Positions 1 through 64,000 of a stretch of DNA of 64,000 nucleotides are shown here, one piece after another. A program made the translations under genes and the position numbers. The stretch lies in the NCBI GenBank assembly GCA_036337435.1, contig JAYZEG010000010.1:25171-89170 (forward strand), in the 5' to 3' direction. The notes beneath the pieces were generated by a model, which made no database searches, was not told the DNA's origin, and saw only the letters and a list, made by a program, of their open reading frames with translations. Each line of letters starts with the position of its first letter. Positions within the stretch are counted from its first letter, which is position 1. Source of the DNA: Myxococcota bacterium (GTDB lineage: Bacteria > Myxococcota_A > Bradymonadia > UBA7976 > UBA1532).

Positions 1-1197
1 CAGAACTGGCGCGATGACTCGAGTGTGGTAAGGCGTATCACACGCATGCTCGGGACTGTCGTCAATCGCTGTGGAATTAAGGTACGTGCTTTTGAACTGT
101 TGAAAGCCAAACTCGTTTTCACCAAACCAAAGGCGACTCATCAACTCACCGATTACAGCTGCGCGACCACGGTCCAAAATGCTGGCTGGGTCTCGCAACA
201 AGGCCGGAATAATGGTGTCAGCTGTTTCTTCCGATGAATGCTCTACATCGGTCAAAATACTACTGTAGCCTAACTCCATTCGAGGAAGCGAAAAGACACC
301 GTTTGCCAAGCGTCTATGTGCCTCCGATACCTTTGGGTCTTCAAATCCAATCAGAATGGGAGCCCACCACCTCCAGAGTTCTACGTCATCACCCCACCCC
401 CCCCCAAATTGGCCATCGTCTGCCTGTCGCTGATCGATCCAAAAATGAATCACCTGGTTGAGCTTATGAAGTGCCAAACGCTGCTGATTGGCCCAATGAG
501 GGGCCGTCGGATCGGACACCAGGTCGGTGGTCCACGGAATTGGCCGGTCTAAGTACATGCCAATAATTTGATTGTCGGGAAATGCATCTTGGGCGACCCG
601 GAGACAGACACGCGCCTCCTCAAATGCTTCGTCAGAAAATAAACCCGTTTGAATCGTCGACCAAATGAGCACTCGAGCACGGTAAATGCACCAGATGGGC
701 CTCAGTCGAGCGTCCGGCTCGATCGAAGGTGGGTAGCTCTCTGCGCCCGGCCAAACGCGCTGAACAAAATCGGACGCCAAATAGCCGCCTTCGCCAGCCA
801 TCTCTTGCTCTCCCGGTGACCAAAATCGTTCACGTCCGTAGGCCCATCGTTCAATAATGGGCAGAATTTTCTGAAGGTCGACCTGGAGGTGGTGGTCACT
901 GGGAAGTTGAGCAGCCAACTCGGTGAGAACGTCAAATCGAACCCGCTCATCTTCCGTTTGGCCAGCCGCAAAAACGGCTCGCTCAATGACCGCCTGTAGG
1001 GCGTCATCGAAAGGCATTGAATCCTGAGGCAATGCCGCATCGTTGGTACCGCCATCAAGCTCTGCGTCAATGCCAATATCAGCCATATCGGTCAATTGAG
1101 ACGAATCAGCTTGTCGCGATGTATTGCCGCTATTTGACTGGCAGGACGCCGAAAGGATGCACACTAGGGCAAGTAAAATCCGCATAGTGTTGAGCAT
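1..1197 (-). CDS. hypothetical lipoprotein (partial; runs beyond the window start)
   Basis: Manual minus-strand translation from the ATG at 1195-1197 gives MLNTMRILLALVCILSASCQSNSG... with lipobox LSASC. The frame stays open for about 399 codons down to position 1. It is absent from the ORF track because no stop lies inside the window. The plus-strand ORFs at 25-552 overlap it and are treated as spurious. Confidence 0.5.
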   Translation of the reverse strand, partial: MLNTMRILLALVCILSASCQSNSGNTSRQADSSQLTDMADIGIDAELDGGTNDAALPQDSMPFDDALQAVIERAVFAAGQTEDERVRFDVLTELAAQLPSDHHLQVDLQKILPIIERWAYGRERFWSPGEQEMAGEGGYLASDFVQRVWPGAESYPPSIEPDARLRPIWCIYRARVLIWSTIQTGLFSDEAFEEARVCLRVAQDAFPDNQIIGMYLDRPIPWTTDLVSDPTAPHWANQQRLALHKLNQVIHFWIDQRQADDGQFGGGWGDDVELWRWWAPILIGFEDPKVSEAHRRLANGVFSLPRMELGYSSILTDVEHSSEETADTIIPALLRDPASILDRGRAAVIGELMSRLWFGENEFGFQQFKSTYLNSTAIDDSPEHACDTPYHTRVIAPVL

Positions 1198-1267
1198 ACC
1201 GCAAATTTCTCAGGCCGGCTTTCTTCTGCCTAAAAATCCATGTCCGGACGGGTAACACAAACCCTGA

Positions 1268-2170
1268 TTACCCAATATCGAAGAGCAACGCCATGCCAAG
1301 AGTAGCGATGAGGGCAGCCCAAATTGAGCGACCTGTCAGCCGATCATGCAGCCAAATGGCAGCCAGGGGTAAAACAAAGATAGGCGAAGTCGACGATAGG
1401 GTCGCCGCTATGCCAGCCGGGGCAAATCTTAGACCCGCAACCTGTAACCAAATTCCCAAATAGGTGCCAAGAAGGGTCGCTACAAGGACCATGAAGAGCG
1501 TTTTCCCATGCTTCAGTGGTCTCAGCTCAGACCGAATTTTTCGGGTCAGTAAGACTAAAATAACCAACCCGACTGTGCCAAATGTGATTCGAACGAGCCC
1601 CATTTCCAAGGGGGCATGGTGCCCGCCGAGTTTGGTTCCAATATTGCCAACTGCTTGGCAAAGAGCCGCCGCCGCTGCGAGCATCAATCCAACTTTGTCA
1701 GACTCTTCGCTGGCACTGTCCTCCCGATCATCGATGATAAGAGCGACCCCGAAAATGGTGACCAGAATACCGAGACACATTTTTAGAGTGATCGGTTCAC
1801 CAAGAAAGGGCCACGCAAGGAGTGCTGTGGTTGGTGGGGCTAAGGTCATGAATAACAGGGATTTCCTGGGCCCGACTCGATTGAATGCCATGAACAGTAG
1901 TGTATCACCCACAGTGAGGCCCAACAGCCCGCTCCCGGCAAGCCAGGCCAACTCTGCTTTCGTCATGGTCTGTGGCCAGAAATGGCCCGCGGCCAGCTTA
2001 AGAGTTAACAACATCAAGATACAGGCAATACCGGTCTTCAACAGATTCAGGACGAGCGCATTTATGGTCGAACCAAGACGGGTGAATAAGATGGATGCAA
2101 CGGCCCAGAGAGCTGCGGCTGAAATCGAGGCAATGTGACCGATGTAAGGCGTATCAGATATCCACATATT
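1268..2170 (-). CDS. EamA/DMT-family (drug/metabolite transporter) permease
   Basis: About 10 predicted TM helices in two repeated halves (..LFTRLGSTINALVLNLL.. / ..FGTVGLVILVLLT..), typical of EamA duplication. The start was moved to the internal MWISDTPY; the ORF-track start at 2290 adds 40 non-hydrophobic residues. Confidence 0.75.
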   Translation of the reverse strand, partial: NMWISDTPYIGHIASISAAALWAVASILFTRLGSTINALVLNLLKTGIACILMLLTLKLAAGHFWPQTMTKAELAWLAGSGLLGLTVGDTLLFMAFNRVGPRKSLLFMTLAPPTTALLAWPFLGEPITLKMCLGILVTIFGVALIIDDREDSASEESDKVGLMLAAAAALCQAVGNIGTKLGGHHAPLEMGLVRITFGTVGLVILVLLTRKIRSELRPLKHGKTLFMVLVATLLGTYLGIWLQVAGLRFAPAGIAATLSSTSPIFVLPLAAIWLHDRLTGRSIWAALIATLGMALLFDIG

Positions 2171-2372
2171 GCGCTCGATGACCATTTGTGTTTTGAGACA
2201 GTAGATGATTGGCGATGGCCGACAAACAACATGATGGTTCAGTGCGTGCGACGACACCAGGAATAATTTAGTCGTGAGACGCAATTTCAACTGATCTTGT
2301 TACAATTCAGAGTAACATCAAGTGGCTTTGGTCATCGATTCAACGACCGAGCGGTAACCGGGGAATGGATGC

Positions 2373-3314
2373 TTGAAAGTGGTGGATGTGATCAGACGAT
2401 TTAAGTTCGGCCTGGTAGGGATCTTGGCTCTTTGCCATCTCCTCTCTTGTACTCGAGCCGAAGCAAAGGGCCAAGGGGCTGAAGGCCTGGTGCGTGATCT
2501 GATCACCTTGATCAAGACGGCGGAACAACAACGTTGGCAAATAGACCATTATGAGTATGAAGATCTGATGAGCGACGCACTGATCTTGGTCTGCGTAGCG
2601 GATAAAGAGACCCGTGACGCGGCACTGGCTCACTTAGCCAGGTCTCAAGAAACGCTGGGGGGCGAACCCAGCAAGCATTGGTCCGAGGCCAACAAAGATG
2701 AAGCAAAGATCAAAGAGTTGATGACCATAAGCCGAAGCAAAACCTTATTGATCAAATCACTCGATGTTGCGCAAACACGATGCCCATTCCGTCTCACACA
2801 AAAACCAATCTATACCGAGCGGCATCGGGTCACCGACCGTTTTTTCATGGCATTCCAGGGTGGTGGTTTGATGAATATCCGATTTTCAGATGAAAATCGG
2901 GCTGGTGGTGGCGGCTCTGGCCGAATCGATTTTGGATACGGTTTCGGACCGTTTTGGTCATTGCGAACGGGCTTAGAAATGGGCGGCGCAGGGCTCTTTG
3001 ATGAAAAAATAGATGCCGGCGATATCGACCTCATGTTTTATTTTGCGACGCCCATTACCCTCAGACATAGACAACGTCTTTGGCATCAGGATATCGAAAT
3101 TGCGCCTGTCGCTCTGGGTCTGCCTTGGCAAGACGAAATGAGATTTGGCGGCAGAATCGGCGGACTCTTTGGCCTCACTTACTCACGTCTGGGTATGATT
3201 CAACCCTGGGGGGGACTCAAAGTCGCTGCGGAATACATTCCAGACCAAAAGGGACGAGATGAACTTTTAATCATGCGGCTGGGTCTACGTTTTGGGTTTG
3301 ATTTACATCTCTAG
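2373..3314 (+). CDS. hypothetical secreted protein, possibly a beta-strand-rich OM protein
   Basis: TTG start. N-terminal signal FKFGLVGILALCHLLSC, a Gly-rich middle region and a C-terminus ending ..GLRFGFDLHL. No recognisable catalytic motif. Confidence 0.5.
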   Translation: MKVVDVIRRFKFGLVGILALCHLLSCTRAEAKGQGAEGLVRDLITLIKTAEQQRWQIDHYEYEDLMSDALILVCVADKETRDAALAHLARSQETLGGEPSKHWSEANKDEAKIKELMTISRSKTLLIKSLDVAQTRCPFRLTQKPIYTERHRVTDRFFMAFQGGGLMNIRFSDENRAGGGGSGRIDFGYGFGPFWSLRTGLEMGGAGLFDEKIDAGDIDLMFYFATPITLRHRQRLWHQDIEIAPVALGLPWQDEMRFGGRIGGLFGLTYSRLGMIQPWGGLKVAAEYIPDQKGRDELLIMRLGLRFGFDLHL

Positions 3315-3332
3315 CCGGCGTTCGGACGGCGG

Positions 3333-4640
3333 CTATTGGATTGCACCGGAACGGATCCCACTGATAATGTGTCGATAGGTCTCGGCAATGAGACGGTCTG
3401 TTTCGTGATATTTTCGGTGCGCCTGCAGCTGACTGACAATAAAAAACTCTCTCCCTAAATTCAACGTCGGCTGGCCCTGCTCATCTAGGACCGGGAGACA
3501 TGCATACCCGGCGTTGACAAATTCGCCGCCCCTCGAATATCCAAAACCAAGTTTGCTAAAGATTCGCCATTGACCTTGAGCGGCTCTCTCAATCGCTGCC
3601 GTGTCGATGGCGTTTTGCAAATAGACAGTTGGATCTGATTCCATACCTTGTGGCTGCTCATCTTCAAATAAAACCGAATTAGCGGACCCATAAAGCAATG
3701 TTTGAACATCGGGCCATTGAAGATGGGGCATCGCGTATCGCGGGTTTTCTCGGTGCATCACTAACCGTTTAAGGAATTCTGCTATCGTGTATGTGGACAG
3801 CTGATTCTCCGGCCCGTTTCCGTCATCACCAGGCATCTCAATACGCCCTGCCTCGCCAATAAAATAGGTGCCGACGGCGGCACTCGGATGACCATAGTTA
3901 CCACCCAGTGTTTCGTCTTGCGATCTCTGCAACCAGCCTTCATGAATCAAATGATCGAGCTGGGTGCGTGTGCCGATATTGAGAAACCAGCGAGCAAGGC
4001 CATTAGACGTGAATCGCTGCTCATCGTAATTGTGGACAATGGTCGATAAATCACCGATTGGAAGAGAGTCTACTGTGGCCGTGAGCCCAAGTGCGCCATC
4101 AGATGCCTTACGAAGTGCCGCACCCGCATTAGCGACAGCCATGAATTTAGTGGAACTCCAGGGCTGTATAATCACATCGTGAGTTCCATTGCTTAAGTAC
4201 CGATAATGTGGCTCACCATTGACTCGCCTGACCAAAATGACCGTGATATTCATGTCGTCAGGTACAAGGCCAACGAGGGCGTCGCTATCGACCTCCGGGG
4301 CATCGGCTGCGGGTCGATATGTATGAGATTGGTCAGTACTTGTCCCATGGACGTGCGGTGAGCTGTGTTCTGTGGGACATGTGAACTCCCGATCGCGCTG
4401 GGTTGGGATCACCTTGGTACATTTCGTATCGTCTAGATACTCGAAGTAATCGTTAGGAAAGGGGCCGCATTCGTCTCGATTTACTTGAGTCGAATCACCT
4501 TTACCTGGACGATAATCGGAGTCGGGCTGCACAGAATCGGCGCGTGTGTCCATCACCTCCAACTCATCAGAACAACCGGTCACGATAAGACTCACTGCCA
4601 CGAGCAGCTCAACCAATCTGTCGCAAATCCAACGACCCAT
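3333..4640 (-). CDS. lipoprotein, beta-lactamase/transpeptidase-fold serine hydrolase-like (divergent)
   Basis: Lipobox LIVTGC after the internal Met. SxxK motif (WSSTKF), followed by SNG and a later KLGFG, roughly in class-A-like order (SxxK ... SDN ... KTG) but degenerate. Confidence 0.5.
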   Translation of the reverse strand: MGRWICDRLVELLVAVSLIVTGCSDELEVMDTRADSVQPDSDYRPGKGDSTQVNRDECGPFPNDYFEYLDDTKCTKVIPTQRDREFTCPTEHSSPHVHGTSTDQSHTYRPAADAPEVDSDALVGLVPDDMNITVILVRRVNGEPHYRYLSNGTHDVIIQPWSSTKFMAVANAGAALRKASDGALGLTATVDSLPIGDLSTIVHNYDEQRFTSNGLARWFLNIGTRTQLDHLIHEGWLQRSQDETLGGNYGHPSAAVGTYFIGEAGRIEMPGDDGNGPENQLSTYTIAEFLKRLVMHRENPRYAMPHLQWPDVQTLLYGSANSVLFEDEQPQGMESDPTVYLQNAIDTAAIERAAQGQWRIFSKLGFGYSRGGEFVNAGYACLPVLDEQGQPTLNLGREFFIVSQLQAHRKYHETDRLIAETYRHIISGIRSGAIQ

Positions 4641-4955
4641 CTTTTGGACTCCAAAAAACATCCAGTCCGAATAGTCCAGCAAACATCATGCCAGAGCATG
4701 ACACGAGCAAAAAATATTTTGTTCAATATTATTAGAAAGTTAACTGAAATCAATCCGACCAAGCATCAGCTCACCAGAAGCCTGGGTACTCTTGGACACA
4801 GTCATCCAGCCTGACTGGGGACAAAATAGCCCAATGGGGGTTTTTATTTTATTACGAGATCTACTTGGCTATGAAATCATTTGCGGTATACACAGTAGAC
4901 ACATTTGTTTGCCTTTTGTGGTCGACGCTCAACAACACAGTAAACGGATTGCAAG

Positions 4956-5702
4956 ATGGATGCACTCGGAATAGATATTGGTGGCACCGGTATCAAAGGC
5001 GCTGTTGTCGATACCACCACGGGTCGTTTATTGACCGACCGACACCGACTGCTCACGCCCAAGCCTGCAACACCCACCGCTATTATAGAAACCGTGAGAG
5101 AGATACAGACCCATTTCAACTGGAGTGGTGCTATCGGCATTGGTTTGCCGTCGGTCATACAAGGTGGCGTTCCTCAGACAGCTGCTCACATCAGCGAACA
5201 ATGGATCGGCTTGAACGCAAAGGAATGGTTGTCGCAAGGGCTCTCGACATCGGTCACACTGCTCAATGACGCGGACGCTGCCGGATTAGCCGAGTTCAGG
5301 TTTGGTGCAGGCCGACGACAAGCCGGAACGGTTCTCATGGTGACTCTTGGTACGGGCATTGGCAGCGCGTTGCTGATAGATGGCCAATTAGTCCCCAATA
5401 CCGAATTCGGTCATCTTCAGATGGGCTCACTCGAGGCTGAGCAATATGCGGCGGACTCGATCCGGAAAATTGAGGCACTGGATTGGGCTGTTTGGGCTGC
5501 TCGACTCAATGAAGTCTTGGGGGCTTATGAAGCCCTCCTCTGGCCGGACCTTCTCATTCTCGGGGGCGGAGGAAGTAAGAAGTACACAAAGTACCAGCAT
5601 CTGCTCAAGACAAGGGCACCGATCGCCGTAGCAGAGTTTGGCAACATGGCTGGAATCATTGGTGCTGCCGTAGCAGCTGCTCAGTCAGGCAGTCTGCGTT
5701 AA
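4956..5702 (+). CDS. ppgK: polyphosphate glucokinase (ROK family)
   Basis: N-terminal ATP-binding motif [27 protein letters not shown] and GTGIGSALL. Length of about 250 aa is typical of PPGK. Confidence 0.8.
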
Positions 5703-5744
5703 ATCCACTTGATTGAGTAGTGTGTCAGTCGGTGACACAGGCAA

Positions 5745-5776
5745 AAAAAAACGCCCCCAAAGGTGGAGGCGTTTTC
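5745..5776. terminator. bidirectional rho-independent terminator between convergent ppgK and the TSP3 gene
   Basis: AAAACGCC-(12 nt loop)-GGCGTTTT forms a perfect 8-bp stem, flanked by an A9 run upstream and a T-run downstream. Confidence 0.7.
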
Positions 5777-5797
5777 TACGTCAGCGCAATGTCGTCA

Positions 5798-7162
5798 TCA
5801 ACGACGTCGGCGAACCCGAATCAGACCGATTCCTCCAAAGAGGGCGACCATGAAGAGTGCTGCGAGTCCGTTGCCTGAGGCTGCGCTGGCTGCACACCCA
5901 CCTGCGTTTGCGTCTGTGGCTTGAGGCTCACCCGACGCTTTGAGTCGCATTCTGTATTGTGCAACTGTTTCGACTTCGGTTGTGTTTGCATCTTCAAACG
6001 CTGTCACAACCTCGACCATGATGGTGTACTCACCTGGCATGTCTGGAATGACTGTCGGGCGGTCTGCCAGGTAGTGATACTCAAATGGGCTTGATTGCTC
6101 TACCGAGCCTTGTGGAGCCGCAATCTTTGCTCGTGAACCGTCTGGGCTTGAGACAATGGCCCATGTGTAACGGAACTCGCGGTTCGTCCGGTTAATGAAT
6201 AAGCGAAGTGGTACTTCATCGCCGGTATTGGCCATCAGGCTCGGGGAGTAGACGGTCAAAGTCGCGTCTGGGTCGAGGCAATTCTCTACGTCGCCGTAGA
6301 CGGCATAGCAGAAACTTGGGTCGCAATCATCGCCCTTGCCATCACGGTCAGCGTCGATCTGACCTGGATTGACCATGAGTGAGCAATTGTCGAACTTGTT
6401 GGCGATTCCATCGCCGTCTCTGTCCGAATCGCACTTGTCTCCGAGGCCGTCGCCATCGGTGTCGAGTTGGTCTTCGTTCGCGATGGTTGGGCAGTTGTCC
6501 TTGCTCAAAGGATCAACTTCACTCACGCCATCTCCGTCCACATCTGGGAAACAAATCGACCGCTCATCTTCAGAAGGAGCCTCGAGTGTCGCATTGTACG
6601 GACAAGGATCCTCCAGATTGGTTTTCAAGTCGCCATCGATATCATCGTCACACGCGTCACCAATGCCGTCTCCGTCAAGGTCCGGCTGTCCTTCTTCCCC
6701 GGCTTGATTGGGCACCAACATGCAGTTGTCGAGCTCGTTTTCGATGTTATCATTGTCAATATCCGCATCGCAGGCGTCGCCCTTCGCGTCTTCATCCAGA
6801 TTGAGCTGGTCTTCATTACGCGTGTTGACGCAATTGTCGCAGCCGTCTCCAATGCCGTCACCGTCGCGGTCAAACTGCTCCGGATTCCGAACACGTGGAC
6901 AGTTGTCGGAGTTATCCTCAATGCCGTCGTCATCGAAGTCATCGGCGCGCTGGTACGTGTCGCCAAGGTCGGTGTTATTAATGAGGACGGCACCGCCCCC
7001 GCCACCGCCGCCGCCGCCGCTCATATTCGGCGTTCCGCAGTCGCCGAAGTTGTTATCGCACTCAAATGGTGCGTCCTGCGCTGATACGACGAGCGGGAAC
7101 ATGGCCGCTGCCGTAAGCGTAACGAGTAAACGAATCGATGCCGCCATAATGTGTCTCCTCAT
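5798..7162 (-). CDS. secreted thrombospondin type-3 repeat (Ca-binding) protein with MYXO-CTERM-like sorting tail
   Basis: Signal peptide, then a poly-Gly9 run and more than 10 DxDxDGxxDxxDNCP TSP3 repeats. The C-terminus ..GGCAASAASGNGLAALFMVALFGGIGLIRVRRRR has a GC motif, a hydrophobic helix and an R4 cluster. Confidence 0.8.
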   Translation of the reverse strand: MRRHIMAASIRLLVTLTAAAMFPLVVSAQDAPFECDNNFGDCGTPNMSGGGGGGGGGAVLINNTDLGDTYQRADDFDDDGIEDNSDNCPRVRNPEQFDRDGDGIGDGCDNCVNTRNEDQLNLDEDAKGDACDADIDNDNIENELDNCMLVPNQAGEEGQPDLDGDGIGDACDDDIDGDLKTNLEDPCPYNATLEAPSEDERSICFPDVDGDGVSEVDPLSKDNCPTIANEDQLDTDGDGLGDKCDSDRDGDGIANKFDNCSLMVNPGQIDADRDGKGDDCDPSFCYAVYGDVENCLDPDATLTVYSPSLMANTGDEVPLRLFINRTNREFRYTWAIVSSPDGSRAKIAAPQGSVEQSSPFEYHYLADRPTVIPDMPGEYTIMVEVVTAFEDANTTEVETVAQYRMRLKASGEPQATDANAGGCAASAASGNGLAALFMVALFGGIGLIRVRRRR

Positions 7163-7364
7163 TTATCGGCTGTCTAGAGAGTAGCAAAAGTGCCAACTGT
7201 ACTCATTAAAGCACACGTCCGCGACGGCTTTGCCTATCCCTGTCTCATTAACTACGTTTGTAAGGACAGCGTTCGCGTCCAAATCTAACCCCACGCTATA
7301 AAGAATGACGATCAAAACCGGTTTTTTCAAGATATTTCAGTGTCGGGATCGCGAAATTATCGGG

Positions 7365-8291
7365 TCAATCGTCGGATTGAAACTCGGGGTCGAGAAAAAT
7401 AATCTGATCGGCACGCGTCGAAAGTCGTAACATCGTGCGATATCCGGATGTTTTTCTTTCGAACAAATCTTTCACATCGAGCACACCGGCCTTCCTCAAT
7501 TGGCTGCGCAGTTTGCCCCGCTCAAAACCAAGCCGTTCGATCCCCGAATTGGGATTACCGCCGAGTTTGAGCCACTGTTGATGACTCTCCGGTGCTGTGA
7601 GCCAGCCGCCCTCCGTGTAACTCTCATCTCTGCGGACCAATGCATAGGCAGCCAGTACGCGGACGCACTCCCCTGTGACTCTGACAGAGCTTTCGTCGCT
7701 TTCGAAACAGGCCCAAAGCTCCGAAACTGAAATTCGCAGGCTGCATTCATCGATGATCAAATGAAGTTGAGCCACCAACGTCGGTGCACCGAGAACCGGA
7801 AAGAAGAGACGATATAGCGAGGTCCCCGAACTGACAAGATCACCATCTTTCAACTCGTAGGATGCGTCAGCTCCATGTTCCCATCCAAACCGATAAAAGC
7901 GGTCATCGACACACTCGTAGAGGTCATCTAACGCATCTCCGCTGACGAACTCATTGTTTTCGACATTCATCGCGAATGCTTGTGGCGGAGTTGTATCGGT
8001 TAATTCAGCAACGATGCCGTCATCGATGGTAATGCGGGCGACACGGCGACTTAGGCTATTGATGATACGCCAGCCGTTTTGATCAACCGAACCGGACCCT
8101 CTCGTTTCATCGACACGATTGAGCGGTCGCCAACCCCAATTTTGACCTAACCAACGAATCTCAAACCAGAACTGAGGCACACTGGATGAAAAAAACCGGG
8201 CATGACAGCTCCAATGCCGCCCAACAAGACAAACCTCTGATATGGGAATGATTCGCGTAGTAGAACCATCTGTTAATTTCAACGCCCCCAT
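7365..8291 (-). CDS. FHA-domain protein (hypothetical)
   Basis: N-terminal segment ..TRIIPISEVCLVGRHWSCHARFF...FWFEIRW.. resembles an FHA fold. The rest is uncharacterised. Confidence 0.5.
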   Translation of the reverse strand: MGALKLTDGSTTRIIPISEVCLVGRHWSCHARFFSSSVPQFWFEIRWLGQNWGWRPLNRVDETRGSGSVDQNGWRIINSLSRRVARITIDDGIVAELTDTTPPQAFAMNVENNEFVSGDALDDLYECVDDRFYRFGWEHGADASYELKDGDLVSSGTSLYRLFFPVLGAPTLVAQLHLIIDECSLRISVSELWACFESDESSVRVTGECVRVLAAYALVRRDESYTEGGWLTAPESHQQWLKLGGNPNSGIERLGFERGKLRSQLRKAGVLDVKDLFERKTSGYRTMLRLSTRADQIIFLDPEFQSDD

Positions 8292-8487
8292 TTAACGCCC
8301 CACACAGTCCACACGTCTCCACTAATCAAACCACGCCCACCGAAAGCACGTGGTGCGCAAATATGACTGGGATGCAGTTATGATATGAATTGAGCTGCTG
8401 ATTTTGCAAGAGGCGTTAGACAAAAACCCCCTCTACACAACCAGCAGACCAATGGGTTTAGAGCCCTTCGAAAGACTCCAGAGCCCC

Positions 8488-8829
8488 CTAGAAGGCGGTC
8501 CAAAGAAATCGTTTAAAATCAACGAGGCCTCGGTCTGAGAAAACAATACCCTCCACTTCGAGGAGATTTTTCTGCAATTGAGCGCGTACAGATTGACCCC
8601 GACCACTGATGTAACCACGACTGTTTATAATTCGATGCCACGGGACGTCGGCGTCTTTGTCCGTAATCGACGCAAGAGCCCAGCCAACATGTCTCGCCAC
8701 TCTCGGACTTCCAAGTTGTGTTGCGATTTGGCCGTAGGTAGACACCCGACCAGCGGGGACACGACGCACCAAATCATAGACACGTTGGTGGAAGCCGGGT
8801 CCGACAATCTTAGGTTCTAGTTGCGTCAC
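8488..8829 (-). CDS. alkyltransferase-like protein (ATL; MGMT DNA-binding fold without the Cys acceptor)
   Basis: ..TYGQIATQLGSPRVARHVGWALA...VPWHRIINSRGYISG.. matches the Ogt/Ada C-terminal domain with PCHR replaced by PWHR, as in YbaZ/Atl1. At 113 aa it lacks an N-terminal domain. Confidence 0.8.
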   Translation of the reverse strand: MTQLEPKIVGPGFHQRVYDLVRRVPAGRVSTYGQIATQLGSPRVARHVGWALASITDKDADVPWHRIINSRGYISGRGQSVRAQLQKNLLEVEGIVFSDRGLVDFKRFLWTAF

Positions 8830-8877
8830 AGATACTCCAAGTAAAGATGTCCAAGGCAGCCGGGCGACCCAGGGGGG

Positions 8878-10335
8878 TCAATCGATTGTGCAAAAGGCTG
8901 GAAAACTGACGTTTAATCCAGTCTGGAACGGACTCGGCGAATTCAGCCTGTGGGCAAATAAAAATTCGAGAAACCAAGGGGTGAACAGCGGCTTCCACTC
9001 ATGCCCTGTATCGTGATTACACGTCGCAACAAGGTGGCCATTGGATTTAAGCTTAGGAATGGCATCACTGGCGAAGGTAGAAAAGTTTTGACCTGCCGAC
9101 TCATCGCAATCACCACCCCAACCGTAAATGATCGGCATGGTGTTGGCGTTTGAATTAGGCATATCAAAAATAATTCCGCCCGAGTTGATTGCAGCTGCAG
9201 CAACAGTCTCTGCAAATTGACTCACAAGAAACGTTGTGAACATGCCTCCGCCGCTGTCTCCCGCAAGATACAGTCGTTCAGGATCAGCGCCGAGTGTTTG
9301 TTGAGCACATGTCAGTAAGTCATCCACCAAAGCGACGTCTGGATTATCGCCAGGCCGCCCTTGATCCCATTCGATTGCCAAACGCCGGGAGTAGGGTGAG
9401 ATCAAGATAAAATCAAAGGGGTCTACCAATCGATTCATGGCCGTGTCTTCTTCAATATCATCGACTTGATCCGCATTGATTCCATGAAACAGCAAGACTG
9501 TTTTGTACCGACCTTGCTGCGAGTGAGACTGCGGAAGTCGAATTCTCACCGTCCGTTCAATGCCGCAACTCGTAATGATGTTTTCCCCACTCACGAGGTT
9601 TGGACAGGCGTTCGGTTCGATCCGTTCACATGTTGTTTCCGCACCAGAGGAGCTGCAGCCATATGGTGAATCGGGCCTACGTTCAGACCACGGAACACCT
9701 CCAAAAGTGCTCTGCTGGAGCGCTAAGTCTAGAGTTTCAACCTCCCCTTGAACAAAGCCACAGATCGAGGCATTGCCCGTTACAACACCAATGAATTCTA
9801 GATCGAAGACCACATCGCTGCCCGTAGGGCTAAAATCACCGGGCATGACCGCATTTTCAAATGCCGCGACAAACTGCCCATTTTCATCCACATTCACATC
9901 ACTGGCGACAGCGAACGGCTCGCTGACTTGATCGTCCTTGTAGGCTCTCAGCCGAAGCTCGCTGAATCGCAAGCCTTGGTCATCAGCAAACACATCAATT
10001 TCGAGCTGGGTGTCGAGGAAAAAGTCGATTTCGGCCAGATAAATTCGCAGAAAATAAGCATCTGACTGCAAGGGGTCTTCACTGCCTTCAGGAAGCAAAC
10101 TGCGGACATCGACATCGGGCATGTCTTCATTGGTTTCAGCGGGCATTGACATGGATACAGACGTCGGTTCCATCACCGGATTTCCGTCTTGTTCTTCACA
10201 GCTTCGATAATCGTGATAGGTGCCACCGAGTTGGTATGGATCTGTCGTCGATTTATGGGAATCACCACTGCAGCCAAATACAAGCACGACAAGGCTGGTG
10301 AGCCCAACTCTAAACCCAACAATTTGATTTTTCAT
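8878..10335 (-). CDS. secreted lipoprotein, LpqC/PHB-depolymerase-family alpha/beta-hydrolase (esterase)
   Basis: Start set at MKNQIVGFRVGLTSLVVLVFGCSG (lipobox). The C-terminal half carries ..LLFHGINAD...RLYLAGDSGGGMFT.. (GxSxG) and a ..H.W tail, typical of COG3509 esterases. Confidence 0.7.
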   Translation of the reverse strand: MKNQIVGFRVGLTSLVVLVFGCSGDSHKSTTDPYQLGGTYHDYRSCEEQDGNPVMEPTSVSMSMPAETNEDMPDVDVRSLLPEGSEDPLQSDAYFLRIYLAEIDFFLDTQLEIDVFADDQGLRFSELRLRAYKDDQVSEPFAVASDVNVDENGQFVAAFENAVMPGDFSPTGSDVVFDLEFIGVVTGNASICGFVQGEVETLDLALQQSTFGGVPWSERRPDSPYGCSSSGAETTCERIEPNACPNLVSGENIITSCGIERTVRIRLPQSHSQQGRYKTVLLFHGINADQVDDIEEDTAMNRLVDPFDFILISPYSRRLAIEWDQGRPGDNPDVALVDDLLTCAQQTLGADPERLYLAGDSGGGMFTTFLVSQFAETVAAAAINSGGIIFDMPNSNANTMPIIYGWGGDCDESAGQNFSTFASDAIPKLKSNGHLVATCNHDTGHEWKPLFTPWFLEFLFAHRLNSPSPFQTGLNVSFPAFCTID

Positions 10336-10494
10336 CTCGCTCCTCAACTGAGATTTGGTGGCGCAATTCATTGGGTCAATGCCCATGACGAACGCCTGAG
10401 GTTGTCTGCAACTCAGCTTAGTCAAGTGAATTGCTGCTCTTCAAGCCCATCCCAAAGGTGACCGATACAGATGAGTGATGAGTAACCCGTGACG

Positions 10495-11283
10495 TCAGGA
10501 CCGAAACGCCTTCTTCTTCCGCGCCATCACTTGTTCAAGCTTGGCCCAGTTCTCTTTCACATCCGGTTCTGTCTGTACCACGACCGCATCCGATGACGAG
10601 TCAAAAAGTGGCTCTCGTTTGGCGTGTAATAGATCCGATTCCGTCATCAGTGCGCCCTCAAAATTCACGTCTCTGAGGTCTGCACCCTTAAAATTAGCCC
10701 CCCTCAAATCGGCCGCTTCAAAACACGCCATCCGGAGAGAGCTGCCTCGCATATCCAGGTGCTCGAGATCCATGTTACGAAGACCGGTATCTTTCAGAAC
10801 TGACGACAATTCATCGGGTCCGTCAGGCCATGGTGAAATCGAATCAACCAGAATGTTGGACGCCCGGAGTCGCTGCGCCATGATGCGGGACAGGTTGCGA
10901 TAAATTTTGAGAGACAAACTGTGGGGCGCGTTTTCAAGAAGCGTTTCAGAAAACGCAAATAAGTTGACCTCAGTGGCTGCCACGACACTGGCTGAGCGAG
11001 GCGCATTATCGATCAATGACATCTCGCCAACAGTCGCACCTGGTTCGAGTCGAGCAAGCTCGTCTCCACGGCCATTACTGTCGGATGTGACAACGAGTTG
11101 GCCGGCCATCAAAACAAACAGAGATTGAGCCGGTGTCCCTGCTGAAATCAAAACACTGCCGGCCTCCAAACGACGCGGCTTTGCTTGCTTCAGAAGGTAT
11201 GAAATCTCGGAGGGGCTCAGGTCGCTAAAAAGCCTGACTTTTTCAATGAGCCTGCTCAACTTGTCCTTGATCGCCAAGGCCAT
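10495..11283 (-). CDS. cyclic-nucleotide-binding domain protein fused to pentapeptide repeats
   Basis: cNMP-binding fold (..RLEAGSVLISAGTPAQSLFVLMAGQLVV...GATVGEMSLIDNAPRSASVVAA..) followed by A(D/N)LxxxxFxx pentapeptide repeats (ADLRGANFKGADLRDVNFEGA). Start moved to the internal MALAIKDKL. Confidence 0.7.
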   Translation of the reverse strand: MALAIKDKLSRLIEKVRLFSDLSPSEISYLLKQAKPRRLEAGSVLISAGTPAQSLFVLMAGQLVVTSDSNGRGDELARLEPGATVGEMSLIDNAPRSASVVAATEVNLFAFSETLLENAPHSLSLKIYRNLSRIMAQRLRASNILVDSISPWPDGPDELSSVLKDTGLRNMDLEHLDMRGSSLRMACFEAADLRGANFKGADLRDVNFEGALMTESDLLHAKREPLFDSSSDAVVVQTEPDVKENWAKLEQVMARKKKAFRS

Positions 11284-11781
11284 CCCCCAATCCAGAGTCA
11301 ACACGTCGCAATGCACAGGCGTCTTACTTAAGCGATCTAAGCACTTAAGACAAATCAAAACAAACCCACAGCAAAACCGCGAATCATGTTTGCCTGATAC
11401 AGCCTGTAGTGGCCTATATGGCCGACAAAGAAGGACCTTGGTTCGGTGAGAACGAATCCACACCGAGTTGGATGACCAAGTGGACGTCTGATATACGGCA
11501 TTCGAACAGCAAGTGACCGGCTTACAGTATGCCTGAGTGATTGGGATAAAAACGGAGAGCGATGCAACCCAAAGTCTGCTGGTGACCTCTTTAAGCGTGT
11601 ACTCACAGGGCGAGGCTGACTGCTTTCAAACAGCACCGGCCGCGCGGGTCACGCAAGACTTCGGGCCAGAATCGAACGGGTTAAAGTGGACCGAATGCAG
11701 CCAGGCGCTAGCTGTGTGGGCGAGGACAGTGTATTTGAACAGAGTGGCGCTGAATGCATCAGCAGGGGGTTTAAATCAACG

Positions 11782-12813
11782 ATGAAAAAACGAACCGGGA
11801 TTCTTCTCACCCAACTCGGCACGCCGAAAGCGGCGACGGTGGGTGCTGTACGTCCTTACCTTCGGCAATTCTTAAACGACCCCCGAGTGATCGACATTCC
11901 AGCGTTGGTCCGACTGGTTTTAGTGAATCTCGTCATCGTCCCATTTCGCGCGCCGAAATCGACCAAGATTTACAAGGAACTCTGGGAGTATGGTAACGGG
12001 CGATCCCCCTTGTTGACCATCACCAAAGCACTCACCGAAGAATTAAATTCACGGCTCAACGACGATGATATTTTTGTCCATATGGCAATGCGGTATCAGG
12101 AGCCGTCCATGGACTCAGTCCTCGAGTCGATGCAACGCGAAAACTATGACAAGATCGTCATCCTGCCCATGTTTCCCCATTATGCATCGTCTAGTTCTGG
12201 TTCAGCCATTCAAAGGGCGATGGACATCATCGCGAAGTGGTGGGTCATTCCGGAACTCGAAGTTGTCAGCCAATTTTACGATGCCGAGTTCTACATCGAT
12301 ACACTCGTCGAGCAAGCGCAGAAGCATGATCTAGACTCCTATGACCACATTATCATGAGCTACCACGGGCTTCCCGACCGCCACGTGGACAAAGTGTATT
12401 TGGACAAAGCAGACCTATGCGCACAACATAATTGCGAAACGGTGCTCGATGATACAAACAAGTTTTGTTACAAAGCCACCGCCTTTGAGACGTCGCGTCT
12501 GATCGCTGAAAAGATGGGACTTGATGACGATGATTATACGGTGGCTTTCCAATCGAGATTGGATAAGAAGTGGTTGACACCCTTCAGTGATGAGGTGGTC
12601 GAAGAGTTGGCCAAAGCGGGTAAAAAGCGGCTGCTGGTTTTCTCGCCTGCTTTTGTGGCTGACTGCCTCGAAACAATCATCGAAATCGGGTCGGAGTATC
12701 AGGAAATCTTCGAAGAGCACGGCGGTGAGAAAGTTCAGCTTGTCGCCAGTTGCAACACGGAAGAAACGTGGGTCAGCGGTCTCAGCGAGTTCATTCGCGA
12801 ACGACGCGCATAG
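11782..12813 (+). CDS. hemH: ferrochelatase
   Basis: GILLTQLGTPK N-terminal motif, MSYHGLPDRH and the acidic ..CLETIIEIGSEYQE.. segment. Start set at MKKRTG. Confidence 0.9.
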   Translation: MKKRTGILLTQLGTPKAATVGAVRPYLRQFLNDPRVIDIPALVRLVLVNLVIVPFRAPKSTKIYKELWEYGNGRSPLLTITKALTEELNSRLNDDDIFVHMAMRYQEPSMDSVLESMQRENYDKIVILPMFPHYASSSSGSAIQRAMDIIAKWWVIPELEVVSQFYDAEFYIDTLVEQAQKHDLDSYDHIIMSYHGLPDRHVDKVYLDKADLCAQHNCETVLDDTNKFCYKATAFETSRLIAEKMGLDDDDYTVAFQSRLDKKWLTPFSDEVVEELAKAGKKRLLVFSPAFVADCLETIIEIGSEYQEIFEEHGGEKVQLVASCNTEETWVSGLSEFIRERRA

Positions 12814-12900
12814 GTCGACATCGTTGAGGGAACTCGGACAGACTGACTCGACGGGTCGGCGGTCTTCTTGGGTCGATACCGTCGTTCGGTTACACAGCCA

Positions 12901-13773
12901 TCAGCGACTCAGCTGGTAGACATAGTTGGTGTCATACGTCCGTACGAACAGGCGGCCCAACTGATTTAAGTAAAAATCATCCGGCCCGGAACGCACTTTA
13001 TGGCGTTTCAGCACGACGCCTGAGCGCGCGGAGACCTGGTAGATATAATCAGGCTCTGAGGAAAACCCGTATCCGCTGACGATCACATCGCCAATCAGTA
13101 AAAAGCGCTTCGCATTAGACACCAGGGGCGGTGACTGCCAAATGACTTTGCCCGTGGCTGGCTTGACAGCCACCAAGGTCGCATTCCAACCATAAGTGCT
13201 CGCGGCGTATGTGTTGTGACCAACGGAGGCATACATGATTCCGTTCTGCATGATCACATGGCCGAGATTGGCTCCCACGAATTCTTCGTCACCGCTGCGT
13301 ACTCTGCGGGGTGCCAGAAGGGCTTCGAAATCCAGTGCATGAATGCGTTGACCCGCTGCACCAAAAGCGACGGCCCAGCGGCCTGGTGTCCATCGATATC
13401 CGGTTGGTCGTATGCCATAGACGCCGACGACGGGTTGCCCGACGCCTGTGGCCGTTGAATAACTGAGCTGCTGCAACCCGTAGCTCGTTGGAACACTCGG
13501 AAAGACTGTCCGGGTTTGGTCGACGGTGAACATACTGGCTTGGTACCCGACGCTCGCCCTCCACTCATCGTCATCGGTTATCTGATTGCGACGTTCAGAA
13601 AGCTTTCTCAACTTAAGCGGCTTCACTTTCACTTTACATGTCGCGCCATGGCAAATGGCCTTCGACGGAGTCAATTCAACCTTTTTTGATTGTTTGGCGA
13701 GAATTTGCCCAAACGACAATAAAGGGAGCGCAAGCGTTGAACCAAGCACCATCCAGGCGAATGCACGGATCAT
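12901..13773 (-). CDS. hypothetical secreted protein
   Basis: Signal peptide MIRAFAWMVLGSTLALPLLSFG. Gly/Tyr/Trp-rich, beta-rich body with no identifiable motif. Confidence 0.5.
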   Translation of the reverse strand: MIRAFAWMVLGSTLALPLLSFGQILAKQSKKVELTPSKAICHGATCKVKVKPLKLRKLSERRNQITDDDEWRASVGYQASMFTVDQTRTVFPSVPTSYGLQQLSYSTATGVGQPVVGVYGIRPTGYRWTPGRWAVAFGAAGQRIHALDFEALLAPRRVRSGDEEFVGANLGHVIMQNGIMYASVGHNTYAASTYGWNATLVAVKPATGKVIWQSPPLVSNAKRFLLIGDVIVSGYGFSSEPDYIYQVSARSGVVLKRHKVRSGPDDFYLNQLGRLFVRTYDTNYVYQLSR

Positions 13774-14022
13774 AATTAACTCCTTTGTCTCATCACAGAG
13801 TGGCTCGATGGCGTTGAACACCGGCGGGACTGGATGTGTTCCCACAATCGGCTTGTTGCCGGAGAAATATCAACGCTGAATTAAACCAGAGTCAACATCT
13901 AAACGGCCTCGCTGACCGATTCAGTTCGACCTCAACTGACCCAAGTTCGGATCCCTATTGAGCGAAGGCCCATCCGCTGTTAGGCTGCGCCGGTTCCAGA
14001 CTAAAGAACTTCAGGGGGGATT

Positions 14023-15540
14023 ATGGACCAGTTCATGAGTTTTGTTGGTATTCTGACTTTGCTCGGTATCGCCTGGCTAATGTCCAACAATCGACGGTTA
14101 ATGAATTGGCAGACCATCGGCGTAGGCATCCTGCTACAGGTTATCCTTGGTGCGATTCTGCTCAAGTGGCAACCCGGAATCGACGGGATTTCGTCATTCA
14201 GCGACGGGGTGAAAGATTTTCTTAAATTGTCCGAGCAAGGGTCGGGCATGGTCTTCCAAGACCTAGGTGTGTCAGCAAAATCCGGCTTTCAATTTGCCTT
14301 TCAAATCTTACCAACGATCATTTTCTTCTCCGCCGTTATGGCTGTTTTATACTATCTCGGTTTGATGCAAATCATCATCTCGTTTATGGCTAAATTCGTA
14401 AAGAAAGCCATGGGCACGAGCGGGTCAGAAACTCTGTCCGTTTCAGCAAACATTTTCGTCGGTCAGACGGAAGCTCCGCTGATGATTCGACCTTTCTTGC
14501 CTAAAATGACGAAGTCCGAGTTGTTCACCGTGATGGTCGGTGGGTTCGCAACCGTGGCTGGTGGTGTACTGGCAGCCTACATCGGCATGGGTGTCGATGC
14601 AGGCCACCTGGTCGTTGCATCAGTGATGTCAGCGCCCGCTGCCTTGGTGATTGGAAAAATCATGTACCCGGAAACCGAGGTATCGCAAACGGCTGGGGAC
14701 GTCGCCTTGCCAGATATTGATTCCGGCGACAATGTAATCGATGCAGCCGCTCGGGGTGCCACCGATGGCCTAAAGCTCGCGCTCAACGTCGCGGCTATGC
14801 TGATCGCATTCTTAGGCTTGGTCGCGGTTGCCGATTGGTTATTAGGAGGCCTCGATTCTTTGATCGATGGCTCGATGCTCGGTGGCGAGCAAATGGCGAA
14901 CAAAGAGTATTCCGGTTTTTTTCCTGGAAGCCTGACAACGATTTTTGGAACCCTACTGGCTCCCATCGCCTTCGTCATGGGTGTGCCCTGGGCCGATGCT
15001 GCTGCCGTCGGGAACCTGCTGGGTCAAAAGCTCGCGGTGAACGAATTCGTCGGTTATCAAACCCTGAGCGACTTGATTAAATCAGGCACGATCACCGAGC
15101 GGTCCGCCATTATTTCAACCTACGCATTGTGTGGCTTTGCCAATTTTGGCTCCATCGGGATTCAAATCGGTGGAATCGCTGCTCTTGCACCTGAACGCCG
15201 GAAAGACCTCGCTTCGATGGGTTTTAAGGCCATGCTAGGTGGTGCATTCGCGACCTGGCTGACCGCATGTGTTGCCGGACTGATGATCGGTGCACCAACC
15301 ACCGCAGAAACAGGCAAAGCGGTGAAGACTCAACCAGCCGTTCACTCAGTCGTGACCAGTTCCCGCTCCGTTGTTGCACCGACCATTGAGGAGACTGCAA
15401 AAACGATCATCAGAACGTCCGAGGCTCAATTGGCTCGAGCCACCGTTGGTGCCGTTGACAAGCAGCCCAATACGAAGGCCAATCGCCCTTTGCCGCTTAC
15501 CCACGGGAAAGAGGCACGAGACGATCGCACGGACCCGTGA
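14023..15540 (+). CDS. nupC: concentrative nucleoside transporter (CNT/NupC family) with low-complexity C-terminal tail
   Basis: Characteristic CNT segments ..FVGQTEAPLMIRPFLPKMTKSELFTVMVGGFATVAGGVLAAY.. and ..GNLLGQKLAVNEFVGY..YALCGFANFGSIGIQIGG.. Confidence 0.8.
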   Translation: MDQFMSFVGILTLLGIAWLMSNNRRLMNWQTIGVGILLQVILGAILLKWQPGIDGISSFSDGVKDFLKLSEQGSGMVFQDLGVSAKSGFQFAFQILPTIIFFSAVMAVLYYLGLMQIIISFMAKFVKKAMGTSGSETLSVSANIFVGQTEAPLMIRPFLPKMTKSELFTVMVGGFATVAGGVLAAYIGMGVDAGHLVVASVMSAPAALVIGKIMYPETEVSQTAGDVALPDIDSGDNVIDAAARGATDGLKLALNVAAMLIAFLGLVAVADWLLGGLDSLIDGSMLGGEQMANKEYSGFFPGSLTTIFGTLLAPIAFVMGVPWADAAAVGNLLGQKLAVNEFVGYQTLSDLIKSGTITERSAIISTYALCGFANFGSIGIQIGGIAALAPERRKDLASMGFKAMLGGAFATWLTACVAGLMIGAPTTAETGKAVKTQPAVHSVVTSSRSVVAPTIEETAKTIIRTSEAQLARATVGAVDKQPNTKANRPLPLTHGKEARDDRTDP

Positions 15541-15809
15541 CAACGTAGACTGTTCATCTCTGTGACCGCTTACTCCAACTGGCGGGTCGGTTCGTGAATG
15601 AGACGATAGTGTGACGATCATGAAAAATTCACAAAGAATAATGATCTCATCTTGAATTGTCTGGCATACTCGAGATGTTGACTGGGCATTCGTCGCATTT
15701 GTGCACGAGCAATGAACACCAGTCTAAACCGCACATTCACCCGAAGACCAGTGTGGTTTTCGAGGTGAATGATGCTTATACCTCCCGAAAAAAAGAGCCT
15801 TAGCGACGT

Positions 15810-17186
15810 TTACTCCGACGAGTTTGGCTGCTTCAAAACGCCTCGATATGTGATTTCACCGGTATTCGAATCAATGAATGTCACGGTGACCGAGTCTGTA
15901 ATCGGGTCAAAATTAAGGGTCGTGGCTGCCCAATCGCCCGATGAATATTCGACTTGTTCTGCCTCAAAAAACCTTTCAAATAAAGCCGGGTCAGATGAGG
16001 CCAATTCATATCGAGCACTTTTTTTACTGCCACCCGGGCCGCACAAGATTTCCCAAATGTTTCGCCTTAAACCGGTTTTTTCGACACGCCAAACAGCCCC
16101 CATGTGAAAATCACCAGATAGAAACCACACATTACGGATAGGGGAATCCGTAATAAAATTGAGTAGTTCATCACGTTGATCGGGAAACCCTTGCCAACGT
16201 TCATTCTCCGCAAACCAGACTGATGGTAGCTCGGCTATCGGCACAGAGTTTAGGATTACTTTGAAATGACAGTCGCTTTCTGCGAGTGCTGATTTGAGCC
16301 AGTTCATTTGCGCAACCGACATATATCGGTCCTCGGCCGGTGTGCGCTCATGTCGACAATCCAATACGAAAAACTCCGCGGTCTTACCCCATGTGTAGCT
16401 TGTCCACAACGAGCCGTTGGATCCACGCTGAGTCGGTGTTGATTCGAAGAAGGCATCAATCCCGATCTGGCGAATCACCGGATCAATATCCAGAAGTTCG
16501 TCATTATTAGCGACCTCATGGTCATCCCAAGTCTGATAGCTCCCAACCGAGCTCAGCAATTGACGATACTGTTCATTCTTCAATGTCAGGCCCCAAGCGG
16601 TCCTGAACTCGTCTCGGGTGGATGCACCATCGTTGTAACTCATGTCACCGAGATGGCAGAACAGGTCAAGCGGCAAAGTTGCCAGCGTGAGCAACGATGG
16701 AAAAGGCGCCCGTCCAGCAGATGTACATGCGGTCGCACCGATGAGCAAAGGTCGCAGGGTTTCAGCCCGATCGACGGTTCTAAAGCGACCGATATCGGAC
16801 CAAGTCTGGGTCTCCGATAGCCAGCCAAATCGATAAACTTGTTCTAAAGCCAAATCCGTCACGCGAACTTTGAGATAACCTGACTCGGATTCAACCCATT
16901 GATCCAAGACAGCATATTCCGGCCGGTCTTCCTCTCGCCACACCAACAATCGAGCCGCATCGGAGTCAGCGCAATATCCCCATAAAATCACGCTCGTTCC
17001 CGCCATTGAACCCGCTTGGACACCATAGGGAAATGTCAGTGACCGGCGATCTGGATCATCTGTAAAAGCCGGTAAATCGACGACTGTAGCCGGCCTTTCA
17101 GCGTCACACCCGGACGCCGTGGCAACGCTTGCGACAGCGAGGGTCTTGATAAACCGTCTGCGGTTTAAAACGGATGAGTGTGGCAT
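15810..17186 (-). CDS. phoD: Tat-exported PhoD-family alkaline phosphatase/phosphodiesterase
   Basis: Twin-arginine motif NRRRFIKTLAVASVATASGC. Metallophosphatase motifs GDMSYNDG, WDDHEVANN and SGDFHMGAVW. Confidence 0.8.
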   Translation of the reverse strand: MPHSSVLNRRRFIKTLAVASVATASGCDAERPATVVDLPAFTDDPDRRSLTFPYGVQAGSMAGTSVILWGYCADSDAARLLVWREEDRPEYAVLDQWVESESGYLKVRVTDLALEQVYRFGWLSETQTWSDIGRFRTVDRAETLRPLLIGATACTSAGRAPFPSLLTLATLPLDLFCHLGDMSYNDGASTRDEFRTAWGLTLKNEQYRQLLSSVGSYQTWDDHEVANNDELLDIDPVIRQIGIDAFFESTPTQRGSNGSLWTSYTWGKTAEFFVLDCRHERTPAEDRYMSVAQMNWLKSALAESDCHFKVILNSVPIAELPSVWFAENERWQGFPDQRDELLNFITDSPIRNVWFLSGDFHMGAVWRVEKTGLRRNIWEILCGPGGSKKSARYELASSDPALFERFFEAEQVEYSSGDWAATTLNFDPITDSVTVTFIDSNTGEITYRGVLKQPNSSE

Positions 17187-17437
17187 CTGCCTACCTTAAG
17201 GACGTGTGAAACCGAACTGCGAGGAACCAAATAATGCATAACCATACGATACAGATTTCCATCGTAAAAGATCCACCGCGAAGGCAAAGCAGTGGACCTT
17301 TACAAAATAAACATCCCAGTGCCCTGGGTGTTGATATCGAACGGGCTACGCAAACGACGTTTCAATGACAGATCACGGACATCGCAAACGCGAGTTTTCC
17401 TTGTCGCAGTGAATTGGATGTGACAGACCAATAGTCG

Positions 17438-19429
17438 ATGTTTAAACGTTTTATCAGCTTCGGCATTCTGATCTTGGGTGGGTGTAGCCAAACCCCTCAA
17501 ATTCATGTCCAAGGCGTACCAGACACGACGGCAAAGCAGACAGCCACTGGTAACAAAGGGACCAGAGATAGTGCCGTCGACTCAATGCTGCCCCAGGATC
17601 CAAAGCCTGAGCCTGCGCCAGAGAAGTGCGAGAAAATACTGGGACATTGGACTAAATGCTACGAGGGGGGCTGGCTATCCAACACGAAGGTTACGTCAAT
17701 GACGCAACTGTGCTTCGCGAGCAAGACACGTGAACCAGCAATTGAGGCGGAGGGTCGACGTTGGCAAGAGACGATTTACAGCGATATTGATGCCGTCAGT
17801 GAATGGGACTATGAACGGTGTCAAGTCGCTGGGCAGTGTCCCAAAAAGCTAGACCAATCTAGGCCGCCTGACATGGTGCCGAATGAGCCTGTTTTAGGCG
17901 TTACACAAGCGGGTGCAAATGCCTACTGCAGTGGACTGGGAAAGCGCCTGCCTACGCCCTCAGAATGGGCTCATCTGGGCGGATGTGGTGATAATGAGTC
18001 AACGAGGATCCTTCGGTGCGTCGATGCGGTTAAACCGGGGAAACTGAAAGCTGATTCACAGAAAAAAACGTATGCACGTCCCTATGCCAAAGCCGTTCGG
18101 AATGCTTACCTCTCTCGATTGAAGAAGGCCGGTACAAAGCAAAAAGGCGATCTGTGTAAACGCGCCTGTCGGAGAGGCGTGCCCTGGTTAGCGTGTGACC
18201 CCCATTTCGCAGACCACTACGGCCATCCACCTGAGAAAATGGCGACCGGATTTAAAATTGAAGACACCTACAAAGGAAGCGAACGCGTCGAAGCCCTGTT
18301 GCGGGGCTATGCCAATGAATTCCCACAGGTCACCCAACTGAAAACCATCGGCTACTCCAATCAGGGTCGAAGGATTTGGGCACTCCGAATTTTTCGACAG
18401 GCTGAAAAGGAAACTGGAAAGCCAGCTGTGCTCTTAAATGGCGCTCATCATGGAGATGAGCTCTTGGCTGTGGAATATGCAATTGATGCTGCACATTATC
18501 TCTTGAGTAATCAGGACAAGCCCCGTGTACAGAGGTGGTTGGATAGACTCGACATCTGGATTATTCCGCTGGTTAATCCAGACGGCAATCATCACACCTT
18601 ATTTCGCTCATGTAAAAATAACATTGGACGTAAAAACGGTAGAGACATTAATGGAGACGGCCGCTTTACGAGCGGTGAGGGCGTAGATCTAAATCGCAAT
18701 TATCCCTTTAAGTGGGGCTTTCTAGGCGAAGTGGGCAGTAAATCAGATTTTCGGCATCACCACTACCGCGGGCAAAACCCGGGGTCGGAGCCAGAGACAA
18801 AGGCTCTTATTGAACTGGCGAAGACCCATCGGTTCGTTACGGCTTTTTCATGGCACACCAACGGTAAACTGATCTTGTCGCCGTACACCATTCGCAAAGT
18901 AAAGAACATCGCACCTGATTTAGCATGGACGGCAGCTGAAAAACTCCAGTCAGCCATGACACAGAAAAAGTCACTGCGGTTTCGCGTACAGAAAGACATG
19001 TATCCGGTCGATGGGGTCGACCAAGATTGGCATTTCAATGCCAACGGGACGCTCGCCTATATCATTGAGGGTACACATCACAACCCGCAACGAATGCGGA
19101 CACGTAGGCTGTCTATCGAAACGTCCCGGCCCCTCTTTTCGGCACTGCTCGACTATACGCTCGATGCGCCTCGTGTCAGTGGCCGTATCGTCGACGGGCA
19201 AAAGCGACCACTTGATGCTGTGGTGATGGTAGACAAAGTTCGTTTCTACGAAGGGGAAACGTGGCGAACCCGAGCGCGCGACGGCCGCTTCGACCGCTTC
19301 GTGCCAGCTGCAGGCGTGTTTCGGGTGACGGTGTCAAAGCCGGGCTATACGACGCGATCCGTCGCCATAACAACAGGCCTGAAGGCAGAAGACACTGTCA
19401 TCCAATTAGACCGCACGCCGGACCCCTAA
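17438..19429 (+). CDS. lipoprotein zinc carboxypeptidase (peptidase M14) with N-terminal FGE-sulfatase-like segment and C-terminal carboxypeptidase-regulatory-like domain
   Basis: Lipobox ILILGGCS. M14 motifs GAHHGDE, NPDGNHH, DLNRNY and GSEPET. An upstream ..ANAYCSGLGKRLPTPSEWAHL.. matches the FGE/SUMF1 C-terminal signature. The tail VSGRIVDG..GYTTRSV resembles CarbopepD_reg. Confidence 0.8.
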   Translation: MFKRFISFGILILGGCSQTPQIHVQGVPDTTAKQTATGNKGTRDSAVDSMLPQDPKPEPAPEKCEKILGHWTKCYEGGWLSNTKVTSMTQLCFASKTREPAIEAEGRRWQETIYSDIDAVSEWDYERCQVAGQCPKKLDQSRPPDMVPNEPVLGVTQAGANAYCSGLGKRLPTPSEWAHLGGCGDNESTRILRCVDAVKPGKLKADSQKKTYARPYAKAVRNAYLSRLKKAGTKQKGDLCKRACRRGVPWLACDPHFADHYGHPPEKMATGFKIEDTYKGSERVEALLRGYANEFPQVTQLKTIGYSNQGRRIWALRIFRQAEKETGKPAVLLNGAHHGDELLAVEYAIDAAHYLLSNQDKPRVQRWLDRLDIWIIPLVNPDGNHHTLFRSCKNNIGRKNGRDINGDGRFTSGEGVDLNRNYPFKWGFLGEVGSKSDFRHHHYRGQNPGSEPETKALIELAKTHRFVTAFSWHTNGKLILSPYTIRKVKNIAPDLAWTAAEKLQSAMTQKKSLRFRVQKDMYPVDGVDQDWHFNANGTLAYIIEGTHHNPQRMRTRRLSIETSRPLFSALLDYTLDAPRVSGRIVDGQKRPLDAVVMVDKVRFYEGETWRTRARDGRFDRFVPAAGVFRVTVSKPGYTTRSVAITTGLKAEDTVIQLDRTPDP

Positions 19430-19879
19430 TCATGCTCCGTCAGCGCCCACTTCCATGGGCGCAATTCGACACTGCCCATCGGGTTCACAAACCCCGCCCC
19501 GCGACTTAAAACGCCATCTTGCAAACAGGACGTATCCCCAATCGAGAATCCGCCTCAGACCAGGGACCCGCGAGAGCGGAACGAGGGGTCTAAAGAGCGT
19601 TCGTGCATACAACTGCCGAAAGACCTCAACGCCCTCAACCAACTCTCCGTTGGACAACCGGCCGTGGATGCGCAGCATAATCTCTGCGTACGTCAAACCG
19701 GTTTCTTTCTCCGAGTCGAAGTCACGTGTAGAAATGTCTGTGAAAATCAGTCGCGATTGGCGGTCGAGCCGCCGCAAAAGATTGATTTCGGCGGTACAAA
19801 GACGGCATCCGCCGTCGTAGTAGACCTCAAAGGGGGTGCTGTAGTCGGGCCGCTGGACCGGAACCGTATTCTGAGTCAT
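19430..19879 (-). CDS. DCC-family thiol-disulfide oxidoreductase (DUF393, YuxK-like)
   Basis: VYYDGGCRLCTAEINLL matches the DxxCxxC signature of the DCC1-like family. Its stop codon directly abuts the stop of the convergent carboxypeptidase gene. Confidence 0.75.
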   Translation of the reverse strand: MTQNTVPVQRPDYSTPFEVYYDGGCRLCTAEINLLRRLDRQSRLIFTDISTRDFDSEKETGLTYAEIMLRIHGRLSNGELVEGVEVFRQLYARTLFRPLVPLSRVPGLRRILDWGYVLFARWRFKSRGGVCEPDGQCRIAPMEVGADGA

Positions 19880-20334
19880 ATGCTAAAGCTCCTTCGTTGT
19901 AATGACGACAGAGCTCGGTGGGAGGTTACGGACAACCCGGGTGGACCAATGGGAGTTTTGTTCAGATACGGAAGCATTGAAATCGATGGTCTCGGCTGAT
20001 GGGGGAACATGAGAAGAAACGGATTCTTACAGATGCCGCTTTCAATCAACTCTTCAATAAATGCATCAAGCAATGTTTTCTCCGAAGGTTATCACCAAAT
20101 CATTGAGGTGGCCCGATCGCCCAGCCCCTCGGTAATTTCGTCCCGACAAAACAGCAGTTTTACAAATGGTTGACGTCGCTTCGAGCAGGCTGGCGGTCGC
20201 GATGAGTGTCCCCAAATTGAACAAACCTATGGAACATACCCATTTAAAAGTAATTAATTACAGCTATTTAAAACTTTTCTGAGAAAAAACTACCGTTCGT
20301 ATGGTTTTTCACAATCTGAAGTGATAGTATGCCG

Positions 20335-20450
20335 CCACATAACGACTCGGACATCTGTTTCGGTTCGTCGCTGCTTTCTCGTACCCCCCCATTCCCCTAC
20401 ACGAGAGAGCGGTTGACCGCTCCCTGCCCCGGGAGCGGTTTTTTTTTCTC
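20335..20450 (+). promoter_or_regulatory. candidate 5' leader/attenuator (or small RNA) with alternative hairpins upstream of the peroxiredoxin
   Basis: Extended -10-like TGATAGTAT at about 20319-20327. Hairpin A is GAGCGG-ttga-CCGCTC (20407-20422). It shares CCGCTC with hairpin B, CCGCTCCC-tgcccc-GGGAGCGG plus T9 (20417-20447), so the two are mutually exclusive. Confidence 0.45.
20417..20447 (+). terminator. rho-independent terminator (8-bp GC-rich stem + T9)
   Basis: CCGCTCCC tgcccc GGGAGCGG TTTTTTTTT. No complete plus-strand CDS ends within 500 nt upstream. Confidence 0.7.
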
Positions 20451-20535
20451 AAAACTGCCTTTGGTAGCCATATAGGATGGATAGGCAGGTCGCCCTGAAC
20501 CGATAACAACTCAGACATCGAGGTGGATAAAGACG

Positions 20536-21079
20536 GTGACCCAAGTCGGAGTATTCATGCCGAAGGGTGTTTACAACACAATGTGGAATGAATCGATCAC
20601 ACGCATCGATGCCCAAGGCGTATTCAATCATCAAAGGGTGCTGCGATTCACCGTTCCAGGCGCATTTGCGCCTGGCTGCACGCAAGAACATCGACCCGAT
20701 CATGTGCGAACAGCAAATGAGATTTACAAAAACGAGTTTGGCATCATCGCATCATTGACTGTCGATGATGCCTGGACCATAAATTCTTGGGTACAGCTTA
20801 CCAATGCAAAGGGTCCAATACGAACGCGTTCCAATGGCAGTCACGACGATGAAAGTAAAAGAGACATGTAAACTTGGCTTGGAATCTGTTCTCACACGGA
20901 TAAATATGAGTGTCCGATGCAGGCGGTACTCAGTGGTCACCAAAGAAGGTGTTGCCAAACGCATCTACGAGGACAAGCGAATGAGTGAATTCATTGGGGC
21001 TCGTAACACGTTAGCCTTTCCATCGGGCAATAGACCTGACACTCCATCGCAGGGTCAAACAACGATTACAGCCAACTGA
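20536..21079 (+). pseudogene. Prx5-type peroxiredoxin, interrupted by a +1 frameshift near 20810-20822
   Basis: GTG start with an AGGTGGA RBS. Frame 1 reads ..RFTVPGAFAPGCTQEH.. (peroxidatic Cys motif) and ..DDAWTINSW.., then stops at 20871. Frame 2 (20804-21079) continues the Prx5 C-terminal pattern ..KLGLESVL...RRYSVVTKEGVAKRIYED.. (compare KRFSMVVQDGIVK). Confidence 0.6.
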
Positions 21080-21108
21080 CTGACTTAATTAGATAGGGAG
21101 ATGAGGTC

Positions 21109-21750
21109 ATGAATCCGATGGCATACCTGATTACAGGACTTCTCTTTGGCTGTGGGGCCAGTGTCTCTAAGTCGACAAAATCATCCAATAAATCGCCAAA
21201 TATCCAAGAGAGCACGCGGCTACTTTCCCATGCAGATATGGACGATGAGGAGGCGATGCTCGATGAAGGCGACAGCGACCATTTGTTCATTCCCGATCCA
21301 ATTCGGGCAGACCGTAGCAAAATAAGGTGTACTAAAAGCTCCAAATCAGACTTAGAGACCGTCCAATGGGGCCACTTATTGGCCTTCGACACCAGTGGCT
21401 GCGCTGTCGTTGATGTTGGGTTGGACGCCAAGGGGATCCCCGTCCTGGTTAAAAATAAGCGAGACCTTTTGAGACTGACAAACTGTGAGCAAGTCAGACC
21501 CCAACCAGAGATCCTGGTTGACTTCAAAACGCAGCAAGTGCTCGTGATTGAGGGACTGCATAGCAAGATGGCCTCGGAGCCTCTCGATGCCTGGTTAATG
21601 TACACGCAGAAAACCCTTCGAATCGGTTTGGTCTTCGACTGGCAATCAAGCGAAGAAACTCGACTGTATCGTGCGATTGTCATTGCACCACGTCGCACGA
21701 CTCGCATCGAAACAGACCTCTGCTACGCCCCGACAATAGAGTCTAATTAA
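21109..21750 (+). CDS. hypothetical lipoprotein
   Basis: Signal plus lipobox LLFGCGAS. Preferred over the fully overlapping minus-strand ORF 21066-21707, which is Ser-rich with no signal or domain. Confidence 0.45.
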   Translation: MNPMAYLITGLLFGCGASVSKSTKSSNKSPNIQESTRLLSHADMDDEEAMLDEGDSDHLFIPDPIRADRSKIRCTKSSKSDLETVQWGHLLAFDTSGCAVVDVGLDAKGIPVLVKNKRDLLRLTNCEQVRPQPEILVDFKTQQVLVIEGLHSKMASEPLDAWLMYTQKTLRIGLVFDWQSSEETRLYRAIVIAPRRTTRIETDLCYAPTIESN

Positions 21751-21982
21751 CGCCTGTCATTTTAAATTTCGAGCAGCCCGTCTCGCCCACGATAAAAGTC
21801 AGCATGGACCGTGTTAGCCGAGAAAACACGATGTGCCATCGCGTCAACCGGAGAGAGAGCAGCCAGTCGTCAGTCTGGCAAAAAATTGGTCACAAACTCC
21901 GTTTTAATCACTCGAATCTTTCGGGGGAAACAGACTCCAAAAAGCTGCGAGTCAAAACATGGCTAAGTCGGTAATTTGGGCA

Positions 21983-22876
21983 TCACTTGAGCTCGAAGAG
22001 CAAGAAGTTCCCTTCGCCCGCATCCTGAGCCATTATTGTATGTTCATAACGAGTACTGGATAAGAAAGACATAGATGTCACAAGGCCACGCCAAAATGGG
22101 TTTCGCATCGTGCCATCGCCCCTGAATGCAATGGCTGCAACGCTGAGATGACGACCCGATACGTCGATCAAAGCTCCCCTAAACACATTGCCTATTTCTC
22201 GTAAGGTATTCTGTTCGTCGGGATTAAATCGTCGATTCGTTTGAACCTGATTGACCGATGCGCCAGGCCGTAAGCAGCGGATGAGCATGTGTGCCAAATT
22301 AAAGTCGAGTCCAATGACGAAGTTGATCTCCTCGTCTGCATCGGCATAGGCAATGGCAGCACCGACAGACCCGTCAAATCTAAATCCGTCACTCTCAATG
22401 AGTGACAGACGCCGGTCCACCATGGCACCAAAAGCCTTTATACAGTGACCGGCTAGTGAGAATTGCGACCCGTCTGACGAGTTCGTTTCCGCAGGGGGAC
22501 GAGGTAGATCCAAGGCAATGTGAATTGCCTTTTTGATTTCCGCTGGCGAAAATGGCTTGGTAACGACGAACGCTGCCCCAGCCCGAAGTGCCTCCATACG
22601 TTGGTCATCACTGGCATTTCCCGTAACCATGCCAACGGGTACTTGGGCTCCGTTTCGAACGAAGGCGCGTAAGAGCTCGAGTCCCGATATGCCAGGCATG
22701 GCCCAATCAGTAATGACAAGATGTGGTCGAACCTGGCGAAAGATCGGCACCGCTTGTCGAGCATCCCTCGCCTCATAGAACGTTGTCCGCCAGCCAAAAG
22801 AACGGATGGTTCTGACCAAAACCGCACGCATTGCCGCGCTGTCATCAACAACCAGAATTCGGAGTGTATCAATCAA
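21983..22876 (-). CDS. response regulator: CheY-like receiver fused to CheC/CheX-like phosphatase domain
   Basis: Receiver motifs LRILVVDDSAAMR, ..ITDWAMPGISG.. and ..FVVTKPF. The C-terminal domain carries ..DEQNTLREIGNVFRGA.. (E-x-x-N-x-x-G active-site pattern of the CheC/CheX/FliY family). Confidence 0.7.
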   Translation of the reverse strand: MIDTLRILVVDDSAAMRAVLVRTIRSFGWRTTFYEARDARQAVPIFRQVRPHLVITDWAMPGISGLELLRAFVRNGAQVPVGMVTGNASDDQRMEALRAGAAFVVTKPFSPAEIKKAIHIALDLPRPPAETNSSDGSQFSLAGHCIKAFGAMVDRRLSLIESDGFRFDGSVGAAIAYADADEEINFVIGLDFNLAHMLIRCLRPGASVNQVQTNRRFNPDEQNTLREIGNVFRGALIDVSGRHLSVAAIAFRGDGTMRNPFWRGLVTSMSFLSSTRYEHTIMAQDAGEGNFLLFELK

Positions 22877-23205
22877 GCAATCGGACTTTCTTTTGAAATG
22901 AACAATTCATGCTCTCGTCAGTTTAAATCGGCTGTATTTCATGTCGACCCTCACCGAAAAAGATGGATCACGTAAGAGGCGACGGTCTTCGATCATATCA
23001 CAAACGTCAAAACAATCGCTGCTCCGGTTGAGTCGTTTAGCACAGGTAAAGCGAACACGGCCAAGTCTAACCCTTAATCAGTCAGCGAGGGGAACAAAAT
23101 TGACGTAGGGCCGTTGTTAAACCTACTCTGGCCGAGAGGGTCATCGCCAAAGCTGCATGAGTGCAAACCAAACGTAGCCGATTGGCCCGTACCTAAGGAC
23201 CGATT

Positions 23206-25152
23206 ATGACGGCGATTGAAATCCTGGCCTCTCGAAAGCTACTGGACGAACTCGAACCATTTCATTTGATTTGGTGCAAATCAGGGCCACTCGAACACAT
23301 CTCTGAAAAGGCCCGGGCGTATTTTGAATGCGCTTCAACCAGCAATGAATCCACCGGCACAATCGTTTATCTGCTCCATCCATTCCACGCAGTGATGACA
23401 CTAGAGATCATGAAAGGCCTAGGCCAATCGACCATCAAGATTAGCCATCAGCCCAAAGGATCACGGGTTCTTTCGGGTCGACTTCTAGACAGTGAAGGTG
23501 TGGGAGGCTGGCTCTTTGTCGGCACACCCGAGAACGTGGATGACCAAATGGACAGCACGCAGACGGACAAAGCTGTGCGCCCGGATGGCGTACAAAACAG
23601 CTCGAAACAAGTCCGATGGAGCCACAGCGAGAGTGACTTTGATGTGGTGTCAGACTTGAGTCCACACAGTGAACGTCAAGGCCGGGACGATAAGCGACCC
23701 GTATACAATGCACCCCTGAGCCAACTCGAACTCGAGAGTACACTGGGTGAACTGAAGCGAACGCAGGCCACGCTGGTACAGCAGGAGCGATTGAAGGCGG
23801 TCGGCGAGATGGTTCGAGGGATTGCCCACGACTTCAGCAATATACTGACTCCGATTTCTGCGTATTCATGGTTGCTCAAATCTCACCCAGAGGTATCCCC
23901 TGCTGAACGGGACGAATATGTTGACTTGATCATGACAGCCACCAAGGATGCCCATGCTTTGATCGAACGACTTCGGCGCCTCTATAATCCAGCCAGTTCG
24001 TCTGCCACATACTCGTCTTTCGATATCAACGGTCTCATCAAAGAAACGCTGCGTTTAGCTGAACCAAGATGGGCTGACCAATTGGGAGCAGAATCACAGT
24101 CGGTTGAGATTGTTGAGTCTCTACAGTCCGTGGGATTGATGACGGCGGTCGAAAGTGACATTCGTCAAGCCCTACTCAATCTTCTGTACAATGCGGCAGA
24201 TGCCATCAAGAAAAACGGTGTGATTGCGGTGGAAAGTATCTCGGATGAGCAACGGATATGGATCTCAATCTGTGACGATGGGTCCGGAATGAATCCTGAG
24301 GTTCTTGAAACATGTGCGACCCCGTTTTTCACGACCAAGGGTGACGCCGGAACCGGCTTAGGTCTGCCGATGGTCTTCGAGACGGCAGTGCGGCACGGCG
24401 GGGACGTACGGATTGAGTCAGAGCTGGGTCATGGCACACGCGTCACACTCTGTTTACCCAGGCAACCGCTAGAAAATGGAGCGAGTGAAATCCATGCGAC
24501 ATCGACAGCCATCGCTGCGAGGCTTGTGACCCGGGTTGGACTCGACGCCGGTGCGCTAGCCACACCCATTGGCCAAGGCGATGGTGAACATCATATGAGT
24601 GACAGTGACGTACTTGACGCCCTTTTCGAGGCTGCACTCGATCCGAATATGGTGACTCAAGAGGTCATGTATCCACCAGGCGCGTTCGCTTTGGAACAAA
24701 CCGCCTCCATGGACGTTCAGAGCAGCACAAAGCCAAAAACTTCAGACCCATCAGAGCAACAGGCACTCAAGTCGGATGATACGCTCCACATTCTCGTCGT
24801 CGATGATGATGAGGCCATCCTCAACGTCCTCAGTCGAATCATCGATACCCATGGCCATACGAGTTACACAGCTGAAAATGGCTCGCAGGCTCTCGTACTC
24901 GCTGACCGCTTGGATTTTGACCTGGTGATTTGTGACTTGGACATGCCTGGCATGAAGGGAGACCAGCTTTGCCTGTCTTTAAAGCAACTATCTCCCAGGG
25001 CCAAGCTCATCATGTTTACTGGAAATCCCGACGGCATAGTCCCAGATGCTCGACATATCTTGGACGCGATAGTGACCAAACCAAACTCTCCCGTCGATGT
25101 ACTTATGGCCGGCATTGACTTGGTATACTCCGGACGTAACACGTCGAATTAA
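23206..25152 (+). CDS. hybrid sensor histidine kinase (cytoplasmic N-terminal sensor, HisKA, HATPase_c, C-terminal receiver)
   Basis: H-box GIAHDFSNILTPI; N/G boxes ..LLNLLYNAADAI.. and GTGLGLPMV; C-terminal receiver LHILVVDDDEAILN...CDLDMPGMKGD. No TM segments. Confidence 0.8.
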   Translation: MTAIEILASRKLLDELEPFHLIWCKSGPLEHISEKARAYFECASTSNESTGTIVYLLHPFHAVMTLEIMKGLGQSTIKISHQPKGSRVLSGRLLDSEGVGGWLFVGTPENVDDQMDSTQTDKAVRPDGVQNSSKQVRWSHSESDFDVVSDLSPHSERQGRDDKRPVYNAPLSQLELESTLGELKRTQATLVQQERLKAVGEMVRGIAHDFSNILTPISAYSWLLKSHPEVSPAERDEYVDLIMTATKDAHALIERLRRLYNPASSSATYSSFDINGLIKETLRLAEPRWADQLGAESQSVEIVESLQSVGLMTAVESDIRQALLNLLYNAADAIKKNGVIAVESISDEQRIWISICDDGSGMNPEVLETCATPFFTTKGDAGTGLGLPMVFETAVRHGGDVRIESELGHGTRVTLCLPRQPLENGASEIHATSTAIAARLVTRVGLDAGALATPIGQGDGEHHMSDSDVLDALFEAALDPNMVTQEVMYPPGAFALEQTASMDVQSSTKPKTSDPSEQQALKSDDTLHILVVDDDEAILNVLSRIIDTHGHTSYTAENGSQALVLADRLDFDLVICDLDMPGMKGDQLCLSLKQLSPRAKLIMFTGNPDGIVPDARHILDAIVTKPNSPVDVLMAGIDLVYSGRNTSN

Positions 25153-25157
25153 AGCCT

Positions 25158-25988
25158 TCACACGTCCTTAAACCACGGACTGGTCGAACCATAAACAGCC
25201 TGCTCTACAGACTGGTATATGTCCGGATTCAGGGCCGCAAATTGCTGTATGACCGTTTTGATGTCACGCCGTTTTGCTCGGGGAAAAGTATCACATACGG
25301 GACATGCAACAGCACCAATGCCCGACGTCGAAAGCCAGCTTCGAATCTTACGTTCATCGACGAAAAGCAGTGGGCGAATGGTCAACGTTGGAGACGCTGA
25401 GGCCGGTGTCATAGCCTTCAAAGGATCTAATCGTCGTCCAAATAATAAGTTGAGAAAAAATGTCTCCAGGGCGTCATCCAGGTGGTGCCCGAGCGCGAGC
25501 TTGTTATAGCCGTTTTCAGCACACCAATCGTTCAATATGCCGCGTCGCATGCGACTACAGATCGAACAGGGAATCTGGCCCGGCTTTAGCTTCTGTTCAA
25601 CCACCGACCAAGTGTCTCGATCGATGATTTCACACTCGACATCAAGTCGTTTCAGGCTGCGTTCAAAAGTGACATGATCGAACCCGGGTTGACCCTGGTC
25701 GAGATGGATGACCTGAAAATCGAAGCTCAAATCATGTCGCAGCATCAACTGCTTGAAGACACTGATGAGCAACAATGAGTCTTTACCACCAGAACAGCCA
25801 ACCGCAACGCGGTCACCATTTTTGATTAAGTCAAACTTGTGAATGGCATGTTCGACAGAGCGCATAATTGCTTTGGACGGGGTATCCGACGACGCAATGG
25901 ACGGTTGAGGATCAGCCGCGTCTCTCAACTGGACTAATTCCGGTTCGGATACCGAGGTTAATGGTCCTAAATCTGACATCGTATACAC
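25158..25988 (-). CDS. ttcA: tRNA 2-thiocytidine(32) synthetase (PP-loop ATPase)
   Basis: PP-loop VGCSGGKDS plus the CxxC pairs (CSICSRMRRG, CPVCD) typical of TtcA. Confidence 0.8.
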   Translation of the reverse strand: MYTMSDLGPLTSVSEPELVQLRDAADPQPSIASSDTPSKAIMRSVEHAIHKFDLIKNGDRVAVGCSGGKDSLLLISVFKQLMLRHDLSFDFQVIHLDQGQPGFDHVTFERSLKRLDVECEIIDRDTWSVVEQKLKPGQIPCSICSRMRRGILNDWCAENGYNKLALGHHLDDALETFFLNLLFGRRLDPLKAMTPASASPTLTIRPLLFVDERKIRSWLSTSGIGAVACPVCDTFPRAKRRDIKTVIQQFAALNPDIYQSVEQAVYGSTSPWFKDV

Positions 25989-26065
25989 CCAGAAAAATCA
26001 CATCTCGTGTGATCTACTAGCAAAAACTGAGAACGCTTTCCACGGGTCGGTGCCAGAGTTGCTGC

Positions 26066-27154
26066 CTAGTCATCAGCAACAAATCCAGGCCAGCGAGTAA
26101 GATAATCGGCAAAGACGGAACTCACACCCTCGTGGGCCAACACCTGTCGAGTGACAGGCAATGGTCGCGGATGAAAATTGCGATCAGCCATCACCAAAGC
26201 TGGGAAATCGTGATGAAGAATACCGGCACGACCGATACCAACGAAGTCGACTCCCCGAGAAAGGACGGTTTCTACATCTGGCGCGGTTTTAATTTTTCCT
26301 GCGACCGTCAGTTTTGTCTGTCCACGTTCTAGGGAAGAAAAGACCTCCAACAAACCATGCTCATCATCTGGATTATGGTCACTTTTCTTCTTGTAATCCC
26401 ACAAGGAGACATCCAAAAAATCCACGTTTTTTTTTCCGACCAAGAGTCTGAAAACGTCAATGGCCTCAGGCAATTCGATGCCGTACTTTTCCGGCGAGAG
26501 CCTTAATCCCAATAAAAATTGTGAACCACAAACCTGACGTATGCCGTCGATAATGTCCGAGATCAGTCGCATGCGGTTCAAAACTGAACCGCCGAACTGG
26601 TCGGTTCTGCGGTTGTACTTGGCACTTAAGAATTGGCAGAGCAGATAGTCGTGAGCCCCGTGAATCTCGACCCCATCATAGCCTGCTGATTGCGCTCTGA
26701 AAGCCGCTTCGACAAAATCGCCGCAGAGGGCCTCTATCTCATTGAGTGTTAATGCACGGGCGCCGGTGGACGCGTCAGGGGACGGACAGACCGGTGGCCC
26801 ATCGATGACATCAAGGAGGGCTCGCCTACCTGCATGATGAAGCTGAATAACAGCCACGGCTCCATGTTCTCTGATCCCGCCTGCGAGTCGTCGATGCCCA
26901 TCGAGAAGCGAATCGGCGTAAATGCCTAACTGGCCGGGAAATCCCTGGCCGATTGTTTGAACATGAGCAGCACAAGTCATCACCATGCCAAATTGGCCGA
27001 CGGCTCGTTTAACAAGCCAATCATATTCTTCGTCACTGAGAGTGCCGTCCTTAAAGCTCTGACAGTTGGTCATCGGGGCCAACATAAAACGGTTTGGCAT
27101 AGTCACACCGCAGCGAAAGGACAAGGGCGTGCCTTGGTCAATGCTTTGATTCAA
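26066..27154 (-). CDS. NADH:flavin oxidoreductase (Old Yellow Enzyme family)
   Basis: ..RFMLAPMTN..., ..IQLHHAGRR.. and ..GYDGVEIHGAHDYLLCQFLS.., ..VGIGRAGILHHDF.. are OYE TIM-barrel signatures. The true start may be the internal MPNRFML at about 27100. Confidence 0.8.
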   Translation of the reverse strand: MNQSIDQGTPLSFRCGVTMPNRFMLAPMTNCQSFKDGTLSDEEYDWLVKRAVGQFGMVMTCAAHVQTIGQGFPGQLGIYADSLLDGHRRLAGGIREHGAVAVIQLHHAGRRALLDVIDGPPVCPSPDASTGARALTLNEIEALCGDFVEAAFRAQSAGYDGVEIHGAHDYLLCQFLSAKYNRRTDQFGGSVLNRMRLISDIIDGIRQVCGSQFLLGLRLSPEKYGIELPEAIDVFRLLVGKKNVDFLDVSLWDYKKKSDHNPDDEHGLLEVFSSLERGQTKLTVAGKIKTAPDVETVLSRGVDFVGIGRAGILHHDFPALVMADRNFHPRPLPVTRQVLAHEGVSSVFADYLTRWPGFVADD

Positions 27155-27323
27155 TGGCGAACCTCCTTTTTCAAAGTGAGTCGGAGCCCAATCAAATATC
27201 AGTGAGCTAAAGACCTATGCAAAATTGGCTTACAAGAGAAATTCGGGTTCATCATACGAAATTCAGTTTCTGCCGATGAGCAATCTCAGCTCTCATGGAG
27301 GCCCAGACAATACGGGGCCATCA

Positions 27324-29066
27324 TCAATTATCAGCCCATTCAATACGGCGGGCGGCTGATACAATATCTGAAGGCAAAGCCGACCGATAGGCCTGGTCGA
27401 AGGCATCGGCCAATTGACCGGCAGTCGAAAACCGGTCTACGGGATCGGGTGCCATGGCGATGCTCAGAAAATCGCTGATCTGCCCATCTAAATCCGGGGC
27501 TACGACCTGAGGGCGAGTTGGCCTTTGATACGCTGCTGCCGCAACGGCATTAAAGCCAGACCCCTGGAAGGGCGGTGCGCCAGTCAAGCAGCGGTAGAGA
27601 ACCGCACCCAGTGCATACAAATCTGTACGGTGATCTAGCTCGTGTCCTCGAGCCTGCTCAGGTGCCATATATCGGGGCGTTCCAACCACACAGCCGGCAT
27701 GTGTCAATGTCTCGGCACCGGTCGTCCACTTTGAAACACCAAAATCGAGTACCTTCCAAACATTTCGAGTACTGCTTTCTCGGTGCGCGAAAAGATTATG
27801 GGGTTTAATGTCCCGGTGGATAACGCCTTGTTCGTGTGCGGCCGTGAGCCCGCGGCAGATGTGATGTACGAGACGGTGACATGCCCGAACGGATAAGCGT
27901 CCGCGGCGCCTCAGAATCGCGGCCAAGTCATGTCCGTCGAGACGCTCCATTGCGATATATAACGTTCCATCAGTGTCTTGACCAAATTCATACACTTGCG
28001 TCACATGTGGCGACCGGATCTGGCGGGCAATTTGTGCCTCGCGCTTGAATCGAGACACGATGGCTTCATTCTGAGTGTCTGACGTGTTCAGAATTTTAAG
28101 TGCTGACCGTTTTCCGCTCTTTTGCTCAACCGCGTCGTACACTTCACCAGATGCACCCCGCCCGAGTAAGGGACCTAGGCGGTAATCTGAAATTGACTGG
28201 CCTGTCAGGCGACCAGACAAGCCCTCATCCCCGAAAATTCTTTCCAACTCAGCTTGGGCTTCTTCGAGCTGAACTTTTTTTAAATTGATGTCCATAACGG
28301 CACTTGCAACCGAGCCCATAGCATTTTCAACCGCGTCCCGTGACCAAGTGGCCTGGGCAAAAGTGACGAGCAGAACCATGGGAACCATCAGGGTCATAAA
28401 GAGCATAGCCGATGCCCCCGCGTTGTTCCCGGTGAAAACGCCGATATCCTGGATTCGCCCTGTCAAGACACCAAGGAACAAAGCGAGGGTTAAAATAATG
28501 GCTGCAGAGCAAATGAGTACGGCGCCTCTTCGGTCAGCACCTTGCCCAAAAAAGCTGATACCGAGAGTGATGGCGAGCGCAGTTGGCGAATATGGCCCCA
28601 AATAAATAAGCGCGTTTACACAAGCAACGACACCCACGATTCCGAAAATCCGAAACACGTTGCGATCGTATTTTTTGGGATTCTTGGCAACCCTCCAAAC
28701 ACCCAGACCTGTCAGTGCGAAAACGAAGAGGGTCGACGCAAAAATCAAGCTGTGTCCGCTGTGACCGGAATCTAAAAACGGCAGCCAAGCGAGTGTAACC
28801 AGACAAATCACACTGAATATGAGTCCGATATTGCTTGCACGGATCGCTTCAGCTTCATGCAAACTGAGCTGTATATGTGAAACGGTCACCGCTGATTCAG
28901 GGCGTCGATCAAGATTTGAATGATCAACAGAAATTGGATTGGAGGGTGCGCGCTGGCCTGTTTGTATGGTGACGTCTTGTTCAATATGCCGAACCGCCCG
29001 GTCGGTCAGATTCTGAATTGACTCGATTGGAAAACGAGCGTCGGGTTTTCTGGGCTCAGACATCAA
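27324..29066 (-). CDS. Ser/Thr protein kinase with N-terminal polytopic membrane domain
   Basis: Hanks motifs LGRGASGEVY, ALKIL, HRDIKPHNLF, DFGVSK and GTPRYMAPE in the C-terminal half. About 6 TM helices in the N-terminal half. Confidence 0.8.
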   Translation of the reverse strand: MMSEPRKPDARFPIESIQNLTDRAVRHIEQDVTIQTGQRAPSNPISVDHSNLDRRPESAVTVSHIQLSLHEAEAIRASNIGLIFSVICLVTLAWLPFLDSGHSGHSLIFASTLFVFALTGLGVWRVAKNPKKYDRNVFRIFGIVGVVACVNALIYLGPYSPTALAITLGISFFGQGADRRGAVLICSAAIILTLALFLGVLTGRIQDIGVFTGNNAGASAMLFMTLMVPMVLLVTFAQATWSRDAVENAMGSVASAVMDINLKKVQLEEAQAELERIFGDEGLSGRLTGQSISDYRLGPLLGRGASGEVYDAVEQKSGKRSALKILNTSDTQNEAIVSRFKREAQIARQIRSPHVTQVYEFGQDTDGTLYIAMERLDGHDLAAILRRRGRLSVRACHRLVHHICRGLTAAHEQGVIHRDIKPHNLFAHRESSTRNVWKVLDFGVSKWTTGAETLTHAGCVVGTPRYMAPEQARGHELDHRTDLYALGAVLYRCLTGAPPFQGSGFNAVAAAAYQRPTRPQVVAPDLDGQISDFLSIAMAPDPVDRFSTAGQLADAFDQAYRSALPSDIVSAARRIEWADN

Positions 29067-29476
29067 CTGCGTCCAACATGGCTAGGTCTCGATTAGTCTA
29101 GCATGATCTTATCGTCTGCACCCATGTTCATTGGACATCCGACTCTATTCTAAACGGATAGCATCATCGGAATGTCACAGGTCAAACGTAGATGACTGAC
29201 CGACGGGCTGACGCCTCAATTATAACGCCCGATGAGGGCAATTAATGACTCGGTCTTTTGACCCCACTTGTGTGACCTACTGTCCACATTTATCGGTTCA
29301 TGACGGCAAGGTTCACCTGAGCTTGGCCTCCCCGTAAACTTGGCATGCGGCTTGCTATCTCATGGACGCAGGAAAGCAACTTGGGTCCAGAAGGAGGACC
29401 ACCACGAGGGTCGATGCCGTGACACGTACGTCAACGCATCGGACAAGAAATTCAGTCTCGGCCTACAAGCTATAGA

Positions 29477-29533
29477 GGTAGCGGGCATCACGTCCCCCAT
29501 CCCCCCCAGTGGATGCTCGCTACCCTCATTTTT
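29477..29533 (+). repeat. hairpin repeat copy 1 (13-bp stem, C-rich 22-nt loop, T5 tail)
   Basis: GGTAGCGGGCATC ... GATGCTCGCTACC, with one G:U position, then CTCATTTTT. Confidence 0.7.
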
Positions 29534-29598
29534 ACCAGGGTGCGTGACAGTCTGGTTGCTAAATGAGGGTGCTCAATAAGCGAGTCAGACAGGCTAAA

Positions 29599-29657
29599 GG
29601 TAGCGGGCATCACGCCCCCGTCCCCCCAACAGGATGCTCGCTACCTCTCATTTTTTT
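29599..29657 (+). repeat. hairpin repeat copy 2 (same stem, C-rich loop, T7 tail)
   Basis: GGTAGCGGGCATC acgcccccgtccccccaacag GATGCTCGCTACC tctcaTTTTTTT. Confidence 0.7.
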
Positions 29658-29713
29658 CGGTAGGCAAGCCGTAAACCCATACGCGTTGCGGTTCTTGACA
29701 TGACCTAAACTCT

Positions 29714-29773
29714 AGGCAGCGGGTATCCGTCTCCCCTCCGTCCCCCAAACAGGATACTCGCTGCCTCGCCTCA
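29714..29773 (+). repeat. hairpin repeat copy 3 (stem with compensatory substitutions, no T-run)
   Basis: GGCAGCGGGTATC ... GATACTCGCTGCC. Both changes relative to copies 1 and 2 (T to C, C to T) are matched on the opposite arm. Confidence 0.65.
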
Positions 29774-29826
29774 CTTAAAACAAAGCAGCTACCAGGGACC
29801 AGACGGGTTGGTCAATACCCCCGAAA

Positions 29827-31008
29827 TTAAGAGAATAGCGACGACGAAAATGGGGGGATCAGCTTCATGGCAGTTGCCACAATGTACGCAGTCCAGAAAA
29901 TGTACAAACTGCCGAGGAACCAGCCTCTTCCCTTACCAACGCTGACAGTTCGAGTCCCATCATCGGCGGTGCCTCGAGGCCCAGTCAGAAAGGTCAACAA
30001 GATAATGACGGTTGCGCCAACCAAGATAATTCGAAGGTCTTGAACTGCCGCCCCGCTTCCAGCTGTACCGCCCGTCAATGCGATCTCACTGCCGTTGTAG
30101 AGGCAGTAGGCCAGCAGGGGTAATCCCAAGGCAACACAGATGTCGAAAATATTACTCCCAACAGCATTAGACACCGCATCGTCGTAATCTCCCTTCATCG
30201 CGTCTTTGTAGGAGATGACGGTATCTGGAACGCTGGTTGCCGCAGCCCCCAGGATGACAGCAGTGAAGTATGCTGGTACACCGAGTGCGTCAGCGGAATG
30301 GATTACGGCCTCGGCTAAGAAATAGCATGCACCGCCGATGGTTGCCGTGGCGCAAATCAGAACGACCCATGCGGAGCCTTTGGTAAACTCGTTGCCGCCA
30401 TAAATCAGATTATTGTAATCGAAGGTAAGCAGATTGGCGACAAAGCCCTTATGCTCGTCCTCCTCATCATCATCATCATCGTCGTCGTCATCATCTCCCC
30501 CGCCCATGCCACGAAGGAGAACGCCAAAGTAGACGACATAAATACCGATCAAAGCTGCACCCATCCACCAAGCCAATGCGGTGTTGCCGAGAAATACGAT
30601 GAGTGCGACCTCAGCTAGGATGAAGAAGAATCCGTCTCGCAGAAGCGTACTCTGCCCCAAACTAACGCTGTTAATTACCTCGCCATTTACGCCTTTCGTG
30701 GTCACGGCAATAATGCAGACGGCTGGTATGACAGCTGCATTGAACACGGCACTGCCCGCGCATGTTGCGATACCAGCGGAGAAGCCATCGGTGTCGTGAT
30801 AGAGAAAGAGCAGAAATAAGGTGGTGAACAATTCCGGTAGAGAACTTGCGATCGCTTCGATGGTCGCGCCTCGAATACCGGGCTTCATCTTATAGACTTT
30901 CTTCCCCAAATGGTCTGAAGCCCCCTCAAACGAATCGCAGGCGAACTTAATGACATACATCGCGGCACAAACCAGCCCTAAAGACTGCATGAGTTTCGTT
31001 ACGTCCAA
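29827..31008 (-). CDS. Na+/Ca2+ exchanger-family (CaCA) membrane protein
   Basis: Two alpha-repeat signatures (GATIEAIASSLPELFTT and GSNIFDICVALGLP) separated by a cytoplasmic loop carrying D10-E tracts. Confidence 0.8.
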   Translation of the reverse strand: MDVTKLMQSLGLVCAAMYVIKFACDSFEGASDHLGKKVYKMKPGIRGATIEAIASSLPELFTTLFLLFLYHDTDGFSAGIATCAGSAVFNAAVIPAVCIIAVTTKGVNGEVINSVSLGQSTLLRDGFFFILAEVALIVFLGNTALAWWMGAALIGIYVVYFGVLLRGMGGGDDDDDDDDDDEEDEHKGFVANLLTFDYNNLIYGGNEFTKGSAWVVLICATATIGGACYFLAEAVIHSADALGVPAYFTAVILGAAATSVPDTVISYKDAMKGDYDDAVSNAVGSNIFDICVALGLPLLAYCLYNGSEIALTGGTAGSGAAVQDLRIILVGATVIILLTFLTGPRGTADDGTRTVSVGKGRGWFLGSLYIFWTAYIVATAMKLIPPFSSSLFS

Positions 31009-31175
31009 TTTATGCTTCTCCTTGAAATGAACGGAGGTATAGGCGAATCAAAAGTCATCTAGCCGGTCAACGCAATCTGAGTCGACCGGCTAAATCATGG
31101 CCCGTTAAATACCCGTCTGACAACCCGATGCCGTATCGTGTTTGACGGCACGGCACCGGAGTCGTTTCCTCGGAC

Positions 31176-32978
31176 CTAATCGTCCAAGTTGTATTGGAAG
31201 AAATTATCCCATTTCTCGTCCATGGCGCGAAGTGCTTCGTCCATTGGAACCGCCCAATATTGACCATTTTTGTGGGCCACGATGGGGAGAAACTTCCTCA
31301 TACTATCCTGTTCTTCAGACGGCTTCGGTAGATTGTCCGCACCAGCATCGGCCGCGACGAGTTCCAAAGCACCGTCGACATCAAAATCGACCTCGAGGTC
31401 GTTGAAATTATCTTTGAGGAAAACTTCGACAGCTTCGTCTAGATCTTCCGATGACATGGTTTTAGTCGGTTGCCCATTGGCACCGATAACAGCTTGGTTT
31501 TTGACAAGTAACAGATATGAGAGGAACGCTTCTTTAAATTCTTGTTCTTCAACCGAGTCGACCAAGAACTGCATCACGCCCATGTTACTGTCGAGATTTC
31601 GCTCGTAGAGGTCTTGCGCAATCTTAGCGATGTATTTGACCCGTGTGCGTAAGAATCCAGTTACAGTCTTCAATAAGACCGCGACCATGATACCAATAAA
31701 TGCGAGAAAACCACCGCCGCTGCCATCGTCTGAGCCGCCGGTTGCTTTGACAATACCTGTGATTAACGTCGCCAGAACAACGAGGCTTAACACCGTTTTG
31801 TCGAAAGGCCGCATCTTGAGTTTCTTCTCTGGGAAGACGACCTCAAGGTCAGCCATTGGAATGTTCTTGAAAATCTTGATGGAAATGGGCTTGACCGCCG
31901 GTTCCTCAGGCTTCTTGAACATCTTATTGACCATGCCGCCCAAGAGCGGATTGGTTCGAAGTGCCCTAAATGGGTCTTTTGCCTTCAAGCGAAACAAACA
32001 AATGACACGCTCGAAAGCTGGTTCCTGCAGCGTTGTTTTGCCAACAAATGAACCCCAGTTGGTCAGCTGGTTCTCTAGATTCATTCGCCGCAACCAGCGG
32101 GGTAGAAATGCGACATCAATGTCTTTTCGTTCAGGTGCTTTATACTCTTCTTCAACAGCACCCAATTGCTCCTGCAGTTTCTTCGAGAAAGAGGCCACCA
32201 ATCGAATCGCTAACTTGACGACCCGCTCGACCAAGAGGTTCACCTTGCTTAAAAGAAAAGCACCCTCTACGCGTTCAGGTGTCTTACCCCGTGTAAAGAT
32301 GAGCATTTGGTCTTTGGTATCTTCAGGCTGGTCGATCCACTCATTGAATGAACCTGCATCCGATGGAATACAGTCGGCCAACTGGGCTTTACCTTCAGCT
32401 GTTTCGGACCACGCCGAAAAATCTCTAATGAGCTCGGGATCATGGCCTGTCCAGTTTGCATCAACCGGCATATCGAATACGAAGGTCGACGCATCGGCTA
32501 AGTCGTATTCTGGCTGGGTCAATGGATTGAAGTTGCCGCGTTCCATCAACTTCATGAAATTGGACAGAAAACGGCGTTCCCGGTGCTGGATTTCTTCTTC
32601 GGACAGGGCAACGGCGACCGTCTCATCATCATCGTCGTCATCGTCTTCCACGACATCAGGAGAGAAAAATTCGTAATCTTCTTTGAGCTGGTTAAGCGTT
32701 TCGTGGAAATGAAAATGATAAATCCCATCGAGCAATTCGACAAAGTGCTTAAATTTCTCGACCTCGTCCTCCGAGCGCGCGTAGTCGCCCTTAAAAGCGG
32801 CTACAACCTTGGCTTTGCTAATCGGGATATACATTTCATGAGGGATCTCGACCCACTCACGATCTTCGCCAACCCCGCTGGGCGGCTCCTCTCCGCGCCA
32901 ATAGGTCTCTCCCCATTTCTCCGGCTTAATCCAGACGTTTGCTTCATCACTCACGTCAAAAAACTCCTCCCAACACAT
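31176..32978 (-). CDS. hypothetical membrane protein (two TM segments near the C-terminal third, acidic D7 tract)
   Basis: 600-aa ORF with strong coding character, ..VLSLVVLATLITGIVKATGG.. and ..FLAFIGIMVAVLLKTV.. hydrophobic segments. No motif identified. The antisense 348-aa ORF (31630-32676) was rejected. Confidence 0.6.
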   Translation of the reverse strand: MCWEEFFDVSDEANVWIKPEKWGETYWRGEEPPSGVGEDREWVEIPHEMYIPISKAKVVAAFKGDYARSEDEVEKFKHFVELLDGIYHFHFHETLNQLKEDYEFFSPDVVEDDDDDDDETVAVALSEEEIQHRERRFLSNFMKLMERGNFNPLTQPEYDLADASTFVFDMPVDANWTGHDPELIRDFSAWSETAEGKAQLADCIPSDAGSFNEWIDQPEDTKDQMLIFTRGKTPERVEGAFLLSKVNLLVERVVKLAIRLVASFSKKLQEQLGAVEEEYKAPERKDIDVAFLPRWLRRMNLENQLTNWGSFVGKTTLQEPAFERVICLFRLKAKDPFRALRTNPLLGGMVNKMFKKPEEPAVKPISIKIFKNIPMADLEVVFPEKKLKMRPFDKTVLSLVVLATLITGIVKATGGSDDGSGGGFLAFIGIMVAVLLKTVTGFLRTRVKYIAKIAQDLYERNLDSNMGVMQFLVDSVEEQEFKEAFLSYLLLVKNQAVIGANGQPTKTMSSEDLDEAVEVFLKDNFNDLEVDFDVDGALELVAADAGADNLPKPSEEQDSMRKFLPIVAHKNGQYWAVPMDEALRAMDEKWDNFFQYNLDD

Positions 32979-33360
32979 CAGCCTTTGCCGACGGTCGATC
33001 CAATGGTTTTGTTGTCATCATGAAAGGCGGGCCACAGTGAATTATATATCAAAAACAATCTAGGCTGGGACCCATTCCCCATCCGTTACTGGGCGCAGTC
33101 TAAGTCGTTCCATGCCCATTTGCCAAGTAAATAGAAATAACAGAATCTGGCCCGTTGAAAGATCCGTAAAAAGACAAATGTTGTTCCGTATGCAGCGGCA
33201 TCAATGTGCCGATTTTATGGGCTTTTAGAGAGATTAAGACGGAAAATCCTAATGCAAATCTCGGCAATGCGTTCGAAAAACCCGGTTTATTATACCCATT
33301 AAAGACTCTTGAATAGCCCATTGTTCACCTGTACTGTCCAGATACTTTGGAGGAAATATT

Positions 33361-33786
33361 ATGGTATCTAGAAAGCTTAAATTTACAGCACAACAAGTGG
33401 CGTGGCGGGCTGCATTTGCCCTGATTATCACGCTGATCACGTTCAACCCGATCAAGTCATTCTTTGGTTCATTGGCCGATACGGTTTGGAGCCCAATGCC
33501 CTGGGGAACGATTCTATTCGCGCTCATTTTGGTCGCAGGGTGGGCATTCATACTGATAAATGCAAAACAACTCCTCGGCAAATGGGGCTTTATTGCAATT
33601 TTGGTCATTTTTGGAACTTTCGTCGCGATGCTGGTTTCGAAGGGGATGGTCTCAAGTGGCAAGGGGGCTGCCTGGATCGGGACTTTGGGCCTGTGGTTGC
33701 TGGCAACGATATCACTGACAGGCGGATATATTTTCCGCTATTTGACCGGGCGCCTTCATGTCGAAGATGGAGATATGGACGCTTAG
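33361..33786 (+). CDS. small integral membrane protein (4 TM)
   Basis: Four hydrophobic helices; followed by a terminator at 33807-33838. Confidence 0.5.
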   Translation: MVSRKLKFTAQQVAWRAAFALIITLITFNPIKSFFGSLADTVWSPMPWGTILFALILVAGWAFILINAKQLLGKWGFIAILVIFGTFVAMLVSKGMVSSGKGAAWIGTLGLWLLATISLTGGYIFRYLTGRLHVEDGDMDA

Positions 33787-33806
33787 GCTCAGAAAATTAT
33801 TTTGAG

Positions 33807-33838
33807 AAAGCCGGGCGTTGTGACGTCCGGCTTTTTTA
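33807..33838 (+). terminator. rho-independent terminator
   Basis: AAAGCCGGGCG ttgtga CGTCCGGCTTTTTT. Confidence 0.6.
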
Positions 33839-34150
33839 TTGACCCAAAACCGGCAACAGAACTTTGCTCAGGGTGATAGACCCCAACGGAGCCAAACTCA
33901 ACGACTCGCACTCAGGGCGGCTTTGAACCACATAGACAAACGAGAGGTGGTCTAAAGTCAATCTCCACTGCCTGAGGTCTGAATCGTTTGTTGACCGGCT
34001 TACCGAGCCAGGTCAGGCTAAAAATGCGATGACGTCTAACAAGATATTTGATTCTCACGCCGCCTCATGTCGTACTTCGGTTTGTCTAGACTTGATTAAT
34101 CAAAGACATACTTAATTTAAAATCGACCGGTCCCCGGTTGGAGCAGACGA

Positions 34151-36598
34151 ATGAAACGATACGTACTCTTCCTTTTGACAACCGCCCTCATCACCGGGTG
34201 CATCGAATCACGGACATCCTCGGTCGACCCTGGAGAGAGTGCCGACTCGGCGACAACGGATACAGGTGGAGACGGTCAAGACGGCGCATCCAATATGCCC
34301 GTTGATGCGAGTGTGGACGCCGTGCCAACAAATGGCTGCGAGATAGAGGCCGATTGCCCTGCCGGGTCTGATTGCGTAGACGGACAGTGTACGGACCCTG
34401 AATGTCTAGATGACGACCAATGCACAGCCTTCGTTCAGGGCTGTGTCGAAGGCGCTTGTCGGGACAGATGCGTTGGACCCGGCACGTGTTTTAGGGGGGG
34501 ACAATGTCAAGATGGCTTCTGCCTTCCGCCTGAATGCGAGTCGGACGCCGCATGTGATGAGAACCGATTTTGCCGCGATGGACGTTGCGTCGATATCGCC
34601 AGCTGTGAGGCCGATTCGGAATGTGGTCCCGATGAGCGTTGCGTCGAGAATTTATGTGAGGCTCTTCCTGACTGTGTTGGCGACAGAGAATGTGCCGAGA
34701 ATGCCATTTGTGAAAGCGGTCGTTGTCGCCCTCAGAGCGCATGTTCGTCAGACAATGACTGTGAGGGGGACGAGGATTGCGTAGGCGGCCGTTGCGTTCC
34801 GACGGTCTGCCGGGGCGCCAGCGATTGCGCCCCGGACCAAGCGTGCTGGGACGGCCGTTGCGTGGACAACACGATCCTCGAAATTGAAACCATTGCGATT
34901 ACCAACTACCCGCGTGTCATCAGGGTTAATGCAGCTCCCTCGGCCTTGAATGCCGTCGCGCTCGACATACGCGGCGATGTGGTTCCAATCGCAGCAGAAC
35001 GATTTTCATGGCGCTCGAACGATGAGGCCGTGCTTTCGTTCAATGACCGGGGTCTGCTCCGTCCAGTCCAAGTTGGCACAGCTGAGGTGGTCGCCTCGTT
35101 CACTCTTAACTCTGGTGATGTCGTCGACAGTCCGCCTGTATCTATTCGAGTGATTCCGAGCCGAATGGACGAAGTCCAACCGGATCAGATGACCCTCCGC
35201 ATTGTGGATGCCGACGACGGGCGCTCGGTAGGTGGGTCCGTGATTGTCTACGGTGATCAAGAGGTGACGGTGGATGAGACGGGTGTCGCAATACTTGACG
35301 TCATCGAAGACGTCATCCCGATGCACGTGTTCTCTAACGATCATGATTATTTCACCGTGGTCGCGACACTTGAGAGTGATTCGTACGTGATTCCTTTACG
35401 CCGTCGAAGCTCTAATTCACGCATCGCCGGTATGTCCGGAGCTGTAGACTTCAGCGATATTCAAACCGAGGGAGGCGTCGATATCAGTCTTTCGGGGCCT
35501 TCCGTAGGTCAGCGGATGTCTGACCTGTCGTTCAATAGCTTGCTCGGCCCCACTTTCAATGTCGCCATCAATGCGGGACCCGCCAGTTTCGACATCCCAA
35601 TCCCAAGTGGTGTGACGTTAGCCGCCGATGTACCGATCATCGGTCGAATCGAAGCCAAAAGTGATTTCTACGGAACGACAGAGCCAGGCATCCGACTGGC
35701 CTGGTCACTGGCTGGTCGAATAGATATTGGCCGACTCACTCAACTGGCACAAGGAGGTGACGGAGGTGCTGTGGGACAAGTCCTCGCGGCGATTCTTCCG
35801 TATTTTGAGACGTTTCAGCATGGACTGAGGGTCGGAGAGCGATTGGTCGCACTCCCCCAAGTCCCCGACGAAAATGATCTCGATGGTGATGGTGACGTCA
35901 ATGAACTTAGACCGGATTATGACCGATTCCCCGTGCTCAATATCCGGCCAAACCAGGCTCAAGACCTGCGGTTGACCATCGATGTCAGTAACATATTTGT
36001 CCCTGAAGACCTATTGATCGTCTTTTCTGGTGTCACACTGCCAGGCATTGGTTTTGTGCCGTTGGGTGTGACGGCGGCGGACGAACCGGGGGAATACCCG
36101 GCCCGGATGGCCGCACCGTATGGTGGTCTGGAAGTGGGTATCCCGACATTTGTTGGCTTGTCTGCTCGTTTCGGCGATGGCCAGACCTTACCTGAGTCTC
36201 TGACAATTCATGTCCAGCGCAGTGACGATTTGAGGATTCCCAATCAGGTGGCCTTTGCGGCAGCACCCGTAACACGCCCTGAGATTGCAGAATGGAACAG
36301 CGTCATGCGCTCATTCGACGGTGCAGGTTCAGACGCATCGGATGCACACCGACTCGTACTCTTCGGTCCGGACGGTCGATGGGATGTTTACTTTGGTCCA
36401 AACGCCGATACTCAAATTAACCTGCCCTTTCCACCCGACGGGTACGATGACCTCGCCGCTGGCCCGGAACGACGCTTCGAGGCTCTCCAGTTCTCTGAAG
36501 ACGTCCAACAAACGCTCAGTGAACTGTTCCGATTCGAAGGCAGAGGCATCAGTCAACTCGACGATCTACTGAGAACGATTGGCAAGCGGACACTCTAA
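34151..36598 (+). CDS. lipoprotein with 8 tandem Cys-rich (Cx5-6DxxCxxGxC) repeats and a large C-terminal domain
   Basis: Lipobox LITGCIES. Repeats ..CPAGSDCVDGQCTDPEC.., ..CESDAACDENRFCRDGRCVD.. and others resemble the Myxococcus cysteine-rich repeat. These are followed by an approximately 550-aa domain with no catalytic motif. Confidence 0.7.
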   Translation: MKRYVLFLLTTALITGCIESRTSSVDPGESADSATTDTGGDGQDGASNMPVDASVDAVPTNGCEIEADCPAGSDCVDGQCTDPECLDDDQCTAFVQGCVEGACRDRCVGPGTCFRGGQCQDGFCLPPECESDAACDENRFCRDGRCVDIASCEADSECGPDERCVENLCEALPDCVGDRECAENAICESGRCRPQSACSSDNDCEGDEDCVGGRCVPTVCRGASDCAPDQACWDGRCVDNTILEIETIAITNYPRVIRVNAAPSALNAVALDIRGDVVPIAAERFSWRSNDEAVLSFNDRGLLRPVQVGTAEVVASFTLNSGDVVDSPPVSIRVIPSRMDEVQPDQMTLRIVDADDGRSVGGSVIVYGDQEVTVDETGVAILDVIEDVIPMHVFSNDHDYFTVVATLESDSYVIPLRRRSSNSRIAGMSGAVDFSDIQTEGGVDISLSGPSVGQRMSDLSFNSLLGPTFNVAINAGPASFDIPIPSGVTLAADVPIIGRIEAKSDFYGTTEPGIRLAWSLAGRIDIGRLTQLAQGGDGGAVGQVLAAILPYFETFQHGLRVGERLVALPQVPDENDLDGDGDVNELRPDYDRFPVLNIRPNQAQDLRLTIDVSNIFVPEDLLIVFSGVTLPGIGFVPLGVTAADEPGEYPARMAAPYGGLEVGIPTFVGLSARFGDGQTLPESLTIHVQRSDDLRIPNQVAFAAAPVTRPEIAEWNSVMRSFDGAGSDASDAHRLVLFGPDGRWDVYFGPNADTQINLPFPPDGYDDLAAGPERRFEALQFSEDVQQTLSELFRFEGRGISQLDDLLRTIGKRTL

Positions 36599-36668
36599 CG
36601 CAGCTGCGCAGTCCCGTGCGTCATCAAACCGCAAATCGGCGTTCTTCTGCTCGGGTTCTTGATTTAAG

Positions 36669-37568
36669 TCAACTCAGTTTCTGGTCGGCCATCCGCAATG
36701 CTGTTGCAGCATTCGCCAGGGAGGCTACGGCCTCTGGCCAATGTTCGTCGACAAGGGCAGACCATGCACGACTTACGTTTCTTTCACCCGCTGAGAACGG
36801 ACCGAAAGCCTCGGCAAAAGCGGCTAAACCGATTTCAGCTTGCAGTCTGTATCTTGCGTCCACGATGGGCTGAAAATGAGAGAGCGCAAGACGCTCAATC
36901 TCTTGCCTGATCTCGTCAGCACAGGCGATTGTTGGCGATTGATTCTCCTTGACCCGCTCGGCTAAGCCGCCGACTTGTTCGGCTACCTCGGTTACCATTA
37001 CGCGGACATTGACTGCGCTGATCGAACCCGAACCGGACTCGGTGCCCGATCCAGTTAATTCTGCTTTTTTAACACGTCGGGCGATCAGCGCGCCGATTAC
37101 GATGAAAAATAATCCAGCACCGAAGCCCGCACCACTGTCTGTGACCCAAGAGGCCAATCTAAGGTTCGGTCCTGGTTTTTCTAGAAAAGCGATTTTAGTT
37201 TTCTGTGCTAAGGCCGACCGCCTTGCATCTAGCCAACTGCGGCGGAGGGCATCTAATTTGGCATCACTGTGTCGCTTGAGAGATGCGACGTATTCGTCAT
37301 GCTGAGCGATCAATGCAGTTAAATAAGCGGATTGGGACGTGTAGTCCTTGGTGAGTGGGTCGGCAGGTATTTTATGGCTGGACGCATCTTTTCCCTCTGC
37401 GTTTTTAAGTGCCACCTCATATTTTGATTTGAGCGTGGACAACTCGTAACTCAGAAGTTGACCCTGTTCTTTTTTCATCTCATACATCGGCTGACTCAAT
37501 TGAGCCCCGAATGCGGCACATAAACCAACGCCGATAGCGAAAAGACCTGTCCCTAAATGCTTCATCAA
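36669..37568 (-). CDS. hypothetical secreted/membrane-anchored coiled-coil protein
   Basis: Signal peptide, internal TM (GLFFIVIGALIA) and a Ser/Gly linker. Sits 6 nt downstream of the OPT transporter gene on the same strand. Confidence 0.5.
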   Translation of the reverse strand: MMKHLGTGLFAIGVGLCAAFGAQLSQPMYEMKKEQGQLLSYELSTLKSKYEVALKNAEGKDASSHKIPADPLTKDYTSQSAYLTALIAQHDEYVASLKRHSDAKLDALRRSWLDARRSALAQKTKIAFLEKPGPNLRLASWVTDSGAGFGAGLFFIVIGALIARRVKKAELTGSGTESGSGSISAVNVRVMVTEVAEQVGGLAERVKENQSPTIACADEIRQEIERLALSHFQPIVDARYRLQAEIGLAAFAEAFGPFSAGERNVSRAWSALVDEHWPEAVASLANAATALRMADQKLS

Positions 37569-37574
37569 GAACTC

Positions 37575-39335
37575 CTAAGCAGCCGTGAGGCCCATGATCA
37601 TGGCGGCAACGAGATTGGTCACGGCCTCTCCGATAATAAATCCAGCAGCGATGGGGACGAGCGTAGAGCCAATCCATTCTTGGCCTTTTGTCCGGGTGAG
37701 GTAAATGGAGCCCAAGCAGCCGATGCCGTAGGTAAGCGTAATTGAAAACGGCAGATACATCGCAAGTCCGATCAAAACCCCCAGACCGGGTACAGGGAAA
37801 AGGCCGAGGCCTAAACCGATGGCAGCACCACCCAAATATTTATCCAAGGGAGCAGCGCCTTCACCAAGACTCTTGATCACCTGCGCAAGTGCGTCCCCTT
37901 GAGGTGCACTGAGCTCCGGATTGATGTCGGAACCGAAGCCGACACTGTTCCAGAGAAAAAATAACACGCCGACGGCCACCGGAACACCAAGCCAACCTAC
38001 CGCAAATTGAGCCAGCTGCTGTTTTCGAGGTTGGGCCCCGACCAAATGTCCGGCTTTCAAATCGCCCATCATGTCGGCACATTGCCCAATACCGACACAA
38101 ACCGCGACACCGAGAATAATGGCCGAGACGGCATTGCCTCCGGACATAAAGAACATCAAGGTGACACCGATGAGTGACATGCCCGAGAGAGGGGATATAT
38201 CGGTCATGCCCGTGGCCTGAGCAACGATTAAACCCGCGAGGGCGAGCCAAATTGTCCCGACAACGGCAATACCGATTCCCTGACCGACAGTGATATCGGG
38301 ACTCGATGTCATCGCGGCAAAATAGAGGATAACAACCGACCCAATCATGCCCGCATAAAGAACACGACTGCTGAGTTCTTCACTTCCCCCCTGACCCCCT
38401 GCTTTTGCGGCCTGTGACAAACTCTTGATGGCACTCTTCAATGCAGGAAAACTGGCCACCACACCTGCAAATGCACCGCCAATGAGCACGCCGATGCCCA
38501 GTGGTCGAAGCATCTCACCGTATAAAACTTGATTGCTCCACGCCTCATGCCCAGCCCAATCTGGGGCGGTGAGGGCGGCTTGACTTGGAACCCAGCCGAG
38601 TCCGATGGCAATGGGACTGATAAGCCACCACGCGAGAACGCCACCGAAGACAAAAGGCAGGCCACCAGAACCAGATAGAAGGCCAGCTCCGAGGCTTGCA
38701 AAACTCACATACACGACCAACGGGATTGACATAGGAAGCCCAAGTGGCCCCCCGATATCGATTTCATCAGGTAGCATTTTCACGTTGCATAGAATATGAA
38801 TCGTGGTCGCCAGAACAACGCCAATGGCCAGCATTTTTGCTTGGTGAATGCCCGCACCAGGCGACTTCAGTAACGTACCTACAGCAACGCCACTTGGAAA
38901 TTTGAGACGCTCGAATTCAATCATTTGTTTCCGCAGCGGAATAATCACCGCCACACCCAGAAAGGAACCGCCTATCGCTGCAAGAATGGCGGGCAGAGCC
39001 TCGACGGAAATACGTGTATCGGTCGCACTGAGTAAGAACAAAGCTGGCAGAGTGAACACGATGCCCGCAGACGCAGTATTAACCCCAGATGCGACGGTCT
39101 GATTGATGTTGTTCTCAATAATGGTCCCTTTTTTTAGGACACCGCGAAGTAACCCAAACCCGAGAATCGCCGCAACCGTCGAGCCCCCCATCGTAAACCC
39201 GAGTTTGAGACCGATATAGACGAATGCACAGGTCATCACAACGCCGATCAAAGCACCAACCAGTAGAGCCTCGATGGTAAACTCGCGATAGGGCTCTCGG
39301 TCGAGAGATAGTTTACGGCTTGTAGAATCTGACAT
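37575..39335 (-). CDS. OPT-family oligopeptide transporter
   Basis: ..REFTIEALLVGALIGVVMTCAFVYIGLKLGFT.. and more than 14 TM helices, typical of the bacterial OPT superfamily. Start set at MSDSTSRK. Confidence 0.75.
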   Translation of the reverse strand: MSDSTSRKLSLDREPYREFTIEALLVGALIGVVMTCAFVYIGLKLGFTMGGSTVAAILGFGLLRGVLKKGTIIENNINQTVASGVNTASAGIVFTLPALFLLSATDTRISVEALPAILAAIGGSFLGVAVIIPLRKQMIEFERLKFPSGVAVGTLLKSPGAGIHQAKMLAIGVVLATTIHILCNVKMLPDEIDIGGPLGLPMSIPLVVYVSFASLGAGLLSGSGGLPFVFGGVLAWWLISPIAIGLGWVPSQAALTAPDWAGHEAWSNQVLYGEMLRPLGIGVLIGGAFAGVVASFPALKSAIKSLSQAAKAGGQGGSEELSSRVLYAGMIGSVVILYFAAMTSSPDITVGQGIGIAVVGTIWLALAGLIVAQATGMTDISPLSGMSLIGVTLMFFMSGGNAVSAIILGVAVCVGIGQCADMMGDLKAGHLVGAQPRKQQLAQFAVGWLGVPVAVGVLFFLWNSVGFGSDINPELSAPQGDALAQVIKSLGEGAAPLDKYLGGAAIGLGLGLFPVPGLGVLIGLAMYLPFSITLTYGIGCLGSIYLTRTKGQEWIGSTLVPIAAGFIIGEAVTNLVAAMIMGLTAA

Positions 39336-39828
39336 GCGTAAAGTGTCCTTTGGAACTGGCAAAATGGATTGATTGGGCTTAGCCGATAGAGAATTGAAAC
39401 GCAATGACCGACTCCACCAAAACGTGCCAACATGAATGGATTGAGTGTTCAAGAGCCGAGACCCAATCTGACTGGCGGATACAGGTCGGCGAGCATGATG
39501 ATAAACCAGCCCGTCCATCAACCCTCGGGTTCATCTAGTGGCCTCTTGCACAGAAATCTACAACTCCGTAACGTGTAGCCTAGACGAGAATGTTCGGCCG
39601 GTAAGGTGCATCCTTGGTGAATCGGCTGGACGGACCAAATCACGAGATGGGCGAACGCTCTGCAGATGACATTTGTAGACGAAAAACTCGATAGCTGAGT
39701 CGAGAAAGTAAGGATTGAGTGAGGGTGGCAAACTGCTCGTTCGACCCGACTTGGCACATCTCTGTCAATGACATCAGGGAGTATTCGATGGCGTTGAATC
39801 AGCGTAGACAGCGGCTTGGGATAGATGC

Positions 39829-40230
39829 ATGGTTACACCACACGACATAAACGAAATGCTGAAAGAGATTTGGCCAGATACACCTGTTTTATGCGAAGAG
39901 GTCGAGGCGACTCAGGCACTGGCAGTTTGGCCTGTTTCCAAAGCCGAATTGCGCCCAGGCGGCACCATTTCAGGCCCGACCATTTTCGGGTGTGCCGATT
40001 CTGCATTTTGGTTTCTCATTAATGGGGTCCTGGGTCACATTGACCCGACCGCGGTGACTCAAGAACTGTCCATTCGCTTCCTACGCCCTGCCCGCGGGCC
40101 TCGACTCTATGGACGGGCTAAACTTGAACGGCGCGGCCGAACTTCGGTCGTAGCAACCGTCTATGTCTGGGTCGATGATGAATCAAAGCCGTGCGCAATT
40201 GCTCAGGGCACCTATCAGCTCCGCTCTTGA
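39829..40230 (+). CDS. PaaI/hotdog-fold thioesterase
   Basis: ..GGTISGPTIFGCADSAFWF.. matches the PaaI-type (G)GxxHGGxxxxxxD hotdog signature. Length 133 aa. Confidence 0.7.
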   Translation: MVTPHDINEMLKEIWPDTPVLCEEVEATQALAVWPVSKAELRPGGTISGPTIFGCADSAFWFLINGVLGHIDPTAVTQELSIRFLRPARGPRLYGRAKLERRGRTSVVATVYVWVDDESKPCAIAQGTYQLRS

Positions 40231-40372
40231 ATAATCGAACTTGAGACGCTACATGGTGCTCGAAAGAACCAGCGCACGTCTGATGTTCTCCTCGGCGGCA
40301 CAGAAGACTGTTTCGCTGCGCATAACGGTCAGCGTGAGACAGCTTGAGACCATGTTCGATGATGGGTAAACC

Positions 40373-40990
40373 ATGAAACAAAAGCATTTTATCGACAGTC
40401 ATAAAGGCGCGACGCCCATCGCCATCTTGGTTTTGATGTCCATCTATGACAATTGGCAGAACACAACAGCTTGGGTCTATTTCGCAACCCACGGTACCTA
40501 CGGAATCCTGTGGGTTCTTAAAAGCAAGACTTTTGGCGATCGACAATGGGAAAGTCCATGTGGCCTTCCATACGGACTGTTTATTTGGGCGGGCCTGACA
40601 TTGTACTGGATCGCGCCTTGGTTGATCATCGCGGGCAATATTGAAGCACCGGCCTGGTGGCTTGGCAGTGCCACCATGATTTATGTAATCGGTGTGTTTT
40701 ATCACTTCGTGTCAGACATGCAAAAACACGTGACCCTGTCCCTTAAAAAAGGGCTTATCACAGACGGGCTCTGGTCTCGCAGTCGAAACCCGAACTACTT
40801 CGGTGAGCTTCTCATCTATGCGGGCTTTAGCAGTCTGGCCATGCATTGGATTCCCATGGCCGTCCTGTGCTTATTCGTCGGCGTAATTTGGATTCCCAAC
40901 ATGATCAAAAAAGACCGCTCACTGTCCCGATATCCTGATTTTGAATCCTACAAAAAACGCTCGGGCTGGATGTTTCCTAAATTTTTCTGA
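40373..40990 (+). CDS. DUF1295/ICMT-like membrane methyltransferase-fold protein
   Basis: ..GLWSRSRNPNYFGELLIYAGF.. (RxPxYxGE motif of the isoprenylcysteine carboxyl methyltransferase/DUF1295 family) and 5-6 TM helices. Confidence 0.65.
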   Translation: MKQKHFIDSHKGATPIAILVLMSIYDNWQNTTAWVYFATHGTYGILWVLKSKTFGDRQWESPCGLPYGLFIWAGLTLYWIAPWLIIAGNIEAPAWWLGSATMIYVIGVFYHFVSDMQKHVTLSLKKGLITDGLWSRSRNPNYFGELLIYAGFSSLAMHWIPMAVLCLFVGVIWIPNMIKKDRSLSRYPDFESYKKRSGWMFPKFF

Positions 40991-40998
40991 GACCGGTC

Positions 40999-41628
40999 TC
41001 AGAAAGGCCGCTGCCAAAGACTGGCCAGCCAAGGTTGCTGCTCGACGGGCAGGCCAGCCGGCCTGAGATAATGACTAAGATACATGAACCCGACAGATTC
41101 TAGGCTCGCTCTCCAATGGTCCAAATCGTAGTAAGCACCGTATCTATCTCCGTTCCAACCCTCGACATTTTGTCCACGCGGATTCGAACTGAAAAGCACA
41201 CCTCCAGGCTTTAAAGCAGCCAACAATTCACCCATGACCCTGCCTAATTCCTGGCTCGGAATGTGGAACAAGCTTGCGTTTGCAAAAATCCCATCAAAGG
41301 ACGCAGGGGGTAGATCCAGTGCCACGAAATCTTGGTGCAGTACCGAACAGCCGCTGAGGCTCCGCGCCATGTCACAGAAGCGGACTGCCCCATCTAACCC
41401 AACAGCCTCGTGACCCAGCGCAGAGAAGGTCAAAAGATCTCGACCCGGCCCGCATCCAAAGTCCAGTATTCGGAGGGGGCTGACATCGCCGAGACGACTC
41501 AGCAATGCGTTTATGTTTTGTGAAACGTCGTGATCTTTTGTTCCAATCCAAAAGTCTTCGGCGTTCGAATTGTAGTGGCCACACGTTGACTGAGTGATGT
41601 CAAGTAATGCCTGTTCGTCAAGAGTCAT
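40999..41628 (-). CDS. class I SAM-dependent methyltransferase
   Basis: Motif I ILDFGCGPGRD, motif II ..GIFANASLFHIP.. and motif III LKPGGVLF. Confidence 0.75.
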   Translation of the reverse strand: MTLDEQALLDITQSTCGHYNSNAEDFWIGTKDHDVSQNINALLSRLGDVSPLRILDFGCGPGRDLLTFSALGHEAVGLDGAVRFCDMARSLSGCSVLHQDFVALDLPPASFDGIFANASLFHIPSQELGRVMGELLAALKPGGVLFSSNPRGQNVEGWNGDRYGAYYDLDHWRASLESVGFMYLSHYLRPAGLPVEQQPWLASLWQRPF

Positions 41629-41649
41629 GGCAAAACATTAAGCCATCCT

Positions 41650-43116
41650 TTAGTTGGAATCATCTACAGATAAAGGCCCCAAATAGTCACCCTGTGCATC
41701 ATACAAGAAAATCGGGAGCCCAAAGGTTTTCAACCCATCCAATATTTTCGCCTTGTCACCGGCAACAATGATTTGAAACTGCTCGGCAACTGCGTGTTTC
41801 TGAGCAGCGTCGCGCGCCATACTCAGGGAGACTTGAGCCACCTTCTTCATGCGACTATGATACCAGTCGAGTCCTCGTTTCTTAGCGACCAGACCACCTA
41901 ATTCGCCAGCCACATTTCCCATCCGTTCGAACCGTCCGGGAATCCCCTTGATCATACTGCTCTTCGCGCTCTCGACTTCATCCGCGGTGATTGGCTTATC
42001 GCCAGAAACCAGTCTGATTTCTTTGAGAATTTCATCAATGCTTGCTTTCGTTGTCTCACCTTTCACCTTGGCATAGATCAAATAGGCACCATCATCCAAA
42101 AGCCTCATGAACGCCCCTCGAGCACCGTAGGTATAGCCTTTGTCTTCTCTCAGGTTCATGTTGACCCGCGCCGTGAATGCACCGGCAAAAGCTTTGTTGA
42201 AGACCTCGCTCTGAAAATAGTCGGGTGCTTTGGCACCCTCTGCCTGTCTAATGGCGATGACCATAGACTGCGATGAGCCAGGAAAATCGACGAGCCGAAT
42301 CCCCACATTTGAAGGCTTCGTGGATGGCTCAATGGGACTCTCAACTTGGCGACCGGTCCATTGTCCGAGATTGTTCTCTAAGGCGGCTTCCAGTGCTGTC
42401 CTCTCGCAATCACCGACGACCACTACGGTTGCACCGTTGGGTTTAATGAGTTTTTCATATTGGAGTTGGACGTCCTTCCGAGTGACCTGTGCAAGTGTTT
42501 TGCGGACGCCATTGGGTGAATAGGCACCGTAGCCTGACCCGTTCATCACCCGCCTCGCAACAACGAAGGCAACCGATGATGGATTAGATTCACTCGTCAG
42601 GGCCCGAGCATCTCGTTGCGCCTTGACACGATTGAAGTCGGTCTCAGCGAACCCAGGCTTGGTTAAAATCTTAGCCAAGAGCGATAAAGACGCGTCAAGT
42701 TTATCGGCCAGCAAAGACATCGAAAGGGTTGCCGAGTCGATATCCACCCTGACACTGTAGTCTGTGGCGAGTTGAGAAAATGCGTCTGATAACTCGAGAG
42801 CACTCAGGCCATCCGCGCCCTCATCCAGCAGGTCGACCATTAAGGCCGTTGTGCCAGCGCGGCCACCAGGGTCTGTCGCCGATCCCTTCGGAAAAACCAA
42901 CTGTATTGCGAGGAGCGGTGCTTGGGTTTGCCTGACGAACCAAACATTGAGTCCATTGCTGAGAGTCCATGTCTCGATCTCGGGCTGACTCCAAGGTGAG
43001 GCTGCCGCCGGCCCGGGCAGTTTAGAGCGGTCAGGCCCGCCTTGTTTTTGGACCTGACCACCGCCACAGCCTATGGCGAACATGAGGACCGTAAAAAAAG
43101 ATATCGCCCACTTCAT
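41650..43116 (-). CDS. M16-family peptidase, non-catalytic (M16B-type) subunit, lipoprotein
   Basis: Insulinase-fold sequence lacking HxxEH. Start MKWAISFFTVLMFAIGCGG overlaps the upstream gene's stop in ATGA. Confidence 0.75.
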   Translation of the reverse strand: MKWAISFFTVLMFAIGCGGGQVQKQGGPDRSKLPGPAAASPWSQPEIETWTLSNGLNVWFVRQTQAPLLAIQLVFPKGSATDPGGRAGTTALMVDLLDEGADGLSALELSDAFSQLATDYSVRVDIDSATLSMSLLADKLDASLSLLAKILTKPGFAETDFNRVKAQRDARALTSESNPSSVAFVVARRVMNGSGYGAYSPNGVRKTLAQVTRKDVQLQYEKLIKPNGATVVVVGDCERTALEAALENNLGQWTGRQVESPIEPSTKPSNVGIRLVDFPGSSQSMVIAIRQAEGAKAPDYFQSEVFNKAFAGAFTARVNMNLREDKGYTYGARGAFMRLLDDGAYLIYAKVKGETTKASIDEILKEIRLVSGDKPITADEVESAKSSMIKGIPGRFERMGNVAGELGGLVAKKRGLDWYHSRMKKVAQVSLSMARDAAQKHAVAEQFQIIVAGDKAKILDGLKTFGLPIFLYDAQGDYLGPLSVDDSN

Positions 43117-44522
43117 TTGGCCCCTCCTGTTGGCGCAGTCTTGGCTGGTTCCTCGACGGGCAACACATCGATTCGTAAATGCGGCTTTTGCAACCACAGG
43201 TTGGCCGCCTCAAATACCGTATCTGCGGTGAGTTCAGTGTACCGAGCCAAATCGGTTCCAAGATAATCGGCCCGCCCCTTGATATGGTGGTATGTACTTA
43301 AAAGCTGGGCTCGTGACAGCACGCTCTCGACCCGTCCGTAAAAGGACTTCTTGTACGCATTGATGGCCTTAGCCATTTCCTCAACGCTCGGTTTGGTTGC
43401 GAGGGCGTCACCAAGTGCTTTTTTTAATGCCCCTTTGAGATCCTCAATTGACGTCCCAGGCGCAGCGACTGCCTGCACGACAAAGAAACTGCCCAAGGCC
43501 ATGGAGACCTGATACGCATTCACTCGCGTCGCGATCTTTTGGTCAAAAACCAGTGGCTTGTACAAGCGGCTTGTCTTGCCAGCACTCAAAACCGAGGCCA
43601 AAATATCCATCTCTGAATCGCCCTTTGCGTACAAAGCCGGCGTATGCCAAGCCATGACGATCATGGGCAGTTTGACTTCATCCCTGTCTACGATGTGTTT
43701 GTTGGTCGCCAATGATGCGGGAGAATGTTTTGGCCACGGTGTACGCTTGCCCCTCGGCAAGTGACCGAAATATCGGCGAACCAAGGCTTTGGCCTGCTCC
43801 ATTTCGAAATCACCCGCGATGGTCACGATGGCGTTGGTTGCTGAATAATGCTGCTTGAAAAACGATTTTACGTCGTCCAAGCTCGCTGCCGTCAGGTCCG
43901 CATGAGAGCCAATGGTCGGATGCCCATAGGGGTGTTTTTTTGGGTACAGCTGCTCATAGAGGTGTAACCAGACTCGGCCGTAGGGACGGTCTTCATAGGA
44001 TTGTCGACGCTCATTTTTGACGACATCTCTCTGGTTATCCAATTTCTTCATAGTCAACGCAGGCAGCAAATTTTCCATCCGATCGGATTCTAACCAGAGG
44101 GCGAGTTCCAGATACTCTTTCGGGACTCTTTCATAGTAATTGGTTCGGTCTACACTGGTCGTTCCATTAATGGCTGCGCCGATGGGTTGTAAGGGCTTGA
44201 AGTATTCATCGTTGTAATTCTGAGAACCCTGGAACATCAGATGTTCAAATAAATGCGCAAACCCACTTCGGCCGACTTTCTCATGAGCAGACCCCACCAT
44301 GTACCGCACCTCAACAGCGACGACAGGAAGCCGAGTATCTCGGCTGAGAAGTACGGTCAAACCATTATCTAGAACCCATGTTTCAACGTCCACCGTGGGT
44401 GGATTGGCCGTCTTGGATTGGGTGTTTGAAGGCACCTGCTCTGCCGTAGGTGTCCCGACATCGGCCTGACTTTGGAATGGCACAACGAAAGCAAGAGCGA
44501 TAAAAACATGCAGCCGACTCAA
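43113..44522 (-). CDS. M16-family zinc peptidase (pitrilysin-like), catalytic subunit
   Basis: Signal peptide. Inverted zincin motif HLFEHLMFQGS (HxxEH) and downstream Glu region ..NGTTSVDRTNYYE.. Confidence 0.8.
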   Translation of the reverse strand: MSRLHVFIALAFVVPFQSQADVGTPTAEQVPSNTQSKTANPPTVDVETWVLDNGLTVLLSRDTRLPVVAVEVRYMVGSAHEKVGRSGFAHLFEHLMFQGSQNYNDEYFKPLQPIGAAINGTTSVDRTNYYERVPKEYLELALWLESDRMENLLPALTMKKLDNQRDVVKNERRQSYEDRPYGRVWLHLYEQLYPKKHPYGHPTIGSHADLTAASLDDVKSFFKQHYSATNAIVTIAGDFEMEQAKALVRRYFGHLPRGKRTPWPKHSPASLATNKHIVDRDEVKLPMIVMAWHTPALYAKGDSEMDILASVLSAGKTSRLYKPLVFDQKIATRVNAYQVSMALGSFFVVQAVAAPGTSIEDLKGALKKALGDALATKPSVEEMAKAINAYKKSFYGRVESVLSRAQLLSTYHHIKGRADYLGTDLARYTELTADTVFEAANLWLQKPHLRIDVLPVEEPAKTAPTGGAK

Positions 44523-44748
44523 AGCGTCTCCTTTGTATGAATTGGGTAAATGGCTGTTAGCCTAGTCCGCCAAAATCGTCAATCGATGTCAACATCAGCA
44601 GTTGTGGCTACAGAGCCGCCAGCGGGTTGATGATGTAGCCCGCCGAAAAGATGCAAGCGATGACCAACTGGATGTCTTTCTTTTGTTTTAAAAGCGCCGT
44701 TTCGCGCACGCGATGTCCACCATCTTGTCAACCGGGCAAATAATGCCA

Positions 44749-45822
44749 TCAGTCACCACGAATCCAAGGATCGCTCCAATCCATTCGGTCAACGATGCTG
44801 ATGTCACTCAGTGCGAGAAGAAAAGCCTCGAGATCATCCAGTTCGGAGTCGGTCAAATGAAGCGGGCGTATGCGGGGATCTTTATACGGGTTCGTCCGGC
44901 CGTCTCCCACGAAGGGTCCGGACGTAATCAGTCGACCCCCCGCATTGTAATGCTCGAGAACGTCTCGCAGGGTGGCACCGGTTCCGTCGTGATAGTAGGG
45001 CTTTGTGAGCGCAAGATGCCGAAGTGTCGGTACCCGAAAGCGGCCGATATCTGAAGGCTGCCCCGTCAGCTCATAAAGTCCTTGTCGAGAGCTCGGGTAA
45101 GTCCCGGTCTCCAGAGAATATAGACCGGTATTGAACCAGCCATGCCGACCATCCATGGGCTGGTCAAAATCGGCACCACCGTGGCAGCTGGAACAAAGGG
45201 TCCGACGTGAATAAAAGAGTGCCTCTCCACGCTTTACGACCTCATCGATGGCTGTTTCATCGCCGGCTAGAAAACGATCGTAGGGGGCATCGTAAGTCGT
45301 GAGAGACGAGACAAACGCCGCGATTGATAGGGCCAACAAGTCGAGGTCCAAGGCTGTGGCACCAGCGGCCACCAGTAACTGTTGGTATCGATGATCACCA
45401 TTGAGCTCATCGAGCATGTCGTCGATTGATTCGGCGGCCCCCATTTCGATGGGCTCGGTCCCCAACAAGGGCACCAAAAGTTGCTGAGCCAGCGAAACAG
45501 GACTTGGGTCGACCCAACTGAGCGTTCTACGTTCGCTCACGTTGAGTAAGGTCAATGTGTTTCGCGGGTGTATGGCACCCGTTGTCCCGACAGCACGAAC
45601 AAAACCATCCGTGAATCCTTTGGCCTGTTCGTGACAGATGCCGCAAGAGCGGTCATTGTTGAAGGACAAGCGACGCTCGTAGAACAGATGGCGTCCGAGC
45701 TCCACGAGGGGCGAAGATGTCTGGTCTCTGGCCTGTTCAGCTTGGGTGTGACATCCGGAGGACAATGAATAGAGCAGCAGAGCGCCCAAGCCAATTGCTG
45801 AGTTTATCTTCAGCATGGTCAT
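44749..45822 (-). CDS. di-haem cytochrome c peroxidase family protein (CcpA/MauG/MbnH-like), lipoprotein
   Basis: Two CxxCH motifs (CGICH, CSSCH), ..LGRHLFYERRLS.., and the conserved ..PTLRHLALTKPYYHDG.. segment. Lipobox LSSGC. Confidence 0.8.
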   Translation of the reverse strand: MTMLKINSAIGLGALLLYSLSSGCHTQAEQARDQTSSPLVELGRHLFYERRLSFNNDRSCGICHEQAKGFTDGFVRAVGTTGAIHPRNTLTLLNVSERRTLSWVDPSPVSLAQQLLVPLLGTEPIEMGAAESIDDMLDELNGDHRYQQLLVAAGATALDLDLLALSIAAFVSSLTTYDAPYDRFLAGDETAIDEVVKRGEALFYSRRTLCSSCHGGADFDQPMDGRHGWFNTGLYSLETGTYPSSRQGLYELTGQPSDIGRFRVPTLRHLALTKPYYHDGTGATLRDVLEHYNAGGRLITSGPFVGDGRTNPYKDPRIRPLHLTDSELDDLEAFLLALSDISIVDRMDWSDPWIRGD

Positions 45823-45841
45823 CTGCGAGACACCGACAAGG

Positions 45842-46441
45842 TTAGTCTAATTTCATAAATGAGAGGTGTACGGGCTCATTGGCGTCGCCGGTAATTCGGA
45901 CAGTGAATGAACCCCAGGCATGATAGAGATGGCGGTGGTCTATGAGCCCTGAGTCGTCGCAAGCACCATTCCAACTCACGCTTTGAACCGGCTCGATATC
46001 GCAATTTTCATCCAGAATCACGAGCGACTCTTGATACCTCAACGAAGTGGCGATCGTGATGGACCACTCGGGAATCTCTAGGGTGAAATAGCCAACGCCA
46101 GCGTCGGGCAAACGGACAGATAACGCTGTATCCTGGCGTGGAGTAACCACGACTTGGCCCGCAGAATTCGCATCTGCGACGGCGATAATCTCCGTCGGAA
46201 CAGTGCCTAAAAGAGAGCAGGCAGCCTGGGCCAGCGCATCGTCGGGGCCAACTGGCAGTTGAGGTCGTCCCAGAGGCTGCCCCTCCTCCACTGGCTCGGA
46301 CACACCAACCTCTGTTGCAGACCCACCAGAGATACAATCATCTCGCTGCCCCCCCGTATTTCGAGAGGACGAGTCGTGGCCGCATGCAATCAGACTGGTG
46401 CAGAGAATCGGCAGAGCAAAAAACGTACGCAGTGTTGTCAT
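45842..46441 (-). CDS. hypothetical lipoprotein, His-rich C-terminus, partner of di-haem peroxidase
   Basis: Lipobox LIACG. ..GLIDHRHLYHAWGS.. near the C-terminus. 19-nt gap to the downstream CCP gene on the same strand. Confidence 0.55.
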   Translation of the reverse strand: MTTLRTFFALPILCTSLIACGHDSSSRNTGGQRDDCISGGSATEVGVSEPVEEGQPLGRPQLPVGPDDALAQAACSLLGTVPTEIIAVADANSAGQVVVTPRQDTALSVRLPDAGVGYFTLEIPEWSITIATSLRYQESLVILDENCDIEPVQSVSWNGACDDSGLIDHRHLYHAWGSFTVRITGDANEPVHLSFMKLD

Positions 46442-46683
46442 GCGGGGACCACTTTCAATTGAATTGACTTATTTCGGAGCGAAGGGGGTCTTTGGATACC
46501 TTGCACACGTTTGTCCCCGTCAGTTACACTTAACATAGATGCATGTCGCTCTGACAAGGTTGAAAGCAACTTTATCAGGCTAGACATTATCTTCTTGTAG
46601 CCGAGATCAGTTGGCGAGGGTGTTTGAGGTGCCGTAATTTGGCTCACCGGGACAGAAGCTGCGACCGAAGCGTGAGGAAAAAA

Positions 46684-47538
46684 ATGACCGTGCAACATTC
46701 AGGTCGACGTCGTCATCCGGGCTCTTTTCTGAACCGAGTCATTGGGTGTGTGGCTGTGATTGCGTCCTGCTTCGTATTCGGCTGTGGCTCGCCAGATGCC
46801 AGTACAGAAGAACGCGTAGCAGTCGAAATCGCATTCTCTGTGAACGCGGGCGGTGCACCATTTCAATGCGGTCAAGCCGTAGCTGACCTGGGCACGGAAC
46901 GGACAACAGTCGCGATGACAGACATGCGTTTCTATGTCCATGACATCGCTTTCATTGACGAAGATGGTCGCGCCCAACCAATCAGACTGAACGACGACGG
47001 CATTTGGCAGAAAGACGGCGTTGCACTACTCGACTTCGAAGATGGGTGTGCGAACGGAACAACGCAAATGAATAGCCGAATCAGGGGCACGACCACAGAC
47101 GGCCCGTATACCGGCCTACGCTTTCGTATCGGTATCCCAAACCAGCTCAACTCACCACAAACGGTTCTGGAGAACCGGGGCAGTCCACTCAATCAGGCGT
47201 CTTTATTCTGGTCGTGGCGTTCCGGCTACAAGTTCATGCGAATCGATGCAGACAGCAATGCATTTCGGTTTCACCTCGGGTCTGTTGGATGTGATGACGA
47301 CTTCAATTGCCAATTTGAGAATATTCCAACGATCTTGCTCAGTGACTTTACTTGGCAAACTCAAACCGTGACCTTGGATCTCGACGACCTACTCGAGGGA
47401 ACAAACCTGAGTGAAAACACGACGGGTACGGCGCCGGGCTGCATGGGCGACCCAGACGATCCAGAATGCAGCTCGATTTTCGCACGTCTGGGACTCAGCT
47501 CAACCGAGGCTACGGCCTTTTCTGTACGGGATAATTAG
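46684..47538 (+). CDS. MbnP-like candidate (secreted partner of MauG/MbnH-type peroxidase)
   Basis: Lipobox CFVFGCGS. About 285 aa with four Cys pairs and conserved Trp (..SLFWSWRSGYKF..). Sits 11 nt upstream of a di-haem peroxidase. The MbnP call rests on architecture and context, not on a verified motif. Confidence 0.5.
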   Translation: MTVQHSGRRRHPGSFLNRVIGCVAVIASCFVFGCGSPDASTEERVAVEIAFSVNAGGAPFQCGQAVADLGTERTTVAMTDMRFYVHDIAFIDEDGRAQPIRLNDDGIWQKDGVALLDFEDGCANGTTQMNSRIRGTTTDGPYTGLRFRIGIPNQLNSPQTVLENRGSPLNQASLFWSWRSGYKFMRIDADSNAFRFHLGSVGCDDDFNCQFENIPTILLSDFTWQTQTVTLDLDDLLEGTNLSENTTGTAPGCMGDPDDPECSSIFARLGLSSTEATAFSVRDN

Positions 47539-47549
47539 GTCATTTAAGA

Positions 47550-48740
47550 ATGGGAAATCAGACCGAACGGAACACAAATGCGACAAGCGGGTTTATCCTG
47601 CGCTGGTTGCTCATGGTCTGCTCATTTCCAGCTATGGTGAGTTGTGGCGATAGTGGTATCGATGCGTCCGAGACCCCGTTTACGCTTCAAATCCCGGAGC
47701 ATTTCCCAACCGCTCCAGTCCCTGAAGACAACCTGCCCACTGCAGCGAAATTAGAGCTGGGACGCTTCCTTTTCTACGATCCCCTTCTCTCGTTTAACGA
47801 GTCGTATTCATGCGCGACATGCCATCAGCAAGCACTTGCCTTTACAGACGGCCGACCGGTTGCAGTGGGCGCATCGGACCAAAGCCACAGTGTCGGATCG
47901 ATGTCGCTGGCCAATGTCGGCTATGCTGCGACCCTTGGATGGGGCAATCCAACTTTGACATCCTTAGAGGCTCAAGCTCTGGTCCCCATGTTTAACGAAG
48001 ACCCCGTCGAATTGGGACTCAGCGCACTCACCGAGCAAGACCTCTTGGATAGACTACAGGCTGAAGACCGCTATCAACGGTTATTTCCGGCTGCTTTTCC
48101 GGCAGATGACGAACCGTTTACGGTGGGCAATATCGCCAAGGCCATCGCCACCTTCGAGCGCACTATAATCAGTGCCAATTCCCCCTACGACCGCTACATG
48201 AAAGGGGATCGAAGTGCCCTGGATGCGTCAGCGATTCGAGGCATGAACCTCTTTTTTTCAGAACGCTTGGAATGCTTTCATTGTCACGGAGGCTTTGCAA
48301 TGAGTGATTCCGTGAAAAGCCCCGACTTCCCGTTTACCGAACGGCCGTTTCACAATAATGGCATGTACAATCTCGGCGGGTCTGGCCAATACCCCAGCAA
48401 TCAGGGTGTCTATGAGCTCACTCGTGAACGGCAAGACTTAGGCCGATTCAAAGCACCAACGTTACGTAATATCGCTGTGACAGCCCCTTACTTACACGAT
48501 GGTTCAATCTCGACTCTCGACGAATTGATTGATTTGTATGCCGCCGGGGGCCGCCAAATCAGCGATGGACCCCATGCCGGAGACGGAACAGCGCATCCAA
48601 ATAAGAGTGTTTTTATCGTCGGCTTTATTCTCAATGATAACGAGAAGCAGGACTTGATGGCGTTCTTGAATTCGCTGACGGATGAGGAATTCCTGAAAAA
48701 CCCTGAGTTGAGCGACCCATACAAGGACACGACAGATTGA
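47550..48740 (+). CDS. di-haem cytochrome c peroxidase family protein (MauG/MbnH-like), lipoprotein
   Basis: CATCH and CFHCH haem motifs; ..LGRFLFYDPLLS.. and ..PTLRNIAVTAPYLHDGSISTL.. Confidence 0.8.
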   Translation: MGNQTERNTNATSGFILRWLLMVCSFPAMVSCGDSGIDASETPFTLQIPEHFPTAPVPEDNLPTAAKLELGRFLFYDPLLSFNESYSCATCHQQALAFTDGRPVAVGASDQSHSVGSMSLANVGYAATLGWGNPTLTSLEAQALVPMFNEDPVELGLSALTEQDLLDRLQAEDRYQRLFPAAFPADDEPFTVGNIAKAIATFERTIISANSPYDRYMKGDRSALDASAIRGMNLFFSERLECFHCHGGFAMSDSVKSPDFPFTERPFHNNGMYNLGGSGQYPSNQGVYELTRERQDLGRFKAPTLRNIAVTAPYLHDGSISTLDELIDLYAAGGRQISDGPHAGDGTAHPNKSVFIVGFILNDNEKQDLMAFLNSLTDEEFLKNPELSDPYKDTTD

Positions 48741-48979
48741 AATATCCCGTCCTTCTGGTCGTGCTTGTCGTCAGCACACTGTCCTGTCGAAATCAAATCG
48801 GTCACCCATGCAAAGAAAAAGGCGACTGTGCACTGGGGCTTTATTGCGACCTGGAACGGGAAATCTGCGATGATCGAGGCAAACTGCTCAAAAAAAAGGC
48901 CGAGAAAATCTACGTGTACCCAATTCCTCCAAAAACGGCCCCCGCACACCCCAAGGGGATGCCGATTCAGGTGCGATAA
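48737..48979 (+). CDS. small Cys-rich lipoprotein, translationally coupled to the peroxidase
   Basis: ATGA overlap with the upstream stop. MKYPVLLVVLVVSTLSC signal with lipobox. Four Cys (CKEKGDCALGLYCDLEREIC). Confidence 0.45.
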   Translation: MKYPVLLVVLVVSTLSCRNQIGHPCKEKGDCALGLYCDLEREICDDRGKLLKKKAEKIYVYPIPPKTAPAHPKGMPIQVR

Positions 48980-49068
48980 ATGAGTACCAATTTGGCTGAA
49001 TGGAGAGTCCTCGCGTAACTAAGTGCAGATGCTCAAACTCTCTCTAACGGAGAAAAGGGAGGGTATGT

Positions 49069-49854
49069 ATGTCAAAATTATTGCTGATGGTCTTTGTCTT
49101 TACGGCGGTTGGAGCGCAGGCCCATAAACCGAGCTTCTCGAACGGTGAATTTAAATCCTTTGACACCGCGTGGCCTATCCAGAACATGGCGACCTCAATC
49201 GTTCTCTACCACGACGTGACCTGTGAATCAGACCAACTTTGGCTCGAATTCAGCTCCGTTGGTGAAGAGGAACTATTCGTTCAGTTAGGTGTTCCCGTGA
49301 TAGAGCGGCTGACGGACTATCGCCCGTCTATCGCCATCCTTGCCGCCGGTCTCCCCCCCATAAACGATACCGTCCCTTTTGAAATCCCCGATGGACTCGG
49401 TGGCATCGTCTACCATTCGAGCCAAATCGAAGCACCGACTGACTTCTACGAGCCGTTTTCACAAACTGAATCGTGGATTCTCTTGGAGACGACAAAAATC
49501 ATAGAGCAAGCCGGAACGGGTTATGTTGTCGCCTGGGTTCCAGAAAACACCACGGGAAAACTCTGGGTCGCCATCGGAACGGTTGAAGATTTCAGTGACG
49601 TTGAGCCGACCGACTTTTCATCTTGGCTCGAGCAAACCCAAGAATACCATGAGACGGGGCCCTACTCCGATACGCAGCAGTCAGAAGTGTCCTGCCAGCC
49701 TGTGGATGAGATGAACCCTGTATCGGCCGCGTCAGCGGGCTGCGCGACAGCGCACGGCCACCCGCAGCAAAGTTCATTCGTCATGTTGGCCGTGCTTGGA
49801 CTGATCATGCTCCGCGGTCGACAAAAGCACCTTCATCGTCGGCAGCGAATTTGA
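49069..49854 (+). CDS. secreted protein with predicted N-terminal His after signal cleavage and MYXO-CTERM-like tail
   Basis: Signal ..AVGAQA|HKPSF leaves His as the first mature residue. C-terminus ..SAGCATAHGHPQQSSFVMLAVLGLIMLRGRQKHLHRRQRI has a GC motif, hydrophobic helix and basic cluster. Confidence 0.6.
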   Translation: MSKLLLMVFVFTAVGAQAHKPSFSNGEFKSFDTAWPIQNMATSIVLYHDVTCESDQLWLEFSSVGEEELFVQLGVPVIERLTDYRPSIAILAAGLPPINDTVPFEIPDGLGGIVYHSSQIEAPTDFYEPFSQTESWILLETTKIIEQAGTGYVVAWVPENTTGKLWVAIGTVEDFSDVEPTDFSSWLEQTQEYHETGPYSDTQQSEVSCQPVDEMNPVSAASAGCATAHGHPQQSSFVMLAVLGLIMLRGRQKHLHRRQRI

Positions 49855-49887
49855 GTCGTCAGGCTAGACTGAACGCTGGCGATATAC

Positions 49888-51483
49888 CTACCCAAGCACG
49901 CTGAAGTCGGCGAAGAGCGCGTAGATCGCTAAGACACAAACAATGAGGATCGTGCCCACCTTGGACGCATGCGGCCAAGGCGTAATGTCAACGTCACCGC
50001 TGTGCACATGCACCCACGACTCAGCGCGCGGTCGAATGGATGTGATCGCCATCATGAGCACAATTAAGAGCCCAAACACAGCACCGAGAAAGTGAAACTC
50101 ATGCATACTTGCCACAAGACCAGAGAAAGCCGGGACAAAGTACCCGAGGGCGATCAAGATAAAGCCCAAGACGAGAGCGACTTTAGCAGCGATAGCTGGG
50201 ACACGTCGATTCAAAATCCCCAAAAGGACGACTGAGAAAATGGGGATGAAGTACATGCCATTCATTTTCTGGAGGTAACCAAAAATACTATCCTGGCCGG
50301 CGAGTAGCGGTGCCACGCTCATTGCGATCAAAGCAACGACCCAGCCAAAGCGTTTGCTCACAACAACAACTCGGTCATCGCTTGCATCTCGATTAATCAA
50401 TTTCTTGTAGATGCCTAAGCTGAACAAGGTGGAGACACTGTTGAGAGCCGAGTTGAAGGAACTCAAGATGGCGCCCACCATGACGGCAGCAAAAAAACCA
50501 ACGAGGGGTTTTGGCAGTGCATTGCGGACCAAATGGCCGTATGCATCATCGGCTTTTATAGAGTCGCCATAAAGGTGGAATGCGATCAGACCAGGCAGAA
50601 CAAGAATCAATGGACCCAGTAGTTTCAGCCCACCCGCCATCAAAACACCTTTTTGGCCTTCGGCCAGATTGCTCGCACCGAATGTTCGTTGAATGATTTG
50701 CTGGTTTGTACACCAATAGAAGAGATTCAATAGCAATACGCCGGTAAACAAAGTGGAGAATGGCACCGATTGAGATGGCCCACCGATGGAGTTCATTTTC
50801 TCCGGGTTGGCCTCCTGCATCAGAGCCAGTGCTTTGAAAACACCCTCATCACTGATGAGATTTAGTCCGAAGATCGTGATCATGATGCCACCGACCAACA
50901 AGCCAAACCCATTTATGGTGTCAGACACAGCGACTGTTCTCAGACCACCGTATATGGCATACACAGAGCCGATTAAGCCGACCAGCCAAACAGTAAACCA
51001 AAGCTGTCCAGAATCGGTCCCAATCCCCGTCAACGACTGTAATTCGAGCATGCCATTCAGGCCTTTAGCACCCGTGTATAAGATGATGGGCAAAAGCAGA
51101 CCGGCATAGGCGATCACGAAGATGAAAGTGGTAATGATTCGAGTTTGCTCATCAAATCGAACTTCGAGGAACTGAGGAACCGTCGTAATCCCACTCTTCA
51201 AAAAACGCGGCAGGAAGAAGAGAGCCATCAAAACCAAAGCCACGACAGCGACGACTTCCCACGCCATGACGGAAAAGCCATCCCTAAAAGCGGCTCCATT
51301 CAGACCAACCAATTGCTCAGTAGATAGGTTGGTGAGCATTAACGAGCCAGCAATAAATCCGGCTGTGAGCGTTCGACCACCTAGAAAATAACCAGTAGAG
51401 CTACCGTGGTCATCATTTTTTGTCATGACAAATGTAATGACTGCCACGAGACCTGTGAAAAAGATAAAGGTACCTAGAACCAT
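49888..51483 (-). CDS. sodium:solute symporter (SSS family)
   Basis: 13-14 TM helices and the SSF N-terminal pattern ..[36 protein letters not shown].. Confidence 0.8.
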
Positions 51484-51736
51484 GTTCCTAATCCTTGGAT
51501 ATGCTCGATTTTTGCGACACCCGCAACGCGAATTGTGGTGATTTTGAGCGGCACCATACCACCAGAAAATCGCTCGTCAACGCCTTTACTGAAATCCACA
51601 ACGCTGCCGACGGGCAATGGAGGAATCTGGGCCAAAAAAATAAGCTTCAAGGCTTCTTAGCTTGACCTAGGGACCCAAGCTGTAAACAGTGTGATCCATC
51701 ACATATTTGACCGACACTTCTCCCGGGAGACTCTGA

Positions 51737-53905
51737 ATGAAAATCTGGATCGTAACCTGCTTGACTGGACTCATCTACATGGGCTGCGGCCAGGGTGCAT
51801 CTAGCACCAACCAAGATAACGCAGATGAAAAAAAGGCCAATCTACCGAGCCGTGTTCAAATTGAACGAACGCTATCAGATAATGGCACTATCGGCCTGGC
51901 GGGCTTCGACTCACCTCATCTCATTCTCCAAAACCTGATAAGCATTGTGGGTGAGATCAAAGCAAAGGCTGAAAAGACGTCCCCGAACGATGTGCTCGAT
52001 GCCATAACAAAGATCTCGAGTGCGGAAGAACGGACCAAGTTCATCGGCTTTGACCCGGCGACGGAAGCCGGTTGGAAATCCATCGGGATTGATCCTGGGC
52101 TGGGCCTGTATGTTGTCGGTGAGAAGACCCTTTTTCAACCGAGAAACCCGTTCATGTTTGGATTCGGATTAGAAAGCCGTGAAAAGTTCCTTAAATTCCT
52201 TCATTCGAAAGGGAAACAGACCCAATTCGTTAAGGGAGAGAACGGTGTTGATACAGTCGTAGCAAACCAAAGGGTCATGGGGCTGCTCGGTCAGCGAGGT
52301 GCCTACACCTACTTGCTGCCGCTCTCGAAAAACACCAAGAATTTGGAGCAGCTCAAAGTTTCATTCAGCAACTTCGTAAAGTCTCCGTCTAAGGATTCAG
52401 CTGGCTCGAAAATCCCAGGTCAAAGCGGGGCAGCGCAGTTCATCGGACTGATAAATTTCGACCCTCTTTTTGACATCATTAAAGAGACCGGACAAGGGCC
52501 ACAAGCCGACATTGAATTTTACAAACAGACGCTCAAGACCTTTGGCATCCGAAACGGCTCCGGGGTGATGGCGGCCCACCTCAAGGTCAAAAAAACAGGC
52601 CTAGAGGCCTTACAAAAAGTATTCGGGTCATCGACAAAAATGACCGCTGCAAAATTCTACGGAACGAGCGACTGGGCGTTAGTGCGGCTGTCTGTAAACT
52701 GGTCGGAATTCTTTCAAGGCGTATCCGAACTAATGCCCCCGTCCATGGCCCAACAGCGCATGGTAGTCACCATGGCGCAGACGGCCATCGCAACAAGCAT
52801 GGGGTTTAGCCAAGAGACGTTCAGAGAGGCTTTATCTGGGCATATCATGTTCGGTGTGGATCTCGCATCTGTCAAGAGCGACCAGCCTGAGGTTTTATTT
52901 TCTGAGACGCGGGCGGTCATCGCTTTGGAGACCAAAAACGCCAAGGCAGCGAAAGTGTTCACCGATACGGTGATGGCAAAACTGGCGACCCATCCAGACC
53001 CCCGATTGATACCCAAAGCCCAGAGCTTCGGGGACTATGATGGCTACCATTGGCCAGCTGCTCCAGGACGTCCGGCGTTGGCACTTGCCGAGGGTGCCAT
53101 TCTCATCGGTCCAAATGCGGACAGCGTCAAGCAAGCACTTGAGCGGTCCAAAAAAAACAACTTTGCAAGTACCCAATCCGGAGTCTCAATTCAGGCTGAT
53201 GGCATCATTTTCGGATACCACGTGTCCTATCATGATGTTCTGAAGATGATTGTTAGAGTCGCGCGCTCGTCAAAAAACCAAAATCAAACCGACCGAGAGG
53301 GTATCGCGGCGTTAGCGAAGATGGTGAATCAATCAAAAACGTCGGAACCAATCGAGATGTCTTTGAAACTCGACGATGGAATCAAATTTGAGCACGAAGG
53401 GGAATTGATCGGGATGAAGTTCATATCGGGCATCATTTCAGCCATTGCCATCCCTGCTTTCACAGAACTCCAAAAGAAATCGAAGAGCACCGAAGCAAAG
53501 GTGAACCTCCAGCGCTTATCTATGGCGCAACGTACGTACTACGAGGCCGACATCGCTGATGCCAGCGGTAAGTTACTGCCACAACAATTTGCAGGCCCAT
53601 CCAAACTGGTGCCCGGTAACCCGACCAAGTTCATGTGTAAAGACGGGAAGCCCATCCAGTTCAAGCCGACTCCGGAAACATTTGCGGCTCCTGTTTGGCA
53701 GGCGTTGAACTTCGCGATAGAAGACCCGTTTCGATATGCGTATCAGGTCGAGGTTGACGGAACGGGCACACTGTCCAGATTCACGGTGCGCGCCGTGGGC
53801 GATCTCGACTGTGATGGACAATTGTCTACCTTTGAACGGTTTGGCAGTATCCAAAAAGGGGGTGCTGTTTCTGTTGGGCGGTCCTCGAAAAATGAGCTCG
53901 AATAG
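51737..53905 (+). CDS. large lipoprotein with C-terminal type IV pilin-like domain
   Basis: Lipobox LIYMGCGQ. Residues about 590-722 (..GIISAIAIPAFTELQKKSKSTEAKVNLQRLSMAQRTYY... CKDG...DLDCDG) resemble a pilin alpha1 helix plus a disulfide-bonded D-region. Being internal, the domain cannot be PilD-processed. Confidence 0.65.
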   Translation: MKIWIVTCLTGLIYMGCGQGASSTNQDNADEKKANLPSRVQIERTLSDNGTIGLAGFDSPHLILQNLISIVGEIKAKAEKTSPNDVLDAITKISSAEERTKFIGFDPATEAGWKSIGIDPGLGLYVVGEKTLFQPRNPFMFGFGLESREKFLKFLHSKGKQTQFVKGENGVDTVVANQRVMGLLGQRGAYTYLLPLSKNTKNLEQLKVSFSNFVKSPSKDSAGSKIPGQSGAAQFIGLINFDPLFDIIKETGQGPQADIEFYKQTLKTFGIRNGSGVMAAHLKVKKTGLEALQKVFGSSTKMTAAKFYGTSDWALVRLSVNWSEFFQGVSELMPPSMAQQRMVVTMAQTAIATSMGFSQETFREALSGHIMFGVDLASVKSDQPEVLFSETRAVIALETKNAKAAKVFTDTVMAKLATHPDPRLIPKAQSFGDYDGYHWPAAPGRPALALAEGAILIGPNADSVKQALERSKKNNFASTQSGVSIQADGIIFGYHVSYHDVLKMIVRVARSSKNQNQTDREGIAALAKMVNQSKTSEPIEMSLKLDDGIKFEHEGELIGMKFISGIISAIAIPAFTELQKKSKSTEAKVNLQRLSMAQRTYYEADIADASGKLLPQQFAGPSKLVPGNPTKFMCKDGKPIQFKPTPETFAAPVWQALNFAIEDPFRYAYQVEVDGTGTLSRFTVRAVGDLDCDGQLSTFERFGSIQKGGAVSVGRSSKNELE

Positions 53906-54056
53906 GGGTTGACCACCCACGTTTTCTCACTGCCGGTGAGTGCTGTTCCCTAAGCCAGTAAGGCTCATAATTCTTGCGATTCTCTTGCGCTCTGGTGCGT
54001 TCTCATCCAAGCTCAACCAAATAAATCGCTCAAATCCTTAAAACCTGGGGGGGATC

Positions 54057-54755
54057 ATGCCACTTTCTAAGAAGCTTGCCGCGGAATTTTTTGGCACATT
54101 TTGGCTCGTGTTTGGCGGGTGCGGAAGTGCAGTACTCGCAGCCGGATATCCAACTCTCGGAATCGGGTTTGTTGGTGTGTCATTGGCATTCGGCCTGACG
54201 GTATTGACCATGGCCTATGCCGTCGGTCACATTTCAGGCGGGCATTTTAATCCTGCGGTGACCGTCGGTTTATGGGCTGGGGGCCGCCATCCGGCAAAGG
54301 AGATTATCCCCTATTGGATCTCACAGGTCGTTGGTGCCGTTGCAGCCGCAGCCGTCCTATATGTGATCGCAAGTGGCAAAGCGGGCTTCGATCTCGCAGG
54401 TGGTTTTGCATCAAATGGATACGGCGAACATTCACCCGACAAATATTCGATGACCGCTGCGCTCATCGCAGAAATTGTTCTCACGATGTTTTTCGTCTTG
54501 ATCATCTTAGGGTCGACAGACAGTCGGGCACCTGCGGGCTTCGCACCTATCGCCATTGGTCTCGGTCTGACATTAATCCATCTCATCAGCATTCCTGTCA
54601 CCAACACATCAGTCAATCCGGCGCGAAGTACGGGTCCTGCTCTCTTCGTTGGTGATTGGGCCACGTCCCAACTCTGGCTTTTCTGGGTCGCCCCCTTGGT
54701 TGGCGCCGCCATTGGTGGGATTCTCTACAAAGGCTTGTTCGATAAGGCTGAATGA
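54057..54755 (+). CDS. aqpZ: aquaporin Z
   Basis: Two NPA boxes ([15 protein letters not shown]), ..[20 protein letters not shown].. and six TM helices. Confidence 0.9.
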
Positions 54756-54785
54756 GCCACTAAAGCGTTGTAGCTCATCACTGAT

Positions 54786-55091
54786 TCACTCGACTCGATC
54801 GACAACGATACCCCGGTCTTCGAGGAACCGTTTTGCTTTCGAACACAGCGGCGCATCTGCGATAAGCAAATGACCTTGGAGCGTTCGCCCTACATGAGAC
54901 GATGCAACGCTAAGGACTTCAACAAATGCCTCTGCATCCTTTCTGAGAACCCGAGACTTTCTCTTGATTAAGCGGACACAATTGTCGCCGTATACGTACA
55001 GCCCACCTCGACCCTTCAAGCCAATGTCTTTGAGTTCTAAGTTTGGGTGCTCACCATCGAGGATTATCTGACGTTGTTCTGTTGTAATCAT
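54786..55091 (-). CDS. hypothetical protein
   Basis: 101-aa ORF with no signal or motif. Confidence 0.35.
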   Translation of the reverse strand: MITTEQRQIILDGEHPNLELKDIGLKGRGGLYVYGDNCVRLIKRKSRVLRKDAEAFVEVLSVASSHVGRTLQGHLLIADAPLCSKAKRFLEDRGIVVDRVE

Positions 55092-55306
55092 GGTCTACCC
55101 TATTTTGAACATCGGAGATGGTTTTTCACCAACCATACGGCAAGTTATGATGCATCCCAAGCAACATTGGCACCACATCAATGGTTGGCTGTCTTCAAAA
55201 CCTGATGGGCACAATTGGGCTCAGCGTGGAAGAAATAAATAAAAGTTTAGACCGATTCTAACCGTCAGACGTTTATCTGACCGACGCCACAAGCTGGGGG
55301 GACCTT

Positions 55307-56071
55307 ATGAATCAAGCGCGGGCTAGAATTACATTAATTTCACTTTTTTTCGGAGCATGGTTTGGCGGATGCCAAATGCCAAATGCCTCGGACCGACTCA
55401 GCTGGGACAGAATCCATAGTGATATCAACCAAGACCCTATCCTTACTCATGATGGGATCGATGATGTTCTGAGCAAACTCGACACAAGAAGACTGAGTGA
55501 ACTTCCCGATGAATATCGACGGACTGCCAAATTAGACCAAATAGCTCGGTCCCATTATCGCCATCGCACGTTCTATGTTGTTCGACCGAGCGATCGGCAA
55601 AAGTTCGTCGTCGGCCATTTTCGGATCAGAGATTTTCTGCCTGAAACCAGTGCCGCTGATGCCCATGGTGATGAACAAAGCCCCCATTTTGACTGGCCCG
55701 TAGATGCTGAAGAGACCTACCTTCTCATCGATTCCAATTTGCTTCATCGGCTCTTAGATCTGATCCTAGAACTCAAGAAGCAAGGACACGACCATGAGGC
55801 GATGACCATCTACTACGGCTATAGGCCACCTGCTCATAACCACAGCATTAATGGAGCAAAGAAAAGCCAGCATTTATTCGGAAAAGCAGTGGATATGTGG
55901 GCTGGCGACATCAACCGTGATGGAGAAACAGACATGGACGACAAAATGATCATCCTCAATATTCTCGAAAGAAAAATTTTCCGTGGGACGGGTGGTGTCG
56001 GACGTTATTTGGACGACCCGAGAGCCATTCATTTCGACACCCGACGGAAAAAAGGGCGATGGGACAAGTAA
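55307..56071 (+). CDS. peptidase M15-like (DUF882/YcbK-type) lipoprotein
   Basis: Lipobox WFGGC. ..YGYRPPAHNHSINGAKKSQHLFGKAVDMW.. matches the DUF882/M15A zinc-ligand arrangement (H..., D...H). Confidence 0.7.
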   Translation: MNQARARITLISLFFGAWFGGCQMPNASDRLSWDRIHSDINQDPILTHDGIDDVLSKLDTRRLSELPDEYRRTAKLDQIARSHYRHRTFYVVRPSDRQKFVVGHFRIRDFLPETSAADAHGDEQSPHFDWPVDAEETYLLIDSNLLHRLLDLILELKKQGHDHEAMTIYYGYRPPAHNHSINGAKKSQHLFGKAVDMWAGDINRDGETDMDDKMIILNILERKIFRGTGGVGRYLDDPRAIHFDTRRKKGRWDK

Positions 56072-56593
56072 ATCTCTACACGCTGTCCCGACCCATTAAT
56101 TGACCATCCGAGGTGTTCTGAGAACATCTCATTGAAATCACCAACAGGGGGCACGTAAATCATTGTACTCAAGGCACGATTGCCTCAACGAGTAAAATTC
56201 CATCAAGCTTTTCTTTGGCTCGTGTACCATGGACCAGGGGGGTACATGGGGGGTCAACTGGCCGGTCGGGTCAACACAATTTGCCTACACATCATTGGAT
56301 GGCTGCTGCTCGTTTCCGGGTGCGGGGACATCAAAGACCAGCCACGGGCCCCGTCCAGCGACGCAGGAACTCTTGATTACAGTATGGCTGACACATCGCT
56401 TGATGTCTCATATACCCCCAATTGATTCGACCATTGACCTGACCGGCCTCGATGCCGTGACGGCCGAGGACATGACCGCACTCATTGATGGACCCATTTG
56501 AGACAGTATCGAAATCAACTTGGATTCAACGGCCCCTGACGATGCAAGACGGCCCCCCGATGCGCTCGATTCAGCGACACTTGGGACCTAGGT

Positions 56594-56699
56594 GTCGTAC
56601 TGACACCCGGAATCATCCACAATGAGCTGCGCCGGGTCGCTGGCATAAGCGGGACTGCTCTCGATACTCAATTCGCCATCTCAGCAGACCATCAAGCAC
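56594..56699 (+). repeat. direct repeat copy A (about 105 bp, about 75% identical to 57829-57932)
   Basis: ..CTGACACcCGGaATCATC...GCTCTcGATaCTCaATTCgCCATCTCAgCAGAC..AGCAC. Encodes a stop-bounded peptide fragment ..TALDTQFAISADHQALL. Confidence 0.6.
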
Positions 56700-56993
56700 T
56701 TCTCTTACGCGCGTGAGTTAACTCAATGCCTCGGTCTCATCGATTTAACCAAGCAAATCCAAACGTTCAGATTGTGATGCAATTAAACCGAGAGCAATCG
56801 GCACGAGGAACAGACCGCAACGACACGCCGGTCGTGACTGCGCAGCTGTCTAGACGAGCAACAACAGACTGTTTCTCGAGCTGACACGTTGGCGAAATTA
56901 AGTCCCTGCACAACAATCAACTCAATTTCGCCCACCCAAGGGGAACCCACAAGATATGAACGCTCTGCGAAAACTCCAGCGAGACGGCTCGGC

Positions 56994-57554
56994 CTACTGA
57001 CTTGCGTAACACGTTGGAGAAATTGCCTTGCAGGACTCAAATTCGACCCGGTCTTCAGATGTGCAAATCGCTTGCGCATCGGCGGTAATGACCAGTTTAA
57101 ACAGGTCGTCCTGACATCTGATAATCTCTGCGGTGGTCGCCGTACATCCACGGTCTCTCAAAATCTTGAAGTTGTGAATACACCCAGCAAACTGACATGC
57201 TGGAGAGGCGTCGTGGTGGTCTAAATCACACGCTTCCCCTGTATCCATATTCGTCGAATCGACAACGAGGTCTGCCTTATCCAAGCACTCTTCAACGGAC
57301 GCTAAGCAGTCGTCCATGACAGGGGCAGAGTCGGCTGCCGCGTAGCAGTTACTGCGCATGCTGAAGATATACTGTGGCAATACGCGGGTCTCACAAATGG
57401 CATTGATTTCGCCATCGGTCAGTGATTGAACAACCACCTCTTTATCATATCGTTCGTACTCATCATCGACGGTATCAATATCCCGTTCATCGCCACATGC
57501 AACGAGGGTGATTGTGATTACGAGTAGTGTAATTAGTTTCGTAAATGAGCTCAT
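56994..57554 (-). CDS. Cys-rich hypothetical lipoprotein
   Basis: Lipobox ITLVACGD. 14 Cys in 186 aa. Flanked by the direct repeats at 56594 and 57829. Confidence 0.5.
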   Translation of the reverse strand: MSSFTKLITLLVITITLVACGDERDIDTVDDEYERYDKEVVVQSLTDGEINAICETRVLPQYIFSMRSNCYAAADSAPVMDDCLASVEECLDKADLVVDSTNMDTGEACDLDHHDASPACQFAGCIHNFKILRDRGCTATTAEIIRCQDDLFKLVITADAQAICTSEDRVEFESCKAISPTCYASQ

Positions 57555-57828
57555 GTGACATCATCCTGTGTTTTTAGATTCGGTTGGGTACAGAGCACGG
57601 GCCATGCCAAAATTCGGAAAATTATGGCTGTCGCCTCAACCTGGGCTTTGACTAAGGTCTTATGGCGGCTGTCTTGTTGACCGAATGTGAATCTCAGTTC
57701 ACAAGCGGTGCGCGGAAACTGTAAACGGATCTTAACAATGCGCTCGCCAAGTGGAGCACAACCTCACGAATGGGTCAGAGACGAGACCGGATTGACCACC
57801 GTCTGCGCGTCTAAGAAATCGTCCCTTT

Positions 57829-57932
57829 TGTGCTGACACTCGGCATCATCTAAAACCAGCTCTGCAAAATAGATTGCGCCAATTGGACCGCTCTTGATTC
57901 TCGATTCACCATCTCAACAGACGTTCGAGCAC
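57829..57932 (+). repeat. direct repeat copy B
   Basis: Aligns with copy A. Encodes the paralogous fragment ..TALDSRFTISTDVRAPEH. Confidence 0.6.
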
Positions 57933-58400
57933 CTGAGCATTGAGCCCAAGGTTCCCTCGGTTTAAAACCGCGGCTGAGTTCGCCCATTGAAAAATCAGAA
58001 CACGATCGACGTAAACGATATTTGGATAACGATGATGAAATTCAAAAAGGTCTGTCAGCGTGAGTGTGTACAAACCGGGCTAGCCACTAAAGACAGGGTC
58101 ACCCTAAAAAGATGCATTGGTTCCACAGCTGAATCAGATGAGGCGTTTCTAAGATGAACCCTTGGTCAATCCAGGGTCCAAGACTGAGAATATATCCACA
58201 AGCGACATTCATATTCGACTCCCTCGCTTACACGCTGACTCAGTAAAAATCAGTACCGAGCTATTGTTTGGGTGCGATGGAGCGATTTTGTTCCAGCCCA
58301 TAGCGAAATTAGTGATCTCATGAGCTTTTCCATCCAGATTTGCCATTGTATGCGGCGACAAACTACGGTGAGCAAGCCATAAGCCAGACCATGACGGACC

Positions 58401-59231
58401 TCATTCCTCAAGTCGCGCTCGAACATACTCGCGAGTTGGGTCATGACCGGTGTCGACCTCGAGAACGGCGATATTTAATGAATTCAATGTCTCCAGATGA
58501 GACGGTGATAGCTGCTCGCCGAGCTCTGCCTTCACTTTGTCGGAAAGAGTGCCGAATGCGGCCATATAAGTCGTGTCTTCGCCGGGTACTTTTTCAGTGA
58601 AGATGCGCTTAAACAGCTTTTTAGCGGGTTGTTTTTCACCCGCGCGAATGTCGTCTACCAAATCATCAATCAGGCTTCCTCCATCGGAGCGCTGTCTTTT
58701 GAGGAGAGCAAGTGCCTCTTCTTTACCCGCATTGAAAACGTCATTGGCTGCATTAGCCTCCGCGTCGGTCAGGGCTAACTTTTCAATTAACTTGTCCATG
58801 GGTGCTTTCCATTGGCCGGCCCAATTTAGTTCAGATTTCTTCCGCTTTAATTGCTTTATCTTCTCTTCGACAGTCTGCTCAACACGCTTGACCAACTCAT
58901 CGGAAAGTGCGGCGGACCGCCCGTCAGCGGATGGCAGCAGGTCTCTTCTATCCGATGGGTTATCCAACGGACGACCACCTTCATTTTTAAGTAATTTAAT
59001 CCGTCGTTCGAGTCCGTTTAAGCGGCGATCAATTTGCCCATTCATTTGGTCGAGCTGTCGATTAAGCAGTCGAACTTCGGCTTCTAAATCGGCCAGACGT
59101 TGTGGGTCTATTTCTGCTGATGGTTGAGTTGGCTGTTGTTTTTCTGTCCTTGGTTTCTCACGGACCATCCAATAGACGAGCCCACCGGAAATCAAGGCGA
59201 CTAAAGCCAGCTTGCTAAAATGAATCCACAC
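58401..59231 (-). CDS. hypothetical membrane-anchored coiled-coil protein
   Basis: N-terminal TM (LALVALISGGLVYWMV), then heptad-like Glu/Leu/Arg-rich sequence. Confidence 0.5.
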   Translation of the reverse strand: MWIHFSKLALVALISGGLVYWMVREKPRTEKQQPTQPSAEIDPQRLADLEAEVRLLNRQLDQMNGQIDRRLNGLERRIKLLKNEGGRPLDNPSDRRDLLPSADGRSAALSDELVKRVEQTVEEKIKQLKRKKSELNWAGQWKAPMDKLIEKLALTDAEANAANDVFNAGKEEALALLKRQRSDGGSLIDDLVDDIRAGEKQPAKKLFKRIFTEKVPGEDTTYMAAFGTLSDKVKAELGEQLSPSHLETLNSLNIAVLEVDTGHDPTREYVRARLEE

Positions 59232-59396
59232 GATGGGGCTCTCCTGAGTGTTCGTAGACTGGTTAAAAAACGGTTCAGTGTTCGGATTGACTCACGCGAT
59301 CAAAACTTAAGACCCATCGGTGTAACAGCAGCATGCCATCCCCCAATTTCCCTCGATTTCGCAGTCGTTCAACTCGAGGTTGGGCTTTTTGTTACC

Positions 59397-61121
59397 CTAA
59401 GGCTGAATGCGCTCAATCAAGGGTTGTTCCACAGTCAGGAGCATATCATTGGTTGGCGCACAACCCGCCGCACATCCTTGGATTTGCGCTCTGCACTCAT
59501 TGTATCGGTCCAATAACTGCTCGAGGTTTTGCCCAGGACCACCACCATTGCCCCCGCCACAGTCTTCCGGACAGGAACTGCGATGCCGCTCGAGGGCATC
59601 GCACAGACCATCTCCACACCAATCAAATCCATCCGGGCGATTTACACAATCTCTGGGGCAGAGCCTCGGATTATTTTGTTCCACGGGGTCGCAGACGCCA
59701 TCGCCACATGGATGTGGTCCTGGGTCCCGACCCCCGCCGGCATCTCCGTTCTCGTCTACGCCCGCCGCCATACAGGCAACCAGGTTCTGTTCGCACCGAA
59801 CACTGCATTGGTCCACGATTCCGAGACAACTGACCGTCCAGTCCATGTCCTGTAAAGCTTCGGAATGCCCCCGACCTACATCAGGAAAACTGAGCAGAGT
59901 TGCATGGTGTCCCTCACGGACCAGGCGCGTGTACATGGGTCGAGCCGTTGGGAAAAGAGAGTCGTCTTCATAAGCCATGACACAAACTCGACGCGCCGGG
60001 TCCGTCGAGACCGGATAAGCCGGGAAGTACTGACACTCATCACATGGTGCGACCCGTCTGCAATCTTGACCGTGTTCCAGAAAAGCAGACCGACGACAAG
60101 CACCCTCCATCTGTGGGAGTGGGTCGGTCTCCCCAGCTACAAAAAGACCTGACCCACCTTGCCATACGCCGGCAATTTCATCGGAAAAACAGATCCCAGC
60201 GTAGGCTGCAAACATAGAGTTCTGGCTAAATCCACCGGTGAACACCCGTGTCCTATCAACAATGCCCTGGTCTGCTAGGCGACCGATTGTGTCGAGAATG
60301 CCTCGCAGATACGGGATGTCTTTTGAGTCTTCATCAGCGCATGGTGTCGGATTTTGGTCGTTGCTGACACCGTCATTTCCAAAGGTCCAGTTGCCATCTG
60401 TCGACGACGCACACACAGCGACGAATCCATACCGATTGGCCGCGTCAATGAGTCCGCTTCGAGATGTGCACCCACCTTGAGCCAGTTGATTTCTGGCATA
60501 GCAATTCATCTTAATGTAGACCGGCATCGGCTCATTGCGATCTGGGGTATAAATCGTAAAGCAGCGCGACTGGCCGTCGACGGTCCATTGATAAGTTGTA
60601 AAACCAGCCTCGTTGCTGCAGGGGCATGCACCCATTTGTCCGCCCACACAGGCTTGCGGCCCATCGGGATCGGGTTGTTCAACAGGGCCACCGGCACCAC
60701 CAACGCCACCTGCACCACCGCCACCTGCGCCCCCTGCGCCACCAACGCCACCAACGCCACCGGCACCACCTGCGCCACCTGCACCACCAACGCCACCTGC
60801 GCCCCCTTCGGCTCCGGCACCACCTGCACCACCAACGCCACCTACGCCCCCGGCCGCTCCGGCACCACCAACGCCACCTGCGCCACCTCCGGCTCCGGCA
60901 CCACCAACACCACCCGCGCCTCCGGCACCGCCTTCAGCACCGGCACCACCAACGCCACCTTCGACTCCGGCCCCCCCGACACCACCGGCGCCAGAGGTCG
61001 AGTCGGCTTCCGTGCTTGCGTCTGCCTCACTATTGTTCCCACCTGAATCCGATTCAGAGCACGCAAAGAGAACGATGAGGACAAAACAACCAAGTAGTTG
61101 GTGAATCGAACGGTATGTCAT
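59397..61121 (-). CDS. secreted Gly/Ala-rich repeat protein with LpqC/PHB-depolymerase-like esterase domain and C-terminal Cys-rich repeats
   Basis: Signal plus lipobox LFACS. About 120 aa of (GAGGxGG)n. Esterase-like core ..RVFTGGFSQNSMFAAYAGICF.. lacks the second Gly of GxSxG. C-terminal CGDGVCDPVEQNNPRLCPRDC and CGDGLCDALERHRSSCPEDC. Confidence 0.7.
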   Translation of the reverse strand: MTYRSIHQLLGCFVLIVLFACSESDSGGNNSEADASTEADSTSGAGGVGGAGVEGGVGGAGAEGGAGGAGGVGGAGAGGGAGGVGGAGAAGGVGGVGGAGGAGAEGGAGGVGGAGGAGGAGGVGGVGGAGGAGGGGAGGVGGAGGPVEQPDPDGPQACVGGQMGACPCSNEAGFTTYQWTVDGQSRCFTIYTPDRNEPMPVYIKMNCYARNQLAQGGCTSRSGLIDAANRYGFVAVCASSTDGNWTFGNDGVSNDQNPTPCADEDSKDIPYLRGILDTIGRLADQGIVDRTRVFTGGFSQNSMFAAYAGICFSDEIAGVWQGGSGLFVAGETDPLPQMEGACRRSAFLEHGQDCRRVAPCDECQYFPAYPVSTDPARRVCVMAYEDDSLFPTARPMYTRLVREGHHATLLSFPDVGRGHSEALQDMDWTVSCLGIVDQCSVRCEQNLVACMAAGVDENGDAGGGRDPGPHPCGDGVCDPVEQNNPRLCPRDCVNRPDGFDWCGDGLCDALERHRSSCPEDCGGGNGGGPGQNLEQLLDRYNECRAQIQGCAAGCAPTNDMLLTVEQPLIERIQP

Positions 61122-61305
61122 GTGAACGCTCCTGCTGATTTATAGAATGAAGGCCCTGAAGAGACCGGAACGCAGGGGGTGAGTACCCAGGACGCACTCT
61201 GCAAAAAGCCGTGTATTGAAAGTGACGCGCTCTCACTCAGCACGCCAAATTGGATGGCGGGACCGACTTAGTCCCATCCATCGAATACAAAGGCACTCTC
61301 TTTAG

Positions 61306-63972
61306 TTAGTCATCGTCTTGACACAGTTGATTTAAACCGCTGTTTGGCGGAATACAAACAGACTCGACGCGGCCATCGGAGATATTACAGCAGATAAAGC
61401 CGTCCGGACAAGACAGGTCTCGGCAGGGCATTAAACAAATGTCACCAACAACACGGGCCAGGTTCGCGCAGGATTCACCGTTTTCGCCTTGAGCACAGTC
61501 ATCATTATCGTTGCAAAATGGAGCATTTCGCCGATTGCTAGGCCACGCACTGATCTCCCGTTCTGACCCAGCGAGAACTTCGATGCATTCGCCACGACTG
61601 CAGCGGAAGCCTTCATCACAATTGATTGCCTCACACAACCCTTCGTCCCGAGTGCGATCAATTTCTTCACAGACATCGATTGCATTTTCGTTTGGAATAC
61701 AGGCATCAATCGTTTGTCCGTCACGCTCAAAACCCTCGCGACAAAAGTACCCTGCCGGACACGCCCCTGCATCACAGTTGGGCGCGCAAAATCGACTCCC
61801 AAAGTTGTCGTTGTAGCGAACGCAAACATCACCCTCACTGCAATCGGACTCATCGTCGCACGCCCGACAATTGCCTTCGCTGCATTGACCTGTATCCGGC
61901 ATACAGAGTTCGCCAAAGTCGCAGTCTATATCAGCACAGAGGTCAACGCATTGGTTGTCACGACAAACCTCGGTTTCAGCGCAATCAGCACATGGTGCCG
62001 ACACGCACCCGTCACATTCACAGATGAGCTGACGGTTCTGAAAACCACATCGCGTGTCGTTGACTCGGTCGATGCGCTGGACGGAACAATCTTCCGGATT
62101 AAACTGAAAAACATCCCAAATGGGTCTGTTGACGATACCGCGGCCAAGTGCGTCCTCTGGCCCCATAGGCTTCGGTCCGAACAGCACGGGGTCATTGTCA
62201 CCACAAACAAATGAAACCGTGGCCGTTGCCTCACCTGAGAAAAGGAGAACACCCACTGTGTACAAACCAGCGTCTGGAGACGCCATGCGAAGGATTTCCT
62301 CTGATGCACCGGGCCCACCCCGCGCATCACGGTTGAGCCCAGGCGTGCACCAATCAGGTGATAGATTGCCCGGTGCGCAGTCCCATTGGGGGTCCGTATA
62401 GCCACTGGCCCGTGGATGCAATAGATGCAGATCCAAATCAATCTGCTCATCGGACCGCCATTGCAATGTAATGCGGACTCTGTCGGCCACCTCATCACAG
62501 GCATCGCCGACGCCGTCTTGGTCCGCATCCAGCTGATTTGCGTTAGCGATGTCTAAGCAATTGTCACAGACATCACCGACGCCGTCCTCGTCAACGTCAT
62601 CATCTTGGTTATTCTCGACGAAGGGGCAGTTGTCTTCATCGTTTGCAACGCCGTCACCATCAAAATCATCTGCCTCGCAGGCATCACCGATGCCATCTCC
62701 GTCGTCATCCGCTTGATTGAAATTAGCCTCAGCGGGGCAATTGTCGCACGCATCGCCACGGCCATCATCGTCGGTGTCGGTCTGCACTAAATTAAACCGG
62801 TCTGGACAATTATCATCGGCATCGGCAATGGTATCGCCGTCTCGATCAGCGATCTCACAAGCATCCCCCTGACCATCATTATCGGCATCGGCTTGATTGC
62901 CATTGGCTACCTCGGGACAATTGTCGCACCGATCACCAACGCCATCATCATCGGTGTCCTCTTGTCCTGGGTTTGCTCGATCAGGACAGTTGTCTATGCT
63001 GTCGAAAACGTCATCGTCGTCACTGTCTACACATGCATCACCGCGACCATCGCCATCAGCATCGGCCTGACCTGGGTTTTCGAGTCCAGGGCAATTATCG
63101 CATCGGTCACCGACTCCATCGCCGTCTTCATCACGCTGACTGTTATTGGCGACGAACGGACAGTTGTCTTCGGCATTGACAATGCCATCCATGTCCTCGT
63201 CTCCATCAGCATCAAGGTCACATGCATCTCCAGCACCATCGCCATCACTGTCCTCTTGGTCGGGATTGGCAACATCGGGACAATTATCGTCATCGTCTGC
63301 AATGCCGTCATCATCGCCATCGGTGATCATAGCTCCACCAACACCGCCTGCACCGCCTGCACCGCCTGCACCACCTCCAGCACCTGCACCGCCTGCACCG
63401 CCTTCAGCACCTGCGCCGCCTGCACCGCCTTCAGCACCTGCGCCGCCTGCACCGCCTTCAGCCCCTGCGCCGCCTGCGCCGCCTTCGGCACCTGCGCCGC
63501 CTCCACCACCTGCACCACCTGCACCACCTGCACCGCCTGTGCCGCCTGTGCCGATCTCTGAACACTCGGCGTTCCACCGACACGCGCCAGTCGAATCTTC
63601 GACGCACTCAACGGATGGCCCAGAGCCGTCTGGACAGCTCGCAAAGTCAGGCATTTCGCCACAGTCCTCGGGCTGGCAAGTAGACGCGGCACCATCCTGA
63701 TCGCCGCCCGAACCGGCTGCGCCGTCGATTTCAGAACCGATGGGGCCTCCATCGCCGGAGTCGCTGTCCGCACTATTGTCTTCGATGCACCCCACCATGG
63801 CCACGCTTAAAATGATTGTGAAAGCCAATGGTCCAAATCTTAAATACTTCACTGGTCTAAGCCTCCTGAGCGCTGGTATTGCTGTCTTCACGGCCACTTC
63901 GTATCCGTCCAAGCTATCCACCGCCAAATCTGAATGACTCGCAGAGCGACGCACCCGTGTCCCTCCATACAC
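61306..63972 (-). CDS. large secreted protein: Gly/Ala-rich repeats + about 12 thrombospondin type-3 repeats + Cys-rich C-terminal region
   Basis: (GAEGGAGGAGA)n tract, repeated DxDxDGxGDxCDNCP TSP3 motifs and many CxxC/CxDG pairs at the C-terminus. The exact start is uncertain; lipobox-like ..SVAMVGCIED. Confidence 0.75.
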   Translation of the reverse strand: MYGGTRVRRSASHSDLAVDSLDGYEVAVKTAIPALRRLRPVKYLRFGPLAFTIILSVAMVGCIEDNSADSDSGDGGPIGSEIDGAAGSGGDQDGAASTCQPEDCGEMPDFASCPDGSGPSVECVEDSTGACRWNAECSEIGTGGTGGAGGAGGAGGGGGAGAEGGAGGAGAEGGAGGAGAEGGAGGAGAEGGAGGAGAGGGAGGAGGAGGVGGAMITDGDDDGIADDDDNCPDVANPDQEDSDGDGAGDACDLDADGDEDMDGIVNAEDNCPFVANNSQRDEDGDGVGDRCDNCPGLENPGQADADGDGRGDACVDSDDDDVFDSIDNCPDRANPGQEDTDDDGVGDRCDNCPEVANGNQADADNDGQGDACEIADRDGDTIADADDNCPDRFNLVQTDTDDDGRGDACDNCPAEANFNQADDDGDGIGDACEADDFDGDGVANDEDNCPFVENNQDDDVDEDGVGDVCDNCLDIANANQLDADQDGVGDACDEVADRVRITLQWRSDEQIDLDLHLLHPRASGYTDPQWDCAPGNLSPDWCTPGLNRDARGGPGASEEILRMASPDAGLYTVGVLLFSGEATATVSFVCGDNDPVLFGPKPMGPEDALGRGIVNRPIWDVFQFNPEDCSVQRIDRVNDTRCGFQNRQLICECDGCVSAPCADCAETEVCRDNQCVDLCADIDCDFGELCMPDTGQCSEGNCRACDDESDCSEGDVCVRYNDNFGSRFCAPNCDAGACPAGYFCREGFERDGQTIDACIPNENAIDVCEEIDRTRDEGLCEAINCDEGFRCSRGECIEVLAGSEREISAWPSNRRNAPFCNDNDDCAQGENGESCANLARVVGDICLMPCRDLSCPDGFICCNISDGRVESVCIPPNSGLNQLCQDDD

Positions 63973-64000
63973 CGTGAGTCTACAGGATGAGTGCGGACCG

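Follow-up and report, generated by a model that had tools for sequence, protein, structure and literature searches.

The RsaE/RoxS RNAs of the Bacillota are small RNAs (sRNAs) of ∼100 nt, in which unpaired C-rich motifs pair with G-rich Shine-Dalgarno (SD) regions and a Rho-independent terminator forms the end of the molecule. RsaE carries several CCCC motifs in its loops and linkers, and its regulators are redox-/NO-responsive. In the 6C sRNA of the Actinobacteria (Mycobacterium, Streptomyces), C-rich loops bind G-rich mRNA sites directly through several G-C pairs, and a chaperone is reportedly not required (PMC6486639). The cuckoo/CcsR RNAs of the Alphaproteobacteria consist of two to four adjacent hairpins that display CCUCCUCCC in their loops, a fixed motif carried on variable stems (PMC4615179).

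Here, we describe a locus in a stretch of 64,000 nt of DNA from a Myxococcota bacterium (referred to below as the window), positions 20286-20447 of which very probably constitute an independently transcribed, functional sRNA gene with a C-rich loop. An earlier note on this DNA had left a choice between a redox- or metabolite-responsive leader of the downstream peroxiredoxin gene and an independent sRNA of ∼115 nt. Conservation, structure, synteny and the anatomy of the promoter all support the second of these, and the attenuator or riboswitch reading is rejected. Bradymonadia-like marine Myxococcota, bacteria of a predatory type, have not been cultured and are known mainly through Tara-style metagenomes. 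To our knowledge, almost nothing has been established about their small RNAs, and our literature searches returned no paper that pairs ‘Bradymonadales’ with ‘small RNA’.

Comparison with known C-rich sRNAs

The RNA resembles 6C in being a short independent RNA with a loop that contains a run of at least six cytosines. However, 6C has two C-rich loops, whereas our RNA has one, placed after a hairpin that is not C-rich. The phylum and the promoter also differ, and no 6C covariance model match was obtained at E ≤ 10 over positions 19800-20700. Taking 6C as a family of RNAs with two stem-loops, at least six conserved cytosines in each loop and a match to the Rfam 6C model, the RNA described here falls outside it.

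With the cuckoo/CcsR RNAs, our RNA shares hairpins that present a C-rich, anti-SD-like loop. It differs from them in lacking CCUCCUCCC, in having a single C-rich hairpin rather than two to four adjacent ones with the motif in each loop, in its taxon and in having no Rfam match, and it is not a member of that group. The tandem-hairpin layout of cuckoo/CcsR is instead seen at a second locus in the window (29478-29766). The likeness to RsaE/RoxS lies in the size, the unpaired C-rich motif and the terminator; again there is no Rfam match, nor a demonstrated counterpart of RsaE's redox-/NO-responsive regulators. The sRNA represents a new family, of a kind of regulator already known, from a phylum that has been little studied. 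Taken with the second locus, it suggests that C-rich-loop sRNAs that act on G-rich SD sites, so far described from Actinobacteria, Bacillota and Alphaproteobacteria, may also operate in Myxococcota.

Conservation of the element

The gene upstream of the element encodes a divergent DCC1-like thiol-disulfide oxidoreductase (19430-19879, minus strand). Between this DCC gene and the element, plus-strand open reading frames (ORFs) are short and not conserved, and no real plus-strand coding sequence ends upstream of the element; the earlier note had maintained this for complete ones within 500 nt. Relatives identified through the DCC protein are uncultured marine Myxococcota, with source names that include Bradymonadia bacterium, Myxococcales bacterium and Myxococcota bacterium. 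Two lineages besides that of the window carry the element: the L001 lineage (L001-L003, L054 and L196-L198, from JGI, UBA and Tara-type assemblies) and the L007 lineage (L007-L009). The DCC protein of both is 80-81% identical to that of the window.

When positions 19880-22000 of the window were compared with the contigs of these relatives by BLASTN, only 20284-20455 matched, at 89% identity in L001-L003 and 84% in L007-L009. This conserved island of 170 bp holds every part of the proposed gene: an upstream box, an extended -10 element, a purine at the expected start, three hairpins and the terminator. A contig from the species of the window (L012) matches at 96% identity over 19880-20320, the full extent of the match. 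Between lineages, identity is 89-91% for the RNA and, in a global alignment, ∼50% for both flanks. In the adjacent DCC gene, third codon positions are 35-45% identical and second positions 87-90%. The RNA is therefore under purifying selection no weaker than that on second codon positions of the protein.

We built a covariance model of the element from the three lineages; its matches (145-149 bits) lie solely in those lineages. A pattern search of GTDB genomes with CCCCCATTCCCCT N30-60 T7 gave 63 loci, one of which, L054 of the L001 lineage, is a true homologue according to the covariance model. The same pattern applied to metagenome contigs yielded no covariance model homologue among the 120 matches listed, which are attributable to chance. 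Synteny walks from a DCC homologue of 70% identity (L010) and from homologues of a neighbouring response-regulator (RR) gene (L199-L201) revealed no further copies of the sRNA, even unfiltered, and it was not found near homologous genes of the more distant relatives L010, L200 and L201. Judged among the matches listed for metagenomes, the family appears to be narrow.

A scan against Rfam, which the earlier note had proposed, turned up no known family. With Rfam 15, the whole window gave no match at gathering thresholds. At E ≤ 10 over 19800-20700, anti-hemB scored best, with 18.9 bits where the gathering threshold is 49.5, and this hit came from the terminator alone; the sub-threshold hits of the region are noise that the terminator generates. 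A search for tRNA and tmRNA genes found none.

Promoter and transcript

The extended -10 sequence pointed out in the earlier note is present as TGATAGTAT (TGnTAGTAT; 20322-20330, plus strand). The TG and the T1, A2 and T6 of the hexamer are kept across lineages, in which the hexamer reads TAGTAT, TAGTGT or TATACT. A purine lies 7 nt downstream of the -10 element in all three lineages (A20337 in the window). With this position as the putative start and the end of the U-run as the 3′ end, the predicted transcript covers 20337-20447 of the plus strand (∼111 nt).

Upstream of the -10 element lies an invariant box of 24 nt, AAAAACTACCGTTCGTATGGTTTT (20286-20309, plus strand), which covers the -35 region and ∼20 nt beyond it, and is itself preceded by AT-rich DNA. 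The box is 100% identical in the three lineages, although the surrounding intergenic DNA is unalignable. Its distance to the TG of the extended -10 is a constant 17 nt, while the sequence of this spacer is variable. The -35 hexamer (TGGTTT) is poor, and the strength of the promoter would therefore depend on the box, to which an activator or an alternative sigma factor probably binds. No second copy of the box occurs in the window at up to three mismatches. Judged by eye, a sigma-54 promoter, an ECF promoter and a canonical -35 element do not fit the sRNA promoter, and a consensus promoter scan did not call it.

Fold and terminator

The 116-nt stretch of the element folds at -44.2 kcal/mol, compared with -26.8 ± 2.9 kcal/mol in 200 shuffled sequences, none of which was as good (z = -6.1). 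The minimum-energy and centroid structures are alike and place three hairpins in a row on the plus strand. Hairpin 1 (HP1, 20342-20368) has an imperfect stem and a 4-nt loop. Hairpin 2 (HP2, 20370-20413) has a 13-bp stem that presents an 18-nt C-rich loop, and the sequence GAGCGG (20407-20412) lies in its 3′ arm. Hairpin 3 (HP3), together with nine uridines, forms the Rho-independent terminator (20415-20447).

The existence of the terminator was correctly recognized in the earlier note: CCGCTCCC (20417-20424) pairs with GGGAGCGG (20431-20438) around the loop TGCCCC, and T9 occupies 20439-20447. The stem is longer than the 8 bp given there, with 10 pairs over 20415-20440, followed by T9. Over 60 kb, terminator-like patterns occur at the frequency expected from shuffling (22 versus 20.8, 22 versus 20.2 and 27 versus 21.4). 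Among those listed for the 60 kb, none exceeds the terminator of the element in G-C pairs (7 of 10) or shares its T9 tail, and it is the strongest intrinsic terminator in the window. HP3 is invariant across all lineages and has an energy of -19.2 kcal/mol when folded alone.

The three-hairpin fold is the minimum-energy structure in all three lineages (-44 to -48 kcal/mol), and on their alignment 99% of the pair cells are formed. Six pairs vary on one side among the lineages, and all six remain paired. One-sided changes and, in the L007 lineage, a shift of register maintain HP1 in every lineage. All 13 pairs of HP2 form in every lineage, with one-sided variants at four of them (G.U to A-U, G-C to G.U, U.G to U-A and U-A to U.G). 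Double-sided compensatory changes occur at no pair of this alignment, which has only three distinct sequences, a depth at which shuffle controls carry no information.

Coding potential and relationship to the peroxiredoxin

The chance that the element is a small protein-coding gene is negligible. Two candidate ORFs exist in the window, one of 48 codons on the plus strand (20329-20475) and one of 69 codons in antisense (20309-20518), and gene callers report a 62-aa antisense ORF in L001 and L196. Against this, relatives have GTG or ACT in place of the ATG at 20329, the existing ORFs use different frames in each lineage, and a six-frame concatenated translation of the sRNA has no match in the protein database. 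A C-run in the element measures 6, 7 or 8 nt depending on the lineage, which breaks any reading frame through it and rules out a coding role. The 62-aa ORF that gene callers place antisense to the sRNA in public metagenome-assembled genomes is consequently spurious.

Attenuators and riboswitch platforms offer a likeness on paper. GAGCGG, the end of the 3′ arm of HP2, can pair with CCGCTC (20417-20422) in the 5′ arm of HP3, as the earlier note had observed, so that an anti-antiterminator (HP2), an antiterminator (GAGCGG:CCGCUC) and a terminator can all be drawn, and the formal 1:2 / 2:3 / 3:4 arrangement is present. A ligand, a protein or another RNA would open HP2 and free GAGCGG for pairing with CCGCUC; the terminator would be prevented, and transcription would read through into the peroxiredoxin gene. 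The window does contain a same-strand Prx5-like ORF with a GGAG SD sequence, and its distance agrees with the ∼90 nt estimated earlier: the start codon is GTG at 20536 or ATG at 20557, 89 or 110 nt past the T-run.

We nevertheless consider it very improbable that the element is a cis-acting attenuator or riboswitch leader of this gene. In the L001 lineage (L001, L054 and L196), the element is kept, and downstream of it there is neither a peroxiredoxin nor any other same-strand gene. The gene order in this lineage is M14 peptidase, DCC, sRNA, a convergent response regulator and a hybrid kinase; the terminator faces the 3′ end of the response-regulator gene across ∼260 nt of unconserved spacer. 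TBLASTN searches of this lineage found no trace of the peroxiredoxin or of the adjacent lipoprotein. Sequence 3′ of the terminator is not conserved between lineages (∼50% identity). The peroxiredoxin of the window is itself compromised. It aligns with residues 34-152 of human PRDX5 only across a +1 frameshift near 20820-20840, and it lacks the catalytic Thr, the PxxxTxxC motif reading PGAFAPGC. The gene looks like a decaying relic, an assembly error being the less likely explanation.

The energetics also speak against a switch. As isolated hairpins, the anti-terminator reaches -9.1 kcal/mol and the terminator -19.2 kcal/mol. Forcing the anti-terminator fold costs +13.6 to +14.6 kcal/mol in the three lineages, and its ensemble probability is ∼5e-9. 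Even with the 5′ arm of HP2 blocked, the terminator still forms (P = 0.97), and in the nascent transcript GAGCGG is already held in HP2 before the 3′ arm of the terminator is made. The alternative pairing is partly retained in relatives: its core of 4-5 bp is present in all lineages, but its outer pair is lost in two of the three. There, a G-to-A change at alignment column 79 converts a U.G pair of HP2 into U-A, keeping HP2 paired, and breaks the outer G-C pair of the anti-terminator. The complementarity exists because GAGCGGUU stands at the end of the 3′ arm in HP2 as well as in HP3, which makes it a by-product and not a switch. Of the mutually exclusive hairpins proposed earlier, the complementarity therefore stands, while the either/or fold does not; the minimum-energy fold consists of three consecutive hairpins rather than two competing structures. 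Unlike attenuators and riboswitches, the element has no conserved same-strand gene downstream under its control, no leader peptide, no aptamer match and no Rfam riboswitch or leader match, and its anti-terminator, far weaker than the terminator, is neither energetically competitive nor maintained by substitutions.

The C-rich loop and candidate targets

The apical loop of HP2, ACCCCCCCAUUCCCCUAC (20383-20400, plus strand), is the proposed seed. It comprises 18 nt in the arrangement C7-AUU-C4 and is invariant except for the length of the first C-run, which is C7 in the window (one assembly), C6 in the L001 lineage (seven assemblies) and C8 in the L007 lineage (three assemblies). The mean unpaired probability of the loop is 0.996-0.999. 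The element offers features expected of a trans-acting base-pairing sRNA: an intergenic position, a promoter and Rho-independent terminator of its own, conservation above the neutral background and a conserved, accessible, single-stranded seed.

Runs of at least six G occur 24 times in the window on both strands, and three of these precede the start codon of a real gene by 3-5 nt. We estimate that position alone would produce ∼0.15 such coincidences (∼55 genes × 15 nt upstream / 128,000 nt, both strands). The other genes that we inspected have GGAG-type SD sequences.

To score candidate targets, we added the duplex energy and the accessibility of the target over 44 translation initiation regions. 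RNAcofold proved unsuitable for the target energies because loop-mRNA pairing is pseudoknot-like in a concatenated fold, and its output was uninformative. Four regions stand apart in accessibility-corrected energy, at -19.9, -12.6, -11.3 and -11.2 kcal/mol; the next is at -8.0, and the mean is -1.5 kcal/mol (sd 5.3).

Three of the four candidate targets have a G-run as SD sequence. One is the Pfam-assigned CNT nucleoside-transporter gene (14023-15540), in which a G6 SD and the start codon occupy 14014-14025 of the plus strand (-11.3 kcal/mol). This gene is syntenic with the sRNA, ∼6 kb away, and its G-run is kept in four lineages: it is G8 in the L007 lineage and G6 in the other three (the window, L010 and the L001 lineage). 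Set against the C-run of the loop, the pairs are G8/C8 (L007 lineage), G6/C6 (L001 lineage) and G6/C7 (window), which amounts to three data points only. The others are a MIP/aquaporin gene starting at 54057, with a G7 SD and start at 54047-54059 of the plus strand (-12.6 kcal/mol), and an M15-family peptidase gene starting at 55307, with a G6 SD and start at 55296-55309 of the plus strand (-11.2 kcal/mol).

The best of the 44 regions belongs to a hypothetical ORF (7365-8291). Its initiation region, GUGUGGGGcguuAAAUGGGGG (8280-8305, minus strand), is complementary to both C-runs of the loop and to the AUU between them. The duplex reaches -26.9 kcal/mol, a value equalled by 0.3% of random 90-nt windows, and -19.9 kcal/mol after correction for accessibility. 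Across the window, matches to the complement of the loop's 13-mer are not enriched (27 versus 19.2 ± 4.7), and none of the immediately syntenic genes (DCC, RR, hybrid kinase (HK), M14 and PhoD) is among the targets. The complementarity of the candidates amounts to a homopolymer of 6-8 nt with low information content, so these assignments are suggestive and no more.

Proposed mechanism and alternative explanations

Drawing these lines together, we think it reasonably probable, though less assured than the existence of the gene itself, that the element is a free-standing sRNA acting in trans by base pairing through its C-rich loop. In such a mechanism, the extended -10 promoter, aided by the 24-nt box, would start transcription near A20337, and the RNA would fold co-transcriptionally into its three hairpins until HP3 and U9 end transcription to give an RNA of ∼111 nt. 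The 13-bp stem of HP2 would keep the 18-nt loop permanently single-stranded, and the loop would act in trans, its C-runs base pairing with G-rich ribosome-binding sites so that the initiation of translation is blocked. The best candidate mRNAs would be those with SD sequences of G6-G8, namely those of the CNT transporter, the aquaporin and the M15 peptidase, together with that of one hypothetical protein. By analogy, this proposed mode of pairing between loop and ribosome-binding site would be that of the 6C, RsaE/RoxS and CcsR/cuckoo sRNAs.

An independent sRNA could also work without pairing to mRNAs, by binding or titrating a protein such as a C-rich-RNA-binding factor, the ribosome or anti-SD-related machinery. 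Everything that points to a conserved, structured and independently terminated RNA applies equally to this explanation; in addition, an invariant loop of 18 nt exceeds what a seed of 6-7 nt needs, and the complementary sites are short homopolymers. We regard it as unlikely. No candidate protein partner is known, and none with an RNA-binding domain is encoded in conserved synteny, where the neighbours are a DCC oxidoreductase and a protein with a REC domain. Known C-rich-loop sRNAs act by base pairing (PMC6486639), and G-run SD sites are enriched at gene starts in the window. Less probable still is an element that functions purely as DNA, in which an orphan terminator or insulator would be combined with a regulatory site for the divergent DCC gene. 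The invariant box could indeed be an operator, ∼410 nt upstream of the divergent DCC start. Yet conservation is absent from the DNA that separates the DCC gene from the element, and it spans ∼110 nt of hairpin-forming sequence, in which every substitution preserves pairing. The hairpin loops and the anatomy of the -10 and +1 positions suit a transcription unit, and an insulator has no need of an invariant 18-nt C-rich loop.

The locus provides a cleanly bounded sRNA gene that Rfam does not contain, for which the promoter box and the seed are defined and candidate targets can be tested.

A second C-rich hairpin locus

The target scan also led us to three tandem hairpins at 29478-29766 (plus strand), in the intergenic DNA that separates the gene for a Ser/Thr kinase from that for a Na/Ca exchanger. 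Their stems are 13-15 bp long, and their loops contain CCCCCAUCCCCCCC, CCCCCGUCCCCCC and CUCCCCUCCGUCCCCC. In the 64 kb, these three and HP2 are the only strong hairpins with C-rich loops. The corresponding kinase-exchanger intergenic region of the L001 lineage has two such hairpins, in which the changes in the stems preserve pairing. The locus supports the idea that C-run-loop RNAs may be a recurring regulatory device in this organism.

A wider conjecture, which we hold to be possible but doubtful, is that this marine Myxococcota clade runs a homopolymer-based post-transcriptional circuit, with several C-run-loop sRNAs, a small envelope and transport regulon marked by unusual SD sequences of G6-G8 and co-evolution of C-runs and G-runs. 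Its sRNAs would be the one described here, driven by a sigma-70-like promoter together with its activator box, and those of a sigma-54-type array in which two or three hairpins follow one another. Its regulon would include the CNT nucleoside transporter, the aquaporin and the M15 peptidase, and the C8/G8 pair of one lineage would be an instance of the co-evolution.

The array as a whole spans 29.3-29.8 kb. About 120 nt upstream of the tandem hairpins is a TGGCAT-N5-TTGCT box with the -24/-12 spacing of sigma-54, conserved in both the window and the L001 lineage, and a conserved block, TTGACCCCACTTGTGTGACC, lies ∼75 nt beyond it. The HP2 part of the covariance model gives a weak match to one hairpin of the array in a relative.

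A second predicted C-rich-loop RNA locus

Beyond the sRNA (the predicted RNA of ~111 nt at 20337-20447, +), the window carries a second predicted C-rich-loop RNA locus at 29259-29775 (+), with a counterpart in L196 (1358-1770, -), a contig of the related uncultured marine lineage represented by L001. Three tandem hairpins (29478-29527, 29599-29647 and 29717-29766, +) present loops rich in C5-C7 runs, and 5' of them lie two conserved elements on the same strand, the upstream block TTGACCCCACTTGTGTGACC (29259-29278) and a sigma-54-type box, TGGCATgcggcTTGCT (29341-29356). The L001 lineage keeps the locus with two hairpins rather than three, and the stem changes there are pair-preserving. This is probably a sigma-54-dependent multi-hairpin sRNA, with a layout reminiscent of CcsR/cuckoo arrays.

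Surroundings of the sRNA

Canonical intrinsic-terminator patterns in window positions 1-60000 occur at shuffle expectation (22 versus 20.8, 22 versus 20.2 and 27 versus 21.4). Protein genes in the window seem rarely to use hairpin-plus-U-tract terminators, and the terminator of the sRNA stands out for this reason. In relatives, public gene calls include a hypothetical 62-aa ORF that runs antisense to the sRNA (L001 5447-5635 and L196 9447-9635, +). Since the frame of this ORF is not kept from one lineage to the next, the annotation is very likely spurious.

The downstream 'peroxiredoxin' (20536-21079, +) is a Prx5-type relic. PRDX5 residues 34-152 align with it only if a +1 frameshift is allowed near 20820-20840. 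The residue at the place of the catalytic Thr is a different one (the motif reads PGAFAPGC), and HLPGF has become HRPDH. In the corresponding interval of the L001 lineage, neither the relic nor the neighbouring lipoprotein ORF (window 21109-21750) is present.

G-run Shine-Dalgarno sites and other G-rich runs

In three genes, all candidate sRNA targets, a G6-G7 homopolymer 3-5 nt 5' of the ATG forms the Shine-Dalgarno site: the CNT nucleoside transporter (run at 14014-14019, +), the MIP aquaporin (run at 54047-54053, +) and the M15/MepK-like peptidase (run at 55296-55301, +). The remaining genes inspected have GGAG-type sites. The CNT G-run is kept in four lineages, as G8 in L007, a contig of the second related lineage.

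Some 70 nt 5' of the CNT start (13943-14013, +) are also strongly conserved across lineages (window, L196 and L007), in the pattern tccctaTTGAGC-N17-TAGGCTgcgccggtt. The stretch resembles a conserved promoter of the sigma-70 type followed by a short 5' UTR, and it had no Rfam riboswitch match.

A G9 run with TGGGGTGATGACG after it (397-405, -) lies close to the window's left edge. It may represent a further ribosome-binding site of the G-run type, serving a gene that extends past this edge; the one reading frame tried was interrupted by stop codons. Separately, 3' of the M15 peptidase gene, two G6 runs are separated by TACAT at 56237-56253 (GGGGGGTACATGGGGGG; CCCCCCAUGUACCCCCC on the minus strand). 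The hairpin here is weak (-9.9 kcal/mol); a further C-rich RNA element and a decoy site rich in G are both possible readings.

Follow-up and report, generated by a model that had tools for sequence, protein, structure and literature searches.

The 64,000-nucleotide stretch of DNA that we analysed (hereinafter the window) carries three tandem hairpins between a Ser/Thr kinase gene and a CaCA exchanger gene (Table 1). Each hairpin spans 47-51 nt, with start-to-start distances of 122 and 116 nt, and comprises a stem of 13-15 pairs, the arms of which (13-15 nt) are 92-93% complementary, and a C-rich, G-poor loop of 21-23 nt; the single imperfect position in each window stem is a G opposite a T on the plus strand. 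An earlier description of the locus made from the DNA alone (the sequence-only reading) had placed three such hairpins between these genes, and its coordinates, spacing and account of the stem-loop shape are confirmed here. It had further claimed that two substitutions on the 5′ arm of the third copy are exactly compensated on the 3′ arm, and this is a direct reading of the sequence: relative to copies 1 and 2, the 5′ arm of module 3 changes from GGTAGCGGGCATC to GGCAGCGGGTATC and the 3′ arm from GATGCTCGCTACC to GATACTCGCTGCC, turning a T-A pair into C-G and a C-G pair into T-A. Likewise, the runs of T5 and T7 that it noted at the ends of copies 1 and 2 and the absence of a plus-strand gene upstream of the array both hold; copy 3 is not followed by a T run. 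The 13-mers of the arms have no other occurrence within the 64 kb window, and a generic scan of the whole window for stems of at least 14 bp bearing a C-rich, G-poor loop of at least 17 nt recovered the array and one other locus.

Table 1. Positions within the window of the features discussed in the text.
Feature	Position	Strand	Details
Second sRNA-like gene (predicted)	~20342-20448	+	small 5′ hairpin; then a 13-bp stem with loop ACCCCCCCAUUCCCCUAC; then terminator
Ser/Thr kinase gene	27324-29066	-	flanks the array
Upstream box	29259-29276	+	TGACCCCACTTGTGTGAC; 18 nt; pattern TGACCCCAC-N3-TGTGAC
Sigma-54-type -24/-12 promoter (predicted)	29341-29356	+	TGGCATGCGGCTTGCT; pattern TGGCAY-N5-TTGCT
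Non-coding 5′ leader (predicted)	29367-29476	+	start near 29367 deduced from the position of the promoter
Small 5′ leader hairpin (predicted fold)	29384-29400	+	GGUCC-AGAAGGA-GGACC
Hairpin module 1	29477-29524	+	arms 29477-29489/29512-29524; loop ACGUCCCCCAUCCCCCCCAGUG; then U5 at 29529-29533
Spacer stem-loop between modules 1 and 2	29522-29570	+	ACCCUCAUUU pairs with AAAUGAGGGU; U run included
Hairpin module 2	29598-29646 (29598/9-29645/6)	+	arms 29598-29611/29633-29646; loop ACGCCCCCGUCCCCCCAACAG; then U7 at 29651-29657
Hairpin module 3	29714-29766 (29714/5-29765/6)	+	arms 29714-29728/29752-29766; loop GUCUCCCCUCCGUCCCCCAAACA; no U run
CaCA exchanger gene	29827-31008	-	flanks the array

Folded as plus-strand RNA, the window hairpins reach -22 to -25.5 kcal/mol, with z-scores of -2.1, -2.0 and -5.5 for modules 1, 2 and 3 in contexts of 76-83 nt; mirror hairpins do not form on the minus strand. 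The folding of each unit that the sequence-only reading had proposed as a check thus bears out the hairpins for one strand and not for the other. The spacer between modules 1 and 2 forms a further stem-loop on a perfect 10-bp inverted repeat (-28.5 kcal/mol, z = -2.9). In a canonical intrinsic terminator a G+C-rich stem carries a loop of 3-8 nt, and the U tract follows the stem without a gap. In the array, U5 and U7 begin 4-5 nt past the stems of modules 1 and 2, and a terminator scan called none of the three window hairpins, which have G+C-rich stems, loops of 21-23 nt and, in the case of module 3, no U tract. Loops of this length are unusual for terminators, and, with module 3 lacking a U run, the 3′ end of the predicted transcript is not fixed.

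The CaCA protein of the window is 100% identical to one from a Myxococcota MAG. We then compared the window with the contigs that encode the closest CaCA homologues, each read on the strand matching the plus strand of the window. The first of these (L006; CaCA 93% identical) has the same gene order as the window and two copies of the hairpin; the second (L007; 84% identical), a contig of 1.86 Mb, has nine, against three in the window; and the third (L132; 89% identical) is a 1.5 kb contig that terminates within a 3′ arm (...GCCCGCTGCC). The comparative set is small, with three full loci plus a single fragment, and the relatives are close ones (CaCA 84-93% identical). In all four lineages the array lies beyond the 3′ end of the CaCA gene, a common location that in such close relatives may reflect no more than limited rearrangement. 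The gene on its other side is the kinase in the window and L006, and a sigma-54 activator gene takes this place in L007. The interval between the final module and the CaCA stop codon is 61 to 321 nt long across the full loci, in all three of which this module lacks a U run. Module 3 is orthologous to the second copy of L006, with which it has the flank (a)actctagg in common, and the L007 array is a 104-nt tandem repeat with 97% identity between units, spacers included. Around CaCA homologues of at most 72% identity (L008, L133, L134 and L135) we found other neighbours and no array, so the element appears to be confined to a narrow clade; a C-rich hairpin-like string in L008 was judged unrelated to it.

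An alignment of 10 distinct copies from three loci (alignment A2) yielded a 14-pair helix in which 95% of the cells are paired and 5 of the 14 stem pairs show double compensatory changes (e.g., U-A/C-G at columns 9/57, A-U/G-C at 17/49 and C-G/U-A at 16/50). RNAalifold recovered this helix unprompted, and pairing fell to 33-61% when the 3′ partners were slid as a control. None of 500 column shuffles equalled the observed pairing or covariation score, a statistic that overstates the support, since the copies are paralogues and close orthologues, and by our count the independent double substitutions number about five. Read on the plus strand, the 13 wobble cells are without exception G·U or U·G; they would hence become A·C mismatches on the minus strand, a pattern that argues for RNA over duplex DNA. 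Together with the failure of the minus strand to fold into these hairpins, this exclusive use of G·U wobbles points to the plus strand, with its C-rich loops, as the functional single strand.

The loops are conserved in a different manner. Their core CGUCCCCC is invariant across the copies, and the octamer CGTCCCCC was found in 14 of 14 copies, preceded by a run of C that extends from C4 to C7 in L007. When whole units were aligned, identity was limited to about 50 hairpin columns, and the spacers were essentially impossible to align. Some spacers form stem-loops of their own: the one between modules 1 and 2 has a homologous but weaker stem in L006, and L007 has a 10-bp stem. By these patterns of substitution, it is the structure of the stem and the sequence of the loop core that are kept, and selection acts on the hairpin and not on the repeat unit. 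The claim of the sequence-only reading that selection on the stems is for their secondary structure is accordingly supported, and strengthened, by the comparison with the three related contigs. Its suggestion of stacked orphan terminators fares less well, as it leaves the invariant loop core and the loops of 21-23 nt unexplained.

Upstream of the array, the aligned regions of the window, L006 and L007 are conserved only in an 18-nt box and a promoter block amid diverged sequence. The promoter block matches the sigma-54 -24/-12 consensus, quoted as TGGCAC-N5-TTGCW (PMC4253122), and has counterparts in the equivalent place in L006 (TGGCATACAGCTTGCT) and L007 (TGGCACATACATTGCT); in each of the three full loci it faces the array from 97-110 nt before the first hairpin. 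The window holds two exact matches to TGGCAY-N5-TTGCT where chance would give 0.14; a lone match to a sigma-54 motif in 64 kb could arise by chance, and the case for the predicted promoter rests on its conservation. The box precedes the promoter by about 80-105 nt; L006 has it unchanged, and L007 departs from it in the 3-nt centre only (TGACCCCACTGCTGTGAC). The window, L006 and L007 each contain the box once, 133 other loci examined do not contain it, and we infer it to be a candidate activator-binding site. The sequence-only reading had overlooked both the promoter and the box, which together offer an account of how the plus strand could be transcribed with no plus-strand gene upstream. No sigma-70-like site was found on the array strand in the window, L006 or L007, and none inside any array. 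As promoter-like sites are lacking within the arrays and a unit of 104-122 nt leaves no room for a box, a promoter and a leader, each array appears to be served by one promoter. On these comparisons of sequence, it is well supported that the hairpins are real and that they form a structured RNA element which, like its sigma-54-type promoter, is conserved.

The predicted leader between promoter and first hairpin also looks non-coding: no ORF is common to the window, L006 and L007, the leader of L006 having stops in all frames, and the ORF at 29340-29579 in the window has no Pfam match. The position of the small leader hairpin forms a hairpin in L006 and L007 as well, with different letters in the stem. 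In the annotation of L007 a 40-codon ORF is called over the leader and the first hairpin, and the element thus marks sequence prone to mis-annotation by gene callers.

With regard to a possible activator, L007 and a further locus (L129) encode a sigma-54 activator with a nearby TGGCAC-N5-TCGCT promoter before a divergent operon, and sigma-54 is evidently in use within the clade. In L007 (and in L129, judging by its flank) the activator gene stops about 75 nt short of the box and runs in the same direction as the array, a suggestive arrangement. The L007 activator has no receiver domain on record; the divergent operon beside it codes for a protein of about 200 aa and two Band_7 proteins. Relatives of the activator at 54% identity (L130 and L131) keep the Band_7 operon and have no array downstream, the box is absent upstream of the Band_7 operon, and no homologue of a sigma-54 activator is encoded in the 64 kb window. 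For these reasons we could not assign the L007 activator as the regulator of the array: it looks committed to the Band_7 operon, its conserved partner.

Several further identities were considered for the array. Against Rfam, no family reached its gathering score anywhere in the window, and a search of 29100-29900 with E-values up to 10 gave a spurious XIST A-repeat as its sole match. A covariance model of the hairpin built from alignment A2, which scores modules 1, 2 and 3 at 66.1, 73.2 and 72.9 bits, detected only these three copies in the 64 kb window, even with filters off, and in related loci only the arrays of L006 and L007. An exact pattern scan of 185,579 representative genomes, the source genome not being among them, returned five matches, about the chance level, which sit in coding-like high-GC sequence and lack C-rich loops. 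The same kind of scan gave chance matches in high-GC contigs for those metagenome contigs that were inspected among the matches listed, which makes it uninformative on distribution, and no match in viral contigs. A dispersed REP-like family, one of four options raised by the sequence-only reading, is accordingly not supported: the covariance search that it had proposed found no copies beyond the array locus in the window or the related loci, and no match with the stem came from the 185,579 representative genomes. We also rejected a CRISPR array, given that the 104-nt unit of L007 repeats spacer and all at 97% identity. Typical rut sites are C-rich, G-poor tracts of roughly 70-80 nt. The C-rich stretches of the array are about 20 nt long and lie between G-containing stems, and we found no support for the proposal of rut-like or protein-binding sites. 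Of the four options, tandem small-RNA genes came closest, with the qualification that no unit has its own promoter and that the array looks like a single transcript divided into modules.

A weak covariance-model match brought to light a second sRNA-like gene in the window (Table 1). It is predicted to end in a canonical terminator (CCGCUCCC...GGGAGCGG, then U9), and both the RNA and its upstream region are conserved in L006, with substitutions that preserve pairing; against Rfam it gave matches only far below threshold. With the array, the organism would thus have at least two loci for RNAs with C-rich loops.

In its architecture the array is closest to NrsZ and shows parallels to Pxr and the CcsR/cuckoo RNAs. 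From its predicted features it is nevertheless a member of none of these, because loop motifs, unit structures and gene contexts differ, no Rfam match was obtained and similarity to Pxr is at chance. NrsZ of Pseudomonas depends on sigma-54 (RpoN) and NtrC and adjoins ntrC; it has one to six repeated stem-loops, depending on the species, with a conserved loop motif and spacer stem-loops between them, and its primary transcript is processed into single modules of ~44 nt (PMC4253122). Like NrsZ, the array, known here from sequence prediction, combines a sigma-54 promoter with repeated stem-loops on one predicted primary transcript; it, too, is intergenic and, in the case of L007, has a gene for a sigma-54 activator next to it; the number of modules varies in both (1-6 in NrsZ versus 2-9 in the array), and in both the spacers can form stem-loops. 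However, NrsZ belongs to another phylum and shows no sequence or Rfam similarity to the array, its loop motif is ACAGGCAG whereas the array loops are C-rich with the core CGUCCCCC, its modules of ~44 nt have short stems, and the L007 activator is not an NtrC-type response regulator, the window having none at all. The NrsZ family is represented in Rfam.

Within the Myxococcota themselves, Pxr, a developmental sRNA of Myxococcus xanthus, is a single 108-nt RNA of three stem-loops (SL1-SL3) encoded between pxrR, an NtrC-like response regulator gene, and an NADH dehydrogenase gene; it lies downstream of this sigma-54 activator gene, has a predicted sigma-54 promoter, and requires for its function the loop of the first stem-loop, a C-rich one to judge by the primer sequence in print (PMC5568312, PMC5684412). 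It has been reported only from Cystobacterineae, with tandem paralogs in Cystobacter that each have their own sigma-54 promoter (PMC5568312, PMC5684412). The phylum, the upstream sigma-54 promoter (predicted from sequence for the array), the C-rich loop and the tandem paralogs of some genera are points of likeness. In contrast to Pxr with its SL1-SL3 in 108 nt, the array units are single hairpins, and their neighbours are a kinase and CaCA (window and L006) or an activator and CaCA (L007), with no pxrR or NADH dehydrogenase gene. Local alignments with what has been published of the Pxr sequence (positions 13-33 and 48-111) scored no better than shuffled sequences, and similarity to Pxr beyond chance was rejected. 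The CcsR1-4/cuckoo RNAs of Alphaproteobacteria are tandem sRNAs that share one promoter and one transcript, from which RNase E produces the mature forms, and their C-rich loops act as anti-Shine-Dalgarno seeds; each unit has two hairpins with a CCUCCUCCC motif, the promoter is RpoHI/HII-dependent and a DUF1127 gene is linked (PMC8034643). The array resembles them in its tandem homologous units and C-rich hairpin loops, but has one hairpin per unit, no CCUCCUCCC loop, no RpoHI/HII-dependent promoter, and a kinase and CaCA rather than DUF1127 at its flanks. C-rich loops or stretches, terminator loops included, that pair with G-rich ribosome-binding regions are also known from LhrC1-5 of Listeria, RsaE/RoxS of Firmicutes and the 6C RNA of Actinobacteria; LhrC1-4 are tandem genes, and each LhrC copy has its own promoter and terminator. 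These RNAs belong to unrelated phyla, and the array has no Rfam match to connect it to them. We regard the array as an undescribed RNA family that brings known design features together in a lineage whose RNA biology is almost blank.

On balance, we lean towards a reading in which the hairpins are modules of one plus-strand non-coding RNA, made from a sigma-54-dependent promoter, whose C-rich loops pair with G-rich partners. An enhancer-binding protein, probably acting via the upstream box, would activate sigma-54-dependent transcription, and the primary transcript would consist of a leader of ~110 nt followed by the stem-loop modules (three in the window, between 2 and 9 in relatives). Every module would present a single-stranded C-rich loop of 21-23 nt, with the core CGUCCCCC, on a stable stem of ~14 bp. 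The U runs might make modules 1 and 2 leaky terminators and so give rise to a nested set of transcripts; alternatively, an RNase could cut in the A/U-rich spacers and free single modules. Modules 2 and 3 have been kept while the spacers diverged, which implies that they are expressed and hence that transcription passes module 1; such read-through would in turn mean that the module 1 hairpin with its U run terminates no more than part of the transcripts, or else that the RNA undergoes processing. The loops would serve as seeds for G-rich, GGGGGACG-like sites near or overlapping the ribosome-binding sites of mRNAs encoded elsewhere, and the number of modules would set the regulatory dose. We infer this base-pairing function from the architecture and from precedent. 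A search by duplex energy for mRNA targets among the neighbouring genes gave none that was convincing or conserved in all three species; the best non-self duplex site, near 406 on the minus strand, lies within a coding region. The absence of targets in 64 kb is weak evidence either way.

The same transcript could instead act as a decoy, the sigma-54-driven hairpins soaking up a C-rich-binding protein or a G-rich small RNA by the logic of CsrB/RsmZ or CrcZ, with copy number as capacity. Many near-identical loops per transcript, a copy number that shifts fast (from 2 to 3 to 9) and a conserved loop that would suit a protein site as well as a seed are all in keeping with such a sponge, as is the want of a nearby mRNA target, though missing targets within 64 kb say little. 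Another partner is conceivable, too, in that M. xanthus is reported to be without hfq (PMC5684412). We nonetheless consider the decoy unlikely, as no candidate for a C-rich-binding protein is linked to the array in the loci examined. Known bacterial sponge RNAs, moreover, carry GGA or A-rich motifs and not C runs. On a further reading, the array and the second RNA would together represent an old, Myxococcota-wide class of regulators, driven by sigma-54 or stress signals and ancestral to Pxr, or else the loops would be a titratable decoy for a G-rich RNA or the translation machinery; this we regard as quite unlikely.

The position of the array, beside the CaCA 3′ end in four lineages while the other neighbour differs, raises the alternative of a function in cis, in which a stack of terminators would damp read-through towards the convergent CaCA gene or a metered antisense transcript would lower its expression. 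T5 and T7 after modules 1 and 2 would fit such a device, as would a last module without a U run in the three full loci. Yet the invariant 8-nt loop core and the long loops would go unexplained, the gap between the last module and the CaCA stop is variable, L007 has a terminator-like site for CaCA between that gene and the array, and among such close kin the common location may reflect limited rearrangement; we thus hold a role in cis to be very unlikely. That the array always lies past the CaCA stop codon, with two G runs per loop on the minus strand, could also suggest an element of the 3′ UTR of the CaCA mRNA with G-rich loops, e.g., a stability element or a G-quadruplex. It is extremely improbable that this is so: on that strand the 13 wobble pairs turn into A·C mismatches and no hairpins fold, the conserved promoter and box are oriented the opposite way, and terminator-like structures separate the CaCA stop from the array. 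An equally slight probability attaches to a selfish or DNA-level repeat devoid of RNA function, such as a REP/MITE-like palindrome or a recombination or protein-binding site. The units are indeed palindromic, tandem and unstable in number, with 97% identical copies in L007; but neither the rest of the window nor ~110 kb of related and control loci yielded further copies, the representative genomes gave no genuine match, the L007 spacers are identical among themselves, unlike those of a CRISPR array, and wobbles confined to G·U are a signature of single-stranded RNA that would be unexpected for sites in duplex DNA.

Almost nothing is known of the RNA regulators of uncultured marine Myxococcota, and in the literature examined Pxr is the one well-studied sRNA of the phylum. 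If the preferred reading of a modular, base-pairing RNA is correct, the locus would be a compact unit of activator site, sigma-54 promoter and a modular RNA that varies from 2 to 9 modules among close relatives. It would then represent a second, independent case of the NrsZ type, with repeated loop modules under a single sigma-54 promoter, suggesting that this architecture evolves repeatedly, and would provide a handle on how the number of modules tunes dose. Should the array, the second RNA and Pxr prove to share an old class, the Pxr-type design would not be a recent one in Cystobacterineae.

The window carries, separately from the array of three tandem C-rich-loop hairpins, a further C-rich-loop sRNA-like gene, with an orthologue in L006, a related contig that bears the same array. 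The window copy consists, in order, of a small 5′ hairpin, a 13-bp stem-loop (about 20368-20415) with an 18-nt C-rich loop, ACCCCCCCAUUCCCCUAC, and a canonical terminator, CCGCTCCC-tgcccc-GGGAGCGG followed by T9. Folding z-scores are -4.8 for the window gene and -6.5 for the L006 orthologue, and between the two, pairing is retained through substitutions (G-C to G·U and U·G to U-A); the block upstream of the gene is likewise conserved. The sole Rfam matches to the window gene lie far under threshold (anti-hemB, 18.9 bits against the 49.5 required).

In the array itself, the 5′ arm of module 1 (29474-29489) is also complementary to the 3′ arm of module 2 (29633-29648; 16 nt, 94%), and when the predicted transcript is folded over its whole 424 nt, the lowest-energy structure has this long-range pairing in place of both local hairpins. 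The hairpin pair directly past the CaCA stop codon, together with the UUUGUUUU that follows it, is a likely CaCA terminator, at which the CaCA transcript would end before reaching the array. This stretch surfaced solely through a match to the XIST A-repeat, which we judged spurious. The central loop of the CaCA exchanger (residues about 170-185) has ten consecutive Asp residues followed by EEDE.

Features of the window and of array-bearing or related contigs
Feature	Location	Strand	Basis or remark
sRNA-like gene, separate from array	window 20342-20448	+	structure and conservation in L006
Orthologue of sRNA-like gene	L006 about 13345-13450	-	
Two small hairpins, then UUUGUUUU	window 29776-29815	-	directly past CaCA stop codon
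CaCA exchanger	window 29827-31008	-	
Exact TGGCAY-N5-TTGCT match, TGGCATGATGTTTGCT	window 4678-4693	-	pattern scan
Nine array units	L007 11513-12396	-	
Sigma-54 activator and divergent operon	L007 12699-17383		also in L129, L130, L131

Besides the one at the predicted array promoter, the window has only one exact TGGCAY-N5-TTGCT match; located at the 5′ end of a 449-aa ORF (3333-4682, minus strand) for which no Pfam domain was matched, it may be a second sigma-54 promoter. The related contig L007 has, between the kinase gene and the array, a five-gene block that is missing from this position in the window and L006. It includes the gene for a sigma-54 activator, in which no receiver domain is recorded, and a divergent operon, preceded by a TGGCAC-N5-TCGCT promoter motif (L007 14126), for a protein of about 200 aa and two Band_7 proteins. 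The arrangement, which resembles that of PspF and the psp operon, is kept down to 54% identity.

A gene caller annotated a 40-codon ORF in L007 (12356-12478), running from the leader into hairpin 1. Together with their spacers, the nine units of the L007 array share 97% identity; most of the differences concern how many C residues make up the run in the loop (C4 to C7), a pattern in the sequence that suggests recent amplification or gene conversion, together with slippage.

Follow-up and report, generated by a model that had tools for sequence, protein, structure and literature searches.

Copper sites that contain kynurenine are known from three families of partner proteins, MbnP, MopE and CorA; in MbnP, the kynurenine is believed to be put in place by MbnH, and for both MopE and CorA, a like role has been proposed for a di-haem peroxidase whose gene is co-transcribed with that of the partner (PMC11951088, PMC11892367, PMC3912023, PMC3621798). 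In MauG, the six-coordinate haem has His/Tyr ligation, and MauG-type enzymes carry out cross-link and tryptophylquinone chemistry on two tryptophans, as in methylamine dehydrogenase (PMC6405878). Here, we describe a locus within a 64-kb stretch of DNA (the window) from a marine myxobacterial genome, in which two di-haem enzymes related to these systems lie side by side, each behind a different partner lipoprotein.

The six open reading frames that the first-pass annotation assigned to this locus are all real and correctly placed (Table 1), and the spacings that it gave were borne out by measurement (19 nt between P199 and CCP1, 11 nt between MbnP and MbnH, and 242 nt in the divergent region). 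As also claimed, both peroxidases carry two CxxCH motifs apiece and no more (C60/C210 in CCP1 and C88/C242 in MbnH); no further ORF of at least 90 aa in the window has one. The gene set of the cassettes is found together again in seven independent lineages, so its layout is not a product of chance, and identical proteins are recorded under VYA30_02485 and VYA30_02505 (a Myxococcota MAG; names from NCBI). M16 genes and P261 flank both cassettes in the window. A search for an MbnT/TonB transporter near the locus had been suggested, and the window ORFs that were scanned against Pfam included neither a TonB receptor or MbnT nor any methanobactin gene, cop or other copper-related gene, or regulator. 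Within the divergent region, alignment with the sister genome (L005) reveals two conserved blocks (46500-46535 and 46555-46592), the second of which contains the imperfect palindrome AAGGTTGaaagCAACTTT; a motif scan found the blocks in the close relative only, and no sigma-70 consensus was found between 46442 and 46683. These blocks are candidate promoter or operator elements.

Table 1. Features of the two-cassette locus (coordinates are those of the window).
Feature	Position	Strand	Length	Description
CCP1	44749-45822	-	357 aa	Lipoprotein di-haem MauG/MbnH-type enzyme
P199	45842-46441	-	199 aa	Lipoprotein, unannotated family
Divergent intergenic region	46442-46683	.	242 bp	Candidate promoter/operator elements
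MbnP-family lipoprotein	46684-47538	+	284 aa from ATG	WxW motif
MbnH-family di-haem lipoprotein	47550-48740	+	396 aa	Two CxxCH
P80	48737-48979	+	80 aa	Small Cys-rich lipoprotein, TTG start
P261	49069-49854	+	261 aa	Secreted, predicted mature N-terminal His19

The plus-strand cassette had been likened to the "metallo-mystery pair," and in the HMM check proposed at the time both proteins exceed the NCBIfam cut-offs: MbnP scores 241.9 bits against TIGR04052 (cut-off, 140) and matches PF20243 at 2.3e-36, and MbnH scores 459.3 bits against TIGR04039 (cut-off, 362.85) and matches PF03150 at 8.5e-45. MbnP is a lipoprotein, as originally described, with a length of 284 aa rather than 285 aa; an alternative upstream TTG start would give 304 aa, but we chose the ATG because both it and its GAGGA Shine-Dalgarno sequence are kept in the syntenic locus L005. 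Its WxW motif (W176-S-W178), together with H86, H197, and M254, is invariant across four orthologues. By homology with the Methylosinus proteins, MbnH would use H2O2 to oxidize a tryptophan of this motif to kynurenine, which would complete a copper site in MbnP; it is only by analogy with MbnP that a copper role is suggested for the locus.

The minus-strand enzyme, CCP1, matches PF03150 at 7.5e-34 and scores 328.4 bits against TIGR04039, which places it under the cut-off of that model. Among solved structures, it matches MbnH best (6E1C; 3.9e-71), with canonical cytochrome c peroxidases (CCPs) at ~e-27 and MauG at e-13, and it shares 42% identity with the MbnH of the window. Besides the CxxCH motifs at 60 and 210, CCP1 retains the inter-haem Trp103, and alignment offsets put Tyr292, which is aligned to Tyr330 of MbnH, at the axial-ligand position. 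We take the residues at this position to be Met258 in the Nitrosomonas europaea CCP, Met275 in the Pseudomonas aeruginosa CCP, and Tyr294 in MauG. Both clades pooled, 13 of 14 enzymes have the axial-position Tyr, and the L019 enzyme has Phe. The presence of a second MbnH-like enzyme beside a different partner is supported, and this architecture is conserved. The cassettes had also been read as duplicates of one another, but CCP1 and its partner are not a recent copy, since identity between the clades is only 36 to 44%, versus 43 to 75% among P199-adjacent and 69 to 87% among MbnP-adjacent peroxidases; eight alignment columns are fixed differently in the two clades. Judged by sequence, CCP1 is an old paralogue of MbnH, about 40% identical to it.

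The partner of CCP1, P199, has its lipobox cysteine at residue 20; a variable acidic linker then leads into a beta-sandwich core (residues ~65 to 199) that holds the C75/C161 pair (one disulfide), W126 within P-E-W, and H174-x-W176-G. Its family, which is unannotated, numbers about 106 clusters and shows the motifs P-[DE]-W and H-x-W-G. Across ~105 aligned domains, the cysteines are the most constant residues (C75 in 95/97 and C161 in 104/104), followed by W126 (87/103), H174 (88/105), and W176 (88/105); about 16% of domains are without W176, and most of those deviating from the standard H174/W176 motif show H-W instead. Distant two-domain members have His/Asp-rich linkers, which are typical of metal binders. 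The description of P199 itself as His-rich did not hold up, as it has 5 His in 199 residues, a single one of which is conserved across the family; there is no invariant Met. Known copper ligands are two His in MopE and CorA, and His plus Met in MbnP.

In nine of the 11 loci examined (nine independent loci), a P199-family gene lies directly 5′ of a CCP1-clade gene, and the stop codon of the former often overlaps the start codon of the latter. This order persists among enzymes that share as little as 46% identity and in different genomic backgrounds, and three of the nine linked loci stand alone, with no MbnP/MbnH pair nearby; the distant family member L018 has no adjoining peroxidase. Some marine Myxococcota and Bradymonadia have both pairs side by side, in divergent or convergent orientation, and their continued adjacency suggests that the two pairs act in one pathway.

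On balance, we lean modestly toward the view that the locus comprises two parallel, anciently diverged pairs of MauG-type enzyme and substrate, in which CCP1 modifies a tryptophan of P199, P80 is a substitute, and P261 is a neighbor. Beyond family membership, paralogy, gene order, and conserved residues, all of which are observed here, we infer the modification chemistry on P199, its target residue, and the metal. All four proteins of the pairs are lipoproteins and would be exposed to the periplasm, and the CCP1 clade would be dedicated to the P199 family, apart from MbnP/MbnH. CCP1 would oxidize one of the two tryptophans that are nearly invariant in P199; W176 in H-x-W-G is the likeliest target, with His174 and Trp176 predicted to project from one side of a beta-strand. 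This would leave a kynurenine-type metal site derived from Trp, with copper as the most likely metal. In favor of this view are the closeness of CCP1 to MbnH, its haem features and axial Tyr, the two separate clades, the gene order, the conserved P199 residues, the His/Asp-rich linkers, and the kynurenine precedents; against it are the single conserved His and the lack of an invariant Met, the domains without W176, the L018 member with no adjoining peroxidase, the Phe of the L019 enzyme, and the absence of copper-related, TonB receptor, or regulator genes among the scanned window ORFs. The P199 family is probably a new class of substrate for protein-oxidizing chemistry.

An unlikely alternative, close to the reading of the first-pass annotation, is that all six genes form a single copper-acquisition module, with P261 as a histidine-brace copper binder by virtue of its His1 and P80 as a coupled accessory. 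The N-terminal claim itself is sound: His19 follows an AxA-type cleavage site and is invariant among 23 aligned family members, such that a mature N-terminal His is strongly supported by the alignment. P261 is secreted and has, besides its jelly-roll domain, a hydrophobic/basic tail at the C terminus; its fold is of the ColG collagen-binding/PPC type and not that of LPMO or YcnI, as had been supposed, and the jelly-roll comparison led us to reject CopC as well. The tail was described as MYXO-CTERM-like, and six of the 23 family members do match the MYXO-CTERM model, but P261 does not. Its family occurs with no MbnP/MbnH nearby in three other lineages (L006/L007, L008, and L009), making P261 probably a mere inherited syntenic neighbor whose membership in a module is doubtful. 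Conversely, L011 has both cassettes and no P261; in L009, the P261 homologue is arranged divergently beside an M16 peptidase, and the cassettes in the window look like an insertion between old neighbors (the M16 genes and P261). As for P80, the gene begins with TTG, so that the sequence it shares with the stop of MbnH is TTGA and not the proposed ATGA; this overlap is kept in L005. The "four-Cys" label is right for the residues beyond the lipobox, although the lipobox Cys brings the total to five. Compared with its L005 counterpart (82% amino acid identity), P80 has substitutions distributed 11/5/34 over the three codon positions and 26 synonymous versus 12 non-synonymous codon differences, a pattern that marks it as a genuine gene subject to purifying selection. 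It had no match in HMM searches for a family and is present in the two closest genomes only, whereas five more distant relatives (L001, L002, L003, L011, and L015) have a monohaem cytochrome c in its slot; on the reading that we favor, P80 takes the place of that cytochrome in this lineage, third in the mbnPH operon.

We also doubt, rather strongly, that CCP1 is an ordinary periplasmic peroxidase for peroxide scavenging or electron transfer and P199 a structural, anchoring, or unrelated co-transcribed lipoprotein. The sub-threshold score against the MbnH equivalog, the generic binding-domain type of the P199 fold, and the absence of metal genes among the scanned window ORFs are compatible with such roles. 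However, CCP1 has Tyr in place of the axial Met of scavenging CCPs, is nearer to MbnH than to those CCPs by 44 orders of magnitude in E-value, and keeps to a strict partner-then-enzyme order with overlapping genes down to the enzyme identity given above; moreover, invariant Trp residues in the partner are what is expected of a MauG-type substrate.

Quite improbable, too, is a MauG-style outcome in which CCP1 builds a W126-W176 cross-link or tryptophylquinone-type cofactor, making P199 a small redox or catalytic protein and not a metal binder. Such two-Trp chemistry is precisely what MauG-type enzymes perform, apart from the cysteines, nothing in the family is better conserved than the two tryptophans, and the strand order of the model would place both at hairpin turns that share one end of the sandwich (a topological inference only). 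Yet the conserved His174 beside W176 and the His/Asp-rich linkers better suit a metal site, CCP1 is far nearer to MbnH (e-71) than to MauG (e-13), and P199 is small, with no obvious substrate pocket or partner subunit.

That P199 is a highly divergent relative of MbnP or MopE/CorA, and the second cassette nothing new, is very hard to credit, given that 0 of 52 family members match PF20243, TIGR04052, or PF11617, that hhalign puts the probability of a match to an MbnP profile at 2%, that MbnP, MopE, and CorA are absent at E ≤ 10 from a profile search of PDB sequences, that generic PPC/CBD domains outscore CorA by far, and that the P199 motif is H-x-W and that of MbnP is WxW. The HMM and fold checks suggested earlier for a likeness to MbnP, along with profile-profile comparison, gave it no support, and P199 was rejected as an MbnP-, CorA-, or MopE-like protein on HMM, profile, and fold comparisons.

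The following described systems come closest to the two parallel pairs that we favor. The plus-strand pair belongs to the MbnP/MbnH system of Methylosinus trichosporium OB3b (PDB 7L6G and 6E1C), with the same partner-then-enzyme order, WxW motif, and two haems, but has no methanobactin operon or MbnT nearby and includes a coupled third gene (the Cys-rich mini-lipoprotein, or cytochrome c in relatives). Among paralogues, CCP1 is the one nearest to MbnH, and it too is encoded after a periplasmic partner that carries Trp, although it falls under the family cut-off and has a partner with no relationship to MbnP in either sequence or fold. In MopE/SACCP of Methylococcus capsulatus and CorA/CorB of Methylomicrobium album, a copper(I) protein at the cell surface has a kynurenine site and is co-transcribed with a di-haem peroxidase. 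P199 has no detectable sequence relationship to MopE or CorA and is a lipoprotein whose linker is acidic; where they bind copper through two His and kynurenine, it has one conserved His in H-x-W, a second conserved Trp, and a disulfide, and it occurs in Myxococcota and Bradymonadia rather than in methanotrophs. MauG, a di-haem enzyme with a His/Tyr haem, oxidizes two tryptophans of its partner, pre-methylamine dehydrogenase, via long-range electron transfer, and CCP1 retains the Tyr and the inter-haem Trp; nevertheless, CCP1 is only a distant relative of MauG (e-13), a mau operon is absent, and in place of a dehydrogenase subunit the partner is a lipoprotein domain of 15 kDa. Finally, BthA/BthB of Burkholderia are bis-Fe(IV) di-haem enzymes of cryptic substrate and function that, like CCP1, represent a MauG-type clade from sequence mining; BthA has no conserved adjoining candidate substrate, whereas CCP1 does, and an adjacent candidate can thus be named for a clade of this type.

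The locus is best supported as two parallel MauG-type enzyme-substrate pairs, in which the peroxidase CCP1 stands beside the 199-aa lipoprotein P199 and the peroxidase MbnH beside MbnP (together, MbnPH). All six ORFs proposed in the first-pass annotation are present at the coordinates that it gave, and its spacings and its count of two CxxCH motifs per peroxidase agree with ours, the gaps being 19, 11 and 242 nt; these two peroxidases are the only CxxCH-bearing ORFs of at least 90 aa in the 64-kb window. Some details of that description needed correction: P199, called His-rich, has just 5 His; MbnP is 284 aa long rather than 285, its ATG start being backed by a conserved GAGGA-ATG; and the 80-aa ORF P80 starts with TTG, making the overlap at its start TTGA and not ATGA. 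Recorded Myxococcota MAG products (NCBI names) are identical to P199 (VYA30_02485), to the 261-aa secreted protein P261 (VYA30_02505), and to CCP1.

Coordinates of the features discussed, in the window and in loci from other genomes (L001 to L018)
Locus	Feature	Coordinates	Strand
Window	Large secreted protein, first	5798-7162	-
Window	M16 peptidase gene pair	41650-44522	-
Window	CCP1	44749-45822	-
Window	P199	45842-46441	-
Window	Conserved intergenic block, first	46500-46535	
Window	Conserved intergenic block, second	46555-46592	
Window	MbnP	46684-47538	+
Window	MbnH	47550-48740	+
Window	P80	48737-48979	+
Window	P261	49069-49854	+
Window	722-aa lipoprotein-like ORF	51737-53905	+
Window	Large secreted protein, second	61306-63972	-
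L001	Cytochrome c after mbnH	3366-3728	
L002	cobW + CobW_C	944-2281	
L002	Cytochrome c after mbnH	about 7984-8300	
L003	Cytochrome c after mbnH	350-697	
L005	M16 peptidase gene pair	582-3418	
L009	Fused M16 gene	4939-7794	
L011	Cytochrome c after mbnH	about 3694-4100	
L013	M16 peptidase gene pair	2839-5579	
L015	Cytochrome c after mbnH	about 374-750	
L018	Neighbourhood of P0246, distant P199-family member	1221-3643	-

On the evidence of profile scores, motifs and gene order, MbnP and MbnH are a genuine pair, as first proposed: both proteins exceed their model cut-offs, MbnP with 241.9 bits against 140 for TIGR04052 and 125.9 against 27 for PF20243, and MbnH with 459.3 bits against 362.85 for TIGR04039. 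MbnP lies directly upstream of MbnH with an 11-nt gap, an order repeated in 6 other loci. Its WxW motif is W176-S-W178, and none of the candidate ligands H86, H197, and M254 varies among 4 orthologues; MbnH has its CxxCH motifs at 88 and 242, and its Tyr330 aligns with Tyr292 of CCP1 at the axial-ligand position. In Methylosinus, a Trp of the WxW motif is thought to be converted to kynurenine by MbnH, completing a His/Met/Kyn copper site (PMC11951088, PMC11892367), and the distribution of the pair reaches far beyond methanobactin producers (PMC3621798). The MbnPH half of the locus is, in this sense, already known.

CCP1 shares 42% identity with the MbnH of the window. It scores 328.4 bits against TIGR04039, under the 362.85 cut-off, but MbnH is nonetheless its best-matching family, and its best PDB match is likewise MbnH (6E1C, 3.9e-71, versus about e-27 for peroxide-scavenging CCPs and e-13 for MauG). 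Its partner gene falls outside the MbnP family, P199 having no MbnP match. CCP1 carries the MauG-type sequence features: two haem c sites (C60 and C210), an inter-haem Trp (W103, invariant), and a Tyr replacing Met at the distal ligand position of the six-coordinate haem. By alignment offsets, this residue, Tyr292, occupies what we take to be the position of Met258 in Ne-CCP, Met275 in Pa-CCP, and Tyr294 in MauG, and a Tyr is found there in 13 of the 14 enzymes compared. MauG has His/Tyr haem ligation (PMC6405878). In the PY[Y/L/M]HDG motif, the variable residue was considered as the axial ligand and rejected, as canonical CCPs carry Phe there and the ligand position is that of Tyr292.

The association of the two genes extends well beyond the window. 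Among eleven independent loci with a P199-family gene, nine have a CCP1-clade peroxidase as the very next gene in the same direction, frequently with its start codon overlapping the stop codon before it: the window; its closest, syntenic sister locus L005 (identical to L010 and L014); a Bradymonadia bin split over L012 and L013; L003/L004; L011; L002; L016; L017; and L019. The unlinked two are L015, where the contig ends with no clean ORF, and L018, whose distant family member has no peroxidase neighbour. MbnP/MbnH adjoins in seven loci, five times divergently and twice convergently, and the occurrence of both orientations argues for selected proximity over frozen synteny; the pair was not found within the roughly 5 kb or less per side examined at L016, L017, L018, and L019. 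Identity among peroxidases is 43 to 75% within the P199-linked clade and 69 to 87% within the MbnP-linked clade but 36 to 44% between them, and eight columns are fixed differently between the clades (in CCP1: R51, R58, N88, T89, L119, W229, L234, and R263); these eight residues are candidates for docking the partner. Since the peroxidases sort by partner and the clades are this divergent, the duplication is ancient, with each paralogue tied to its own partner family. The duplicated cassette of the first-pass annotation thus stands as two paralogous enzymes with different partners, with the proviso that the duplication is an old one. Two proteins of Enhygromyxa salina, P0132 and P0134, share 49 to 50% identity with CCP1. 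At L002, the P199/CCP1 cassette is preceded, ~4 kb upstream, by genes for a CobW-type metallochaperone GTPase (cobW plus CobW_C), a possible link of the cassette to metal homeostasis.

P199 itself has no match in Pfam, NCBIfam, or PDB sequences. A word-indexed search recovered nine relatives only; a full search with an HMM, covering 1.84 billion representatives, places 106 clusters in the family at E ≤ 1e-3. None of 52 aligned members matches a curated family, low-complexity linkers apart. Against MbnP, profile-profile comparison (hhalign) yields a probability of 2%; P199 has no MbnP fold match, and neither sequence nor fold homology to MopE*/CorA, with their two His plus Trp ligands, was found for P199. 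Family members have a lipobox Cys (at least 90% of the 52 aligned members) and a variable, acidic linker. Counted over about 105 aligned domains, the conserved residues are C75 (95/97), C161 (104/104), W126 in a P-[DE]-W motif (87/103), and H174 and W176 in an H-x-W-G motif (88/105 each); most domains departing from H-x-W have H-W instead. Substitution of W176 by His in distant members was considered and discarded, the profile alignment showing Ala, Gly, Lys, Pro, Met, or Thr instead. Two distant two-domain members, P0265 and P0273, have strikingly His/Asp-rich linkers (e.g., DDHDMDDDDHDM and HGDHDHGDDHGD); both retain the disulfide, together with an H-x-H stretch, and lack W176. Another distant member, P0246 of L018, is divergent to two ~375-aa proteins bearing the PF11617 "Cu-binding_MopE" motif.

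By analogy with MbnH, CCP1 would oxidise a conserved Trp of P199. The favoured target would be W176, because His174, two positions before it, faces the same side of the strand and because some distant members have His/Asp-rich linkers; together, these features suggest, again by analogy, that a kynurenine-type metal site could form on P199. The main alternative is a cross-link between Trp126 and Trp176, with which the strand order of a structural model is consistent, in that its topology (and topology only) would place the two turns that bear these Trp residues at one end of the beta-sandwich. W157, in the SWNGAC motif, is dismissed as the target: it is invariant in close relatives, yet only 30 of 105 family domains have it. 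We tentatively propose, holding slightly more doubt than confidence, that the P199 family makes up a fourth class, hitherto unrecognised, of proteins with a Trp-derived cofactor (a metal site of the kynurenine type or a cross-link between two Trp), matured by its own dedicated MauG/MbnH-type clade. In some marine Myxococcota, this system would act alongside MbnP/MbnH, the two forming a two-partner metal relay in the periplasm.

The third gene of the MbnPH operon differs between lineages. Judged by its pattern of substitution, P80 is a real gene: between the window and L005, it keeps 82% amino-acid identity and the TTGA overlap, with 11/5/34 substitutions at the three codon positions and 26 synonymous versus 12 non-synonymous codon differences. 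In five more distant relatives (L001, L002, L003, L011, and L015), the slot after mbnH is taken by a lipoprotein of about 110 to 120 aa, a monohaem cytochrome c with CxxCH and MPAF motifs that is unrelated to P80 and whose gene usually overlaps mbnH. A relocated copy of this cytochrome c was looked for elsewhere in the window and none was found, so the third operon gene has been swapped in the window lineage.

P261 is probably not a core component of the cassettes. Its predicted mature N-terminal His was upheld, H19 being invariant in 23 of 23 family members after an AxA-type site (cleavage judged by rule); the LPMO- or YcnI-type copper brace read into it was not, as neither fold nor sequence matched LPMO AA10, YcnI/DUF1775, or CopC. 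The MYXO-CTERM-like tail consists of GC, a hydrophobic stretch, then RRxxR; the window protein has no match to the sorting-signal model (TIGR03901) at E ≤ 0.1, and across the family, TIGR03901 is matched by 6 of 23 members and TIGR03382 by three. P261-family genes in L006/L007, L008, and L009 have no adjacent MbnPH, and L011 has both cassettes and no P261. P199 and P261, which share ColG CBD as their top match, were compared as possible homologues and showed no detectable sequence relationship (hhalign 11% over 13 columns). In three lineages (the window, L005, and L013), CCP1 lies next to two paired genes for M16 (insulinase-type) peptidases, and at L009 a fused M16 gene and a P261-family gene are divergent neighbours. 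That the cassettes are flanked by M16 genes and P261 in the window, together with the M16/P261 adjacency at L009, suggests insertion of the cassettes between old neighbours. Alternatively, the M16 enzymes may process the long-linker lipoproteins, by analogy with the conversion of MopE to MopE*.

The divergent intergenic region shares two conserved blocks with L005, in which the flanking coding DNA is 20 to 35% diverged at the protein level. The second includes an imperfect palindrome, AAGGTTGaaagCAACTTT, and may be an operator; the blocks are found only in this closest relative and were not found in more distant loci, so that an operator shared by all divergent loci was not found. No sigma-70-like promoter was found there, nor any excess of terminators. 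None of 30 further ORFs spread over the window and scanned with Pfam matched a TonB-dependent receptor that would answer to a nearby MbnT, or a methanobactin (MbnA/B/C) or cop gene; the neighbours identified include an OPT transporter, a thioesterase, a methyltransferase, the two M16 peptidases, a sodium:solute symporter, and an aquaporin. The 722-aa lipoprotein-like ORF has no Pfam match and 76% identity in L005, and contains an internal hydrophobic segment, GIISAIAIPAFTELQKKSK, resembling the N-terminal helix of type IV pilins, ~170 residues before its C terminus. Two large secreted proteins of the window bear multiple thrombospondin type 3 (calcium-binding) repeats.

The locus offers a natural comparison, with paralogous enzymes side by side, each beside its own unrelated Trp-bearing partner, and bears on how di-haem MauG-type enzymes choose protein substrates; it also brings to light a family of about 100 sequence clusters lacking a Pfam or NCBIfam model. 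Were P199 modified as proposed, the catalogue of protein-derived cofactors would be widened, the P199 domain (about 135 residues) would provide a small, tractable substrate for studies of long-range Trp oxidation, and handling of copper or another metal would be indicated in marine predatory bacteria without methanobactin. Were it not, the locus would remain a well-documented example of MbnPH with an unusual third gene.

To our knowledge, the only partner families known for protein-bound kynurenine copper sites are MbnP, MopE, and CorA. The literature searched, which did not extend to the primary MbnP and MbnH papers, held no description of the CCP1/P199 pairing. CCP1/P199 shares the pairing logic of MbnP/MbnH, MopE/SACCP, and CorA/CorB (PMC3912023, PMC3621798); unlike these systems, it combines an unrelated, unannotated partner family with a distinct enzyme clade.

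Follow-up and report, generated by a model that had tools for sequence, protein, structure and literature searches.

The gene at positions 46684–47538 (plus strand) of the window, by which we mean the whole 64,000-nucleotide stretch of Myxococcota DNA analysed here, is, judged by its sequence and predicted fold, an ordinary member of the MbnP family that automatic annotation has already named correctly. Very probably, its product is a lipid-anchored periplasmic copper-binding protein, co-transcribed with its maturase MbnH, in which a tryptophan would be converted to kynurenine and a copper ion would be bound, as in the characterized methanotroph protein. Divergent from this gene lies a second pair, made up of a 199-residue lipoprotein of an unnamed family (hereafter partner199) and an MbnH paralogue (MbnH2), and the lipoprotein is a tentative candidate for a new kind of dihaem-enzyme substrate.

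An MbnP-family protein, probably a lipoprotein, with six mature cysteines

The open reading frame begins with an ATG at 46684, ends with its stop codon at 47538 and encodes 284 residues; with a Shine-Dalgarno sequence (AGGA) 10 nt 5' of the start, it bears out the gene proposed in an earlier note made from the DNA letters, which had suggested an MbnP homologue and had named a profile-HMM search and an alignment with the MbnP of Methylosinus trichosporium as ways to check it. The protein scores well above the cut-offs of both curated profile models, with 241.9 bits (E 6.7e-72) against TIGR04052 (MbnP_like_WxW), a model of the equivalog type with a cut-off of 140 bits, and 125.9 bits against Pfam PF20243 (cut-off 27). 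By sequence search, the M. trichosporium protein (7l6g_A) is the sole relative of solved structure (E 1.8e-28, residues 47–276), and an AlphaFold model built from 60 homologues (pLDDT 89.5, pTM 0.83) leads to the same protein by fold: Foldseek matched all six chains of 7L6G (TM 0.74, E ~1e-20) and returned no other PDB entry with E < 0.1, the next match having an E value of 0.15, in keeping with the unique fold ascribed to MbnP. The homology is thus supported by both profile models, by the 7L6G sequence and by the predicted fold. NCBI nr already lists the identical protein (P0001) under the title [quoted passage not shown], so the novelty of the assignment is low; it adds one more MbnP/MbnH pair, shows that the name given by the NCBI pipeline is right and, taken by itself, matters little.

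The cysteine pattern needs revision. Eight cysteines arranged as four disulfide pairs had been proposed, and the sequence contains nine, at residues 22, 29, 34, 62, 122, 203, 209, 253 and 262; Cys22, Cys29 and Cys34 fall within the signal peptide and lipobox, and the six that are left in the mature part allow three disulfides at most, not four. In the alignment of 60 homologues, C62, C203, C209, C253 and C262 are invariant and C122 is present in 58, and 7L6G carries the same six cysteine columns. The predicted signal peptide extends to the lipobox Cys34 (V-F-G-C; 46684–46785), which occupies the lipobox cysteine column (L-x-[GA]-C) of most homologues, and residues 14–31 form a helix in the model. 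On these grounds a lipid anchor, as the earlier note had it, is plausible.

The predicted copper site and kynurenine precursor

The W-x-W-R-S-G-Y-K-F segment to which attention had been drawn is present as WSWRSGYKF at residues 176–184 (47209–47235), and one tryptophan of its WxW motif (W176-S-W178; 47209–47217) is the predicted kynurenine precursor. W176 and W178 are found in all 60 homologues, and their counterparts in the 7L6G chain are W149 and W151; of the wider tryptophan cluster reported as conserved, only these two are invariant, W108 being Trp in 55/60 and W224 variable. In the published description, MbnP binds copper through a His, a Met, solvent and Kyn174, a kynurenine that MbnH makes out of Trp174 in the conserved WxW motif (PMC11951088). 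In the protein described here, His197 (47272–47274) is the sole invariant His (60/60) and aligns with H182 of 7l6g, and Met254 (47443–47445, within G-C-M) is the only conserved Met (58/60) and aligns with M244; M147, M180 and H202 of 7L6G are not conserved. This pattern of conservation points to H197 and M254 as the likely copper ligands. Alignment with the M. trichosporium protein finds the WxW, His and Met positions kept, and the MbnP family retains its predicted copper-site residues far from the methanotrophs.

Which of the two motif tryptophans would be modified depends on the numbering of Trp174, which we derived by way of the M. sporium orthologue (locus L001), the best match to the 7L6G sequence in a genome scan (79%). 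This orthologue has 325 residues, of which the first 26 form the signal peptide; the other 299, the mature protein, equal the 7L6G chain in length and begin with the same 7-residue lead. With a 25-residue signal peptide in the OB3b protein, Trp174 would be the first motif tryptophan, corresponding to W176 here; if Trp174 were the second, a 23-residue signal peptide would be required. W176 is therefore the favoured candidate for the modified residue, although this numbering needs a one-residue shift from M. sporium.

The MbnH enzyme and the proposed maturation of MbnP

Eleven nucleotides downstream of MbnP, where an MbnH-like peroxidase had been noted, a gene that starts at 47550 (47550–48740, plus strand) encodes a dihaem enzyme of 396 residues, itself a probable lipoprotein, with CxxCH motifs at residues 88 and 242. 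It scores 459.3 bits against TIGR04039 (cut-off 362.85), and its closest solved relative is BthA (6e1c, E 5e-101). Tyr330 aligns with Tyr294 of MauG (3l4m chain position 264 + 30) and also, in the canonical peroxidase 3o5c, with the ligand Met ("NTM"); His/Tyr haem ligation is the property that sets MauG-type enzymes apart from canonical peroxidases (PMC11892367). The adjacency of MbnP and MbnH is kept in six related loci (L017, L018, L021, L022, L023 and L024).

By homology with the methanotroph pair, both MbnP and MbnH would be exported, and MbnH, a dihaem enzyme of the MauG type in which His and Tyr would ligate the electron-transfer haem, would be brought to the bis-Fe(IV) state by H2O2. 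In this state it would oxidize one WxW tryptophan of MbnP to kynurenine, with W176 favoured and W178 possible, and the modified residue would then join His197, Met254 and a solvent molecule in binding one copper ion. It is from the likeness to the characterized system that we infer both the tryptophan-to-kynurenine conversion and the binding of copper in this MbnP.

The likeness to the MbnP/MbnH pair of M. trichosporium OB3b (7L6G; Manesis et al., 2021, via PMC11951088) extends from the family (by HMM) and the fold (TM 0.74) to the WxW motif, the His, the Met and the six Cys, and in both cases the MbnH gene follows immediately downstream; the sequences are only 27–34% identical. In contrast to the methanotroph orthologues, which have a plain signal peptide (cleaved between ALA and A), the protein described here has a lipoprotein signal, and it lacks methanotroph insertions such as "ESLVDGKPVF" and "IPPAAVIKPDGSKS". 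The gene neighbourhoods differ as well. Whereas a TonB-dependent receptor gene lies directly upstream of MbnP in the methanotroph locus L001, a Pfam scan of all large open reading frames between 29.8 and 64 kb of the window found no MbnA, MbnB, MbnC or MbnT TonB-dependent transporter, and with no methanobactin genes or TonB-dependent transporter in the surrounding 30 kb, the MbnP/MbnH pair stands alone. Unlike in M. trichosporium, it also has, divergent from it, a further pair of lipoprotein and dihaem genes.

A closer counterpart is the "metallo-mystery pair" defined by TIGR04052 and TIGR04039 (GenProp0940), a stand-alone pair of an MbnP-like and an MbnH-like protein that is not tied to methanobactin producers and is found in Myxococcota; TIGR04039 is named after MXAN_0977 of Myxococcus xanthus, and the pair type was originally defined on this myxobacterial gene. 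Nothing essential differs between such pairs and the one described here, the local additions downstream being an 80-residue Cys-rich lipoprotein, whose place a cytochrome c takes in relatives, and the 261-residue N-terminal-His protein.

A second lipoprotein and dihaem enzyme on the opposite strand

The divergent neighbour of MbnP is the gene for partner199 (45842–46441, minus strand), and the gene for MbnH2 (44749–45822, minus strand; 357 residues) follows 19 nt downstream of it. MbnH2 has CxxCH motifs at residues 60 and 210, is 42% identical to MbnH, carries Tyr291 in the ligand column and matches BthA (6e1c) with an E value of 4e-71; its score of 328.4 bits against TIGR04039 lies under the cut-off of 362.85, which makes it an MbnH-like protein rather than a certified member of the family.

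Searches with partner199 returned no Pfam or NCBIfam family and no PDB sequence match. An exhaustive profile search of 1.84e9 representative proteins retrieved 109 relatives (62 with E <= 1e-10), which share a layout in which an acidic linker of low complexity joins the lipobox to a ~140-residue domain. Within the family the invariant residues are C74, W125, C160 and W175, with H173 conserved in at least 90% of the members, H173 and W175 being part of the motif F/Y-H-x-W-G. The domain is modelled as a beta-sandwich (pLDDT ~97), and the nearest fold is a collagen-binding/PPC domain (TM ~0.6, 10% identity). Two possible affiliations were considered and rejected: hhalign detects no profile similarity to MbnP, with which partner199 has only the lipobox in common, and for the MopE/CorA type, neither 2VOV nor 4BZ4 is found by sequence or by Foldseek. 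Membership in DUF4453 was likewise rejected, with sub-threshold scores of 13–14 bits against a cut-off of 26. These weak matches occur in 5 of 40 members (P0224, P0226, P0236 and two others) and are in a consistent register (profile positions ~22–94), and the partner199 family may be remotely related to DUF4453, another uncharacterized domain.

Comparison of gene order over 14 partner199 loci, 13 of which include downstream sequence, shows a dihaem gene directly after partner199 in 12 of the 13, with L024 as the exception, and in six loci (the window, L017, L018, L021, L023 and L024) partner199 lies beside MbnP-MbnH. We tentatively put forward the idea, which we regard as possible rather than probable, that partner199 is a new kind of tryptophan-bearing substrate of a MauG/MbnH-type dihaem enzyme. 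If this were true, the two genes would constitute a second "mystery pair", structurally unrelated to the first, in which MbnH2 would oxidize W125 or W175 and the modified tryptophan would form a copper or redox site together with His173; the locus as a whole would serve marine Myxococcota as a copper module of two pairs, with the partner199 pair under CsoR in relatives.

Known dihaem systems provide several points of comparison with the locus. In MauG and pre-methylamine dehydrogenase, a dihaem His/Tyr enzyme oxidizes the tryptophans of a separate partner at long range; the product of MauG is the tryptophan tryptophylquinone of an enzyme, as opposed to the kynurenine of a metal site in the case of MbnH, and the match to the TTQ_mauG model here is 162 against a cut-off of 444. 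MopE/CorA, encoded beside dihaem peroxidases (MCA2590 and CorB), is a copper protein with a kynurenine in its metal site, but it has a different fold and no similarity in sequence, and MbnP, like partner199, has no match to 2VOV or 4BZ4 by sequence or Foldseek. BthA of Burkholderia thailandensis (6E1C), a MauG-type enzyme that forms bis-Fe(IV), is the solved structure nearest to both dihaem enzymes of the window and has been described as having a "cryptic activity" (PMC11892367); in contrast to BthA, each of the two enzymes here has an obvious candidate substrate as a neighbour. Partner199 is a candidate, open to direct test, for a new protein with a modified Trp, and it suggests what the substrate of an "orphan" branch of MauG-type enzymes might be.

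The proximity of the two pairs raises the question of whether MbnP might instead be matured by, or shared with, MbnH2, such that the four divergent genes would make up one cross-reacting module. Both pairs are adjacent in the six loci named above, as such a module would have it, and in L024 partner199 has no downstream dihaem gene of its own and lies beside MbnP-MbnH only. We nevertheless regard cross-reaction as unlikely: MbnP is always directly followed by a gene of the MbnH1 type, in 12 of 13 loci partner199 has a dihaem gene of its own directly after it, six of these (L025–L030) show no MbnP in the available sequence, and the two dihaem enzymes are only 42% identical.

Putative CsoR-type regulation in related loci

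In three related loci (L018, L019 and L020), the divergent gene upstream of the partner199 family gene encodes a CsoR-family protein. The encoded proteins have the spacing Cys34/His59/Cys63, which, by comparison with Mtb CsoR, we take to be that of the Cu(I)-sensing CsoR type. A palindrome, ATACCC-N5-GGGTAT, is located between the CsoR and partner199 genes in the same three loci (CsoR-family genes and CsoR-type operators: L018 11617–12012, L019 1114–1511, L020 1333–1724), and is found again in L024 (2826–2840). The same palindrome precedes MbnP in L017 (7011–7025), just after a promoter of the TTGACA-17 type, and in L018 (6760–6774), such that the operators are placed upstream of either a partner199 gene or MbnP. 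It matches the published CsoR consensus, ATATACCCCTNAGGGGTATAT or TAC-N9-GTA (PMC3902906). In L021, genes for a CusA-like (ACR_tran) and a CusB-like (HMBD, BSH_CusB) efflux protein adjoin the two-pair cluster (7431–12792). The presence of CsoR-type operators in related Myxococcota loci points to induction by excess copper, not to scavenging, and together with the CusAB genes of L021 it suggests, by extension from these relatives, that the role of the MbnP/MbnH pair is most probably the buffering of copper in the envelope, or its hand-off to efflux, under copper stress. Such induction is the opposite of the starvation logic assumed for methanobactin operons, and the link to CsoR in the relatives bears on the question of what MbnP is for.

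The palindrome also affects one gene model. In L017 (7001–7045), the start given in the database for the MbnP homologue P0010 (MNNIPPWGMKLQTQ...) makes the CsoR operator itself part of the translation. The true start is probably the ATG at ~7045 (MTMKRK...), so the 5' end of this model extends too far.

The window itself contains no CsoR gene by tblastn and no CsoR operator even when 2 mismatches are allowed, and gene and operator are likewise absent from L023, the closest relative, and from L021. In the divergent intergenic region of the window (46442–46683), alignment with L023 reveals two conserved non-coding blocks (alignment columns ~92–129 and 149–190) that are nearly identical in the two sequences, the flanking proteins being only ~63–66% identical; a small inverted repeat, GTTAAGTGTAAC, lies within the blocks. 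These blocks are candidate promoter/operator elements that would take the place of the CsoR site. A scan for sigma-70 promoters and terminators was uninformative, 46442–46683 showing no match to the sigma-70 consensus.

Could the MbnP fold be real and the copper not? On such a reading, the protein of this lineage would not be a copper protein in the first place; its Trp-derived site would bind another metal or act as a redox cofactor, or the protein would serve the dihaem enzyme solely as a scaffold or electron partner. The physiological role of MbnP/MbnH is unsettled even in methanotrophs (PMC9601215), the window is devoid of a copper regulator or operator, as just described, and two dihaem enzymes plus the cytochrome c of the relatives would suit a peroxide or electron-transfer module. 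We consider this quite improbable, however, given that the His, the Met and the WxW motif are conserved relative to 7L6G, that CsoR genes with the C-H-C motif and CsoR operators accompany the orthologous genes in relatives, and that CusAB is adjacent to the cluster in L021. It is hardly credible, finally, that the MbnP frame is a decayed or unexpressed copy without function, as its origin in a MAG and the failed sigma-70 match might be taken to suggest, for the frame is intact with all family-invariant residues kept and a good Shine-Dalgarno sequence, its operon partners are intact and the non-coding blocks are conserved with L023. Copper binding by an MbnP that is matured by MbnH remains our preferred reading.

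Downstream genes and conserved neighbours

Two further genes follow MbnH on the plus strand. The first (48737–48979) encodes a small Cys-rich lipoprotein of 80 residues, begins with TTG and overlaps the MbnH stop by 4 nt. We consider it a real gene because L023 keeps it (2447–2689, minus strand) with ~78% amino acid identity and many synonymous changes. In L017, L018, L021 and L024 the same slot is occupied by a small cytochrome c with a CxxCH motif; the sequence of the 80-residue protein contains no CxxCH.

The second gene (49069–49854) encodes a secreted protein of 261 residues with a MYXO-CTERM-like tail, which has no Pfam, NCBIfam or PDB match and at least 88 homologue clusters. H19, H194, W58, W136 and W166 are invariant in the family, and the predicted signal cleavage (between AQA and H) falls just before His19, such that the mature protein would have an N-terminal His; we speculate that a histidine-brace metal site is possible. 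The gene follows MbnP-MbnH in L017 and L023 as well, but an obligate partnership with the pair can be dismissed, as homologues are found elsewhere in unrelated contexts. One such homologue, in locus L033, lies near a gene with a Cu-binding_MopE domain.

On the far side of the divergent region, the MbnH paralogue is followed on the same strand by two genes for M16 (insulinase-like) peptidases and one for a methyltransferase, at 41650–44522 of the window (minus strand), 586–3176 of L017 and 6875–9777 of L023. This arrangement may reflect the conserved gene order of close relatives rather than a functional link.
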